From the NCBI GenBank assembly GCA_032718475.1, contig JAUCBJ010008260.1:14623-78622 (forward strand): a stretch of 64,000 nucleotides of DNA, read 5' to 3'. Every line of letters begins with the position of its first letter. Position 1 is the stretch's first letter. Source of the stretch: Nemertoderma westbladi (Eukaryota; Animalia; Xenacoelomorpha). Both the position numbers and the translations under genes were made by a program. Under the pieces are notes generated by a model. It searched no databases and was not told the origin of the DNA. It saw only the letters and a program-made list of their open reading frames with translations. Positions 1-64,000 of the stretch are shown here, one piece after another.

Positions 1-1762
1 CCACCTTAGTCAGTTAGTGTTGTGGTTTATACTATTAGTTTATACTTATATGAACAAGGTACGAAACGAATACAGTATGTTTCGAGTTTTATAACGCCAA
101 TAAAACCAAAACGGTGACTTAGATAAAACGCGGACGTAGAGTAGGCCTATTTGGAATCAGTGTATGTAAATGCGCCATGCGATAAAACACGGACGTAGAG
201 TATTTGTAATCAGTGTATGTAAATGCGGCGCCATGTGGAGTTTCAGAGTTTCACAGGATTCCGTTTCCCAGCGAAAAAATAAACACATCGGAAAGGAATT
301 TGACACATTCACTATCATTAAGGAACTTTCGTATTTTCGACCATCTTCCCAATCAGCCTGGGAAAATTCACATGAGGGGTATTTTTGTATTCACGTGCTG
401 CGCGATGTCCTTTATTATTTTTTGAGGGGGATGATCTGTTGATCGGTCAGTCGGACGGTTAGTAAGAAGGTGGGTGGATAGGAAGGTGGCAGGATGGTTG
501 TTTATTTGTTTTGGTTAGAATAAGACAGCTTCGGTAACATTATCTTTTCCCTCAATTGATAGGAAACAAAATCGTTTATTGTCTTGGTTAGAAAAGCCTG
601 CCTCTGAAACCTGCTCCTTTCCTTCAATTATGGTAGATATCAACAAATTTTATTGTTTGATTAGAAAAGCCCGCCCCTGTAACCTGCTCCTTTCCCTCAA
701 TTTCAGAATTTGTAGGTAACAACGTCGTTTATTGTTTTGGTTAGAAATTTCCGGCTCTTTTCCTTCAATTGGAAGGTAAAGGTAACAACAGCGTTTATTG
801 ATTCCCACATTCCCATCCACCTTCCCATATTCCTTCATCGTCTGGGTATAAACTCCTCTATATCCAGCTGGCAATCATGGCAATATGGGGCATGTCTGCA
901 TGTTAAGTGTTTCGTCGCCATATTCGGCAGTACAGATACCCCTTCCTGCCTTCTGCCTTCCCTTTAGAGTAACAAACAAACAATACATATTTTAAATGTA
1001 ATATATTAATACAGTAATAAGTATCATTATTTAATAATATTAATTATAATTAATTACCTTTAACTATTAATAATGATAACTACTGTATTAACAAGAAAGA
1101 TTTACCAAAATATTGCAGCAAAGGCTGTATTGTTTTTAATAAAATATTTAATGTTTTAACACCAACTAAATCTATAAAAGTTGTTTACATCTGAAACTAT
1201 CCATCTTTGCTGGGGCAATCACACAAATTTCATACCCGCCATCCTTCATCCTACAGTATATATCGCATTTTTAATTAATAACATGCCTTGCTGCATACCG
1301 GTATGACTGCTCTGCTATATCATAAGACGATACTGATAGGTCTATGTAACAGGGCAACGTGAAACGCGATCCCCTATTGCTGTATTGATTATTTACTTAA
1401 CAGACAGTTACAGTAGGTAAATATTATCTTTCTCCTGATTGGTTATAGGATCAGATGCCGCCAGATCCAGAGATCAGATCAGTTAAGGACAGACGTTTTA
1501 TTCTACCTCCGCACGCACGCAGTAGGGTTCTCCTGTACAACTGTACGCCGAACACGTTCCGCGCAGTATTTCAACTTACGCAGGGAGCTGGCGCAGAAAT
1601 GTGCTAATGTGAAGGGCTGGTGCAGAGATGTCATGGATGAACTGCCGATGCGCCGGGGCAGCCCAGCCAGCGTAGCATCGGCAATGGGAGAAATTCTGAG
1701 CTCGGCGCGGTATTTGAATTGATGGCGTAGCTTTCCACCAAGCCGCGCTACAGCTCTACGCA

Positions 1763-2005
1763 CTACCCTCGGCTATGTAAGCACCCTGCCCTACCCTCAC
1801 CCATGTAAGTACCCTGCCCTGCCCTCGCCTATGTAAGCACCATGCCCTACTCGCGGCTCCGTAAGCACCCCGCCCTACCCTCGGCTATGTAAGCACCCGG
1901 CCCTGTCATCGCCTAGTAAGCACCCTGCCCTACCCTCGCGTAGTAGGCTAAGCACCCTATCCTCAGCGCCTCGGCTATGTAAGCACCCTGTCCTTACCCT
2001 CGCCT
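1763..2005. repeat. Degenerate ~29-bp tandem repeat (CTACCCTCGGCTATGTAAGCACCCTGCC, ~8 copies)
   Basis: Direct reading. Confidence 0.9.
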
Positions 2006-2009
2006 AAAC

Positions 2010-2243
2010 TGGCACCAACAAATAAAGTTGGTGCCAGTTCCCAAGAAGGGCAACCTAACACTATGTTTATTTTCGGGTATCTCCTTGATCTCGATTGCTG
2101 CAAAACTATACAATATAATTATATTAAATCGCATCAGGGATCCCATTGAGAGACTGCTCCATGGAAATCAGAATGGGTTCTGTAAAGGTCGTGAGACCAT
2201 GGAGCCCATTTTGGCACTTAGAAGGATAATTGAAGAGTTATAA
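2010..2243 (+). mobile_element. Degraded LINE RT fragment (N-terminal part)
   Basis: VPVPKKGNL...GISLISIAAKLYN.IILNRI...NQNGF..GR.T...ILALRRIIEE. Confidence 0.85.
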
Positions 2244-3464
2244 AAAAAGTGCCGTTTAAAGTAAAAAGTTTTTAAAGTTTTTACTTGCCGTAAAAAGGGC
2301 CGGATTAAGATTATCAGGGTATTTAAAAGGGCCATTTCCGACGGCAGAAAAATAACGTGAAAAACGAATACAGTATGCAATTTAGTAACCAAGTTAGCAG
2401 GTTAAATGTTACACAAAAAACTAAACTAAAAAAACTAAAAAAAAAGGAAAGGAAATTAAAAATACTGACTTTAAGTTCTTTGATGGCATTAATTGTCCGT
2501 CCAGGGGGGGGGGGGGGGGGTTCTATAAAATATGGAGTGGTCAATATTATTGGATGGTTTCAATACAATCAGAGCTGCTTCAATGCCCCTAGGCAGTAAA
2601 TTTCAAATTTTGACCACAATTTCTAACATTATTAAGAATTCCGCAATTAGAATTCCACAGTAATTTAAAATTGTATAAAGGAACCTGTGAATGAACTTTT
2701 GAGATAGTTTAGTTATCAATGTTTATAGTCTACATAGCCGAAATTTTACTGAAATAAATTTTATTGAAATATCGTCGAATGGGCCCAATGGGCCGTATTC
2801 TTTAACCATGTTATGCCATGGCATTGTGGTTTAATCCGCTGCCCTGAATTTATATCTCTGGTTCCAGAGGTTGTGGGTTCGAGCCATTTGTTTGGTTATG
2901 TAAGAAACAAAAACGATATTATCAGTCTAAATAATTGACTATTGGCAATTTGGACGAATTTAATTTCTATTAAATATTCCTGACAACAATAAACGATAAC
3001 GTGAACACGTTAGGGCTTCCCTCCGTGCGTTTATGGGGCTTTACACAGCAGTCTAGCACACAGCAGGGAACTAGTCACTCCTCCTAGCGGCTGACAGAGG
3101 AAATATGGATGTCTGTCAATGAGGAGAGTTCCTAAATCTCTTATAGACTAATTATACCGCTACACACAAGGCTTACCTTGACTTTATAGCTCGTTTTACA
3201 TTGTAAATGCGGGCGAAGCGAGCGGAAATTTTTTGGAAAACCTGTTTATAACTTTGTGATATAAAATAGAAGTTTTGTGCCGAGCGGGGTCTTTTAAGGA
3301 TTACTTTTGTATTACTCATCCACTCATCGGTAATTCCCGAGCCCGTTTCAAGACGGGGCCCCTGGTTACAGCCTACCGGCACTAAGTTTTTGAAAGGGCC
3401 GATTCAGTCGCTTGGGCCGAGGGCTGCAGCCCACGGCCACACAGCCTCCCCCTTATCCAGGCCT

Positions 3465-3850
3465 GAGGGAGCCCAACGGCTCCTCAGCTCATTAGAACAG
3501 GCTGCTTGCTTCTAGTGTAGGTCTTTTTATTAACTCCAAAAAGACCAACATTTTGACAGTTAACTTTGAAAGTCCTCAGCAAGTCTCTAAGTCTCTCATA
3601 AGCTCAAATGATGGTATGCTTGAGCATGTGGACGTCTTCTGTTACCCGGGATCATGGATCCGGAAGTCAGGTGAGGACCTTCGAATACGTACGGGGGAGG
3701 CATGGGCAGCATTTAATCGGCTTTCCAGGATTTGGAAGTCAAATAGAATTCATCGGAAACTTAAGGTATGATTATTTAGCATTTAGAGCAGTAGTAGTTT
3801 GAGGCTGGGCTCTAACTGCTGAGGACACCAAATCTCTGGATGGCACATTC
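3465..3850 (+). mobile_element. Degraded LINE RT fragment (C-terminal part, same family type)
   Basis: LEHVDVFCYPGSWI...DLRIR.GEAWAAFNRLSRIWKS, homologous to the element at 27734-28926. Confidence 0.8.
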
Positions 3851-4670
3851 ACGTTAAATAAATAAATAAATAAAATAAATAATAACCCCACGTTAAATAA
3901 ATATATATTCGTCATAGAAGATCCCTCCGGAAATCGAAGTCGAAAAAGAAAACATAATATTAGCGTAATAGGAAATATATGTTCTGGAATGATTTCACGA
4001 CATGGGCTCCAACTGATTGCCATAAAGGCCCTTACATCATATTATTATTATTTGTGATTTACATTGCTTATCGCGATTTGAGGGCGGGGCCAGTTCACGA
4101 TGCGTCCTAGTAGTGAGGTCGGGGTCGGCCTACTCACATGTATGTATTCCAGACGCTCCATAGACTGAGTATAACCAATTGCTATTGTTTAGGTTTAGCT
4201 CACAATACGGCTCGCCCCATAATATGGAAACATTTGTGTACATAATCGAAATGTTAAGGAATTATAATGGGATTAATGACATTAGTGAGCCAATCCAATA
4301 GCTATGCTATGCTGAAGAATAACGCTCAATAACAGCAATGTTTTCATCTTTAGCTGCAGCGGCCATCAGCTGATAACAATATTGGGTGCTGATTGGTCTT
4401 CCCTTTGGTCTCCAGAGCAACCCCTAGCAATTGCCTTCCCTGTTCAATTAGGCAACTGTATGATTTGTTTGTTGTGATAAAAAAAAAGAGAACCCTTGAT
4501 TGGCTACCTCGTTCTGATAGTGGATAATAAATACTGGACAGGCTGACTGAGTTTTTTTTACTTAATTTAAAATGTATAGGGGATTGTTTATGTTTTACCA
4601 GTTTGTTTTTCGAGATATGTTTGAGCCGATCGAATCAAACTGTTAAATAAGTAAATATTTACCATCAACC

Positions 4671-5672
4671 ATGGATAGTTTTAGCTGTCCTCAGGGGTCT
4701 AATAACGCGGAGCAGACCAATAATTCGACGAAAAATTCCAACCAATCCGGGGCGACCAATGACATCATTATGGACGTCAAAACGGCGGCGTTGGCTCGGC
4801 GCCGTAAACGATGCTGTTCCGAGTCGGACAGTCGGATCCACTGGGCGACTCCGAGCCCGAGCATCAGCCAGTTAAAGAAAGCCGTTGAGACGCTGTGCGA
4901 CCAACCCAAACAACGACGGAAACGAAAACGCCGCAACCGGCAACCGGAGAAAAGCAACGTGCCGCGCGCCCCGGAGAACACCACGCAGTTCCTAATGGCG
5001 GACCACGAGTTGGAGTCCGGTACCGGGATGAAGATCGACAACACTCCGACGAGCGCAGCGACGGGCGGGGGCATGGCGTTGCTGTCGAGCGCGGACTACG
5101 GGTCCAGCGACTGCAGCAGTGGGATCGAAGAGCAGGACGACGAGTTACACGAGAGATTCTACGAGGAAGACTTTAAGAAGACTTGGAGTCAGGTACACAG
5201 CGACGAGTTGTATACCCTCCCGAAACCGACGCTCATAAAGGCCTACATGAATATGGAAGACAAACTCACTGATAAACTTGCTTTTATGGAACTCGAATTG
5301 AAACGTTCTCAGGTCGCTCTACAGACCTCGGTCTCTAAGAACGACGCACTCAAACGGGCCAACTCCGAACTTATTAAAAAGTGTCAACAATTCGAGTTAC
5401 GTAACTCAGAACTTTCTATCACTCTTGGCCAACAGCTGATGAAGTCGCCCCCCCATCGGTCCCCCCACCACGCTGCGGTTTCCCCCTCCCATCGGTCCCC
5501 CCATCACCCCGTGTCCCCCTCCTCCCATCGGTCGACCCCGCCCCATCGCTACCAACTCAGGGAGTCCCCACGTTCTTCGCCCCCCAAGCAGCCATCTTCC
5601 CCCGCCTACCAGTACAGTCCCACAACCGAGTACAGTCCCGCGAGAAAAACTTCGGCATCCAGTCCCATCTGA
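4671..5672 (+). CDS. HEXIM: HEXIM family P-TEFb inhibitor (7SK-binding), single coding exon, 333 aa
   Basis: Arg/Lys-rich motif KQRRKRKRRNR, then APENTTQFLM (cf. HEXIM1 APYNTTQFLM), an acidic stretch, FYEEDFKKTW...LPKPTLIKAYMNMEDK (cf. FLQRDFSETY...MSKQELIKEYLELEK) and a coiled coil. Good Kozak context (ACCATGG). Confidence 0.8.
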   Translation: MDSFSCPQGSNNAEQTNNSTKNSNQSGATNDIIMDVKTAALARRRKRCCSESDSRIHWATPSPSISQLKKAVETLCDQPKQRRKRKRRNRQPEKSNVPRAPENTTQFLMADHELESGTGMKIDNTPTSAATGGGMALLSSADYGSSDCSSGIEEQDDELHERFYEEDFKKTWSQVHSDELYTLPKPTLIKAYMNMEDKLTDKLAFMELELKRSQVALQTSVSKNDALKRANSELIKKCQQFELRNSELSITLGQQLMKSPPHRSPHHAAVSPSHRSPHHPVSPSSHRSTPPHRYQLRESPRSSPPKQPSSPAYQYSPTTEYSPARKTSASSPI

Positions 5673-5705
5673 CCGATCCTGTAGTAATTGTAAAACCATG
5701 ATACT

Positions 5706-6770
5706 ATCTCTGGAACCACGTGACTCTCTAAAACCACGTGACTCTCTCTGGAACCACGTGACTCTCTGGTACCACGTGACTCTCTCTAGAACCACGTGAC
5801 TCTCTCTGGAACCACGTGACTCTCTCTCGTACCACGTGACTCTCCCTGGAACCACGTGGCTCTCTCTGGAACCACGTGACTCTCTCTAGAACCCCGTGAC
5901 TCTCTCTGGAACCACGTGACTCTCTCTGGAACCACGTGACTCTCTGGAACCACGTGACTCTCTCTGGAACAACGTGGCTCTCTCTGGAACCACGTGACTC
6001 TCTCTAGAACCCCGTGACTCTCTCTCGAACCACGTGACTCTCCCTGGAACCACGTGGCTCTCTCTAGAACCACGTGGCTCTCTCTGGAACCACGTGACTC
6101 TCTCTGGAACCACGTGAGTCTCTCTCGAACCACGTGACTCTCCCTGGAACCACGTGGCTCTCTCTAGAACCACGTGGCTCTCTCTAGAACCACGTGGCTC
6201 TCTCTAGAACCACGTGGCTCTCTCTGGAACCACGTGAGTCTCTCTAGAACCCCGTGACTCTCTCTGGAACCACGTGACTCTCTCTGGAACCACGTGACTC
6301 TCTGGAACCACGTGACTCTCTCTGGAACAGCGTGGCTCTCTCTGGAACCACGTGACTCTCTCTAGAACCCCGTGACTCTCTCTCGAACCACGTGACTCTC
6401 CCTGGAACCACGTGGCTCTCTCTAGAACCACGTGGCTCTCTCTGGAACCACGTGACTCTCTCTGGAACCACGTGAGTCTCTCTCGAACCACGTGACTCTC
6501 CCTGGAACCACGTGGCTCTCTCTAGAACCACGTGGCTCTCTCTAGAACCACGTGGCTCTCTCTGGAACCACATGACTCTTTCTAGAACCACGTGACTCTC
6601 TCTCGAACCACGTGAGTCTCCCTGGAACCACGTGACTCTCCCTGGAACCACGTGACTCTCTCTAGAACCACGTGACTCTCTCTAGAATCATGTGACTCTC
6701 TGGAACCACGTGACTCTCTCTGGAACCACGTGACTCTCTCTGGAACCACGTGACTATCCGCGGAACCATG
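5706..6770. repeat. 20-bp minisatellite (CTGGAACCACGTGACTCTCT, ~53 units) just downstream of the HEXIM stop codon
   Basis: Direct reading; most units contain CACGTG. An internal duplication with a ~358-bp offset is shown by identical translated blocks in the ORF track. Confidence 0.98.
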
Positions 6771-7924
6771 TAAGAATATAACAACCACACAATTTCCATG
6801 TAATGACGTGATTATAGTTTTATCCCACATACAGTCACGTGACTATGGGTAGAATACGTGACTGACTTACAACCATTGGAAACACGTGACTGACTAACAA
6901 CCATTGGAAACACGTGACTTCTATGTGTGGTATAATCACGCGACTATTCACTGACATCGGGCACTTTTTATTATTTTTAGGAATTATATTATACTTAGTT
7001 TCATTTCATTAGGGGTGAGTGGTATGCTAATATTATAGTATTTGTATTGTATTACTAACATATTTGTTATTTAAATATATATAAATATAAATATATGTTA
7101 TTTAAATAAATCTTGACAACATTATGCTGAAAGACCTTTTCAGTGGGGCTGTATGTACATAAATTACTTCCTTTTTTCAGGGATTTTAATCTCGGACTTT
7201 ACATCACTTCCCGCTATGATTTATATAATTTAAACCTCCTTGCAACAATTTTTGTTTATTTTTTCAACAAATTTAAAATTTATGCAGTGTTGTGTTTTAT
7301 TTATAGCAAGAGTTATAAATTTTCTCACAAATTGTCACGTCTGTCTAACTTACACGCAAGTATAACAGGTCTGTCACGAATTTGTTTTTGTTCACTGACG
7401 AACGGAAGCCTTAGTATATAGATTAGTTTATTTAAGAGTTTACGATATTCTGGTTCATAATAGTAAGTTTATGTTTTATATACGTATTGTTTTTTGTTTT
7501 TGATATGTTTATTTTGAACTCTTCTAACCAATATGTCACGAACGCAATATTGGCCATTAATGCTGTTAGTGGCCCTTCGAGACATTCACAATAATTAAAA
7601 ACATATTTCTTTTCATTGTTCTTTCGTTTTTAAATCAGACAAGATTTCTGTGTCTTTTGTATACAATTTCCGGTATAATGTTAGTGTTTAGATATTAATT
7701 ACTGATTCTTATGATTTGAGTTCATGATCATTATAATATTTTCGGTTAATTTATTTAATCGTTTGTAATCCAATCTTTCTGAGATTATGTAGAGTAGGTT
7801 TTATTGATTAAATTATTATAAATTGTTTTGGCTTTCAATTTAAACTTGATTATAATTTACGCGCCTGCAAAGTGGCCAAAATATCTGTACGATATTTCTA
7901 TATTTCTATTTGTCAACAAATATC

Positions 7925-8345
7925 AAGACAGGGGGGAAACTGACGCAAATCCCATCTTGGCGAATTAATATCCCGCCTCAATGTTAAATTCTCAATTTAG
8001 GGAAAGGAACAGGTTACAGTGAAATGTTATTTTAACCAAAACAATAAACTAAACACAATAGGACAGGTTACAGTTTTATTTTTGAGAGTAATCAGCTGTT
8101 ATTTGCGTCGAATTTCCCCAGGAGAGGAATGAATTTTTATTGCGTCCAGCCCCCCCCCCCCCCCCCCCCCCTATCTGCAAATATCATTCGAAAGGTATTT
8201 GCGGTGCGAATATGATGACGGTCCGTGCCACGGTTAATTATTACGTCACACACAAACACATAGACCAAAATGTCGTGTTCGACGCCTTACTGATAATAAA
8301 TAAATGGTTAATGGATTTTTGTAATGATATCAAATGTACCATTTA
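7925..8345 (+). repeat. Copy of a dispersed repeat family (core AGG..CAGGTTACAGTG...TAACCAAAACAATAAAC)
   Basis: Related sequence at ~500-800 (minus, several subrepeats), 20625-20740, 40655-40870, 51600-51750, 55190-55390 and 60240-60305 (minus). Confidence 0.7.
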
Positions 8346-9834
8346 AAGAGAGGGGCAGTCCAAATCATAACTCATCGCTTTTCAGGAGAAAATCGACGCA
8401 AATAATTAATTTATTAAAGTTGATATATTTGGATAAGTGAATAATATGTTTTACATGGTAGCTTAAACGATATTGATTTACAGCCTGTAAATTTTAGTAT
8501 ATTTTAGGGAAACACCAAAATCGCGACCTTTTCGACTTCACCAATCTATCATCTCATTCAACTGATTCTCTAACGTACACAATTATATTGCTGTTTAGGC
8601 AAAGTGGAAAATTCTTAATTTAATGTCATATACGTTTTACTTTATTACATTTATGTAAAAATCAACTTTGAAGTGTAAGCAAGGCAACGATTTGGCCACT
8701 GTGCTGGAAATTCACCCTCTTTTTAGTTTTATGTAGTAATGTTCTCTGTTTTCATTAGTTTTCGTTTGTAATTGAATTACGATTTTATACATAATCGTGT
8801 GAAATGTAACACTTTTTTGAGCGTTATGACCTGCGTGCGCATCTATGAACTTTACACACTATGATGTCCAGAATTTTGGTACATCATGTCAACTTATCGG
8901 CGTTCTGAACCTTTAACTATTAATTTTATTTAACATTGTTTCAGAATGAAATGTTGATTTCTTGATGACATTTGGACACAGTAATCACAAGCTTGGTGAC
9001 TTCAAATGTATTGGTCAGAATTTTAAAATTTTGATCCTAACTCATTTTATTGGCTTCGAAATGTGAAAAATGCTAATTTTTTAAAAAAAATATGAAAATA
9101 ATTAATTAATTTGGTAATAAAATTGGAAATAATCAATATCAAAAAATGTCCACCAATACTTTTATTCAACACTATATCCTAATTATACATACGAAATAAC
9201 TCGTTATATAACTAATGTTTGTTCGAGGAGTAGTGTTTTTAGTAATAATAGTAATAATTTTATGCTACTAAATAGCACTAAATTATTATAACTATATTAC
9301 AAAAAAATTTTTTAAAACAACCTTCAGTTATCGATTGACCCTTATACCAAAAATTATTCATTTTGGACAAAGCCTTGCCCTGTTACTATTGGTTTTCATT
9401 GACTGTGTTAAAATAAAAACATAAATACATAAATAAAAACATAAATTTTCCATATAGTGAAATATTATAATCTGACGCTGTAAATGAAAGTGGCGGTTCC
9501 TTAAAATAAGTCTTACAATTAAATTAATATTAATTAATATTATATAATTATTACGAAAATTAATTTTGATATTAATATAACATGTACTTTGATTATTCCA
9601 ATTCCAACATTAAACTTATAAACATTGTACTGTATATTTGTTTAATCGTATAAATTATAATCAACTATTAATTAGTATAATTTTAATAACAATTTGTTTT
9701 TGTTTGATTAATAATAATTTATGTATCCGAAATTTTAAGATAAGTTTCTTTATAGCTTAGTTATGTCGCTACATTAATAGCATAACGTGTATTACAATGT
9801 AGCATTCATTTATAATGAAAAAAAGAAAGAAATA

Positions 9835-9840
9835 TTTATT
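9835..9840 (-). terminator. Candidate polyadenylation signal (AATAAA) for CFAP57
   Basis: First minus-strand AATAAA I found after the stop, ~137 nt downstream. The AT-rich context makes a chance match plausible. Confidence 0.4.
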
Positions 9841-9976
9841 CATATTAATATATTTACAATTTCATAATTCGAAGTTAAATTGGTAATTTTAATATAAAAT
9901 AAGCTAATTTTTCTACGGTAGTTTATTTAAATACCGACAAAACAATTTGCAGAATTTTAACATAATAAGTGTTGAT

Positions 9977-12900
9977 TTATGATTCGGCAGTGACTACGGG
10001 GGGCAGTCTTCCACCACTGCCCGGTCTGAGTTTCATCGCGGTTCGAACTTCGTGAAGGTCCGACTGGAGACGACGGATCTCCGCGTGTTGCAACTCGATT
10101 ACCCGTTGGTGTGAGTCATCGCTCTGTCGGTTCCGCGAATCGGGTCTCGTTTCCTCGGCAACCAATGCGTCTCCCCCCTTATTGGACAACCCCATCTGAG
10201 CCTCCAAGTCGTTGACCCGGCTGCGAGCGAGCTTGAGTTCCGTTCGAAGGTCGTTAATCTCCTTTATCAGCGTCACATTGTCCTGCATTATCCTAACCTT
10301 ATCGGCTTTCTGTAGACTAGTATCCTTATTCAACTTCTTTCTAAGTGACGCTATATTTCTCTCTAGATGTTCACGTTGTCTCGCATACTCTTTCTGAATG
10401 TCCGCGTCGATATTGGCACTATCTAGCGTTTCACCGCTCGCGTACTTATGATACACGGCTTTGATGTGATCTTTGAGCAACTTAGGATCTTGAATGAACC
10501 CCACGGTGTTGTGGAGGTCTGTTTGGATTTGACGTATGTGGGATTCTAGATCCCGAACCACCTGTCCTTCTGAGAACATTTCTTTTTCGGTCGCTTTTAG
10601 TTTCTGGAATAATTCCTTGTTGTTTAGCTTTAATGAAGTGTTCTCTTTGCTCGATCTATCCAACTCGTTCTCCATCTCTTGTATCTGCTCTTTCTTGGCT
10701 TTGATATCATTCTCGCGAGGTTCAATTTGTTTCTTGAGCTCTTTAATTTTATAATCCAAAACGAATTTGAACTTTTCTAATTCTTGATTCTTCTTTTTGA
10801 GATCATATATTCTCTTTTCTTTGTCCTGAATTGTTTCATCCCTCTCTTGTATTTCCTTTTTAAGACTAACAATGTCACGTTCCAGTGATTTAATGATGTT
10901 GTTGAGTTTGTTAACTTCCCCGTTTAGCCGAGATATTTCCAACTTGTGGTCATCGATTTCTTTCTGCAAACTGCTGAATTTTTTCTTCATTATTCCCGTT
11001 TCTCCTTTCAACCTCAAGTTCGACTCCTTCTCATCTCGAAGACGTTTCTCATAAGTAGATTTTATATCGAGAATCTCCTTATCTGCATCTTCCTCTATTT
11101 GCTTCTTGGTCTCCTCATTCTCTCTCATCTGTTGTCTTGCTTCGTCACCCGCTACCTCCAGCTGAGTAATCTTCTCTTGAAGTTTCGTCTCGTAGTATTC
11201 CGTTAATTCTTCCAATGCATCTTCCTTACTTTCCTCCATTTCCGCCAATTGTTTCTCATAATCTTCTTGCATCTTTTGACTCTTGACTTGTAACTCTTGG
11301 TACTTTTCGTACTCAAGCATTAACTTCTGGTTATTTGTCGATTCAAGATCCTGAAGCTCCTTGCCATGTTTCTCTAAAGTCTCAGCTATTTCCTCGTCGT
11401 GTTTTGCTTCACCACGATCTTTCTCAGTTTTTAAAACCTGATTTTTTGTCTTCAACGATTCCATCTCCAAGATAAACTTCTCTGTAAGCTCCTTAATCTT
11501 CTCATTGTAGTTCATGTCTTTTAGCCTCAATTGATATTCGTTCTCCATCTTTAATTCATCGCATCTCGTCTTCAACTCACTCATATTCGTATTTTTCTCT
11601 TCCAGATCGGTTTTTGTAATAAGAATCTCCTCAGCAAATGTGATTTCCTTATCCCTCTTCATGCTTCTGCCTTCTTTATCAGAGAGTTTCCATACGACGA
11701 GGCAACCATCCTCTCCGACCGTCACCATAAACTGATCGTCGTGCGTGATGGACATTCTAGCGATGCTCCCTGCGTGCGCTTGGTAATCCGTCCATTCTCC
11801 GGGCGAGGTGAGCGGGAATTTCACGCAGCGTAACGCGCCATTAACGCTACCCGCGAATAGAAGACGCCCGGAGTTGGTCAAGGCGATCTGAGTGAGTGTG
11901 GCTCCTCCCGCGTCCATCTCTCGAAGAACGCTGGAATCCGAAATCTCTTTGATATTTTTATCGGATCCGACGGCGAACGTTGTCTTTCCATCAGGAGTGC
12001 AACATATTCCAGTGTAGCTGCAGGACTTAAGAACGCTTTCGCTGGTTCTCTTGCCGGTCGCGCTGTCCCATTCATAGACAGCCCCATCCATTCCGCAGGA
12101 GATTATCTTGCTGTCGTCAACTGTCCATATAACGTTCTTCACTTTACCGTTATGGCCCTTCAGATTCAGGATGTTATCGAACGTGATCGAGGAATAAATC
12201 TGTATAACGTTGCCCTGGACAGCGGCGAACGCGTGACCCCCGTTGCTAAACGAGCATTCGCGACAACCGCGAATTGTAAACTCCTTGAACATTCGGATGT
12301 CGTCGATGAGGATATTCATGAGTCGGACTTTATCGGAGAAGCCGACAAGGACGTAGAGACCGGAGGGATGGAGTGCGATGCTGTAGACTTCTTCCTGGAA
12401 GATCTTGTAAATCTCCAAAAGATTCGTCTCGAAGTTCCATATGCGTATTGATTTATCCAATGAGCAGGTCGCTATATAAGGTTTACGGTAACAGATGCTC
12501 ATACCTGTGATTGCGCCGTAATGGAAACTCTGGGCCAACATGTCGAATTCGGCTACTTCCGATTCGGTGTGACGGCCGAGATCCGAGGTTATCAGGTTGT
12601 AGCTGAGCAACTGACTGGTATCTGTGCTCGCGACTATGGTCTCCTCCGCTGGACTCACTGAAAGGTGTCGCACTTCCGGTATGACGACCTTGGAAGGGTC
12701 TGCCGTCACTGATGTATCGACAGGGACCCGTATTTCTTTGGTTTTCTTGTAATCTCCTTCTTCTGTCCGCTCATAGACGTGGACGCTCCCCAGGCCAGCG
12801 GCGCACACGAATCCCTTGGACATTCCCACTATGCAGTTGATTTGACAAATGTGCCGGTAGGAGGATGACGTCATTTCCGTTTCAACACCACTCTGAGACG

Positions 12901-14906
12901 CGATCTCTTTAATAGACACGTCCGTTTTGGGAGGCGTTACGTTAATGTCGTGACGCAATTCTCCGCTGTCGAAGATTAAAATGCGACCTTGATCCGTCCC
13001 GATTGCCATAGCAACGTCCGACAACCATGTGTGGTAGGTGAAGTTTTGTGACTCAAACTTTGGAAAGGAAGTTTGTTTGAATACGCCTTCGGTGTATCGG
13101 AACTGTCTAATGAGACCATTTCCAATAACGCAAACCTAAAAATATTAAAACAGAACAGCACTGTTACTACAAGGGTTAGGATTTGTTACTGAAATATTTT
13201 TTATTTAAATCAATTAAAAAAATACGTTCACTTTCCATTCATACCTGTTCGTTTATCAGTGACACTCAATGGTTCATTTTCTCGTATTATTCATGTGGTC
13301 ATTATCATGTACCACTCACTCACTTACCTTTTCATAAACCAGTTATGGTACTCCTCCACACCTGTTCATTCTCACATGTTAATTTACCCTTGCAAGTGCA
13401 ACCCTTGTGTACACCACAATTTTCCATTCACATGTTCATTCTAGCATATGCCACTTACTTCTCAATTACCCAGCGCAACTAATGTGTTCAATTTAATGTG
13501 TTCATTCACTTAAATGTGTTCCCTTTCACATTATCACGCCTCACTCACCTGCGTGTTATCCTGGGGATTAAACGAACATTGATTTATAGGGCTTCCATTC
13601 TGATTGGTTGTTACAACTTTAGCCATTAGCTTGTTCTTCTCCCAGGCCCAATAATAAAGCATCCAATCAGGCCGCCCGCCCTGGGCTATGAGATACTTCG
13701 AATCGGGACTGAAACACAAACTAACGAACTCGCTAGCCGGAGTTTCGCCTTGGTTAAGGACTTTGCGTTTCCTTGCCGACTGGGCCAGGAGATCGTGGAT
13801 CGTGACGTTGGCTTTGTCGTGTCCCGTTTCCGCAATGGCAACGTATCTGGAAAGGGGGGGGGGGGGGGGATAAAGTTTCATTTATTATTTAGAACTTTAA
13901 TCCTAGAACTATTTTATACGCGCATTAAATCGAAGCCTAGAGTATAGGAATAGACCCGGGAAGCTCCTGTGCGCATTTTCTAGTTCCGTTTCGTATAAAT
14001 AGCTCGTATAACGAAAAGTAAAATCGAATCGCAAAACATTAAAAACAGTTTAAAAATCGTGGTATAACATGCTAGGCGAGTGTAGGGGATTTACGGTCTA
14101 ATAGAACGGTAATACGATAATACTGCGCCAAGAAATATTAACAGCTTGCAGCGTTATGGATACGACATTTAGTTTCACAAACGCACGAGTGCAATAATGT
14201 AATTGAGGGTCTTAATGCTGTAAAGAAACGAGGTTGTTTCAACTATAAGCATAAGTAAACCTAATCGATTTACATTATAGTGTTTCCAACCAAAACATGA
14301 AACTCAAATAATTATGTAATTAATTGATAGAATGTATTTATTTATGAAAAATTTATAAAAACGTCCAGAGGTACTGTAATAAGTATACAATAATGTTCTT
14401 TTCACAATGGGATTATTAATGTAATGTATTATAATCCATTGTGTAATGTATTTCTGTAAGGCATGGAGGGCGTCACACTAACTCCCAAGGTTGAATACCG
14501 GCTCGCGAAGGATATAAGTGAGTGACATCTTCACCAATTAGCCACTTGGGCATTCGTTTAATTAATAATCATCTTTGTTAACTCATCGGCTTTGAGTCGA
14601 GATAGGAATTTCGTCAATGACCCCCGCCCCCCCTCTCATATCTCTAATTAAGACCTATTTCATATATTATTAACCTAATTAAGGCGAGATAGACAGAAAC
14701 ACAAACCTTCGATTTGGGCTGATAGCCATCGCTGTGATCCCTTCACTACAGTTGATAAACTTCTGGCCCTTCTGATCCACATTGTAAGTGACCAGACAGC
14801 TCCCAGCTGGGTAGATTATAGTCTGCTCGTCTACATGGCTCACATTGTTAACCACCCCAGACTTAAATCCAAATATGTGCTTCACTTGCGACACTCCAAT
14901 TGACAT
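9977..14906 (-). CDS. CFAP57: Cilia- and flagella-associated protein 57 (WDR65), WD40 repeats + long coiled coil, ~1218 aa, 3 exons
   Basis: Exons 14906-14707, 13846-13549 and 13135-9977. GT-AG introns with compatible phases (2, 0); 3657 nt in total. Recognisable motifs: HIFG near the N-terminus, [74 protein letters not shown]. Confidence 0.93.
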
Positions 14907-15253
14907 GGCTGTTTTTTCTTATTGCAAACTATTTTTACTTCTGATTTACGTATGGACAACAATTGCAGAATGGGCAACAAATATCGTTAACATCAACAGA
15001 GTTTCAGCGAATACGGTATCAAACAATGTTATCTTATTTACCACCTTTTATAAAAAACGGTTGCTAATAAAAATTACACAAAATTCAGGTTCCATTAATT
15101 ACTTATAAAGTTTAAGTATTTTTGTGTGCTTCAGTGGTCCACATAATGTTACAAATACAGCTAACGTATACCGGTACTGGTAGTGCAGTTTTCCAAGTTA
15201 CCGGTACCTAAGCCAATCAACAAACACAGAATAAATATTACATTGTTTTATTC

Positions 15254-15266
15254 GTTGCCTGGTAAC
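15254..15266. promoter_or_regulatory. RFX X-box upstream of CFAP57
   Basis: GTTGCCTGGTAAC fits GTTRCC(N0-3)RGYAAC and lies ~350 bp upstream of the ATG of a motile-cilia gene. A CCAAT (15213) and forkhead-like ACAAACA (15220, 15369) are nearby. Confidence 0.65.
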
Positions 15267-16144
15267 AATTCATATTTGGAAATATTGATTGTTCAACGCC
15301 ACACTGCGGTTGGCATTGAAACTATATTAATTTGAATTCCAATTCAATGGTGTACTTAAATACAGTACACAAACATTTTAAACAAAGATTTTTAAAAATC
15401 TTTGAAAAATGTTTGAGTATTTTTTTTTGTTAGTAAATACTAACAAAAAAAAATACTCAAACATTTTTATTCATTGGTTAGCGCGACTAAGAGTAGAATT
15501 ATTATAAAGTATTTTTAAGAAACGATTTTTATCGAATATAATATTATATTATTTTATCTAAAAACCTAAGAAAAACACAACGGATGGGAACCCACACATT
15601 AACATCTGATAGGTCAACGTCATCATGTTGTCATAAAAATTGATTTCATTTAATGTGAAAAACATTTCTAACAAAAATATTAGAAATCTATATTTTTATC
15701 ACTACAGTAGGCCTACTTAATCAATATTATTCTAATTATATTTCAGTTATTTTTCATTACCTAGTAGACGTTTTTGGATATTACGTGGATTTCAAATAAA
15801 ATACATAAGTGATCCGCGCTTAAAACTTACTCAAATAAAATTTTATTATAAATAATTGGTGTCGGAGTAACGGGTAAAAAACGTGTAATCATGAAATGTG
15901 AAAAAAATTACTTCTCCCACTAAATTTATAAAAACCACAGTTAAAGAAAGTAAATGGCCATTTAGCTTAACAATATAATTATTTAATTTATTAGTTTTAA
16001 TTAGTACCGGTAGGGCTACAGCTTTTCTTACACTTTCAAACCAAGGCGTAGATCTAAAATATAAAGTGGATAGGAGTAAAATGTGAAAGGGAAAGAATTA
16101 AGGTTAAACTCAAAATGTAGGATTGTTAATTCTAAGTGGCGATA

Positions 16145-16615
16145 AAGTAGAACCAGCACTCTTATTTGGTAGTCCATGCTGGGCTCTAACTGCAGAGGAT
16201 ACCAAATCTATGGCACTTTCACAAGAATGCTGCGCCGGGTTCATTGTGTCAAGTACAATGAACACATCTCCAACCAGACACTATATAACATTGGGGGTGT
16301 CTCATTGGTTCCCCCAAGCTTGACACTATAACAAAATCGCCTCCGCTTTGCAGGACATTGCTTTCGCCGTGAGGACCAGCCAGTGCATAATCTTGTGCTT
16401 TGGCGGCCTCATGGAGTGAATAAGCCTGGTGGACAGCCCATGACTTTCTTGAGACGCATCTTAAAGGACACTGGCCTTGAAGATGCGCATGATCTAGCAA
16501 ATGCCATGGGTGATAGGCAGTTGTGGCGGCGCAATTTTATCGACAAGCCGGCATAGCATTCCCAATATATTATATAATTCAGCTGCAATGCAGCATGCCG
16601 ATCGTAGAAGTAACT
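16145..16615 (+). mobile_element. Degraded LINE 3' end
   Basis: CGCCTCCGCTTTGCAGGACATTGC (RLRFAGHC) and a 3' UTR (GCTGCAATGCAGCATGCC) shared with the copies at ~50000-50330 and ~56270-56470. Confidence 0.75.
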
Positions 16616-17019
16616 GTAACGCTGTAGGTAGTTGTAAAAGCAAAAACGTTACCTATTATTTTACTTTATTATTCATTATTTTAGTTATTGGCAAAAATTG
16701 TACATTTTTATACAATTTTACAAATTTTAAGCTGCAGGGCATATAAATTCAGATATAGCAAATCCCGATATTTTTCCATCGCGATCGGGATTTTTCACCA
16801 GGGTACCGTTGTAACCGTACTATACCAGTCTAATATTAGTTTTACTCATTTAACAAACAAGTATATACTTTTTTACAGCGAACAATACGGGATGGGTAGA
16901 TTCGCACTACAATATTTAAATACGAATATTGTTGGTAACACAATTTTTCACTTTACCAATTAATTATATAACTTTACCAATTCTATGTCCTGTTCCAAAT
17001 ATAGATCTGGCGGAACACC

Positions 17020-17150
17020 GTACAGTGACAATGCAATGGGTGTGTGTTGTGTGTATGTGTACGTAGTGACAATGCAATGGGTGTGTGTTGTGTGTATGTG
17101 TACGTACAGTGACAATGCAATGCAATGGGTGTGTGTTGTGTGTATGTGTA
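17020..17150. repeat. ~42-bp GT-rich tandem repeat, 3 copies
   Basis: AGTGACAATGCAATGGGTGTGTGTTGTGTGTATGTG occurs three times. Confidence 0.9.
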
Positions 17151-17214
17151 AAGAGAGATGGTCCCCGTTGCAGTCAAGGCCAAAATAGAGAACATTTTAT
17201 AGTTATTATAATTA

Positions 17215-17560
17215 TACTTTCTTACAATATAAATCTCATAGTGAATAAAGTAAATAATGTATATCTAATATTTATTTAGTGTGTGTTTTTGTGTTGTGTT
17301 AATAATGCAAGATTTGATAGACTTATGGCGGCAATTGCTTCACAACAAAGTTAATTATTCCAGAAGAATATATCCCAAACCGAACAACTGCACGGTTTGG
17401 GATATATTCTTCTGGAATAATTAAATTTGTTGTGAATCAATTGCCGCCATAAGTCTATCTAATCTTGCATTATTAACACAACACAAAAACACACACTAAA
17501 TACATATTAGATATACATTATTTACTTTATTCACTATGAGATTTATATTGTAAGAAAGTA
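17215..17560. mobile_element. Foldback/palindromic MITE-like element (~168-bp arms, ~10-nt loop)
   Basis: The two arms are near-perfect reverse complements with a few mismatches; TA at both ends. Confidence 0.85.
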
Positions 17561-17918
17561 CACCATGAACCGTAATATAGTGTCATTTTCTGATACAACG
17601 GACCCCCCCCCCCCAGATTTTTCTACAAATCTTGATACATATTTGGAATCCTTTCTAATGATATGATAAGGTTTCGACTAATGTGAAGAATGGCCACGAT
17701 ACGAAGGGTGCGATTTCGCAGAAGACACTTTTTTAAAACGCCTATAAACAAAATTTAAAGGCAAAATCGAAAATTCCGGCTTCCTGGTAACAACCACGGT
17801 GAGTTGAACTAGTTCTGCTTCGAATTTCAAGCAATATGTTACAGATTTGTAGAAAAATCTGGGGGGGGGGGGGGTCGGTGTCATCAGAAACTGACACTAT
17901 ATAAAGGGTCATGGTGTA
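17559..17918. mobile_element. MITE with ~70-bp imperfect TIRs and TA flanks (Tc1/mariner-type target)
   Basis: TACACCATGA..TATAGTGTCA.TTTCTGAT..GAC(C)nAGATTTTTCTACAAATCT is mirrored at the right end. Confidence 0.8.
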
Positions 17919-19153
17919 TATGTATAGTAACCAATGTACATTTAGTGCTGCATTAGTGACGTCACTAATGCAGTTTTCCGAAACGGCCTGATATTTCGAT
18001 GTTGCTAGTTTTGCATTTTAAAATCGCTATAACTTAGCCAATATTTTTTTTGAAATAAAATTGCTCTCTGGGGTTTTTTCACACGATCTTTCACATGAAA
18101 CCAACGAAAACTCGATCAAAATTTCCGAGTCGCCAACTCCATTAGTTAAAGTGTAATAAATGGGGGGGGGGGGGGGGGGGGGGGGGTTGTCGGCAAATAT
18201 TTCGATAGAAATAATAATACTTACAGACATGGATACGATACGAAATCTGATTTATCAAAGGTATCGAATTTCGTATCGTATCATATAAATACTTTTAGTA
18301 TCGTATAATACGAATATATAAATATTTTTCATATCGTATATTACTATTTTGTATTAATTTATCAATTTCAAGTTAGAGAACAAAATAAATAAAACATAGT
18401 TTTATTTTTGTATTAATAAGTTTGACTGTCGAACTACAACAGCCGGCAGTACAATAAATTGGCATAGTAACGGTAAGGCCAACTATGAGGCCCCGTTGCA
18501 TAACGTCTTTATGGGTGTTGTAGCCAGTAGACACACTGGTATATAATATTACCGCATTATGGTTGCTTGGCAACGTCCAATCTTTAGTCTCCTATAATAA
18601 ATTACTCATTAATTAGACCAACTACGGCATACAGGAGAAACACATTACATCGTAAAACAGTACCACATGTAAAGTGTCAGCATTCGGAATTAGGGCCCTC
18701 TGTTTTCTTATTGCACTCGCTACGCTCGCTCGTGAAATAAACTAACTCAGCGCGGACCCGTAGCGCTTCCAGGTGCTGCAAAACTCGCAATGCAACAACA
18801 AATAGTTATAATTTCACCAAAATTGACGGGATCTGCCCCAAAACTACTTATAATGAATTTAAAATAAACTAAGAAATTAAACAGCCTCACGCAATGCAAT
18901 ACTTATAATATTAAGGATTGTTTTGTTGGAAAATATTGTTATTATTAATTATAAATGCGCCGCTGCGAGATAATCTCCTTATAGATTCAAAGAGTTTCAC
19001 AATATCATTGAATCGGCGAGATTTCGAAAAATGTAAACGTTTTAAGACGATGTGGATATTAACAGCGTCTTACATCTTAGGTCTTATAAGTCCTAAGTGG
19101 CGTCCCAGTCGGTTCGTAAGTCACATAAATAAATAAACCAATACAAAAAACGG

Positions 19154-19984
19154 CTACAGATCGGATCGAACCTTGAAACCCGGGCCGCTAGGGGGCGTTG
19201 TTAGCGACGTGAGGCCCCCTGCCGGCTCGCACGCGAATCTACCGCTCCGGGGCCCCACCTTGGGGGTCCGTCCCGCGGCCAAGTCCTCTAGAATGTCGAC
19301 GACATCCGATGGTTTAAGGTCCTCGTAGTAGTGGTCCCCGATCTGCATCATTGGGGCGTTGACGCAGGCCCCCAGACACTCGGCCTCCGATAATGTAAAC
19401 AACTTGTCGGTCGTAGTTTCCCCGACTTTTATTCCTAACTTAGTCTCAACCGCCTCGCGGATGCCATCCGAACCGCACAACCAACACGGTGTTGTTGTAC
19501 AAATTTGTATGTGGAATTTTCCCATCGGTTTTCTATTGAACATCGTGTAGAAGGTGGCCACTTCGTAAACCCGCATTTTCGGCATGTTAAGAACAGCGGC
19601 GACTTTATTCATTGCGGATATCGGCAACCATCCATGTTGCCGTTGGGCTAAATCGAGCAGCGGAATGACTGCTGCGTTGGTGTGTCCCTCCGGATAATTA
19701 CCGATGATCGCTTTTATTCGGGTTTCGTTCTCGGTGGAGAACTCGAACGGAGTATCGGGGTTGTTGTCCGGGGTATCGGTGTGCGAAAATCCCCCACCAG
19801 AAGAGAACTTCCTCGGGAGGTGATTACATACGCCACCGGTACCGGTGCAGGTGGTACCGGTAGGTGGAGGGGAGAAATAGGCGCAAATGTTGGCAGAACT
19901 TCCGCGAGAATTCAGGTTTCTTGTTAAGCCTATAGCATTACCGGTACCGAATCGATTTCTAAATAAAAGTCTCATTGACGCCAT
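19154..19984 (-). CDS. NDUFV2: NADH:ubiquinone oxidoreductase 24-kDa subunit (complex I), intronless, 276 aa from the first ATG
   Basis: Intact ORF with an Arg-rich presequence, [29 protein letters not shown], the [2Fe-2S] ligands CTTTPC...CLGAC and the C-terminal GPRSGR..CEP..GLTSLT..P.GPGF..RSDL. First ATG at 19984 (the ORF track starts at an upstream TTG). Confidence 0.96.
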
Positions 19985-20124
19985 TTCCAATGACAGAATG
20001 AGGGCGGACGGGAAAGTGTCGTTAGTTACGGTACGGTACCCTACAGAGTTCAGGAGTTCTAGTACTCAATTGTTACAATGTCTAATGATTGGTGCAATAT
20101 ATTAGATAAACGACAGAGCATTAA

Positions 20125-21480
20125 CACAATTTATATTGACTTCGCGAAAGCCTTCGATTCTGTTGTACATAAGAAATTACTTGCCAAACTATCTGCCTAT
20201 GGTATATCTGGAGATTTGCTACTACAGTACTATGGCTAACTGCATTTGTATCGGATTGTAGCCAACGTGTTGTGGTTGGGAATAGTTTTTCCGATGTATT
20301 TTATCTGGTACCCCTCAAGGTAGCGTGCTTGGTCCAATTTTGTTTGTCCTCTTTATAAATGGCCTACCGGATGTAATTAATGATATTGTATCTTGCAAAT
20401 TGTTTGCCGACGATGTTAAGCTGTACGCACGTTCCTCAGATCGACTTTTACTCGCGGAATCGTTATCAGCTTTGGAAAAGTGGGCTGATGTATGGCAACT
20501 TAAAATTGCAGGTCAGAAATGTAGCGTGCTTTGCATCGGTTCGGCAGATAGCAACGATACACAGTACATGTTAGGCGGTAAATATTTAAAAGTGGTTATC
20601 GTTCATATGCGTACCTCTGGCAAAAGAAGCAGGTTACAGTGGTGGTGTTTTCTAACCAAAACAATAAACTAATCTCCATTACTTAATTAACGGAAAGGAG
20701 CAGGTTACAGTGGTGCGCTTTTCTAACCAAAACAATAAACAATATCTCAATAACATAGGGTATTTCATACTTATAGTCTTATTTTTGCAATACGAAAATA
20801 CCAGAGGTACGCATATGAACTATAACTTTAAAAGTTGATACTTCCTGTAGAGACCTTGGCATTACAGTGTGCAGTACTCAAAATTTTGACGTTTATTGTC
20901 GCGAACAAGCTGCCAAAGCATTAAAAATGACAAATTTGATTTTTAAATGTTTCCAAACAAACAATCGTACTGCCTTAATTACTGCTTTTAAATCTTATGT
21001 ACGTCCACTTTTAAAATATTGTACGCCCATATGGTCTCCATTTCATTTAGGTAGTATAGACTTACTTGAGAGGGTCCAGAGATATTTTTCACGTCGCCTT
21101 TTTAAACGTTGTGATTTGGATTGTACAGTAAGCTATCTAGATCGAATTAAACTTTTACATCTTCAACCACTGGAAGTGCGCCGTATTATTTTTGACCTAA
21201 AGATGACTTTCGCTATTTTTAACAATGAAGTCGACCTAAACTTCTCTGACTTTTTTGCCCTAGCTCCCAGGAGGAAATGGTCGTAAGAGGAAATGGTCGT
21301 AAACTGTTTCATCATCAATCTCGCCTTCAAATTTGCAAAAATATTTTCTCCCACAGAGTGGTGCCCATTTCGCTTCCAGCTGAAGTTGTAACTTCAACTA
21401 AGAAATCATTATTTTCGCGCAAGATTAAAGAAATTGACCTTCTTTCTTTTTGTAATTTTAATCGCAATATGATAGAGTGA
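20125..21480 (+). mobile_element. Degraded CR1/Jockey-group LINE RT, interrupted by an insertion
   Basis: IYIDFAKAFDSV, PQGSVLGPILF.LFIN.LP, LFADDVKLY, RDLG, FKSYVRPLL.YCTPIWSP, LERVQR.F, F..RVV; several frameshifts. Confidence 0.9.
20586..20831. mobile_element. MITE-like insertion with ~27-bp terminal inverted repeats and TTAA flanks, inside the CR1-like LINE
   Basis: GTTATCGTTCATATGCGTACCTCTGG ... CCAGAGGTACGCATATGAACTATAAC, with TTAA on both sides; LINE homology resumes afterwards. TTAA target duplication is typical of piggyBac/Kolobok. Confidence 0.75.
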
Positions 21481-22109
21481 TATTTTTATTTCCGTGTACT
21501 ACAACTGTATATTTATTTTTATCTTTTGTAATATATGTAAATATTTATACTGTATATTTTTATCTACGCTATCGTTAGATTCGATCTGATATTTTTATTT
21601 CCGTGTTCTACTGTATGTTTTTTCTTCAGCACTACACTGTCGACTGTTCTTTACTTTATTATTTAAATTAACCATTCAATACGTTATTTTTATTTTCCTG
21701 CTTTCTGTAGGCCTATGTTTTTATCAGCCCTCTGTATACTATTGATTTTTAAATTACCATTGGATATACTGTATATTTTAATTAGATGCATTGGTCACTT
21801 TCTTTCAGATAATTCCGTTTGGTGTCTGTTTTTATTTTCTTCTGTGTCCGCTTAGCAACTGTGAGTGTACCTGGTTTTTACCGTAAGTGTACCTAGTTGT
21901 TTTTCTCCGGTGACAATTTTATTTCATTTTATAATATTTCACTGTGTTAATAATAATAATAATAATAAGAATAGTTAGGTTGATGGAGGAAGTGAGTAGT
22001 ACAGCGGTACTGCTGCAGTGCTGTACAGCAGCTCTTACTGCAGCACTTCTATTACATTCTACTGTATTTCTGTAGCGCCGATGGCGCAACAAAGCGCAAA
22101 TAATTTTGC

Positions 22110-24310
22110 TAATTTATTTCGTATTTCTAAAGCTATACTGGTTGTCAAAGCCGCTGATCACGATACAACTCGTTAAAAATCATTCATGGTAACGCAACTA
22201 TCATTTTGTCTGGTGGGATGAAAAAAACAAAGGATAAAATTTCAAACGGCAAAAGATCATGGTCACGTAAAATAGCCCAATATTGGACATTTGGATTAGT
22301 ACTGCATCTGTTATGTATTGCGTGGTCAAATTGTGGCTGCCTTGCAGTCGTTTTTCTATGTAGATTAAATTGAATAATTTTTCAACTATTTAAAAAAATG
22401 TTTTTTTTTTAAGAATGTGAGGTATTTACGAAGTTACAACAGTTTGAAACATGTGATTGATTTGTGGCTCGAATTGATGTGGCTCCCAATTCTTATATTT
22501 TCTAAGTGCAGTTTAAGTCTAAAATACAAGATAATGTTAAACCTATTTCTCGCAGAAAATTTGCTTGAATAATTAATTTGTTTGAAAAAGTGACAATTTT
22601 GAGGTTTCCTGTATCCCTGAGCACAATATGTGGCTCCAAATCTATGAATAGCTCTATAGTACCACTCGTATTTCAATTACATGTAATTTGTTAAAAAATT
22701 TGCAATTTTGTTATCACTATTTAATAATAATTTAGATATTTTCATTATAAGTGATTTAATTGCGGTGGCTTTGACAGTTACTTTGTTTCGACGTTGGGCC
22801 CTACTTCATTTTCTTAGATAAGAATTTATAATTTTCTTCCTTTTTTCAAAGTTTATAAACATTATACAGTACAACTTAACTGGACGCTCAATACTAATTT
22901 GTTGAACTACAGTGTGTATAACTAACTTATTCCCTCGAACAGTGACTTCTTTGTGGCTCTCCTTCCTTCATATTCTTGTTAACTTTCAATGAAATTCGTG
23001 ATTTATCCCAAAAAAAAAAAACTTTTGGCGATGAACCCATCAATTTGCCATCCTTATAATCAATGGTCACAAAAGCGGGAAATTCAAACCTATAAACATT
23101 TCATAAGTATATACAGTACTATCAAAACCCCCCAAAGGTCACTTAATTAAAAATATTGTTATCTTCATTTCTATTTGTAAGTGTGCGTATAATTAAATTA
23201 AACTTCTTTGTAAATCATTTTATAAGATTTTTTGTAGTTTATAGATTAAAATTTCAAAGTTTAAATACATATCGAAGCCGTCTGATCGTCACTTTTAATA
23301 AAAAATATTGTTTATTTTTTTCAAAATAAACACAGGAACAATTTTGCAACCTTTTGAGCGCACCCATTAAAGTTGTTTCAATTTTTCATATAAAACTTCA
23401 AAAACTTACCTGCCTATTGAACCTCCAAATCATCACATTTAATTAAAAATTTCGTTTTTTATCTTTTGGAAAATGTTGAAAGAACTATTTTTCTTTAATT
23501 CTTGTTCACCCACGAGTTTTTTTTGCAATTTATAGTCTAAAGTTTCGAAAGTTTAAGTTCATATTGAAACTGCCAAATCGTCACAATTAATGAAAAATAC
23601 TTTTTTTATCTTTTGTAATATGTTAAAAAACAATTTTGACAATGTTTTGGCGCACTTTGACGTATTATTTTTATTTTTTATTATTTATTAAGAATACCAG
23701 TTTGGTTTTATATATTTTTTTATATCAAAAAGAAACCACAAATACGTCCCATTTTCATTTAAAAGTGGATCACATTTATATGCCACGAGAATGAACCCAT
23801 TTAATGTTGCGGATTGACGTCGAGCGTGACGTGAGCATATTATATGTTGCATAAACTCTTTTATTTATATACGTGGCAAGACCCTCACCCCACCCAGTTC
23901 TTCCCTCCAGCCCCCTGGAGGCTCAACATATAACGAGAATGAACGGTATTTAATGTGCCCAAATACAGGAGTTTTATTTCCCTCCCAGAGAGTGACAGAG
24001 TCTGGGAGACGAATAAGTGGTTGGAGCTAACTTTACCTATTGAGCCACTTCTATACCACATTTTTCAAAAATTTATTTTCTAAATTGGTAAAATTAAATT
24101 GTCTTAGTAAACCGTGAAAATTGCAGGTCATAAAATGAAAAATTGTTCTTTCTATAAAGGTTTAAACAAAAAAGTGGATTTTTTGGTACTTTTCAAATGT
24201 CCAATTTTATTTGACCATGATCAAAAATCGAATTTGTTTGGATAATACGATATTTTTTGAGTGTCATATTCGTGAATCAGCATCCCAGACAACCTGTACT
24301 TTCATAAAAT
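22110..24310. mobile_element. Old non-autonomous DNA element with long degenerate inverted ends
   Basis: Three colinear blocks at 22125-22292 (GGTTGTC; GCTGATCACGA; GATCATGGTCA..ATTGGACATTT) have reverse-complement counterparts at 24195-24308. True termini were not resolved. Confidence 0.45.
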
Positions 24311-26395
24311 CGGGTTGATTTGACGGTAATGGTTTTTGATTATCAAAATTACGTCCTACTTGTATTTTTCGTGCCGCACATTGGGGAAAAATAAGATTTA
24401 AGAAAATACGGTAGTAAGCTTGTGGTGACAAATACTTGGCAAACAAATTGGAATGTTAATTATAGTTTATCGCAGGTAGGAGATATTTGAAAAATAAATA
24501 AATGGCAATATTTTAGGCATCTTTATTTAGTCAATGAAGTAAAAAACTGATAAAGAAATTACAAAAACAAAACTCACAATCCCCAATACCAGAAGAAATT
24601 ACGAATATTATCCACACCTGTGTGAGAAATTCTAACAATTGGTTTTAATTATTTTTATGATTAATTATTAAAAGTTAATTAGAAACAGAATAAAGCACAA
24701 TAGAGCTATATACCGGCACAACTCGATAACTTCGAATTAGAAAATGGCCAATATTGTTGCACAAAAAGTTGGATTTACTGAATGATCAATAATTAATATG
24801 TAGAATAATAACTATTTATTACATTTAAAATAAATAAAGAATTATTTCCCGCAGACACCGATGTATAATGTACCGAGGGAGCGAGGTCATATCAATGGAA
24901 GAAATGAAATAAAGCCATTTATTTTTCATATAATACAATACGTAATTTGTAGTCTTAAAATTGCCTTTCTTCCTATATCCCTGATAACTTTATACATATA
25001 ACGGTACCAGAACTCATTAGGTACAGGTACCGTTACTAACTACACCTGTACTACTGTGCTGCAATGTACCGGTATTATTAACACCGGTTGTTAACCAAGT
25101 GCTGATTGTTATCTGCAGTATAAACTGCAAGGTTACTGACCACTGAATACAGAATACTTGCTGCATAGCGCTGCGGTCACTTTATCTACAATTTTACTCA
25201 ATACCTTACTTTTTATCTACTTTATCTCCAGGACTATAAAGTAAGAGTAATTAACCTGTATTTCTATTGGGCTCTTTGTCTCCCACTGGAAGTTATTCAG
25301 CAATTTTAAATTCAGAAACTTCACCTAAAAAGCGACAAGGTCAGGATAGGAAAGCAATTTTAAGAATCAATTGAATGCTGATGACAGAAAAAGCAAAAAA
25401 CATTGACATTGCGAACTGCCAATTCTATAATATTATAAGCCATTAAAAACATGAGCTGTGAATTAATTAATATTATTTAGAAAGAAGCAACAATAATTAC
25501 TATACGGCGGTCTCTTCTTGAGTGTAAGCAACTTTAAATTGGTACAATACCAGGTATTCGGATTAAAATAGGAATTAAAACAACAAATATCGTAAAGAAT
25601 TAGCTTCTTTTGATGTAAATATTGTTTAATCTTCTTTTAGAAAAAAAAATGAATATTGCACATTTAATAAATGGCACAATCTATGATTCATGTAAATAGA
25701 AATAGGTTGTGTGTGGCAGAGATAACTTTAATTTGTTTAAAAAAAAACATGTAATGATACGCAAAATTTCAATTCCGTTAAAACAATATTATTAAATCTC
25801 GCTTAAAAACACAACAATTAAATAAATATATAATTTTAAATGGGCAAATAAATATATAATAATAATAATATTCTATAAATATACTGTACAATAGCTGGGA
25901 TAATTGAATTGTTTAAAATATACATGATAAAGTAACTTATTTATACAGAAGTACTGTAAGTACGGACCGTAGGTATGTATTATTATATATTGTGAATTAT
26001 ATTTCTGTAATTTTATATTTTATGTGGCTGACTATTTATTTAGGATGAACAAAAAAAGATTTATTTACCTAATCTGTCATTGTGTTATATAAACTAATCG
26101 TTTTTTTTTATTCATTGTTACTGTCATTTAAACAAACAACCACGTTATAAAATATATAAAAGGCACAGATTTTAAAAATTGAAATTACTTAATATTTATC
26201 ATTATCAATAAAATAATATTAAATAAAATTAGTAAATAAAATTAAATATTATAAATCCTGAATTAATATTACGTTTCTAGAGTCTAAATGGCCTCTGATC
26301 GGGTTTTCTACAGTTTCGCCACTTTAGAAATGAATCCAATTCAACCTCATAACCGAACATAACGTAATTAGGTGTAAAATCGTATCAAACACACT

Positions 26396-26420
26396 ACCGG
26401 AAGTGCACCAACCGGAAGTG
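26396..26420 (+). promoter_or_regulatory. Tandem ETS/GABP-type sites (ACCGGAAGTG x2)
   Basis: Two perfect 10-mers at 26396 and 26411 in otherwise AT-rich DNA. Confidence 0.4.
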
Positions 26421-26486
26421 CTATATAACAATAGATAGGTAGATTTATTCGGCAGTGATTCATTCGATTTAATCCCAAGTTAGGCC

Positions 26487-29400
26487 TCAGGAATGTAACC
26501 AGTACGTCGGTACCCATTGGGGTTTGGTTTCTAGTTTTTGCACCGCCGATATCAGCTGTTTCAGACAGACATTGGTATCACTGTGTCTCAGTACTAAGTC
26601 GAACATGTGGCCGTACTTTTCTTCCAACTCGTTCGCCGTCGCTATTATATGTCTAATATTCTCATCCTGGAACACAAAATAAGTTAAATACTTTCTATAA
26701 ATATTTTCACATCCACAGATTGAGTAAATAAATATAATTATAATGTAAAGTTTAAAGACGAATTTGGGATGGGGATGGGACAACCCTTTTGTTTTATTTG
26801 TTTTAAGTTATTACTAACAAACTCAATTTACTTCAAAGTCTTATAATATAGCACTTTATATGATTACAGTGAGAGTTTTGAGCAAAGTGCTATAGCGACA
26901 ATTGTATGACATGATTACTGAAATCCTATCAAATGATCCATTAATATATTCATTAATGATACATATAACATAATATAATGAATAAAGAACGTGTTAGAAT
27001 GGATTATAACTTTATCAACTACAATTTTGTAGTTGGTAATTGTAAAAGTTTATGCGTCCTTCAATGCACATTTAAATTGCCTCCAAGCTCTGTCCCCTAC
27101 TCTGGCCGCGTTATCCATTGGAAAACTCATAAACCAATGTATTTTTCATTTTCTAAATTCTGAATTTCTTTGTCAATCGTGGATTCTACAAATGGCAACT
27201 GCTGATTGGTTGTTGATCAGCAACGAGTATAAGGGCCTGAGATAGTCACATTGCACAGTAGCAGGCTTCTGCTGTATTGTAATTTATGTAATTATTGTTT
27301 GTGGTATCCTAAATATATCAAGATATTTGGAGGCATACTAATATTGGATAACCTCGAATTGTTTGTTCTTCACAGTGAATTCTAGTCGATTGAGTTCAAA
27401 CCTTCTGTTTCAATGCATTGGTGTGGAGTGGATGTGCTATATACTGTAGGCCTATTATTTTGTAGCCCCAACTGGTAGAAATTCATATAAACGTTATTCC
27501 TGAACAAATTACCCAAAGTCAGCAGTTTGTGTCCAACAGTGTATTTGTATTGCAGCCAGAGTTTATATTCCATGTCCCTAAAGGACATGACCGCTGTGAT
27601 CTCTCTTAGCATAATGTTGCGATTGCCATAAGACAAACCTGTTTGATATCTTGAGCACGACACCCTGAACGGAGCTGTTAGTGCATTCCCTGTAAGCTCG
27701 TATTATTGTCAGGAATAATATTATTGCGAGAATTACTACTACTAGGTCGAGCGAACTCGGACAGTGGAAATGAGATCCTTCCAGGCTTCCCGATTCTCCA
27801 TAGTTGTCGCAATTTCGTTTCTCCCAAGTTCAGTATCCCTTTCAAGTTGATCTATATATGTTATGGCAGGTCGTCCACGACTACGCTTTCCATGAGTTGG
27901 TTGCCAGAGAAGTAGATCTGGTATTACCTCGTCTTTACTTCGCCAGCAGTGCCAACTGAATCTTAATCTGCGTTCACGGAGGGTGGTTGATACAGGTGGT
28001 ATTGTACCATAAAGCTCGGCGTTTGTCATGTGTTGTCTCCAGCTGATGTTTAGGGCTGCCTGTAGTCTTGTAGTCTTGTGTAGCAACCATCAATTCGTTG
28101 TTCAAGTGATTTAGTCAGTGTCCAGGTCTCACCCCCGTATAAAAATACACTTTCCACTGTGGCTCGAAAGAACTTAGTCTTCAGGTGCCTGGAGAGATCT
28201 GATTTCCAGATGGTATCCATTTTTGATAGAGCTACCCAAGCCTTTGCTTTCCTAACTTCTATGTCCTTTTTGCTACTCTCTATCCATGATCCAAGGTACT
28301 GGAAGTCATCGACCTTCCTTAGTTGATTATTATCAATGGTTGTCAAGTTTCCATCAACATTAAAGGTCATGAATTCGGTCTTGGTAGCATTTATATACAA
28401 TCCAACCTCCTTAGCAGCCCTCTCCACTTTATTTAGTAGAAGCTGTGCATCTGCTAGCGTATTAGAGAGCAGGGCGATGTCATCCGCAAAGTCGGTGTCT
28501 GTGACTGTAGTTGCCGGATATCTACTACTTCTGCGTTCTTGAAGTGTGAATTCCAGATCTTCACCCTTTGTGGCCGTCCTCATTGCGTAATCCAGCACAA
28601 TTACAAATAGTAATGGTGCTAATGTGTCACCTTGCAGTACGCCAGCCGGGATTGAGAAAAACTGCGCTTCTGTGTCACAATATAACAATCCAATGCCAGC
28701 AACAATTACTTCTGGTATTCCATAAGCTCTTAGGATTTCAAGCATTTTACCTCTATGGATGGAGTCGAATGCCTTCTTGAAGTCCACAAAAGTCATGACT
28801 GCGGGGACATTGTTTGACTTAATTCCTTCAATCAGTCTCCGTAGTGCAAGTATCTGAGCTATTGTTGATCTACTTGGTCGAAATCCGTTTTGGCTCTTAC
28901 GCAGTAGTTTCTCTATGTGAGGCCTAATCTATACCTATAAAAATCAAATTCTGTCTGTCTCTCTCTCTCTCTCTCTGTGTTCGAACTCCTCCAAAACGGG
29001 CAGAGGGATTGCGCTGGAACTTGGCATGTGTGTATAACATTAACCAGCGGTCGTCATAGGCCACTTTTCGAAAAGTTTAATTCACGTTCGGTACCGGTAC
29101 TGGGTACCGGTACGTCAGTAGGCCTATACCGTTACCAGTACGTCAGTAGGCCTATGCCGGTAGCGGGAAATACCGGGTAACATGCCTCGGGTATAGCCTG
29201 CTAGTATGATATAAACACTAAACATATATGTAGTACTGTACTGTGTGGCTAAGTTAATATGATATAAACATTAAACATACAGTACTGTGTAGATTAGACC
29301 TGGCTAGTCCTATATAAAATCATTTTATTGTATATTTTGGCAGCTACCACAAGCAGACAGATCCCACTTCGACTGAAATTAATCGACTGAAAACCCTGGG

Positions 29401-32400
29401 ACCTATTGTATAGACTACCTTTGGGTCATTCGCCGCGCGAGTTTGATTTATATTTTGAAAAAAACTGGTAAATTTTACTAAGAATTCCAATGTTACACAA
29501 ATTGTTTGTTAGTAAAATTGTGAACTTACCCCCATGGCTTCACCCGCTCGAGCTCGTAACAACTTCAACTCAGTGAAACTAGGGGGCGCTATGTAGACAA
29601 AGAAAGGCATCAAATCGGTCGACTTTAGTTTCTTCATCGACTGAAAAAATGAGTCGGAAATCAGATGAAATTAAATGTGAAAAACGTAAATTAGAATGAA
29701 ACGCGATGGTGAAAACTAATAGAGAAATATAATCATAACCTACATAATTAATTAAAAATAACAAAATTAAATAAATTATATAAATTTTAATTTGTAATAA
29801 AAATTAAAATTATTTAAATGAATTTAAATTTAATAATGATAGGCCGAAATATAAATATAATAAATGTGATCAAAACCAAATAATGTGCAAATGATTTATA
29901 TTATTTTTTATGCTTATTTTATGTTACAATAATAATTAGTGATGAATAATATGGCACAAGTTTATGATTATTTAAAAACAAAATAATATTATTGCAAATT
30001 ATTAAAAACATAATATATTTTTCCATGTACGTGTAGATTAATAATACGCATTATATTTTTACCTCTGGGTTTAGGATAATAAAGCTTTATACTGACCTCG
30101 GGCTCGGAGTTCAGGTAAATAAAGCTTTATATTGACCTCCGGGTTTAGATTAATAAAACTCTACTCCATAGCTCTATATTTACCTCTGTGATTATGTTAA
30201 ATAAAGCTCTATATTTACCTCTGGGTTTATGTAAATAAAGCTCTATATTTACCTCTGGGTTTATGTAAATAAAGCTCTATATTTACCTCTGTGATTATGT
30301 TAAAAAAAGCTCTATATTTACCTCTGGTTTTATGTAAATAAAGCTCTATATTTACCTCTGGGTTTATGTAAATAAAGCTCTATATTTACCTCTGGGTTTA
30401 TGTAAATAAAGCTCTATATTTACCTCTGGGTTTATGTAAATAAAGCTCTATATTTACCTCTGGGTTTATGTAAATAAAGCTCTATATTTACCTCTGGATA
30501 TATATAAATAAAGCTCTATATTTACCTCTGGATTTAGGTAAATAAAGCTCTATATTTACCTCTGGGTTTATGCAAATAAAGCTCTATATTTACCTCTGGG
30601 TTTATGTAAATAAAGCTTTATAATTACCTCTGGGTTTATGTAAATAAAGCTTTATATTTACCTCTGGGTTTAGGTAAATAAAGCTCTACATTTACCTCTG
30701 GGTTTAGGTAAATAAAGCTCTACATTTACCTCTGGGTTTATGTAAATAAAGCTTTATATTTACCTCTGGGTTTATGTAAATAAAGCTTTATATTTACCTC
30801 GGAGTTTAGGTAAATAAAGCTCTATATTTACCTCTGGATTTAGGTAAATAAAGCTCTATATTTACCTCTGGATTTAGGTAAATAAAGCTCTATATTTACC
30901 TCTGGATATATATAAATAAAGCTCTATATTTACCTCTGGATTTAGGTAAATAAAGCTCTACATTTACCTCTGGGTTTAGGTAAATAAAGCTCTACATTTA
31001 CCTCTGGGTTTATGTAAATAAAGCTTTATATTTACCTCTGGGTTTATGTAAATAAAGCTTTATATTTACCTCGGAGTTTAGGTAAATAAAGCTCTATATT
31101 TACCTCTGGATTTAGGTAAATAAAGCTCTATATTTACCTCTGGTTTTATGTAAATAAAGCTCTATATTTACCTCTGGGTTTATGTAAATAAAGCTCTATA
31201 TTTACCTCTGGGTTTATGTAAATAAAGCTCTATATTTACCTCTGGATTTAGGTAAATAAAGCTCTACATTTACCTCTGGGTTTATGTAAATAAAGCTCTA
31301 TAATTACCTCTGGGTTTAGGTAAATAAAGCTCTACATTTACCTCTGGGTTTATGTAAATAAAGCTCTATATTTACCTCTGGATTTAGGTAAATAAAGCTC
31401 TATATTTACCTCTGGGTTTAGGTAAATAAAGCTCTATATTTACCTCTGGGTTTATGTAAATAAAGCTCTATATTTACCTCTGGGTTTATATAAATAAAGC
31501 TCTATATTTACCTCTGGATTTAGGTAAATAAAGCTCTATATTTACCTCTGGGTTTAGGTAAATAAAGCTCTACATTTACCTCTGGGTTTATGTAAATAAA
31601 GCTCTATATTTACCTCTGGATTTAGGTAAATAAAGCTCTACATTTACCTCTGGGTTTATGTAAATAAAGCTCTATATTTACCTCTGACCTCTGGGTTTAT
31701 GTAAATAAAGCTCTATATTTACCTCTGGGTTTAGGTAAATAAAGCTCTATATTTACCTCTGGGTTTATGTAAATAAAGCTCTATATTTACCTCTGGGTTT
31801 ATGTAAATAAAGCTCTATATTTACCTCTGGGTTTATGTAAATAAAGCTCTACATTTACCTCTGGGTTTATGTAAAAAAAAGCTCTATATTTACCTCTGGG
31901 TTTATATAAATAAAGCTCTATATTTACCTCTGGGTTTATGTAAATAAAGCTCTATATTTACCTCTGGGTTTATGTAAATAAAGCTCTATATTTACCTCTG
32001 GGTTTATGTAAATAAAGCTCTATATTTACCTCTGGGTTTAGGTAAATAAAGCTCTATATTTACCTCTGGGTTTATGTAAATAAAGCTCTATATTTACCTC
32101 TGGGTTTATGTAAATAAAGCTCTATATTTACCTCTGGGTTTATGTAAATAAAGCTCTATATTTACCTCTGGGTTTAGGTAAATAAAGCTCTATATTTACC
32201 TCTGGGTTTATGTAAATAAAGCTCTATATTTACCTCTGGGTTTATGTAAATAAAGCTCTATATTTACCTCTGGGTTTATGTAAATAAAGCTCTATATTTA
32301 CCTCTGGGTTTAGGTAAATAAAGCTCTACATTTACCTCTGGGTTTATGTAAATAAAGCTCTATATTTACCTCTGGGTTTAGGTAAATAAAGCTCTATATT

Positions 32401-35400
32401 TACCTCTGGGTTTATGTAAATAAAGCTCTATATTTACCTCTGGGTTTATATAAATAAAGCTCTATATTTACCTCTGGATTTAGGTAAATAAAGCTCTACA
32501 TTTACCTCTGGGTTTATGTAAATAAAGCTCTACATTTACCTCTGGGTTTATGTAAATAAAGCTCTATATTTACCTCTGGGTTTAGGTAAATAAAGCTCTA
32601 TATTTACCTCTGGGTTTATGTAAATAAAGCTCTATATTTACCTCTGGGTTTATGTAAATAAAGCTCTATATTTACCTCTGGATTTAGGTAAATAAAGCTC
32701 TATATTTACCTCTGGGTTTAGGTAAATAAAGCTCTATATTTACCTCTGGGTTTATGTAAATAAAGCTCTATATTTACCTCTGGGTTTATATAAATAAAGC
32801 TCTATATTTACCTCTGGATTTAGGTAAATAAAGCTCTATATTTACCTCTGGGTTTAGGTAAATAAAGCTCTATATTTACCTCTGGGTTTATGTAAATAAA
32901 GCTCTATATTTACCTCTGGGTTTATATAAGTAAAGCTCTATATTTACCTCTGGATTTAGGTAAATAAAGCTCTATATTTACCTCTGGGTTTATGTAAATA
33001 AAGCTCTATATTTACCTCTGGATTTAGGTAAATAAAGCTCTATATTTACCTCTGGGTTTAGGTAAATAAAGCTCTATATTTACCTCTGGGTTTATGTAAA
33101 TAAAGCTCTATATTTACCTCTGGGTTTATATAAATAAAGCTCTATATTTACCTCTGGGTTTATGTAAATAAAGCTCTATATTTACCTCTGGTTTTATGTA
33201 AATAAAGCTCTATATTTACCTCTGGGTTTATATAAATAAAGCTCTATATTTACCTCTGGATTTAGGTAAATAAAGCTCTATATTTACCTCTGGGTTTATG
33301 TAAATAAAGCTCTATATTTACCTCTGGGTTTAGGTAAATAAAGCTCTATATTTACCTCTGGGTTTATGTAAATAAAGCTCTATATTTACCTCTGGGTTTA
33401 TATAAATAAAGCTCTATATTTACCTCTGGGTTTATGTAAATAAAGCTCTATATTTACCTCTGGGTTTATGTAAATAAAGCTCTATATTTACCTCTGGGTT
33501 TATATAAATAAAGCTCTATATTGACCTCTGGGTTTATGTAAATAAAGCTCTATAATTACCTCTGGTTTTATGTAAATAAAGCTCTATATTTACCTCTGGG
33601 TTTATATAAATAACGCTCTATATTTACCTCTGGGTTTATGTAAATAAAGCTCTATATTTACCTCTGGGTTTATGTAAAAAAAAGCTCTATATTTACCTCT
33701 GGGTTTATATAAATAAAGCTCTATATTTACCTCTGGGTTTATGTAAATAAAGCTCTATATTTACCTCTGGGTTTATGTAAATAAAGCTCTAAATTTACCT
33801 CTGGGTTTATGTAAATAAAGCTCTATATTTACCTCTGGATTTAGGTAAATAAAGCTCTATATTTACCTCTGGGTTTATGTAAATAAAGCTCTATATTTAC
33901 CTCTGGGTTTATGTAAATAAAGCTTTATAATTACCTCTGGGTTTATGTAAATAAAGCTTTATATTTACCTCTGGGTTTAGGTAAATAAAGCTCTACATTT
34001 ACCTCTGGGTTTAGGTAAATAAAGCTCTACATTTACCTCTGGGTTTATGTAAATAAAGCTTTATATTTACCTCTGGGTTTATGTAAATAAAGCTTTATAT
34101 TTACCTCGGAGTTTAGGTAAATAAAGCTCTATATTTACCTCTGGATTTAGGTAAATAAAGCTCTATATTTACCTCTGGATTTAGGTAAATAAAGCTCTAT
34201 ATTTACCTCTGGATATATATAAATAAAGCTCTATATTTACCTCTGGATTTAGGTAAATAAAGCTCTACATTTACCTCTGGGTTTAGGTAAATAAAGCTCT
34301 ACATTTACCTCTGGGTTTATGTAAATAAAGCTTTATATTTACCTCTGGGTTTATGTAAATAAAGCTTTATATTTACCTCGGAGTTTAGGTAAATAAAGCT
34401 CTATATTTACCTCTGGATTTAGGTAAATAAAGCTCTATATTTACCTCTGGTTTTATGTAAATAAAGCTCTATATTTACCTCTGGGTTTATGTAAATAAAG
34501 CTCTATATTTACCTCTGGGTTTATGTAAATAAAGCTCTATATTTACCTCTGGATTTAGGTAAATAAAGCTCTACATTTACCTCTGGGTTTATGTAAATAA
34601 AGCTCTATAATTACCTCTGGGTTTAGGTAAATAAAGCTCTACATTTACCTCTGGGTTTATGTAAATAAAGCTCTATATTTACCTCTGGATTTAGGTAAAT
34701 AAAGCTCTATATTTACCTCTGGGTTTAGGTAAATAAAGCTCTATATTTACCTCTGGGTTTATGTAAATAAAGCTCTATATTTACCTCTGGGTTTATATAA
34801 ATAAAGCTCTATATTTACCTCTGGATTTAGGTAAATAAAGCTCTATATTTACCTCTGGGTTTAGGTAAATAAAGCTCTACATTTACCTCTGGGTTTATGT
34901 AAATAAAGCTCTATATTTACCTCTGGATTTAGGTAAATAAAGCTCTACATTTACCTCTGGGTTTATGTAAATAAAGCTCTATATTTACCTCTGGGTTTAT
35001 GTAAATAAAGCTCTATATTTACCTCTGGGTTTAGGTAAATAAAGCTCTATATTTACCTCTGGGTTTATGTAAATAAAGCTCTATATTTACCTCTGGGTTT
35101 ATGTAAATAAAGCTCTATATTTACCTCTGGGTTTATGTAAATAAAGCTCTACATTTACCTCTGGGTTTATGTAAAAAAAAGCTCTATATTTACCTCTGGG
35201 TTTATATAAATAAAGCTCTATATTTACCTCTGGGTTTATGTAAATAAAGCTCTATATTTACCTCTGGGTTTATGTAAATAAAGCTCTATATTTACCTCTG
35301 GGTTTATGTAAATAAAGCTCTATATTTACCTCTGGGTTTAGGTAAATAAAGCTCTATATTTACCTCTGGGTTTATGTAAATAAAGCTCTATATTTACCTC

Positions 35401-38400
35401 TGGGTTTATGTAAATAAAGCTCTATATTTACCTCTGGGTTTATGTAAATAAAGCTCTATATTTACCTCTGGGTTTAGGTAAATAAAGCTCTATATTTACC
35501 TCTGGGTTTATGTAAATAAAGCTCTATATTTACCTCTGGGTTTATGTAAATAAAGCTCTATATTTACCTCTGGGTTTATGTAAATAAAGCTCTATATTTA
35601 CCTCTGGGTTTAGGTAAATAAAGCTCTACATTTACCTCTGGGTTTATGTAAATAAAGCTCTATATTTACCTCTGGGTTTAGGTAAATAAAGCTCTATATT
35701 TACCTCTGGGTTTATGTAAATAAAGCTCTATATTTACCTCTGGGTTTATATAAATAAAGCTCTATATTTACCTCTGGATTTAGGTAAATAAAGCTCTACA
35801 TTTACCTCTGGGTTTATGTAAATAAAGCTCTACATTTACCTCTGGGTTTATGTAAATAAAGCTCTATATTTACCTCTGGGTTTAGGTAAATAAAGCTCTA
35901 TATTTACCTCTGGGTTTATGTAAATAAAGCTCTATATTTACCTCTGGGTTTATGTAAATAAAGCTCTATATTTACCTCTGGATTTAGGTAAATAAAGCTC
36001 TATATTTACCTCTGGGTTTAGGTAAATAAAGCTCTATATTTACCTCTGGGTTTATGTAAATAAAGCTCTATATTTACCTCTGGGTTTATATAAATAAAGC
36101 TCTATATTTACCTCTGGATTTAGGTAAATAAAGCTCTATATTTACCTCTGGGTTTAGGTAAATAAAGCTCTATATTTACCTCTGGGTTTATGTAAATAAA
36201 GCTCTATATTTACCTCTGGGTTTATATAAGTAAAGCTCTATATTTACCTCTGGATTTAGGTAAATAAAGCTCTATATTTACCTCTGGGTTTATGTAAATA
36301 AAGCTCTATATTTACCTCTGGATTTAGGTAAATAAAGCTCTATATTTACCTCTGGGTTTAGGTAAATAAAGCTCTATATTTACCTCTGGGTTTATGTAAA
36401 TAAAGCTCTATATTTACCTCTGGGTTTATATAAATAAAGCTCTATATTTACCTCTGGGTTTATGTAAATAAAGCTCTATATTTACCTCTGGTTTTATGTA
36501 AATAAAGCTCTATATTTACCTCTGGGTTTATATAAATAAAGCTCTATATTTACCTCTGGATTTAGGTAAATAAAGCTCTATATTTACCTCTGGGTTTATG
36601 TAAATAAAGCTCTATATTTACCTCTGGGTTTAGGTAAATAAAGCTCTATATTTACCTCTGGGTTTATGTAAATAAAGCTCTATATTTACCTCTGGGTTTA
36701 TATAAATAAAGCTCTATATTTACCTCTGGGTTTATGTAAATAAAGCTCTATATTTACCTCTGGGTTTATGTAAATAAAGCTCTATATTTACCTCTGGGTT
36801 TATATAAATAAAGCTCTATATTGACCTCTGGGTTTATGTAAATAAAGCTCTATAATTACCTCTGGTTTTATGTAAATAAAGCTCTATATTTACCTCTGGG
36901 TTTATATAAATAACGCTCTATATTTACCTCTGGGTTTATGTAAATAAAGCTCTATATTTACCTCTGGGTTTATGTAAAAAAAAGCTCTATATTTACCTCT
37001 GGGTTTATATAAATAAAGCTCTATATTTACCTCTGGGTTTATGTAAATAAAGCTCTATATTTACCTCTGGGTTTATGTAAATAAAGCTCTAAATTTACCT
37101 CTGGGTTTATGTAAATAAAGCTCTATATTTACCTCTGGGTTTATGTAAATAAAGCTCTATATTTACCTCTGGGTTTATGTAAATAAAGCTCTACATTTAC
37201 CTCTGGGTTTATGTAAAAAAAAGCTCTATATTTACCTCTGGGTTTATATAAATAAAGCTCTATATTTACCTCTGGGTTTATGTAAATAAAGCTCTATATT
37301 TACCTCTGGGTTTATGCAAATAAAGCTCTATATTTACCTCTGGGTTTATGTAAAAAAAGCTCTATATTTACCTCTGGGTTTATATAAATAAAGCTCTATA
37401 ATTACCTCTGGTTTTATGTAAATAAAGCTCTATATTTACCTCTGGGTTTATATAAATAACGCTCTATATTTACCTCTGGGTTTATGTAAATAAAGCTCTA
37501 TATTTACCTCTGGATTTAGGTAAATAAAGCTCTATATTTACCTCTGGTTTTATGTAAATAAAGCTCTATATTTACCTCTGGGTTTATGTAAATAAAGCTC
37601 TATATTTACCTCTGGGTTTATGTAAATAAAGCTCTATATTTACCTCTGGATTTAGGTAAATAAAGCTCTACATTTACCTCTGGGTTTATGTAAATAAAGC
37701 TCTATAATTACCTCTGGGTTTAGGTAAATAAAGCTCTACATTTACCTCTGGGTTTATGTAAATAAAGCTCTATATTTACCTCTGGATTTAGGTAAATAAA
37801 GCTCTATATTTACCTCTGGGTTTAGGTAAATAAAGCTCTATATTTACCTCTGGGTTTATGTAAATAAAGCTCTATATTTACCTCTGGGTTTATATAAATA
37901 AAGCTCTATATTTACCTCTGGATTTAGGTAAATAAAGCTCTATATTTACCTCTGGGTTTAGGTAAATAAAGCTCTACATTTACCTCTGGGTTTATGTAAA
38001 TAAAGCTCTATATTTACCTCTGGATTTAGGTAAATAAAGCTCTACATTTACCTCTGGGTTTATGTAAATAAAGCTCTATATTTACCTCTGGGTTTATGTA
38101 AATAAAGCTCTATATTTACCTCTGGGTTTAGGTAAATAAAGCTCTATATTTACCTCTGGGTTTATGTAAATAAAGCTCTATATTTACCTCTGGGTTTATG
38201 TAAATAAAGCTCTATATTTACCTCTGGGTTTATGTAAATAAAGCTCTACATTTACCTCTGGGTTTATGTAAATAAAGCTCTATATTTACCTCTGGGTTTA
38301 TGTAAATAAAGCTCTATATTTACCTCTGGGTTTATGTAAGCTCTATATTTACCTCTGGGTTTATGTAAATAAAGCTCTATATTTACCTCTGGGTTTATGT

Positions 38401-41400
38401 AAATAAAGCTTTATATTTACCTCTGGGTTTATGTAAATAAAGCTCTATATTTACCTCTGGGTTTATGTAAATAAAGCTCTATATTTACCTCTGGGTTTAT
38501 GTAAATAAAGCTCTATATTTTCCTCTGGGTTTATGTAAATAAAGCTCTATATTTACCTCTGGGTTTATGTAAATAAAGCTCTATATTTTCCTCTGGGTTT
38601 ATGTAAATAAAGCTCTATATTTACCTCTGGGTTTATGTAAATAAAACTTTATATTTACCTCTGGGTTTATGTAAATAAAGCTCTATATTTACCTCTGGGT
38701 TTATGTAAATAAAGCTTTATATTTACCTCTGGGTTTATGTAAATAAAGCTCTATATTTACCTCTGGGTTTATGTAAATAAAGCTCTATATTTTCCTCTGG
38801 GTTTATGTAAATAAAGCTCTATATTTACCTCTGGGTTTATGTAAATAAAGCTCTATATTTTCCTCTGGGTTTATGTAAATAAAGCTCTATATTTACCTCT
38901 GGGTTTATGTAAATAAAACTTTATATTTACCTCTGGGTTTATGTAAATAAAGCTCTATATTTACCTCTGGGTTTATGTAAATAAAGCTCTATATTTACCT
39001 CTGGGTTTATGTAAATAAAGCTCTATATTTACCTCTGGGTTTATGTAAATAAAGCTCTATATTTACCTCTGGGTTTATGTAAATAAAGCTCTATATTTAC
39101 CTCTGGGTTTAGATTAGTAACGGATGTTTTCCCGGAATGGATGATCCGTTTTATGGAATCGAACGTGGTCCCGTATAAATATTGTCCGAATTCTCCGTAT
39201 TCGACGTACTTTCCGTTCTCTATATTCTGTTCAAATTCTTGTCGAGTAACGAAGAAATAGTCTCGAGTGTGCTGCTCGGTTGGTCTGGGCGGGCGGGTTG
39301 TATCTGGACAAATAATTAATGAAAAGCGATGTATTAAATAAAATAAAAATTTGTTATTATTATATACTTTTGTTTTTATTTGGTACTTTATTATAGACTC
39401 ACGGGGCACATCCGGTCTGTATTTTCCAGAGTCATCTTCAGAAATCCGTTGTCGGAGTTCGTGTCTGCCGACATTAGAAGCTCCGACCAAAAATATTGGA
39501 CGTTTAGTCATCGGATCCTGTAAGACAAATAATAATAAAAGCATATTTTATATTTTATCAATATATCGATGCACGTAATTGGCATACTCAGATATTATAT
39601 TCTGTAATCTGTACAATGTTACCGTCAATACGAAATGTTTAAACCACTCACGCTCCATAATATTTACTTAGTAAAACTCACAGGGTTATAAAGTTCCACC
39701 TCTTCATAACATTCGAATTCTTCAGGTTCTGCAACGTCTCTGTGTTTATTTTTCTTACTCCTTGTAAATTTCATGATACTTTTTCCTTTCTTTTTTCCAC
39801 TGGTCTTCAAATATTGTCGCTTCAGCATTTCCCTCCTGACGAGTAAATGCGGCCACATTTTAGTATAAAGGCAAAAAGATTAGGTCTCGTGAGAAAATCT
39901 ATTTCCATACGGTACCTCAATAATGAAAAAAAATGTTACATTAGCAAGTCCTTAACAAACGAGTAGTATTATGGCTGAATATTTAGGTATGTGTCTAGAT
40001 TTAGGTATGGGTGATTCTCATTTATTCATCTGTCTAAGTACACAGTGAGAGATTTATCTGAATAAAACAAACAAACATTTGTACATTTTATGTATATCTG
40101 CTAATATTTATCAAACTCTACTGTATATGTGTGCGCTACACATGTACATTATGATTACTGTACACCATACCAAATCTCATAGATAAAGTTATCCAACAAA
40201 AACGTACCGTCATTCCTTGCACAAAAGCAAATCATTTCTAAAAAAAATAATATTTAAGGTACTGATTACAGCTTTGTGCTTAGTTCTCGTCTGTACACAT
40301 CTCTGATGTCAATCTTAAATAAATCCAGTATCACTTCAGTGATGGTAAACAATACTAAACCTAATGAATTATCTCTCGACACTCACGCTGTCTGTAAACT
40401 CCTACTGGGTACCAATCCCGCCAGGTATTGTTGGTTCTCCCCGTCTCGGTAGGCTTGCCACCAGTTCGTATCGTCCTGACTCATTACATGGAGTACGTCG
40501 CCCCGGGCGAACCCCAATCCCAACTCGCGACACGGCAGTTGTTTGTCTGTCTCGGGATCAAAGTTATACAAAGCTTTCACGTGAACCTGAAAAAAAATCA
40601 GGGAGTTAATGGAAACTCCAAATCGACGAATAAATATATCGTCAAAATTGACAATTAAGGAAAGGAGCTGGTACAGTGACACTTTATTCTAACCAAAACA
40701 ATAAACGAAAGTCAATAGAACATTTTATTTTTTGGGAGTAATCAGCAATTATTTGGGTCGATTTTCATATGGAAAGACCCCCCCCCCCCCCCCCCCCCCT
40801 ATCATCAATAGTTCAATCAAAAGCCAACAATTATCACTTCTTCATTAATTAATGGATTTTCTGCATAAGATTGTATACATTCAAAAGCAGATCACGTGAT
40901 TAAGTGAGCATCACAATAAAAAAGTAGTACTTCTTACTTACTTACTTACATAAATTGATGCTTTAATATTGTTGATAGTCTTTATCCTTTTAACAGTTTA
41001 CTAAATTTTCGGTGAAAATAAACCTGCCCGGATCACAATTCTTATTAAAATTGTTAAGTTCGTGTTAAGCACTCGTATCAACTGCAATGCAAGTACTTAA
41101 TCAAACTTGATAAGTTTAAAACCGATTGTTTTTCAGTCTAGCAAGCATTTGTCAAGTACTTATTAATAATGGCCAGTCATTGTAACTTTTTTTTTATGTA
41201 TATCAAGCATTTATTGTTAAGCACTTATTAAGTATGGCAAAGTTCTATATAATTCATTAAACCATTTATAGCGATTACTTACCAAGCTCTGTTCCCTAGG
41301 GAACGCAGGGTTGGCGTTCTTGCAGGGTTTCAGATGGAAGGTTAACGCGCCCAACATGTCCTCCATAACATCGCAAATGGCGTCGACGGACCAGCCAGTG

Positions 41401-44400
41401 ACGTTGATTCCGTTGACTTCAAGTATCTCGTCGCCCTCGTTAATATAACCTGCAAGTCGTTATAGAGTAACTCTCGAGTTACAGACTCAGTTATAAACAT
41501 AATAGATAGAAGATGTTCAATTTACGATGATTACTAGAATACTCGATTGAATAGTTGGAAAACACGATATTGCCAATGCAATAAGACGTCATCTGTTTTA
41601 TAGTCATTACAAAAAAATTATGGATAGAGAGAGTGATAAGCAGTGCCCAGAACTAAAAAAATAAACTCAGTTTTAAATTAAAAATTAGAGAACTTTGTTC
41701 TTTAGAAAATTGTTTAAAGGTCGATTTCTTTGAATTGTAAGCTTTATTATGTTACTAGGTTTTACAATGTTGTTATTGTTACACTTAGATAAATAAAAAG
41801 TACCTCCATTGTAAAAAATGAACTTTAACAAAAAAAATGTAAATTGATTTGATGTTGAGGAAAAATCTCTTTAAAATTTATCCAAAATCTCCTTGTTTAC
41901 GTGCCCATCAATTATTTATTGTAAATAATTAAGTTAATCGCTGAGTGATGTTTACCGAGTTAATTATCCCTATAACTCACCGCATTTATCAGCGGCTCCG
42001 CCTTTAACAATCCGACCAATCACAACCGACGACCCTTCGTTACGCACAGTACATCCTAGGGGCTCCAAAGTCTTCGCTATTTTGACGATCTGAAAAATTC
42101 AATTTTTGATATTGTTGGGCAAGTTTTTCGCTTGAATGGATATTTGTAATTATTTCGCATTTACAGTAAACAATTTATAATTTATTATTCTTTGTGTATC
42201 TCTATGTTATTAGGTTAAATTTGCTTTGTTTGCTATTTCATACACAGTATATAGGCCTACAATTATTATTATTACAATTATTACAATTTCCACTGCTTGA
42301 GGCTGTATCTATATACTAAAACATATACTCCCCCATTTTCTTCATCTAATACAACTCGGATTTGAACCCACCTTGATTCCATCGACGGTTTCCACTGACG
42401 CCTTTATCGGTGTGCCCGGGGGCGGGCACGCCATTCTGTTCTCGGCGGTTTGCAACGCAGCGATTTTATCGTGAGCCGTTAGTAAGTTGTGCATCTTAGA
42501 AGAGGATAGTATCTGTAGCAACTCCTGGGCTGCTCGACGTCTCGGTGGTTCTAGAACTCGTTGTACCTAAACCAGTGCGAAAAAACAGGAGACTATAATG
42601 GACGTGAGGAGGATGTATGGTCAATAAATATACATACAAGTGATTGCTTGGTAGCATCTAGTAGATCGCAAAGATGTAAACAACAATTCGATTAGCTTGA
42701 ATTGCTACAATGTTTAACTACTACAACAGTAGCTGGAGTTTTAGCGGCGACGGACAGACGGATAGCCAAATTGATACGAAAGTAGTGGCGTTGATCAAGA
42801 GATTGCACATACAATACGCTGTCACACTAACTCCCAAGATTAAACACTCAGTACATTTCAAAATTTTCTTAATAGTCACCCAGCAGAAACAAGGTTCCTA
42901 TATCTCTACTAGGTGAGGGAACCTGATCATGGTCTCTCAGTCAGGAGAAAAGTGGGCGACCGAATAGCTCCTAGAATGGCAGATTAATGACAGAAATACA
43001 CATAAAATGATTACTTAATTTCTGGGGGATTATATTTGAGCTTTATGTGTTTTATATAATATTGACTATATATTATAACGACGGTGATTATTATTATTAT
43101 TCATTACGGATCCACTTACATCGTTAGCCAATGGGATAGCGCAGTATCTCGCGGGAGTTTTCCGGTGCAACGATTCGCGAATAAGGATATTGTGTACCGC
43201 CATCTTGTGGTAGAACTTGGGATCGGATACTAAACCTCGCAACGGCGTCACCTGAGAATCGCTACTGGTGTTTTCTCGTTCGTCAAACGATACGATTTTA
43301 CTAACATCTTTGGGATCTAGAAAGTTAACATAATATCTTATAGTAATAAATTATGTACCGACATCGCATTGTATTATATTACAGTCGTCTAAATAATTAG
43401 TCCTTAAAATTACTGTAAGTTTTAATTTTATTTGGCTAATTTTTCAATTCATAAAAAATACGAAAAAACATGTAAAAGATGTGCCTATCCAATATAAACG
43501 CCGGCTGTATTCAGCGGTGTTCGTAGGGAAAAAAATTATTGTCAAATTTTTTGAACAATTATTTTTATTTAAAGTCGTTTCTTAATTGATATTTTCGATT
43601 AAAAGCAGTAACAGTCTAACCTATCAGATGAATTTCGGATTGAGAAGCAAATTTCCTTAATTGGTGTAGGTTATTCCCTAATGGTGGAGAATTCTGCAAT
43701 TTAACTCTAGTTGGCGTCGCTTGCACGACGTCTTGTATGGGGCGCCGATTGGCTAAGGGAGAATCAGTGTATGCCGGTGATTGGTTGCCCGTGTCCGTGG
43801 TGTCAGCTGATCCCGAGGGGGGAAGCCGGTTGAGGGGGACGCGGCGTCTGTCTACAGCTGGCGACGCGCTGATTGGCCGACGCTTGTCTAGGCGGGGGGA
43901 CGAGTCCCAGACGGGTTTAGCGGCCTGACCCAATCGGGGGGACGGCTGGATGTTGGAGCCGGACCGGGACGCAGGTTGGGGGGATCCTGCGAGTCTGGAC
44001 GACGGTTGAGTCCACGACGCCCCCTCGCGGCCCGATTCCATCACCGGGTCCGCCGGTACCACCGCGATGCTGGGCACCGGGAGGAGTATGTGTTGCCCCG
44101 GCAACGGGGGCGGGGGTGAGTCCGCGCTGGGGGTGGGGCTGAAGGCGGGATTCTGGTAGGCGAGGTTGTAGTCCGGGTCCTGTTGCGTGACCGTACGACT
44201 GCGCGCTTTCGGTTTGGGCGGCCCCCCAATGCTGGGGTCGCTACTGTACATCCGGTTCAACGCGTTCGCATCCAGTTGGTGGAGGTGCGACGGTTTCGGG
44301 AGTTCCGCCGTCTTCCGTGGTGATTCATCGTTTCCACGGTAATTATTGTTATCTGGAAAACAAATTATTAATTCATTAAATCGGCAATTCAATCGAACGA

Positions 44401-47400
44401 TACAATTATTGCATGCCCTTGATGAACCATGCCTTAGCACACGCCCCCAGCGGTGGTCCAATGAATTAATAATGAGTAGTAGCGATGTAACGTTTTTGAC
44501 GTAAATTTTTTTTAAAAATAAGTTTTCATTTTTAAAACTTCAGATTTTAATTATGCCATATTCAGCGAAAAATAATTGAAGACCAGTGTACAGTAGATAT
44601 AGAAATTGACAGAAATTGTAACGATTTGTGTCTAAGGTTAATATTTCAAAATATGAGATAAAAATTTTAAGGGATATATTTTTGGTGTTTTACGTTAGAT
44701 TTTTTGTGTTTATAGGCTTTGATGCCTTTCAAAATTTGAAACCACCTAGGGGGTTAGAAATTACTTTACCGGACTAACGTTTTGATTTCTGTTTTTCGGA
44801 CCGGTCCCTAGAAACAGCACCAAGTTTACGATATGGAAATAATATGGATTTAGTCAAAGAATACAACGCCATAATTAACTACTGTAGCGGAAACTGAGAA
44901 ACATACTGTACGTGTGGTGTACTGTAAGGTAGATATCATTTAATTTAGACGTAGTCATATTTCTACTAAGATTTAGCAGCTGTACAACAGTACATTAATA
45001 ATGGATGGAATACAACATACGAAATGTCTATAAAAACATCTCCAGATAACGCACACGTTACCTTACACCCACATCTCATGTTCTAATGTTCTATCATTAG
45101 GAACAGAACATACAGTATAAGGTAGTGGGTAGTGTGTGTGGTATAAGAAGATAGTATTAATTATTTAATTAACACAGATATAATAAATTACACCACAAAT
45201 AAATACAGTAAATATACAGTATATCAACATTTCACACTACTGTATAGTTACAATACATTTTTGTTTCATATTTTTGGGCGGTTATTTTATTAACTTTCAC
45301 TTTTCAGATCTGTAACGGGATGTCTGGAGATAGACGAACAATGTTTGTGCAAATTATGCGGCAGTACTCTCACTTTGCTACACACTCTAGACTGTTCTAG
45401 TATAAAACCTCATGGTCTGAGTTTTCTCGACAGGGTCGACTGATAACAAGCCCCAAACAAATTCATCATATTTCATTACTAATAATACATTTTACAAACA
45501 TTAATTGAATTTATGTATTTAATTTCGTACAGTCCATTATTTTATGCCGAAAGGCGCAAATAGAAATAAATAAACAGATTTTTCTGATTTAACATTAAAT
45601 TTTGAAAGAAGACTAGCGGGACACTGACGAACTGCTGATTCCCCGCACGTAAACTATTTTTGAGGCTTTCATTAGACTTCATGTGTACCAAGTTTGGTTT
45701 AATTTTATCGATGATTGACTGACTGAGTTATTAACATTTAAACATTAGGCGACAGACAGACACACCGACTACTACTACTATAATCGGCCTGCTGCATTGA
45801 TGCTGCACATAGAGATGCTATGCTGGCTTAACAAAAATATGTTGCCATCACCATGCAATCCTCAATTGGCAAGCCCAATGCAGCGTGCATTAAGAATGCT
45901 ATGTCGGCTTGCGCTTGACAGACCGACAGACAGACAAAGGGTGAAACACCGGTCGGCACCAGTATGCTAAACTCTCTTACTACGACCTTCACCCCACAGC
46001 CACAGCCAACCAAAAATAGGAAGTCAACAAATATGTTTCTTGAACAGGTCATTAACTACACCAATAATTGTAATTATTTTCTTAAAATAAATTAACAATT
46101 AAATATTATATTCGATAAAATAATAATGTGCGAATGTACAAATATATTCTATATAATACATATATTCTCACCTCACTAATACCTCACACAATCTGTTATT
46201 GTTGCGATAAAGGGGCTAGACTAAAAAAAATGTCGTTTATTTTTTTCCTGAATATTAAGTTTATCAAAAACCACATGTCTGAAAGCGGCTTGACCAAAAC
46301 CTTGGGCGCTAAAATCTACAGACAAGATTATCTTAAAGGACCTACTCAGTGGTTCAGCCATCCAGAGTCACACGTATTTTTATCTGCCGGTCATAACAGT
46401 TTTTCTAGGAAAGGGAAACTTTCAATCCACATCTATAACTCTATATAGATAATATTTATTCAATGATTATGTTTCTTATCAATAGAACTGACAAATTACT
46501 CCTTTAACATAAATCTCTTATAATAATTTCAATCAACGCCATATGACGTAATTAATTCCCGGTGTCACCAATACATGTTGTGGTAGTTAACAGAATTATA
46601 TATTTTAATGACAGCCGAAGTTGTAATTGACATGTTCAGAAATATAATTGATATAGTTTACACGATCCTACGAAATCAGAGTCCATTCAATCTGACATTT
46701 GTTTCTGCAAGGTGATACTCGGCATGATATGTGGTGTTGATAACATTATACGCACCAGCTTGGTGAACGTGGTATCATGGGATGGGATTTCCCGCAATAA
46801 TTTTCGAGTACATAGAATAATTTGCACAGAAAAACTTCGATCAGTTTGAGGAATATATATACCATATTGACATTTTTTTTGTATATAAGTAAAAGTAAAT
46901 TTTCTTCGGCCGCTAGGCCAGGGATTACGCACAAAGTCTGACGACTTATTTCCAGTGCGGTCCCCTTAGAACTTACTCCCCAGAGGAAACTCCAGTACTC
47001 ATTTAGCTACCACTTAAGGATGCAAGGCAGAGAGAGATGCGCCCTGGCTGGTCCCTTTAATAAAGCATTCGTGCCGAAACGAAAACTGCCCTGGCCCATG
47101 TGAGGATCGAACCCACGACCTACGGGAGATGTGAATTCAATGCAACCACTACACCAAGGTGGAACCTATATATTCGAACTATATATACTTACTGTGTTGG
47201 CTGATGTCCGCTCTTTTTAATGTCAGTGTTATCTTCTTTGATTTTAGGCACTAAAAAACATAAAACATTCATGATGTAATAATTTTATTTAATTTGAAAC
47301 AAAACAAACAAATCCGAAATCACCGCTTGTTATTAAGCAAACCTTTTGGTTTCAAACAACTTTCCCGATCTTTTAAGCACCTGCAACTCAAAAAGGTGTA

Positions 47401-50400
47401 CAGTTTGTGTAAATCTCTGGGATGGGATGGTTGACAAGTCACTTACAACAGGTTTACTCTTCACTGATTTCAAATTTCCCTCTATAATGTCAATCCGCAA
47501 AGAAGTGCAGACTTGTTATAGTGATTAGGCGATTATAGCGTCTATATGACTTCTAATATGCCTTAATACGACGCCATGTGAGTACTAGACCATAGAGAAC
47601 AAATCTTTGTAAATCGAATGTTGATAAAGTTTAAACATTATATTAATATAAACAATGGTTACGGCGGCGAATCCATAATAATTTCTACGTAATCCAAACC
47701 ATGGAAGTTCTAACGACACGATAAGAGAACAACCGGCTGATTAACCATTCTAGTCACGAACCCGGTGAGAGCGTCCACTCGGGATTAATTAGAGCGGGAT
47801 GGGTTGTATAAGTAAACGCCCCGGTGCAATCATTAAATAATCGGAGAGACTAGAGGAAATGTTCCGTGTAGGGAAGATTTATTGATTAGCGAATCCGGGG
47901 TTATAATTGGTTGAACAATATTGAGCTACGGAACTGCTCCCCAAGTCTAGTAGATCGCCACTCCAGTAACAAAACCATTATAGTTGATGTTGCACTTTTC
48001 TTTACTCTACTTGCATTTTGTAGTGATTTAGGTATTGTCAATGATTATTAATCGTGAAATAAAAACGAACAAATAAAGTAATAAAAATTCTGACAATTAG
48101 GTATAAAAAAGTACATAATAAGTTATTTAAACGGACAGGAAAAGTTATTCTGGTAGGTATTTAATCACTTTATCACTACGACTACCCTTATCCCAACCTA
48201 CGACTACCCTTATCCCAACCTACGAACTACCCTTATCCCAACCTACGAACTACCCTTATCCCAACCTACGAACTACCCTTATCCCAACCTACGACTACCC
48301 TTATCCCAACCTACGACTACCCTTATCCCAACCTACGACTACCCTTATCCCAACCTACGAACTACCCTTATCCCAACCTACGAACTACCCTTATCCCAAC
48401 CTACGAACTACCCTTATCCCAACCTACGAACTACCCTTATCTCGACCTACGAACTACCCTTATCCCAACCTAAGACTACCCTTATCCAAACCCAACCTAC
48501 GACTACCCTTATCCCAACCTACGACTACCCTTATCCCAACCTACGACTACCCTTATCCCAACCTACGACTACCCTTATCCCAACCCAACCCACGACTACC
48601 CTTATCCCAAACTGCGAAATACCCTTATCCCGACCTACGAACTACCCTTATCCCGACCTATAACTCTGTATCCTATGATGATAGACTTACATTGGCAATC
48701 ATTTTCACAATCTGCTCGTGATTGGCTGTTTCCAGGGAACGAGCGTTAACAGCAACCAATTCGTCGGTAACTTGGACACCAGCGCGTTGTCCCGGACCAC
48801 CTAAAAGAATTAACATTTGGTTGAAACCTGAGCACTACGACTACACCTTTAAATAGCAAATGCTGGTGGAAAATTATGAGGTTCAACTCGACACTCTTGT
48901 ATATCAGGCACATTGTCGTACTACTGTATATATGCGGCTTTTAATTGCAATAACAAAAAAATAATGTATTATTTCAGCAATCTGCTTTCCTATCATTTTT
49001 ATATCTCTTATTTTTGATGACTATAAATAAGGCGCTTTCAGGTATGATACACCAACAATGCAGTCTCTGAGCTGCCACAAATACAACATAAAAATGATAA
49101 TATTAAAGAATTAAAAAAACGTTGAACTATCTTTTTGAGAGCAGCTGAACACGGGGTATCTAAATGCTTTTCTGAATAATGTGGAAAATGGTATTAAAGA
49201 TAAGAGGCAATCAATTTTAGAGAACTATAGAATAATATGATCTGACTATGTGATACATAATATCAGGAACCTGGGGCAAAATTTTAATTATTAACTTGGG
49301 ATCTAATATTTTTAACACTTTTCCTTATTATGATGACTTCATCTATTTTTCTATCTGTATATAGGAAGGAGTATCTAACCAATTCTTATAATAATAATAA
49401 TAATAATAAATGGATTTACAGCTCCACGGTCGAGCCGGGCGCTGAAGGGTGTGAACCCTAAATGCGGCTTTAATTATCACTAATTAAATAATGCAGTTGT
49501 TGTCAGTACCATGTACTATTGTTTTTAAACTTAATACTATATTATCATTGTGATTTGATTTCTTCAGTAAACCTTTACATAATTTTTACCCGATCGCTCC
49601 CATAAGATATCGTTAATAAAATACGGAAACAAGAATTAAACACGACGCGAATCGCTTGGGTTAAATCTGAGAGTTCAATAAATATATACAAGCAGATGGT
49701 CAATAAGCCGCACGCAACCTTCCGCGCTAATCCCAGATCCTGGAGTCCCCCGTGTCAGCGCCGTAATCACGGGATCTGTAACCCCAGCCCAACTCCGCTC
49801 GGTACAACGCAATATTTCTCACTAACGCGGTGAAAAATCGATACAACTAGAATGCAAAATTATTTAATTCACAAAACGATTGAGCGGCAAATTGTTTCGC
49901 TTCAAACGTACGAAATTATTGATAAAATTTGTGTTTGAATGACCGATTAATTGTGTTTTGCAGCAGAGTTTTTGCTTTAGTTAGACCAAGAATTGTTGGC
50001 GTCGGATTCATTGTATCAAGTACAGTGAACTTAACAGAACCTATACAGCATTGGAGGTAGGTCATTATTCCTCACTGCTTGTCAGTTGAACGGAGTCGCC
50101 TCCGCTTTACAGGACATTGCTTTTTTCGTGAGGACCATCAGCCAGTGCTTTGGAGGCCTCATTGAGACTACCTCACTACATTCCATTCACTCACTTCAGC
50201 GGCTCTTAAAGGACACTCGCTTTGAAGATCCGGATAATCTCGCGAAATTTATTGGTGAAAGGGTGTGGTGCGGTGCAATTTTGTTGATAATATGACATTA
50301 TCAATGCAGCTGCAATGCAGCATGCCTATTATAAATATTGACGGAAAAAGTGTGAAACTTAGGTTAAACTTTAACCGAGGTTTACGATGCTTCCTGAATA

Positions 50401-53400
50401 TTTCGAACTTTGGGCCAGACGGGCAGACGCCAGGCAGACAATGCCTATTTGGCCCGACCTAAATTAAGTGTTAGTTAGGTCTCACAGACGCGCGTTTACT
50501 CATATGAATATCATTCGATCGAATCGAGTCGATGAGAAAATTGTTTAATTATACGCGCGCATTGTATTCAAGCAACGCTTTGTCTTGTTTTTCATAGAAC
50601 TTACTTCATTCATGTTGGTTGAGGCGAAATAACTATTTACGTACTAATTTGTAAAGAAGCACTTTACAGTGTAATGATTTGTAATGGTTTGTTACACGAA
50701 AGAAAGTAGCGAATGGTGCAAATAAAGAGGTTCATATTCACTAACAAAATTAGTTTGCAGAAAGAATATATGTAATGCGAAGTTTATTCCAGAATTCTTA
50801 CGTGAAATTGCGAAGTAACTTTTTCTATAGAAATAGTGTCCATATTTTGGAATATACGTACATCTACCACACGACTCTAGGGTGTTCCCGCACAGCGACA
50901 TATCCACAGTTCGCGATCATCCATATCACTCGTGATTTTCAAGACCGCTGTCTTTCAGTAGACGATTCAGGGATTTCAATGTCTGTCGGCCACCACATTT
51001 CCTCTCGCCGGACGACTGTTATAGAACTAGATTATGCAGAGACTGGTCAGCTCTACGATGGTAGTGACCGGAAAGTCTCACTGGAAATGCCTGCAGGGTG
51101 TTGCTGGGCTTCGGCAATTCTTGATAACTTCCGAGATTTTACAATGCCTTGTTTGTTAGGCATTGTATTTTTGCCACGAACCCTGGGCAGCATTGCGGTG
51201 TATGTATAGATACCATCATCAAGTAATCTGGTTTAAGAGCCCAACAGTGGCTGTCATATAGCAGAACAGGCTCTCTACTGTTGTCCGAAATCAATTACAG
51301 TCAGAGAGTGTGTGATTCCAGGGGATTTACATCCCTTTAATGGCTTATGTAAAGCAGAGTGTATTAAGATGCCTCGTTCTTTAGTATTCGTACGTCTTCA
51401 GCGGATCTCCGAATCCAACACCCTATAGAATAGGTAGCCTAAATCATCTACATGACCAACCGGACCATCCAACAGCTGAACACACGATGCTCAATGACCT
51501 CCTGATGGGGGGAATCCAAGATTACTGTGACGATTTGGGACTTTGTAGCATTTATAAATAGACCAAAATTAGATGATGGTTTGTTAACATAAATTTAGAG
51601 AAAGGAACACGTGACAGTGACAGTCTATGTTAACCAAAACAATAAACGAAAGTGAATAGCACATGTGAAAGACTTCAGTTTAATTTTTACTTTTAATCAG
51701 CTGTTTTTTTGCGTGTGGAGACTGCTTATCTATCTGCAAATGACATGACAAACATTACCTGTCTCACTCTTAGATTATCAAAAATTTCTTAACAAAAATA
51801 AAGTAATAAGTTTATTTAATTATCCTCAAGGAATCGATTTAGGGCCCCTGAATTCCACAATTCGGTCTACCGCTGTACCGTTTGCTATGTTTTTGAAGAT
51901 CTTTCTAGCAAGCTACAATGATGATACTCAAAGTTCACAATCGCCCGCGATTCCAAAATGTACATACAGTCAATAAAATCTAATTATTTCAAAGGAAGTT
52001 TTTAAAATAAAACAAACACACTATACACAACACACAATACAATAGGAATAAGATAAAACACTAGTCATTAGTACTGATCTCGGAGGTCAGACCCACCCAG
52101 ACCCGCATTATCCACAAACCAAAGAGACCTCTATGGTCTCTGGCTGCCCTTAAACGGAGGTCCAGTCGACATGTCGTTAAATGTACCGGTAGAGTATGCA
52201 GATAGTCAGTAAAATGAAAGTAAGTGGATGTTGGCCTGTACGAGTACGTTCAAGGTGGACCGGCAACGGGCCTAACTCATAGTCAGCTATGGACCCTACT
52301 GCTATCTCACCCGCCGTAAAACAATCCTCACCCGCCGTATAAATTTCTATAATTAGTCCATCATTTCCTACGTAGTTTCGTAATATTTCCATTTTCGAAT
52401 AAAAGTTATATATTGAAAACCAAACAAGATTAAAGGATCATTTGCACTGGAGGGTCTTGGGTGATGCGGCCTGACACAATTATAGCCATCGCTACTACAA
52501 TGCGAGTACAGTACGTTAAACATCTGTCTGTCCATTAAAAGAAACGCAGTGAAGTAAAGGGAATAAGTAATAACCTAAAATATAAGGCGATATACTGTGA
52601 TGTTCATTGTTTATGCACCGCGTATGTTAGAGTTACGAGAGGCCAAGGAGAATAATTATCGATGAGTTTACAAGATGCGCCAATATTCCACTCACTTATT
52701 GCGCGATGGCATACAAGTAATTACCCAATCAAGGAATCCAAATGTTCGCGAGTGGAGAGGGTTTAATCGATAAGCCGCGAAACATTCTACGCATCAGCTA
52801 AAATAATAGGGAGCAACACGTAACTAAAGGCCGCTTGGGAATGTATTGAGCGGCGGAGAATGTGTCAGCTGCGTTGGGACAGATGATGGGAATGTGGATA
52901 CATTGTGGCGCAGTTGGGCCGCAATGGGAGGGGGAAGGGGGTGGGGAATACAGTGGAAAAACTCAAGTACATAGGAATTAAAAAGGAATAAATAATTACT
53001 CAATAACGGTGCTTTACTAAACATTGAAACAATTGAGTCATACACAGCGGTTACTGTATGCAGCTAAATAATAACAACTTCAAGGCAAAAAGCGCAATAT
53101 GGAATATCGACCTGCACAGTAAAGCCCGGCCACAGATACACTTCGCTGTGAGAGTGCGGTGACAGCGCTGTGAGAGTGAGGTGACAGCTCTGTGAGAGTG
53201 AGGTGACGGCTCTGTGAGAGTGAGGTGACAGCGCTGTGAGAGTGAGGTGAAGGCGCTGTGAGAGTGAGGTGACGGCTCTGTGAGAGTGCGGTGACGGCTC
53301 TGTGAGAATGCGATGACAGCGCTGTAACTTTGCTGATAGCAAAAATACTAACAATTATTTACACAATAAATAACTTCCTAACGTCATAATGAATAATTAT

Positions 53401-56400
53401 AAACTCAAAAACATTAAGTTTAATTTTTCACTATCTGTATGTCCATTTCCCATTTAGAAAGTCTGAATACTATTATAGACAAATATACATTGTATTACCG
53501 GTACCTGAACTTACAGCTGATAATAAATAATAAGAAGTTTAACTTACTACGGCTGACGTGATCAACTCGTGGGAACCGCGTTACATCGCTGCCACCGATA
53601 ACGGAAAATCCGAAGCGAACTTCGTCGGCGAGAACGTAAAGAGTCGTAACTAGTGTCCGACCCTGCGGGGGGGGGGGGGGGGGGATAAATAGAACATAAA
53701 GTGTCGTAACTAGTGTCCGACCCTGCGCGGGGGGGGGGGGGGGGGGGGGAGGGGGATAAATAGAACATAAAGAGTAGTAACTAGTGTCCGACCCTGCGGG
53801 GGGGGGGGGGGGTAAATAGAACGTAAAGAGTCGTAACTAGTGTCCGACCCTGCGGGGGGCGGGTAAATAGAACGTAAAGAGTAGTAACTAGTGTCCGACC
53901 CTGCGGGGGGGGGGGGGGGGGGGTAAATAGAACGTAAAGAGTCGTAACTAGTGTCCGACCCTGCGGGGGGCGGGTAAATAGAACGTAAAGAGTCGTAACT
54001 AGTGTCCGACCCTGCGGGGGGGGGGGGGTAAATAGAACGTAAAGAGTAGTAACTAGTGTCCGACCCTGCGGGGGGGGGGGGGGGTAAATAGAACGTAAAG
54101 AGTCGTAACTAGTGTCCGACCCTGCGGGGGGTGGGGGGGGGTAATGCTGGAACGCGGAATAAACAGCGTCGAATATTTAGTAATCCATCAGGTGGACTGA
54201 TGTTCTACAAACTTTATTACAAATTCCAGTTCCCTCGTTGGGCAGAAAAATCTTAGGGGACGAATATTTTTATCGTCAATCGTATCAAATGACGAACGAG
54301 CAGTATAATTCGTAAATTAGGATTCTTGAAAGTTAATTGAATTGATGGCAATTCCTATCGTGTCACACTGAGTGTATTTATTAGGTATGGTGTCCCCCTA
54401 TTAGCTGAACAATTGCCCGGGTAAGGAGGGAGTGCGCTGAGTCAATAGAATAGTAACAACATACACATGGAGGACAATTACAGCTAATGGACAAGCGTTT
54501 AATGTCATCACTGAGCTTCCACAGAATTTGGACATATCCATCTTCCATTCTCCTCCTTCCACGCAGCACCACAGGAGACGAAATAAATTGACCTGCCATG
54601 TTCCCCACCCTGTCAGCATGGCATCGCTGTTTGGCCTCCCGTACTGCAGTAGATTTACAAGAAATGTGACCGAGCTGGGATCCCATTAAAAAATACCCAT
54701 CCATATTATCGCCTGGGAAAATTGGGCGTACCTTCAGGCAAATTAAATAAGATTAGAACATCGTTGTGCAAAACCCCGACCAATTTATCCCTAAAACCTT
54801 GAGTGGCCTCTCTCTATGTTTCCAAAATTAGATTGTCAATTAATTGCCCCAAGCTCCTTTCTGGGATTCAACTAAAATTTTGCAGTCAGAGTAGGTAGTC
54901 AAGTTGTTGAGTTCATGAAAGAATTGATGGTGCTTTAATAAATTGATATGCGTACCGGTACCGGTAGACATAGGCTGCTACTTTACTTCCTACTTGGAAG
55001 GCTACACGGATATCGGTGACGACTTTGGTTACTTACCGTGTTATAAGAAACGCGTTTGATTGGATTGGCTTCCATTTTAATTGCTGTAGCCGCCCCATTT
55101 CGGGGAGGAATCCTACCGGTCTTGGAAGGATATCCGCTCCCCACGACGCCATTCTGTAATAAAATCAAAAATAGCAATATACGGTAGGAGACAGGGGGGG
55201 GGGGGGGGGGGGGTGACTTAACGCAAATCCCATCTCGCGAATTAATATCCCGTTACAGTGATTCGGTATTCTAACCAAAACAATAAACGAAAGTCAAAAG
55301 AACATGTTAAATTTATATTTTTGGGATTAATCCGCTGTTATTTGCACCGATTTTCCCCTGGAGAGGAGAGGGGTGAATTATGTTTGCGTTGAAACCTACT
55401 ATACCGTAAAAACCCTCACGTCGCTACGAATAAACTTTACTTATTTTCCACGGAAATATCAAGGATAATTGTCAATCCTTTCCTCCTCCCTCCCTCATTA
55501 ATTATACTTGCGATTGGTTTCGCATATTACAGTGAGACACCCGGCCGTGAGCTGTCACGTACGTGCGGCGGCTCATAGAACTGTTAGTAAAAATAAAGTT
55601 ATAAGTAAATCTAAAACGATACGAAACACCGAGGGGAAAAAATTCGAAGAACTGTGTAACTAGTGATGTAATAATCGTACCGGTGCGGTATAATGTTACT
55701 ATAAAAAGAAACAATTTAATTATTATGTAGTCTATGCTAATTATTATTTTTGTCCCTTATTGTCTGGACGTTCAGACAGCATGATGGTAGAAATCGCAAC
55801 TGAGAAACAATACAGAATAGGCTGCTCGACAATTCGAAATCAATATCTAATTATTAGGCCTATGGTATTATGTTCAACATGTGCATTACTTTTACAGCTA
55901 CAGACATAGCGAATAAGTTATTTTCTAACATTCATTTTCATCATTCACAATTTCCACCAGGGGATTGATTCCATGCTGTAATTATGGTTCGATTGTAGTT
56001 TGTTGCACTATAAGGAATTTATGGACCTACATATAATTATATATAACAACTCAAAGAATATAATACATATTTGATTCGATTACGCCAAAATACTTTGTGT
56101 ATAAATAAATAGAATATGATTCTATTAAATTTAATACTATTTAATTAAAAACGCATTGTTCTAAAAAAGGTAATAAATTTTATCGTCGTCCACCAAAAAA
56201 TAAAACCCAAACGCATACATAATACTTTGGATTAATACAATTGACCGGTAATTTTAGTTCAGGTTGTCTACTACTACTACTACTAGGATTGGCATGCTGC
56301 ATTGCAGCTGCATTTTTAAGAAAGCTGTGCCGGCTTGTCGACAAAATTGCGCCGCCACAACTCCCTATCACCCACGACATTTGCTAGATCATCCGCATCT

Positions 56401-59400
56401 TCAAGGCCAGTGTCCTTTAAGATGCGTCTCAAGAAAGTCATGGGTTGTCCACCATGCTTCAGGTTGTCTTGGAGGCTAGTGCGTCGGGAAGAAAGGTCGA
56501 GAGTTCGAGAATCGAGACCAGAAAGCCGGCACAGCATTCTTAATATATGTAATATTATATAATGCAGCTGCAATGAAGCATGCTGATAGTAATAGTAGTA
56601 GTAGTAGAGACCCAGAAAAGGAGCAGTCCAGTTTTCGTTAAGTTATCGTCCTTTTTTCTCTAGTTGTAACTAGCTTCAGTCAACCCAGAAATATAAAGGC
56701 CTAAATAAAAGGCACCCTGCCAGTTTTTATAACTCAACGACACAATGATGAACCTACACCCACTGCACCATCATTCATCATTTCATTCCGGACTTTACGC
56801 CACCGGCGGCTATATTTAAAATGGTCTGGCGAAATAGGTAAATATTACATAAAACACAGTTAGTAATGGTGCAGTGATGGTATGATCCGCTCCAACAGGA
56901 AATATAAAAGGGTCTAGCAATTAAAAAGAGAATGCATCTAGTATTAAGCACTTCAGAGTATTACAGTATGATTAGTAATTAAGAGCAAATGCAGTGAAAC
57001 GTTACATGGCAACAGGTAAAATATAATATATAAAAAAAAAGTTTAAAATCACATGAAACTGGCTAAATGGTCAAATTACAATGCTGGTACAGGACAGTAG
57101 TACCTTGTAAAGATGTAACGACTAGTTTACCTGCACTGAATACGGTACCTCTTTCTGTAATTCTGGAACAAGCTGTGACAACAAACTATTATATGGATCT
57201 TATTACTGGATTTTTTTTTATTGATGAATTTTATTGTGCAGTGCCATAAATTTTATTTAACATGATATGCAACATGTTTTTTATTTGTTAATATAATTGT
57301 CGGCTCGACTGATTCTGATATTCCCGATGAAATGAAATGAAACGGACGTTGGGAATTCGTGTGGCGCCTGTCTTACAGGTAACAGCCAAGAGAGAGGCGG
57401 AGGACCACACGTTCTCCGATCACTCACCTATAATTAATTTTGAATTTAAAAATACAGTTAATTAAAACGAAGTTGACCAAATTGTTACAAATATTTTGAC
57501 CTAAACTATTGGATGTAAACAGACTGTATTCATAGAACGATTTTTAATAGAGACAAACACCTAAAGAATATCAGTATCAAACGTTTAGATATTTCACTTA
57601 AGTCCGCTAAACTCGCAGAATCTCAAATCCATTAACCAATTCGACGCAGTTAGAGTTACCAAAATAAGCTGAAACCTGAATAATTATAATTACCCAGGTC
57701 ACACATCCGTTGGGTTCAACATAGCCGATCCATTTGGATAGAAATAAAGTAGCTGTAATGGATTAATTGGTACGAGAACACAAGAGTTTCAAATCTCTGG
57801 GGGATAATTGAAGGAAAATTGATTGGCCCAGGAGCGGGCGATACGAGACTGAGTAATGCGCAACAACACTCCAGGAGGTCGACAATAATCGCCCTGACTT
57901 TTCCCGTCTCTTTAGCAAAGCGCCTCGCAACAAAAGCTCAAATCGCTGGGCTTAGATGATTAAGCGGAGTTCAGTTGCTTCAAACCCGATAGAATCCCCT
58001 CTGATACAAAAGTCGCTCGTTAATTCAGTTTTCCCCAGGAAGTCCCGCTTCCCGACACAGTTTCCTCGCCGTCACACCAACTCCCGGGGTCACAAATTAA
58101 ACCTAATAAGTCGCACAAACGTCTGGAATATTTTATGGAAGATATTTATTTTATTCCACAAAATTGAATTTTTTACGGACGAAAACTGACAACGTTTTTC
58201 CTATAAATATGAGATTTACTTTTATTCCTAGGAAAAGAATTAAGCTAATGCAATTCTATTTCTAAAAAAAAATGATGAATGTTTGTTTACTTTTAATCCT
58301 GCAATGTGTGCTAGTACTGCTGTACAGTACCAGTACACTTGCTATGAATCATTCATCAGCAATCGGCTGTTGCACTTCAGTGTTTCAGTTACAGTTTCAG
58401 CCCTATCGCTACCGGTACAATTTGAAGTGAAAGAGGGCCACACCTATCCAATAAATCCATGGTGACGAAGGCGGACTACTCAGTTACTCCCTTGGTATTA
58501 TGGTTTGTTTACAGAAAGCAATGAGGTAAAAAATAATTATTTATTATATGGGAAAAATTAGAACTTTTTTTCACTATTCTCGAGGCATTTTATTTACCAG
58601 GCGCCAGCGAGGTTAATTTAAAGGGTCGAGAGAATATTGAAAAAATGTTCTAAGTTTTTTCCCCATGTAATACGTCATTTTATTCTTAAAATGGAACTTT
58701 TATGTTGCTTAATACTTTAATAAAAGATAGAGCGATATAGTATTACAAAATAATAATAAATTGAAATATAGCATTTAACTATATTGCTTTTATAGTTACT
58801 GCGATTCAAATTATTGTACTCTTCAACTCCTGATGCTGCCTTATTAACTGAATAGTATATAATAGTATATAATAATATGGATATTGAGTTGCGTGTTGAA
58901 GTACGCCTTGCAGACACTAAAGTTACAAAAACTTTTGAGGATGTGCATAGAATTTGCTAAAATTACTTGCAAAGCTTTTCTACTTAACAATATAATCAAA
59001 CAAAATTTAAGCCTTTAATTCATCCTTGGCTGGTTGATAAATAGGAAGATTATAACTAGGAAGATTACTGTGGTGAACAGGCATTCCTTTAGGAAACAGA
59101 GTGGAAAGGTTTACTGTGGAAGATCACCCATGCTGGTGAACAGGCATTCCTTTAGGAAACAGAGTGGAAAGGTTTACTGTAGAAGATCACCCATGGTGGT
59201 GAACAGGCATTCCTTTAGGAAACAGAGTGGAAGGGTTTACTGTAGAAGATCACCCATGGTGGTGAACAGGTATTCCTTTAGGAAACAGGGTCGAACTTGG
59301 GTTTAATGTGGAAGATCACCCATGGTGGTGAACAGGCATTCCTTTAGGAAACAGAGTGGAAGGGTTTACTTACTGTGGAAGATCACCCATGGTGGTGAAC

Positions 59401-60798
59401 AGGCATTCCTTTAGGAAACATAGTGGAAGGGTTTAATGTGGAAGATCACCCATGGTGGTGAACAGGCATTCCTTTAGGAAACAGAGTGGAAGGGTTTACT
59501 GTGGGAGATCACCCATGGTGGTGAACAGGTGTTCCTTTAGGAAACAGAGTGGAAAGGTTTACTTACTGTGGAAGATCACCCATGGTGGTGAACAGGCATT
59601 CCTTTAGGAAACAGAGTGGAACGGTTTACTGCGGAAGATCACCCATGGTGGTGAACAGGCATTCCTTTAGGAAACAGAGCGGAAGGGTTTACTGTGGAAG
59701 ATCACCCATTATTATTTTACATAAATTTATTGTTATTAAACCGAAAATCATGCAGTAAAACTCAAACATCGATTATGGTGAAGCCACTTAATATGATTAA
59801 GTGGCTAGGGGTTAAGTTACACTTACAAGAATATTAAGTCATGATGTAACCCGTAAAATAACCTTAAAAAATGTTGAACTGCTCCACATATAGCCCAAAG
59901 ACAATTTTATTGAGGCGGTCACCAAAAGTGGGTGCATTCTGAATTTTTTAAAATTTAACATATGAACAAATACAAATAATATATAAGAACAAACATAAAT
60001 AAAGCAACATTTTGTTCTAAAAAATAACAAATATAAATAAATCAGTTTCATGATTGTATAGAAGCTCAAGTGACAAAATAGAAGACAAAAAAGTGTTAGA
60101 GATATACTGTAGGGTTGGAAGATGATCTGTAGTAAGAAAAGACAATTCTATGAATTTTAGTTAGAAGGGAATGTTGGATTCATTATGCTGATTACTAAAG
60201 TTAATTACATCCAAAAATGAAACTGTTGTAACCTGTTGTTCTATCTACTTTAGTTTCTTGTTTTGGTTAGAATTACGTGCCACTGAAACTTGCTCCTTTC
60301 CCTTAATTTTATAATTTAACATTTAATTCGCCCCCCACCCCCCACCCACCCCCCCCCCCCCCCCCCCCCCCCCACTGTCTCGAAAAACAATTACAATTAC
60401 ACTCGAATTACAATAACTTTTAAAGGAAATAGTTTGTAATATTTGATTTCCACCAAAATAAAATTCATTGCATTGCGTTAGACAAAGGAGGTCAATGGAT
60501 CAAAGTTCGAATTTAATGGAGAAAAAGTTTGGATTTATTTGAAGAAAATCTGAAACCCATTAGAAAAATATCCACATGTTGATTTTCAACCAAGAATACA
60601 ACAACATTACAGTAATCCTATTTATAGTAAATATATTGCAGTACACGGACTCACCATTGTAGCTGTGTTCGGATGGGGGTGCTTCTTAGGCGACTGTTTG
60701 TAGGGTCTGCCCGTCTGGGACCTGTGCGGTGACTCACTGTGAGACCTAGTGTTCCCCCTAGCGGGGGTAAGGGAATCGTCGGCATTCCAAAACAACAT
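26487..60798 (-). CDS. PALS1: MAGUK p55-subfamily protein, PALS1/MPP5/Stardust-like (PDZ - Pro-rich - L27 - L27 - PDZ - SH3 - HOOK - GuK), ~968 aa, 16 exons
   Basis: Exons: 60798-60655, 55153-55037, 53662-53548, 48800-48691, 47250-47193, 44352-43621, 43316-43120, 42566-42372, 42089-41981, 41449-41283, 40586-40387, 39835-39682, 39517-39403, 39303-39101, 29640-29530, 26666-26487. All introns are GT-AG and all phases join into one 2907-nt ORF. The PDZ ([26 protein letters not shown]), SH3 (PCRELGL.F..GD.LHV.SQDD.NWWQAYR.G...LAGLVP) and C-terminus ([14 protein letters not shown]) closely resemble PALS1. Exons 7-16 are well supported; exon 1 and the start codon are least certain. Confidence 0.82.
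27734..28926 (-). mobile_element. 5'-truncated non-LTR retrotransposon (RTE-like reverse transcriptase, frameshifted) with a (TAG)n tail, in MAGUK intron 15
   Basis: [49 protein letters not shown]. An 8-bp duplication near 28060-28076 shifts the frame; the stop codon is followed by TAG repeats. Confidence 0.93.
28928..29204 (+). mobile_element. Non-autonomous Helitron-like element
   Basis: Starts A|TCTATAC, carries a (CTGT)/(CT)n tract near the 5' end, has an imperfect subterminal hairpin, and ends CTAG|T. These are Helitron-type termini and an A|T target. Confidence 0.6.
30058..39111. repeat. 34-bp satellite (~265 copies) filling MAGUK intron 14; unit TTTACCTCTGGGTTTATGTAAATAAAGCTCTATA
   Basis: Directly visible tandem array overlapping the last 11-12 nt of exon 14. 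Copy number estimated as length/34. Confidence 0.99.
46870..47160 (-). mobile_element. tRNA-derived SINE remnant
   Basis: On the minus strand, A-box-like TGGTGTAGTGG and B-box-like GTGGGTTCGATCCT followed by a non-tRNA body; no intact cloverleaf. Confidence 0.6.
47193..53662 (-). CDS. Three small exons (53662-53548, 48800-48691, 47250-47193) encoding an N-terminal PDZ domain of the MAGUK; missed by the ORF track
   Basis: Joined translation: [88 protein letters not shown]. It shows the carboxylate loop FGFSV.GG, the DE...VN motif and the alphaB His. All three donors are GTAAGT. Confidence 0.85.
48177..48660. repeat. 22/23-bp minisatellite (CTACGA(A)CTACCCTTATCCCAAC, ~21 copies), 30 nt into MAGUK intron 4
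   Basis: Direct reading. Confidence 0.97.
49995..50330 (+). mobile_element. Degraded LINE 3' end (same family as 16145-16615)
   Basis: Visible similarity: CGCCTCCGCTTTACAGGACATTGC, CTTAAAGGACACT, AATGCAGCTGCAATGCAGCATGCC. Confidence 0.75.
50900..51560 (-). mobile_element. Possible highly degraded LINE RT remnant
   Basis: The minus strand gives NATKSQ and VDDLGYL, resembling NATKTE and VDDFQYL of the element at 27734-28926; otherwise broken. Confidence 0.3.
53146..53325. repeat. 22-bp minisatellite (CTGTGAGAGTGAGGTGACAGCG, ~8 copies) in MAGUK intron 3
   Basis: Direct reading. Confidence 0.95.
53631..54145. repeat. 51-71-bp tandem repeat spanning the exon-3 splice acceptor (9 acceptor copies)
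   Basis: GAACGTAAAGAGTCGTAACTAGTGTCCGACCCTGC(G)nTAAATA repeated. On the minus strand this is (C)nGCAG followed by the first 31 nt of exon 3. Confidence 0.97.
56268..56475 (-). mobile_element. LINE 3' end with (TAG)n tail (same family as 16145-16615)
   Basis: Reverse complement matches 16425-16605; ends in TAGTAGTAG. Confidence 0.8.
56522..56607 (+). mobile_element. Short LINE 3' tail in the opposite orientation
   Basis: AAGCCGGCACAGC...AATGCAGCTGCAATGAAGCATGC...(TAG)n. Confidence 0.7.
58531..58684. repeat. Imperfect palindrome (MITE-like, ~55-bp arms)
   Basis: ATGGGAAAAATTAGAACTTTTTTTCACTATTCTCGA ... TCGAGAGAATATTGAAAAAATGTTCTAAGTTTTTTCCCCAT. Confidence 0.65.
59066..59708. repeat. 63-bp tandem repeat (~10 copies) in MAGUK intron 1
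   Basis: Unit TGGTGAACAGGCATTCCTTTAGGAAACAGAGTGGAAGGGTTTACTGTGGAAGATCACCCATGG; the first two units start at 59071 and 59134. Confidence 0.97.
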
Positions 60799-63700
60799 CT
60801 CGATCAAAGAAACCAACGAGGTTATTATTTACCAAACAGTATGACAACAATATTTACTCAATCGCATGTACAGATAAAAAAGGCAGCTATATCTCTTTAT
60901 ATATTATCTCCAAGTCCCCAAGAATAAATTAACGAGGCATTAAATATTAAAGAAGCGTAAACCATCAAATGTTAATAAATCAACTTGGTACAATGAGACA
61001 ATCCTTTTATATTCGGGAACAACTTCCTCCAACAAGAATAAATATTCTGGGCACGGATAAGTTGCTCCCCGATCCAGGATACCCGCAATGTGTCTGAGAG
61101 TTCGCATACAACAATGGGTAGGCACCAAGGTGGAAGTCCACCAACCAGAAACCGATTCGATCCACAAGGCGGTATTTTACTAGGTAATCCAACGGCAGGA
61201 AACGCCGGTGCTATCTTGACTTGTCCGGGAGAAACTTAGTCAAATGGGCTGAATTGGAGGTAGCGCCGGCCGCAAAGCCTTTATCGTTTGTTAGATTACG
61301 ACTGCCGCTGGCGCACTGTGTGCGAAAGATAAGGACCCGAGTTTATAGGAAAAATAATCAATTGAGACGGAAAATTGGTATATAATTCAAATTCCGGGAG
61401 GTTATTAATTGTCAAGCATTCAAATTAATGATAAAGCCTTTGTAGAAAGAAACATCATATATTTATTAATAAATTCTGTGAAAGTAATAAATGTATATAA
61501 AACCAGGGTAGCATCCATATCAAAACCACTCGATAGGCGTACTAAACAGCTAAATTATATATTAATATTTTAGGAATTTATGCTTAATAATAACTGTCAG
61601 TATAGAATAGACACTATAATATTATATATACAATAATATAAAGCCTCGGCGTATGGCAAATAACATATTAAGGGCAGGGCTTGACTGCGCAAGCAATAGG
61701 ATGAGTATTCGTTAACAGTTGCCATCTGTTACTGCATGCATTGCTAACTACTGCACGGAAGACTTAGCTATTATTTCTGTCAGTTACCCTCAGAGAAGAA
61801 GCCCGGAATATTTGACCCACTACTGAATGGGGAGGGATCGAGTATGTGTGCCTGTCTACAGCCTCAAATAACTAGAAACCATATCTTGTGTTTGATTGGT
61901 TGTATTTCTGCCAATTGCGTTATCATTACGTTGTTTTCCTGGGAGAAGGAAGAATATAATTGGTTAGTCAACTAGTCCTTTACTATTATTGCTAATGGGT
62001 TTGTTATGATTCTGAGTTCTTACTAGCCCAGATCATGGCTTTGGAATGTTACCGCTATTCGGCGCTACTGAATTGTGACGACAACGTTTAATTATATTAT
62101 TGTTGTATATATTACAATGTGTTGTTGTGGTTGGTAGTAGTTACCAAGGCCTCATTTATAACGTTATAAAGGACGCATTGGTAGTAACATATGTACTAAA
62201 CTCCGTAACGATATATATTAATTAAATGGGAACACAAAGAAGATTCATTTGCCCAAACATACTCATAATCTTTGGGGTTGAGATGGAAAGAAATATCCCT
62301 CCCTAATGTAGAATTGTAGAATAATTTTGTATTTTAACCAAAGTAATAACTATTTACATACTGTAAATTGTAACACTACAATTTATTACATACTTGTGTG
62401 TAAAGTAGCACTTTACAGTCCGAGTGCTTTGTTACAAGAACGAACGTAGTGAGTGAGTCAGTGAGTTAAAATAAAGCCACGAGGATCAGAACACTGTAAA
62501 GTACTTGGCAACAAGTATGTACTGTACTGTATGTAGTTTTATTCCAAAATTGTAACATCACGAAGTAATTGTATATATATTATAAGTGATAGAAACTGCA
62601 CAAATTATATTAGTTGTAGTATAAATAAATGTGAAAATGACATAAATTATGTTATAAATAAGTTAGGTAGGTGTACCGGTAGGTAGGTCTACCGGTAGGT
62701 ATTGCAGTAGGCCTATCTGGCTGTCAGGCAATTAATAATAAATACCAACTATTGTTTATGTGGTAACCATGACGGCGTGACTTTGCAGTCACGCTGTCGG
62801 GACATTAAATAATAATAATACACCAATACAATACTAATTGTACAGGTCAATCAATTCCATACTGTAATGTCCTCTAAATTTGTAAAGTGCTAATAAATAA
62901 CAACTCGCTGTTAATCCTAACGGCATTGATTAATGTTAAAATTTTGGAATAAAGTAAAGGAAATCTATCAGTGAACGTGTGAAACACTTTGGGCAACTCA
63001 AAGAATATGCCCTTCTCTCTTGGCTATTATCTTTAGCTTTAAGGAAGGGTGGGCACCACACTAACTCCCATGGGTGAACACTTCATAATTATCCAACCCT
63101 TACTTGACTCTCCCAGCAGAAGCTATGTTCCAAATGTAACATTGGGTTAAGCGCTTATGTTTAAAGTATCTTACTTAGGGACACAACAGTGCGAAATTTC
63201 AACAGCAATTAGTCGGATTTGAACCTGCGCTGCCAAATTGTGATGACACGCGTTGTATCCACCCCACAATGCAACATAGATTCAATTTTTATATTTAAAA
63301 AATTTTTTATTTAAATTCAAAGTTGAATGTACTGTACATCATTATTTATGTGACTTGTGTTAGGCGGAATTCTTATAAAATATATCGTGGTAATCGAGTT
63401 GAATAATAACTCTCGCAGATGGTCGATACTGCGCTACCATTTGAACGCTGCCTACCTTTCCCACAAGCAATCGGTCCGACATGGTTCAGTTAGCAATGCA
63501 CGGAGTGGCTAAAACAATGTACTAAATTCTAGGATTGGTAGAGATAGTAACTTTTGTGTTGATGGCACTTGTGACAGGAAATAAGAAATAGATTTATGAT
63601 CAGGATTGAAAATTAATATATCGAGTTATGCTTAAAAACATTATAATTTTTATTTTTCGTTTAGGACAGCTAGCGAAATCGGTTTTAACTTGGAAATGAG

Positions 63701-64000
63701 AAGCCAGTGACTTTCAGGTTGGAATTCCGACGCCATAACCAAACCATCCCAATAGCACAATACACGAATACCATTATGCTGTTTACGGCCGTATGGCCGG
63801 CCAAATGCTGCCCAAAACACTGAATTAGCAATCTGCAGCCACTGTTTTTCAATTCTACAGTAACTTATGATGATCAATTAAATGATTTATAAAACAACTC
63901 ACCCACCCAATGTTATAATTATATATTGAAAAAGATGAACTGCACAGGATAGCGTCATGAGGTCCGAGTCAGGCAGACGTAACTGACGTGAGTGCCATTA

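What the first reader, a model, noticed from the sequence alone, without database searches (positions are those of the whole stretch)
30058..39111. A 9-kb intron built from ~265 tandem copies of its own splice donor; each unit is a GT...AG module
Seen: on the sense (minus) strand exon 14 ends ...AATCTAAACCCAGAG|GTAAAT. The repeat unit is GTAAATATAGAGCTTTATTTACATAAACCCAGAG, i.e. the first ~23 intron nt plus the last ~11 exon nt. The real donor (CAGAG|GTAAAT) is therefore followed by hundreds of near-identical donors. Only the first is productive: donor 2 adds 34 nt (frameshift), and donors 3 onward include an in-frame TAA ([19 protein letters not shown]). Each unit starts GT and ends AG, so removing any whole number of units regenerates the same junction. 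Established: AG|GT junctions define recursive ('ratchet') splice sites and underlie the tandem-duplication model of intron gain. Inference: the array is tolerated either because it is removed recursively or because a strict first-donor rule ignores the decoys. It could also feed NMD. The pyrimidine tract before each AG is weak, so acceptor function is unproven.
Basis: partly seen in the sequence, partly recalled or inferred. Interest (0 to 1): 0.88.

Follow-up and report, generated by a model that had tools for sequence, protein, structure and literature searches.

The report
Splice donor copied 260 times
A 34-base piece spanning the end of an exon and its splice signal is repeated about 266 times in the next intron of a cell-polarity gene, yet the one assembled transcript uses only the first signal, so it is likely a very large, passive example of a repeat type already known from human and lancelet genes.

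Summary
The array is real: 266 units (255 of 34 nt) fill 9.04 kb of a 9,460-nt intron in a PALS1/MPP5-like gene; 262 of 266 downstream junctions keep GT. A spliced contig from another sample joins 39101 exactly to 29640, so donor 1 is used. Both array ends occur in two DNA samples; its length is unconfirmed (a 3.26-kb block is duplicated without a substitution). The unit is 13 intron nt plus 21 exon-derived nt, not 23+11. Recursive splicing is not supported: the unit's AG is GAG with another AG directly before it and scores like background, while 15 of 15 acceptors of the gene are YAG. The class is known (human F7, CBS, 6-16, LMNB2, PDGF; lancelet 'mirages'), and F7 minigenes show a first-donor rule. 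This scan found the same kind before on other DNA (18 notes, at least 11 genomes). One extra: two substitutions gave most units a perfect reverse complement of their own donor, but predicted masking is no stronger than at working donors. New, unusually long member of a known kind; interest 0.27.

The parts
39101..39303 (-). Third-from-last exon of a PALS1/MPP5-like MAGUK gene (guanylate-kinase domain); its last 21 nt are the template of the unit's 3' part
   Evidence: Pfam Guanylate_kin E 3.9e-18; best PDB match MAGUK p55 subfamily member 5, E 4.8e-15; covered exactly, 0 differences, by spliced contig of X4
39095..39103 (-). Authentic donor (donor 1), GAG|GTAAAT; first intron base 39100
   Evidence: X4 contig match ends at 39101 and continues at 29640
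30063..39100 (-). Minisatellite of 266 units (consensus 34 nt = 13 intron nt + 21 exon-derived nt); 262 downstream GT junctions
   Evidence: both ends also present in DNA runs X1 and X2
39079..39085 (-). Reverse complement of donor positions +1..+7 inside unit 1 (unit positions 16-22), repeated in most units; 9 bp where position 23 is C
   Evidence: stem of 7 bp or more behind 202 of 266 downstream junctions; folds
33881..37138 (-). First copy of a 3.26-kb higher-order block (95 units)
   Evidence: exact runs of 2,152 nt at offset 3,300 and 1,113 nt at offset 3,307; 63 of 63 and 32 of 32 units identical
30574..33838 (-). Second copy of the block, identical except one 7-nt insertion near 31685
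30035..30218 (-). Degenerate tail units 263-266 and a remnant; unit 264 and the remnant keep the exon-like letters, likely the oldest copies
   Evidence: identical in X1 and X2 up to 30199
29641..30062 (-). Unique AT-rich remainder of the intron (422 nt) with the canonical CAG acceptor at 29641
29530..29640 (-). Penultimate exon (111 nt)
   Evidence: X4 contig positions 305-418; weak Pfam Guanylate_kin match
26362..26666 (-). Last coding exon with stop and start of 3' UTR
   Evidence: X4 contig positions 1-304; 786-aa open frame from 44352 to the stop

Best explanation
The array is a splice-donor minisatellite that likely arose by tandem duplication of the exon's last 21 and the intron's first 13 bases and then likely grew passively, and the assembled transcript is spliced at the first donor only. 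Shown: anatomy, exon origin of the unit's 3' part, donor-1 junction in one contig, non-acceptor character of the unit's AG. Inferred: the intron was about 0.4-0.5 kb before the expansion; growth went by slippage and unequal exchange at several scales (8-unit, 91-unit and 97-unit blocks); the whole intron is removed in one step; the most upstream donor wins because it is the first met after the exon is defined (first-donor rule as in F7), with stop codons behind donor 2 as a backstop. The in-unit hairpin likely arose at the DNA level by a templated (quasi-palindrome) mutation and may have favoured expansion; it is probably not needed for donor choice.
For: Junction: X4 contig (3,710 nt, depth 61.9) maps 26362-26665 to positions 1-304, 29529-29642 to 305-418 and 39101-39303 to 417-619; the 2-nt overlap is the shared AG, so no unit is retained. 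X4 has no contig on 39040-39100 (bin depth 18 = 61.9 x 25/86, my arithmetic) nor on 30118-30250. Origin: 16 of 21 and 18 of 21 matches to the exon end. Donors are interchangeable in sequence: U1 duplex -6.9 kcal/mol for donor 1 and for 249 of 266 others, so position must decide. Precedent: sequential inactivation in F7 minigenes activates only the next most upstream site (PMC1557585 section 6); lancelet mirages do not disturb splicing (PMC3087553 passages). No sign of selection on the signals: GT is intact at donors 2-7; the 4 GA units (8, 10, 16, 18) are one change copied in an 8-unit block. The window holds 7 arrays of period 20 or more and 8 or more copies, so one starting on a donor is not remarkable (about 5% per such window, my arithmetic with 14 donors).
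Against: X4 comes from another sample (S3, with its own SNP at 39515), and nothing shows that this animal carries the array. Contigs drop rare forms, so leak to donor 2 or 3, as reported for CBS and 6-16, is not excluded. The first-donor rule was shown in mammalian cells with 5-9 copies, not 260 in an invertebrate. The two substitutions that perfect the donor hairpin are the only 1 of 1,539 double changes that do so, which selection could also explain.
Confidence: 0.75

Rival explanations
1. Self-masking array: each unit carries an anti-donor arm, so every decoy donor would be born next to a complementary strand (upstream and downstream) while donor 1 lacks the upstream arm; this would silence the decoys and allow the expansion.
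For: Perfect stems of 7-9 bp lie behind 202 of 266 and in front of 183 of 266 downstream junctions; donor 1 has 7 bp behind but 4 bp in front; 13 control donors of the gene reach at most 4 bp behind and 5 bp in front. Shuffled units reach 7 bp in 1.2%. With 20 nt transcribed past the site, opening costs 2.9 kcal/mol for donor 1 against a median 5.0 for 262 array donors; 9 of 262 are as open.
Against: The gap vanishes with 12 nt downstream (192 of 262 as open as donor 1) and is 0.4 kcal/mol with 60 nt (5.5 vs 5.9); 13 working donors have medians 5.3-5.4. The stronger 9-bp form is absent from the first 25 units, where masking would matter most (0 of 25). F7 needs no structure. 3 of 7 other arrays in the window also fold at z of -2.7 or lower. 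The tests were chosen after seeing the hairpin.
Confidence: 0.13
2. Recursive (ratchet) removal: units would be excised in steps, each AG|GT serving as acceptor and then donor.
For: All 266 units end in AG and 262 start with GT, so whole-unit removal would restore the junction. The intron is 9.5 kb, the longest in the gene. The final mRNA cannot tell one-step from stepwise removal (PMC6110457 passage).
Against: Unit-end AG is GAG with AG-free length 0 and background score. The neighbouring CAG, 2 nt upstream, is the better acceptor (YAG, AG-free 18 nt, median -6.7, matched by 41% of background AGs) but its use would leave 2 nt and break the frame. Recursive sites are juxtaposed full 3' and 5' motifs. 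The matrix rests on only 15 sites and 2 of 15 real acceptors score -6.7 or lower when left out, so the test is weak.
Confidence: 0.05
3. Regulatory leak: a share of transcripts would use donors 2+ and be destroyed or give a GK-truncated protein, so array length would tune PALS1 dose.
For: Only donor 1 is productive. CBS and 6-16 use their next two pseudo-sites. Latent donors behind stop codons are activated by heat shock (PMC3510495, start of abstract in listing). The donor-2 stop is 49 nt before the last junction, just under the 50-55-nt rule (recalled), so it might escape decay.
Against: No alternative contig in X4. Copies beyond the first few should not matter under a first-donor rule. No data link length to expression.
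Confidence: 0.07
4. The length is partly an assembly artefact: one 3.3-kb block would be laid twice and the true array would have about 168 units (not exclusive of the best explanation).
For: 3,265 nt duplicated with no substitution and one 7-nt insertion.
Against: A third partial copy (22 units at offset 91) and an 8-unit block show real block duplication at several scales. The two DNA samples differ little in unique flanks (1 difference in 1,623 nt, 0 in 823 nt), so a young duplication without substitutions is plausible. Both ends are in two samples, so the array as such is not an artefact.
Confidence: 0.2

Closest known systems
Human F7 intron 7 37-bp VNTR (Borensztajn et al. 2006, PMC1557585; read: abstract, introduction, results section 6, discussion)
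   Same: First unit spans the exon-intron boundary; identical donors follow in the intron; only the most upstream is used; unit size similar (37 vs 34).
   Different: F7 has 5-9 copies and 4 exon nt per unit; here about 266 copies and 21 exon-derived nt. No specific structure was found in F7; here each unit pairs with its own donor. Function of the pseudo-sites was tested in F7, not here.
Human CBS intron 13, 6-16 intron 2, LAMIN B2 and PDGF intron 4 minisatellites (as summarised in the introduction of PMC1557585; primary papers not read)
   Same: Donor reiterated by a boundary-spanning minisatellite.
   Different: 10-25 copies. CBS and 6-16 also use two pseudo-sites; LAMIN B2 and PDGF use the authentic one only, as the contig here suggests.
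Lancelet 'mirages' (Adh3, globins BflGb6/9; PMC3087553, 6 passages read; the original Adh3 paper not read)
   Same: Minisatellite-like duplications of exon-intron boundaries in an invertebrate; regular splicing undisturbed; homogenised interior with divergent boundary units, as in the tail here; length instability.
   Different: 3-6 units of 150-160 bp in the globins (Adh3 units 10-72 bp); some span acceptors. Here one donor, hundreds of copies.
Recursive splice sites of Drosophila (PMC6110457, 12 of 40 passages read)
   Same: AG|GT junctions inside a long intron; final mRNA identical to one-step removal.
   Different: True sites have a full 3' splice-site motif before AG and a few sites per intron; here the AG is GAG without an AG-free stretch and is a by-product of copying a donor.
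Quasi-palindrome (template-switch) mutation (PMC3820800, abstract only)
   Same: [quoted passage not shown]
   Different: Shown in yeast reporters; here only inferred from two substitutions.

Membership tests
Donor-spanning minisatellite (F7 type / mirage) | First unit spans an exon-intron boundary | tested here: met
   Unit = exon's last 21 nt (16 of 21 identical; 11 of last 11) + first 13 intron nt
Donor-spanning minisatellite (F7 type / mirage) | Donor sequence reiterated in the intron | tested here: met
   248 of 266 downstream junctions have the donor-1 9-mer
Donor-spanning minisatellite (F7 type / mirage) | Authentic, most upstream donor is the main one used | tested here: met
   One spliced contig of X4, 39101 to 29640; other sample, contigs only
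Donor-spanning minisatellite (F7 type / mirage) | Copy number varies between alleles | tested here: inconclusive
   Array ends in X1 and X2; summed depth on them is 12-13 times higher in X2 while other repeats differ 1.25-2.5-fold, but the tool states depth is no copy number
Donor-spanning minisatellite (F7 type / mirage) | Pseudo-sites work when the first is inactivated | not testable with these tools
   needs minigenes
Recursive splice site | 3' splice-site motif (YAG, pyrimidine tract, AG-free stretch) directly before the GT | tested here: not met
   GAG, AG-free 0, score at background; 15 of 15 real acceptors YAG
Recursive splice site | Intermediates, sawtooth coverage or lariats | not testable with these tools
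   only contigs were available; none of X4 lies on the two array ends laid
Intron gain by tandem duplication of AG|GT | Acceptor is the AG of the last duplicate and the next exon continues the unit (definition recalled; idea cited) | tested here: not met
   Acceptor is 422 nt beyond the array in unique sequence; next exon starts with unrelated letters
MPP5/PALS1/Stardust-like MAGUK (host gene) | PDZ-SH3-GK order with MPP5 as best match | tested here: met
   PDZ, SH3, GK exons in order; best PDB match MPP5 at 58 bits, CASK 47; orthology by tree not tested

The most novel reading that the evidence does not exclude
A self-silencing donor array: two templated substitutions gave each unit a perfect anti-donor arm, so every decoy donor is hidden as it leaves the polymerase while the real donor, lacking an upstream arm, stays open; this is what let the array reach hundreds of copies and swell the intron twentyfold.
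Probability: 0.12. Interest if true: 0.6.

Novelty: new member of a known kind. Interest (0 to 1): 0.27.

Why it matters
If the length holds, it is about ten times longer than the published human cases I read about (5-25 copies) and longer than those listed in the 8 earlier scan notes shown (up to about 155). It would show that the first-donor rule holds against some 260 identical competitors in an invertebrate, and offers a natural substrate for asking whether position alone or local pairing picks the donor. It does not reveal a new splicing pathway.

Tried and rejected
No whole genome is held, so I could not count such arrays genome-wide. No RNA holder was listed; X4 is inferred to be RNA because its contig skips six introns. 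X6 laid 0 contigs; X5 gave only low-depth pieces on the last two exons. Array length from contig depth: X1 1,607 and 836 against X2 19,602 and 11,181 on the two array ends, single-copy about 14-31; not interpretable as copy number, left as a hint. Homolog search with the 67-aa exon found 1 unnamed protein among 14 candidates; not used. Purifying selection on GT/AG: 21 distinct substitutions over 34 positions, none at the final AG but also none at several other positions; too few to test. Enrichment of dead (GA) donors near the exon: 4 of the first 18, rejected as one event copied. Folding z-score of -5.3 for two units was not taken as evidence, since shuffles destroy periodicity. In one search two control donors were off by one base and the gene model had frame errors; one search repeats them corrected and only one search is cited for controls. 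Exons upstream of 44352 remain uncertain (frame break). Literature: no hit for the CBS primary paper; 'minisatellite, hairpin, donor splice site, pseudo-sites, exon-intron' (4 of 5 terms) gave only the F7 paper, without 'hairpin', so I found no report of a hairpin-bearing donor array in that one search; subscription journals are not covered. PMC10078293 (8 passages) added nothing. Scan look-ups for this genome and for look-alike stretches were empty. No supplements were read.
Full report
Observation. Tandem Repeats Finder reports a 34-bp array at 30170-39111, 262.7 copies, 95% matches. Read on the minus strand and cut at the junction motif, it has 266 units from 39100 to 30063 and a remnant; 255 of 266 are 34 nt and 105 of 266 equal the consensus. 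Of the 266 junctions behind the real donor, 262 keep GT, 248 have the same 9-mer and 155 the same context from -11 to +13. The unit is found nowhere else in the window.

Host gene. The flanking exons encode a guanylate-kinase domain preceded by SH3 and PDZ exons; the best solved match is MAGUK p55 subfamily member 5. The corrected model gives a 786-aa open frame from 44352 to the stop. The other 12 introns of that model measure 99-2,863 nt; this one 9,460 nt, of which 422 nt are unique. The array has thus likely swollen an ordinary intron about twentyfold (inference). The exon is third from last; the number 14 is not verified.

Which donor is used. No run was on record as RNA, but run X4 holds a 3,710-nt contig that skips the introns of this gene. 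It maps to 39101-39303 at positions 417-619 and to 29529-29642 at 305-418 and 26362-26665 at 1-304. Length, depth (61.9) and positions agree, so I take it as one contig. The 2-nt overlap is the AG shared by exon end and acceptor. The junction is exactly 39101 to 29640. X4 shows no contig on 39040-39100 or 30118-30250. Limits: one contig, from a different sample whose array status is unknown, and contigs drop rare forms.

Is the array real. DNA runs X1 (possibly the source) and X2 (another sample) both carry the exon end running into unit 1 and the unique intron running into the degenerate tail (823 nt, 0 differences in X2), with high depth on both ends. The array is not invented by the assembly. 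Its length is open: units 59-121 equal 156-218 (63 of 63) and 122-153 equal 220-251 (32 of 32), a 3.26-kb block duplicated with one 7-nt insertion and no substitution. Without one copy 168 units remain. A third partial copy and an 8-unit block point to real unequal exchange, and the two samples differ at 1 of 1,623 nt in the flank, so a young duplication is plausible; I give the artefact reading 20%.

Origin. The unit's last 21 nt match the exon's last 21 nt at 16 positions, tail unit 264 at 18. The seed was therefore 21 exon nt plus 13 intron nt, not 11 plus 23. Divergent boundary units with a homogenised interior are also described for lancelet mirages. With 7 sizeable minisatellites in this 64-kb window and 14 modelled donors, a seed on a donor has roughly a 5% chance per window (my arithmetic), so no special cause is needed.

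Recursion. 'Starts GT, ends AG' follows from copying any AG|GT donor. What recursion needs is a working acceptor before the GT. All 15 acceptors of my gene model (6 of them within 2 nt of contig boundaries of X4, the rest predicted) are CAG (10) or TAG (5) with 18-73 AG-free nt in front. The unit-end AG is GAG with another AG touching it; its matrix score (median -7.7, n 266) equals that of 1,033 background AGs (-7.8). The CAG two bases earlier is somewhat better (median -6.7, n 260) but would leave two bases and break the frame. The matrix is small and 2 of 15 real sites score as low when left out, so this lowers rather than excludes recursion. The intron-gain model fails too: the acceptor lies outside the array.

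Reading frames. Only donor 2 is reached without a stop; it shifts the frame, and its stop ends 49 nt before the last junction; from donor 3 on the stop is 119 nt or more upstream. By the recalled 50-55-nt rule, donor 3+ products would be decay targets and donor 2 products borderline.

Unit positions 16-22 are the reverse complement of donor positions +1..+7; where position 23 is C (76 units) the stem can reach 9 bp. Stems of 7 bp or more stand behind 202 of 266 junctions; 13 other donors of the gene reach at most 4 bp. The arm is derived: from the tail-unit template exactly two changes (positions 20 and 22) give it, the only 1 of 1,539 possible double changes that does; from the present exon, random changes do so in 0.3% or fewer of trials. 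These tests are post hoc. A templated quasi-palindrome mutation (PMC3820800 abstract) explains such a pair in one step without selection, and 3 of 7 other arrays here also fold well. For splicing, donor 1 alone lacks an upstream arm, and with 20 nt transcribed it is about 2 kcal/mol easier to open than the median decoy; but the gap is absent at 12 nt, 0.4 kcal/mol at 60 nt, and the decoys are no harder to open than working donors (medians 5.9 and 5.4). The 9-bp form is missing from the first 25 units. Masking is possible but weakly supported.

Comparison with what is known. Earlier scan notes (18 notes, at least 11 genomes, 8 shown) pointed me to the F7 paper, which I read in part. It describes this layout in F7, CBS, 6-16, LAMIN B2 and PDGF and shows that the pseudo-sites are functional but only the most upstream is chosen, without a structural or stop-codon explanation. 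Lancelet mirages are the invertebrate case. The locus meets the three testable features of this class and fails the testable feature of recursive sites.

Verdict. A real, unusually long new member of a known kind. Most likely a passive minisatellite tolerated by a first-donor rule (0.75). The size and the built-in anti-donor arm give it modest value as a test substrate. Interest 0.27.

Noticed in passing
window 48176-48660: A 23-bp array (21 copies) starts 30 nt behind another donor of the same gene (48690); it does not copy that donor but holds many GT sites with predicted U1 pairing (-5.8 to -6.5 kcal/mol) within the range of the gene's real donors.
   Followed up: partly
window 27734-28900: High-copy element in the gene's last intron (summed contig depth above 400,000 in DNA runs); the minus strand reads like a truncated non-LTR retrotransposon with a reverse-transcriptase motif (label recalled, not searched).
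   Followed up: no
window 9980-13135, 19157-20065, 4647-5669: Long uninterrupted frames: a 1,052-aa WD40/coiled-coil stretch, a [2Fe-2S] thioredoxin-like gene and a HEXIM gene. Intron-poor genes sit beside an intron-rich MAGUK gene.
   Followed up: partly
window 5703-6755, 53144-53325, 53631-54144, 59070-59709, 1763-2006: Five more minisatellites (periods 20-63), so the genome appears rich in them; the 20-bp and 22-bp arrays fold at z -2.7 and -3.0.
   Followed up: partly
window 30035-30055: The remnant behind the last unit reads, in the exon's frame, I-I-N-L-H, closer to the hydrophobic pattern of MPP5 at this place than the present exon's V-T-N-L-N; it may keep an older state of the exon end.
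   Followed up: no
window 39040-39125 and 30118-30250: Summed contig depth on the array ends is 12-13 times higher in X2 than in X1, other repeats only 1.25-2.5 times; possibly a longer allele in sample S2 or a library effect.
   Followed up: partly
window 40672-40722: A 50-nt piece of a very high-copy small element in an intron (depth above 100,000); similar letters recur near 20640-20720, 51590-51660, 55270-55300 and 60220-60290 by eye.
   Followed up: no
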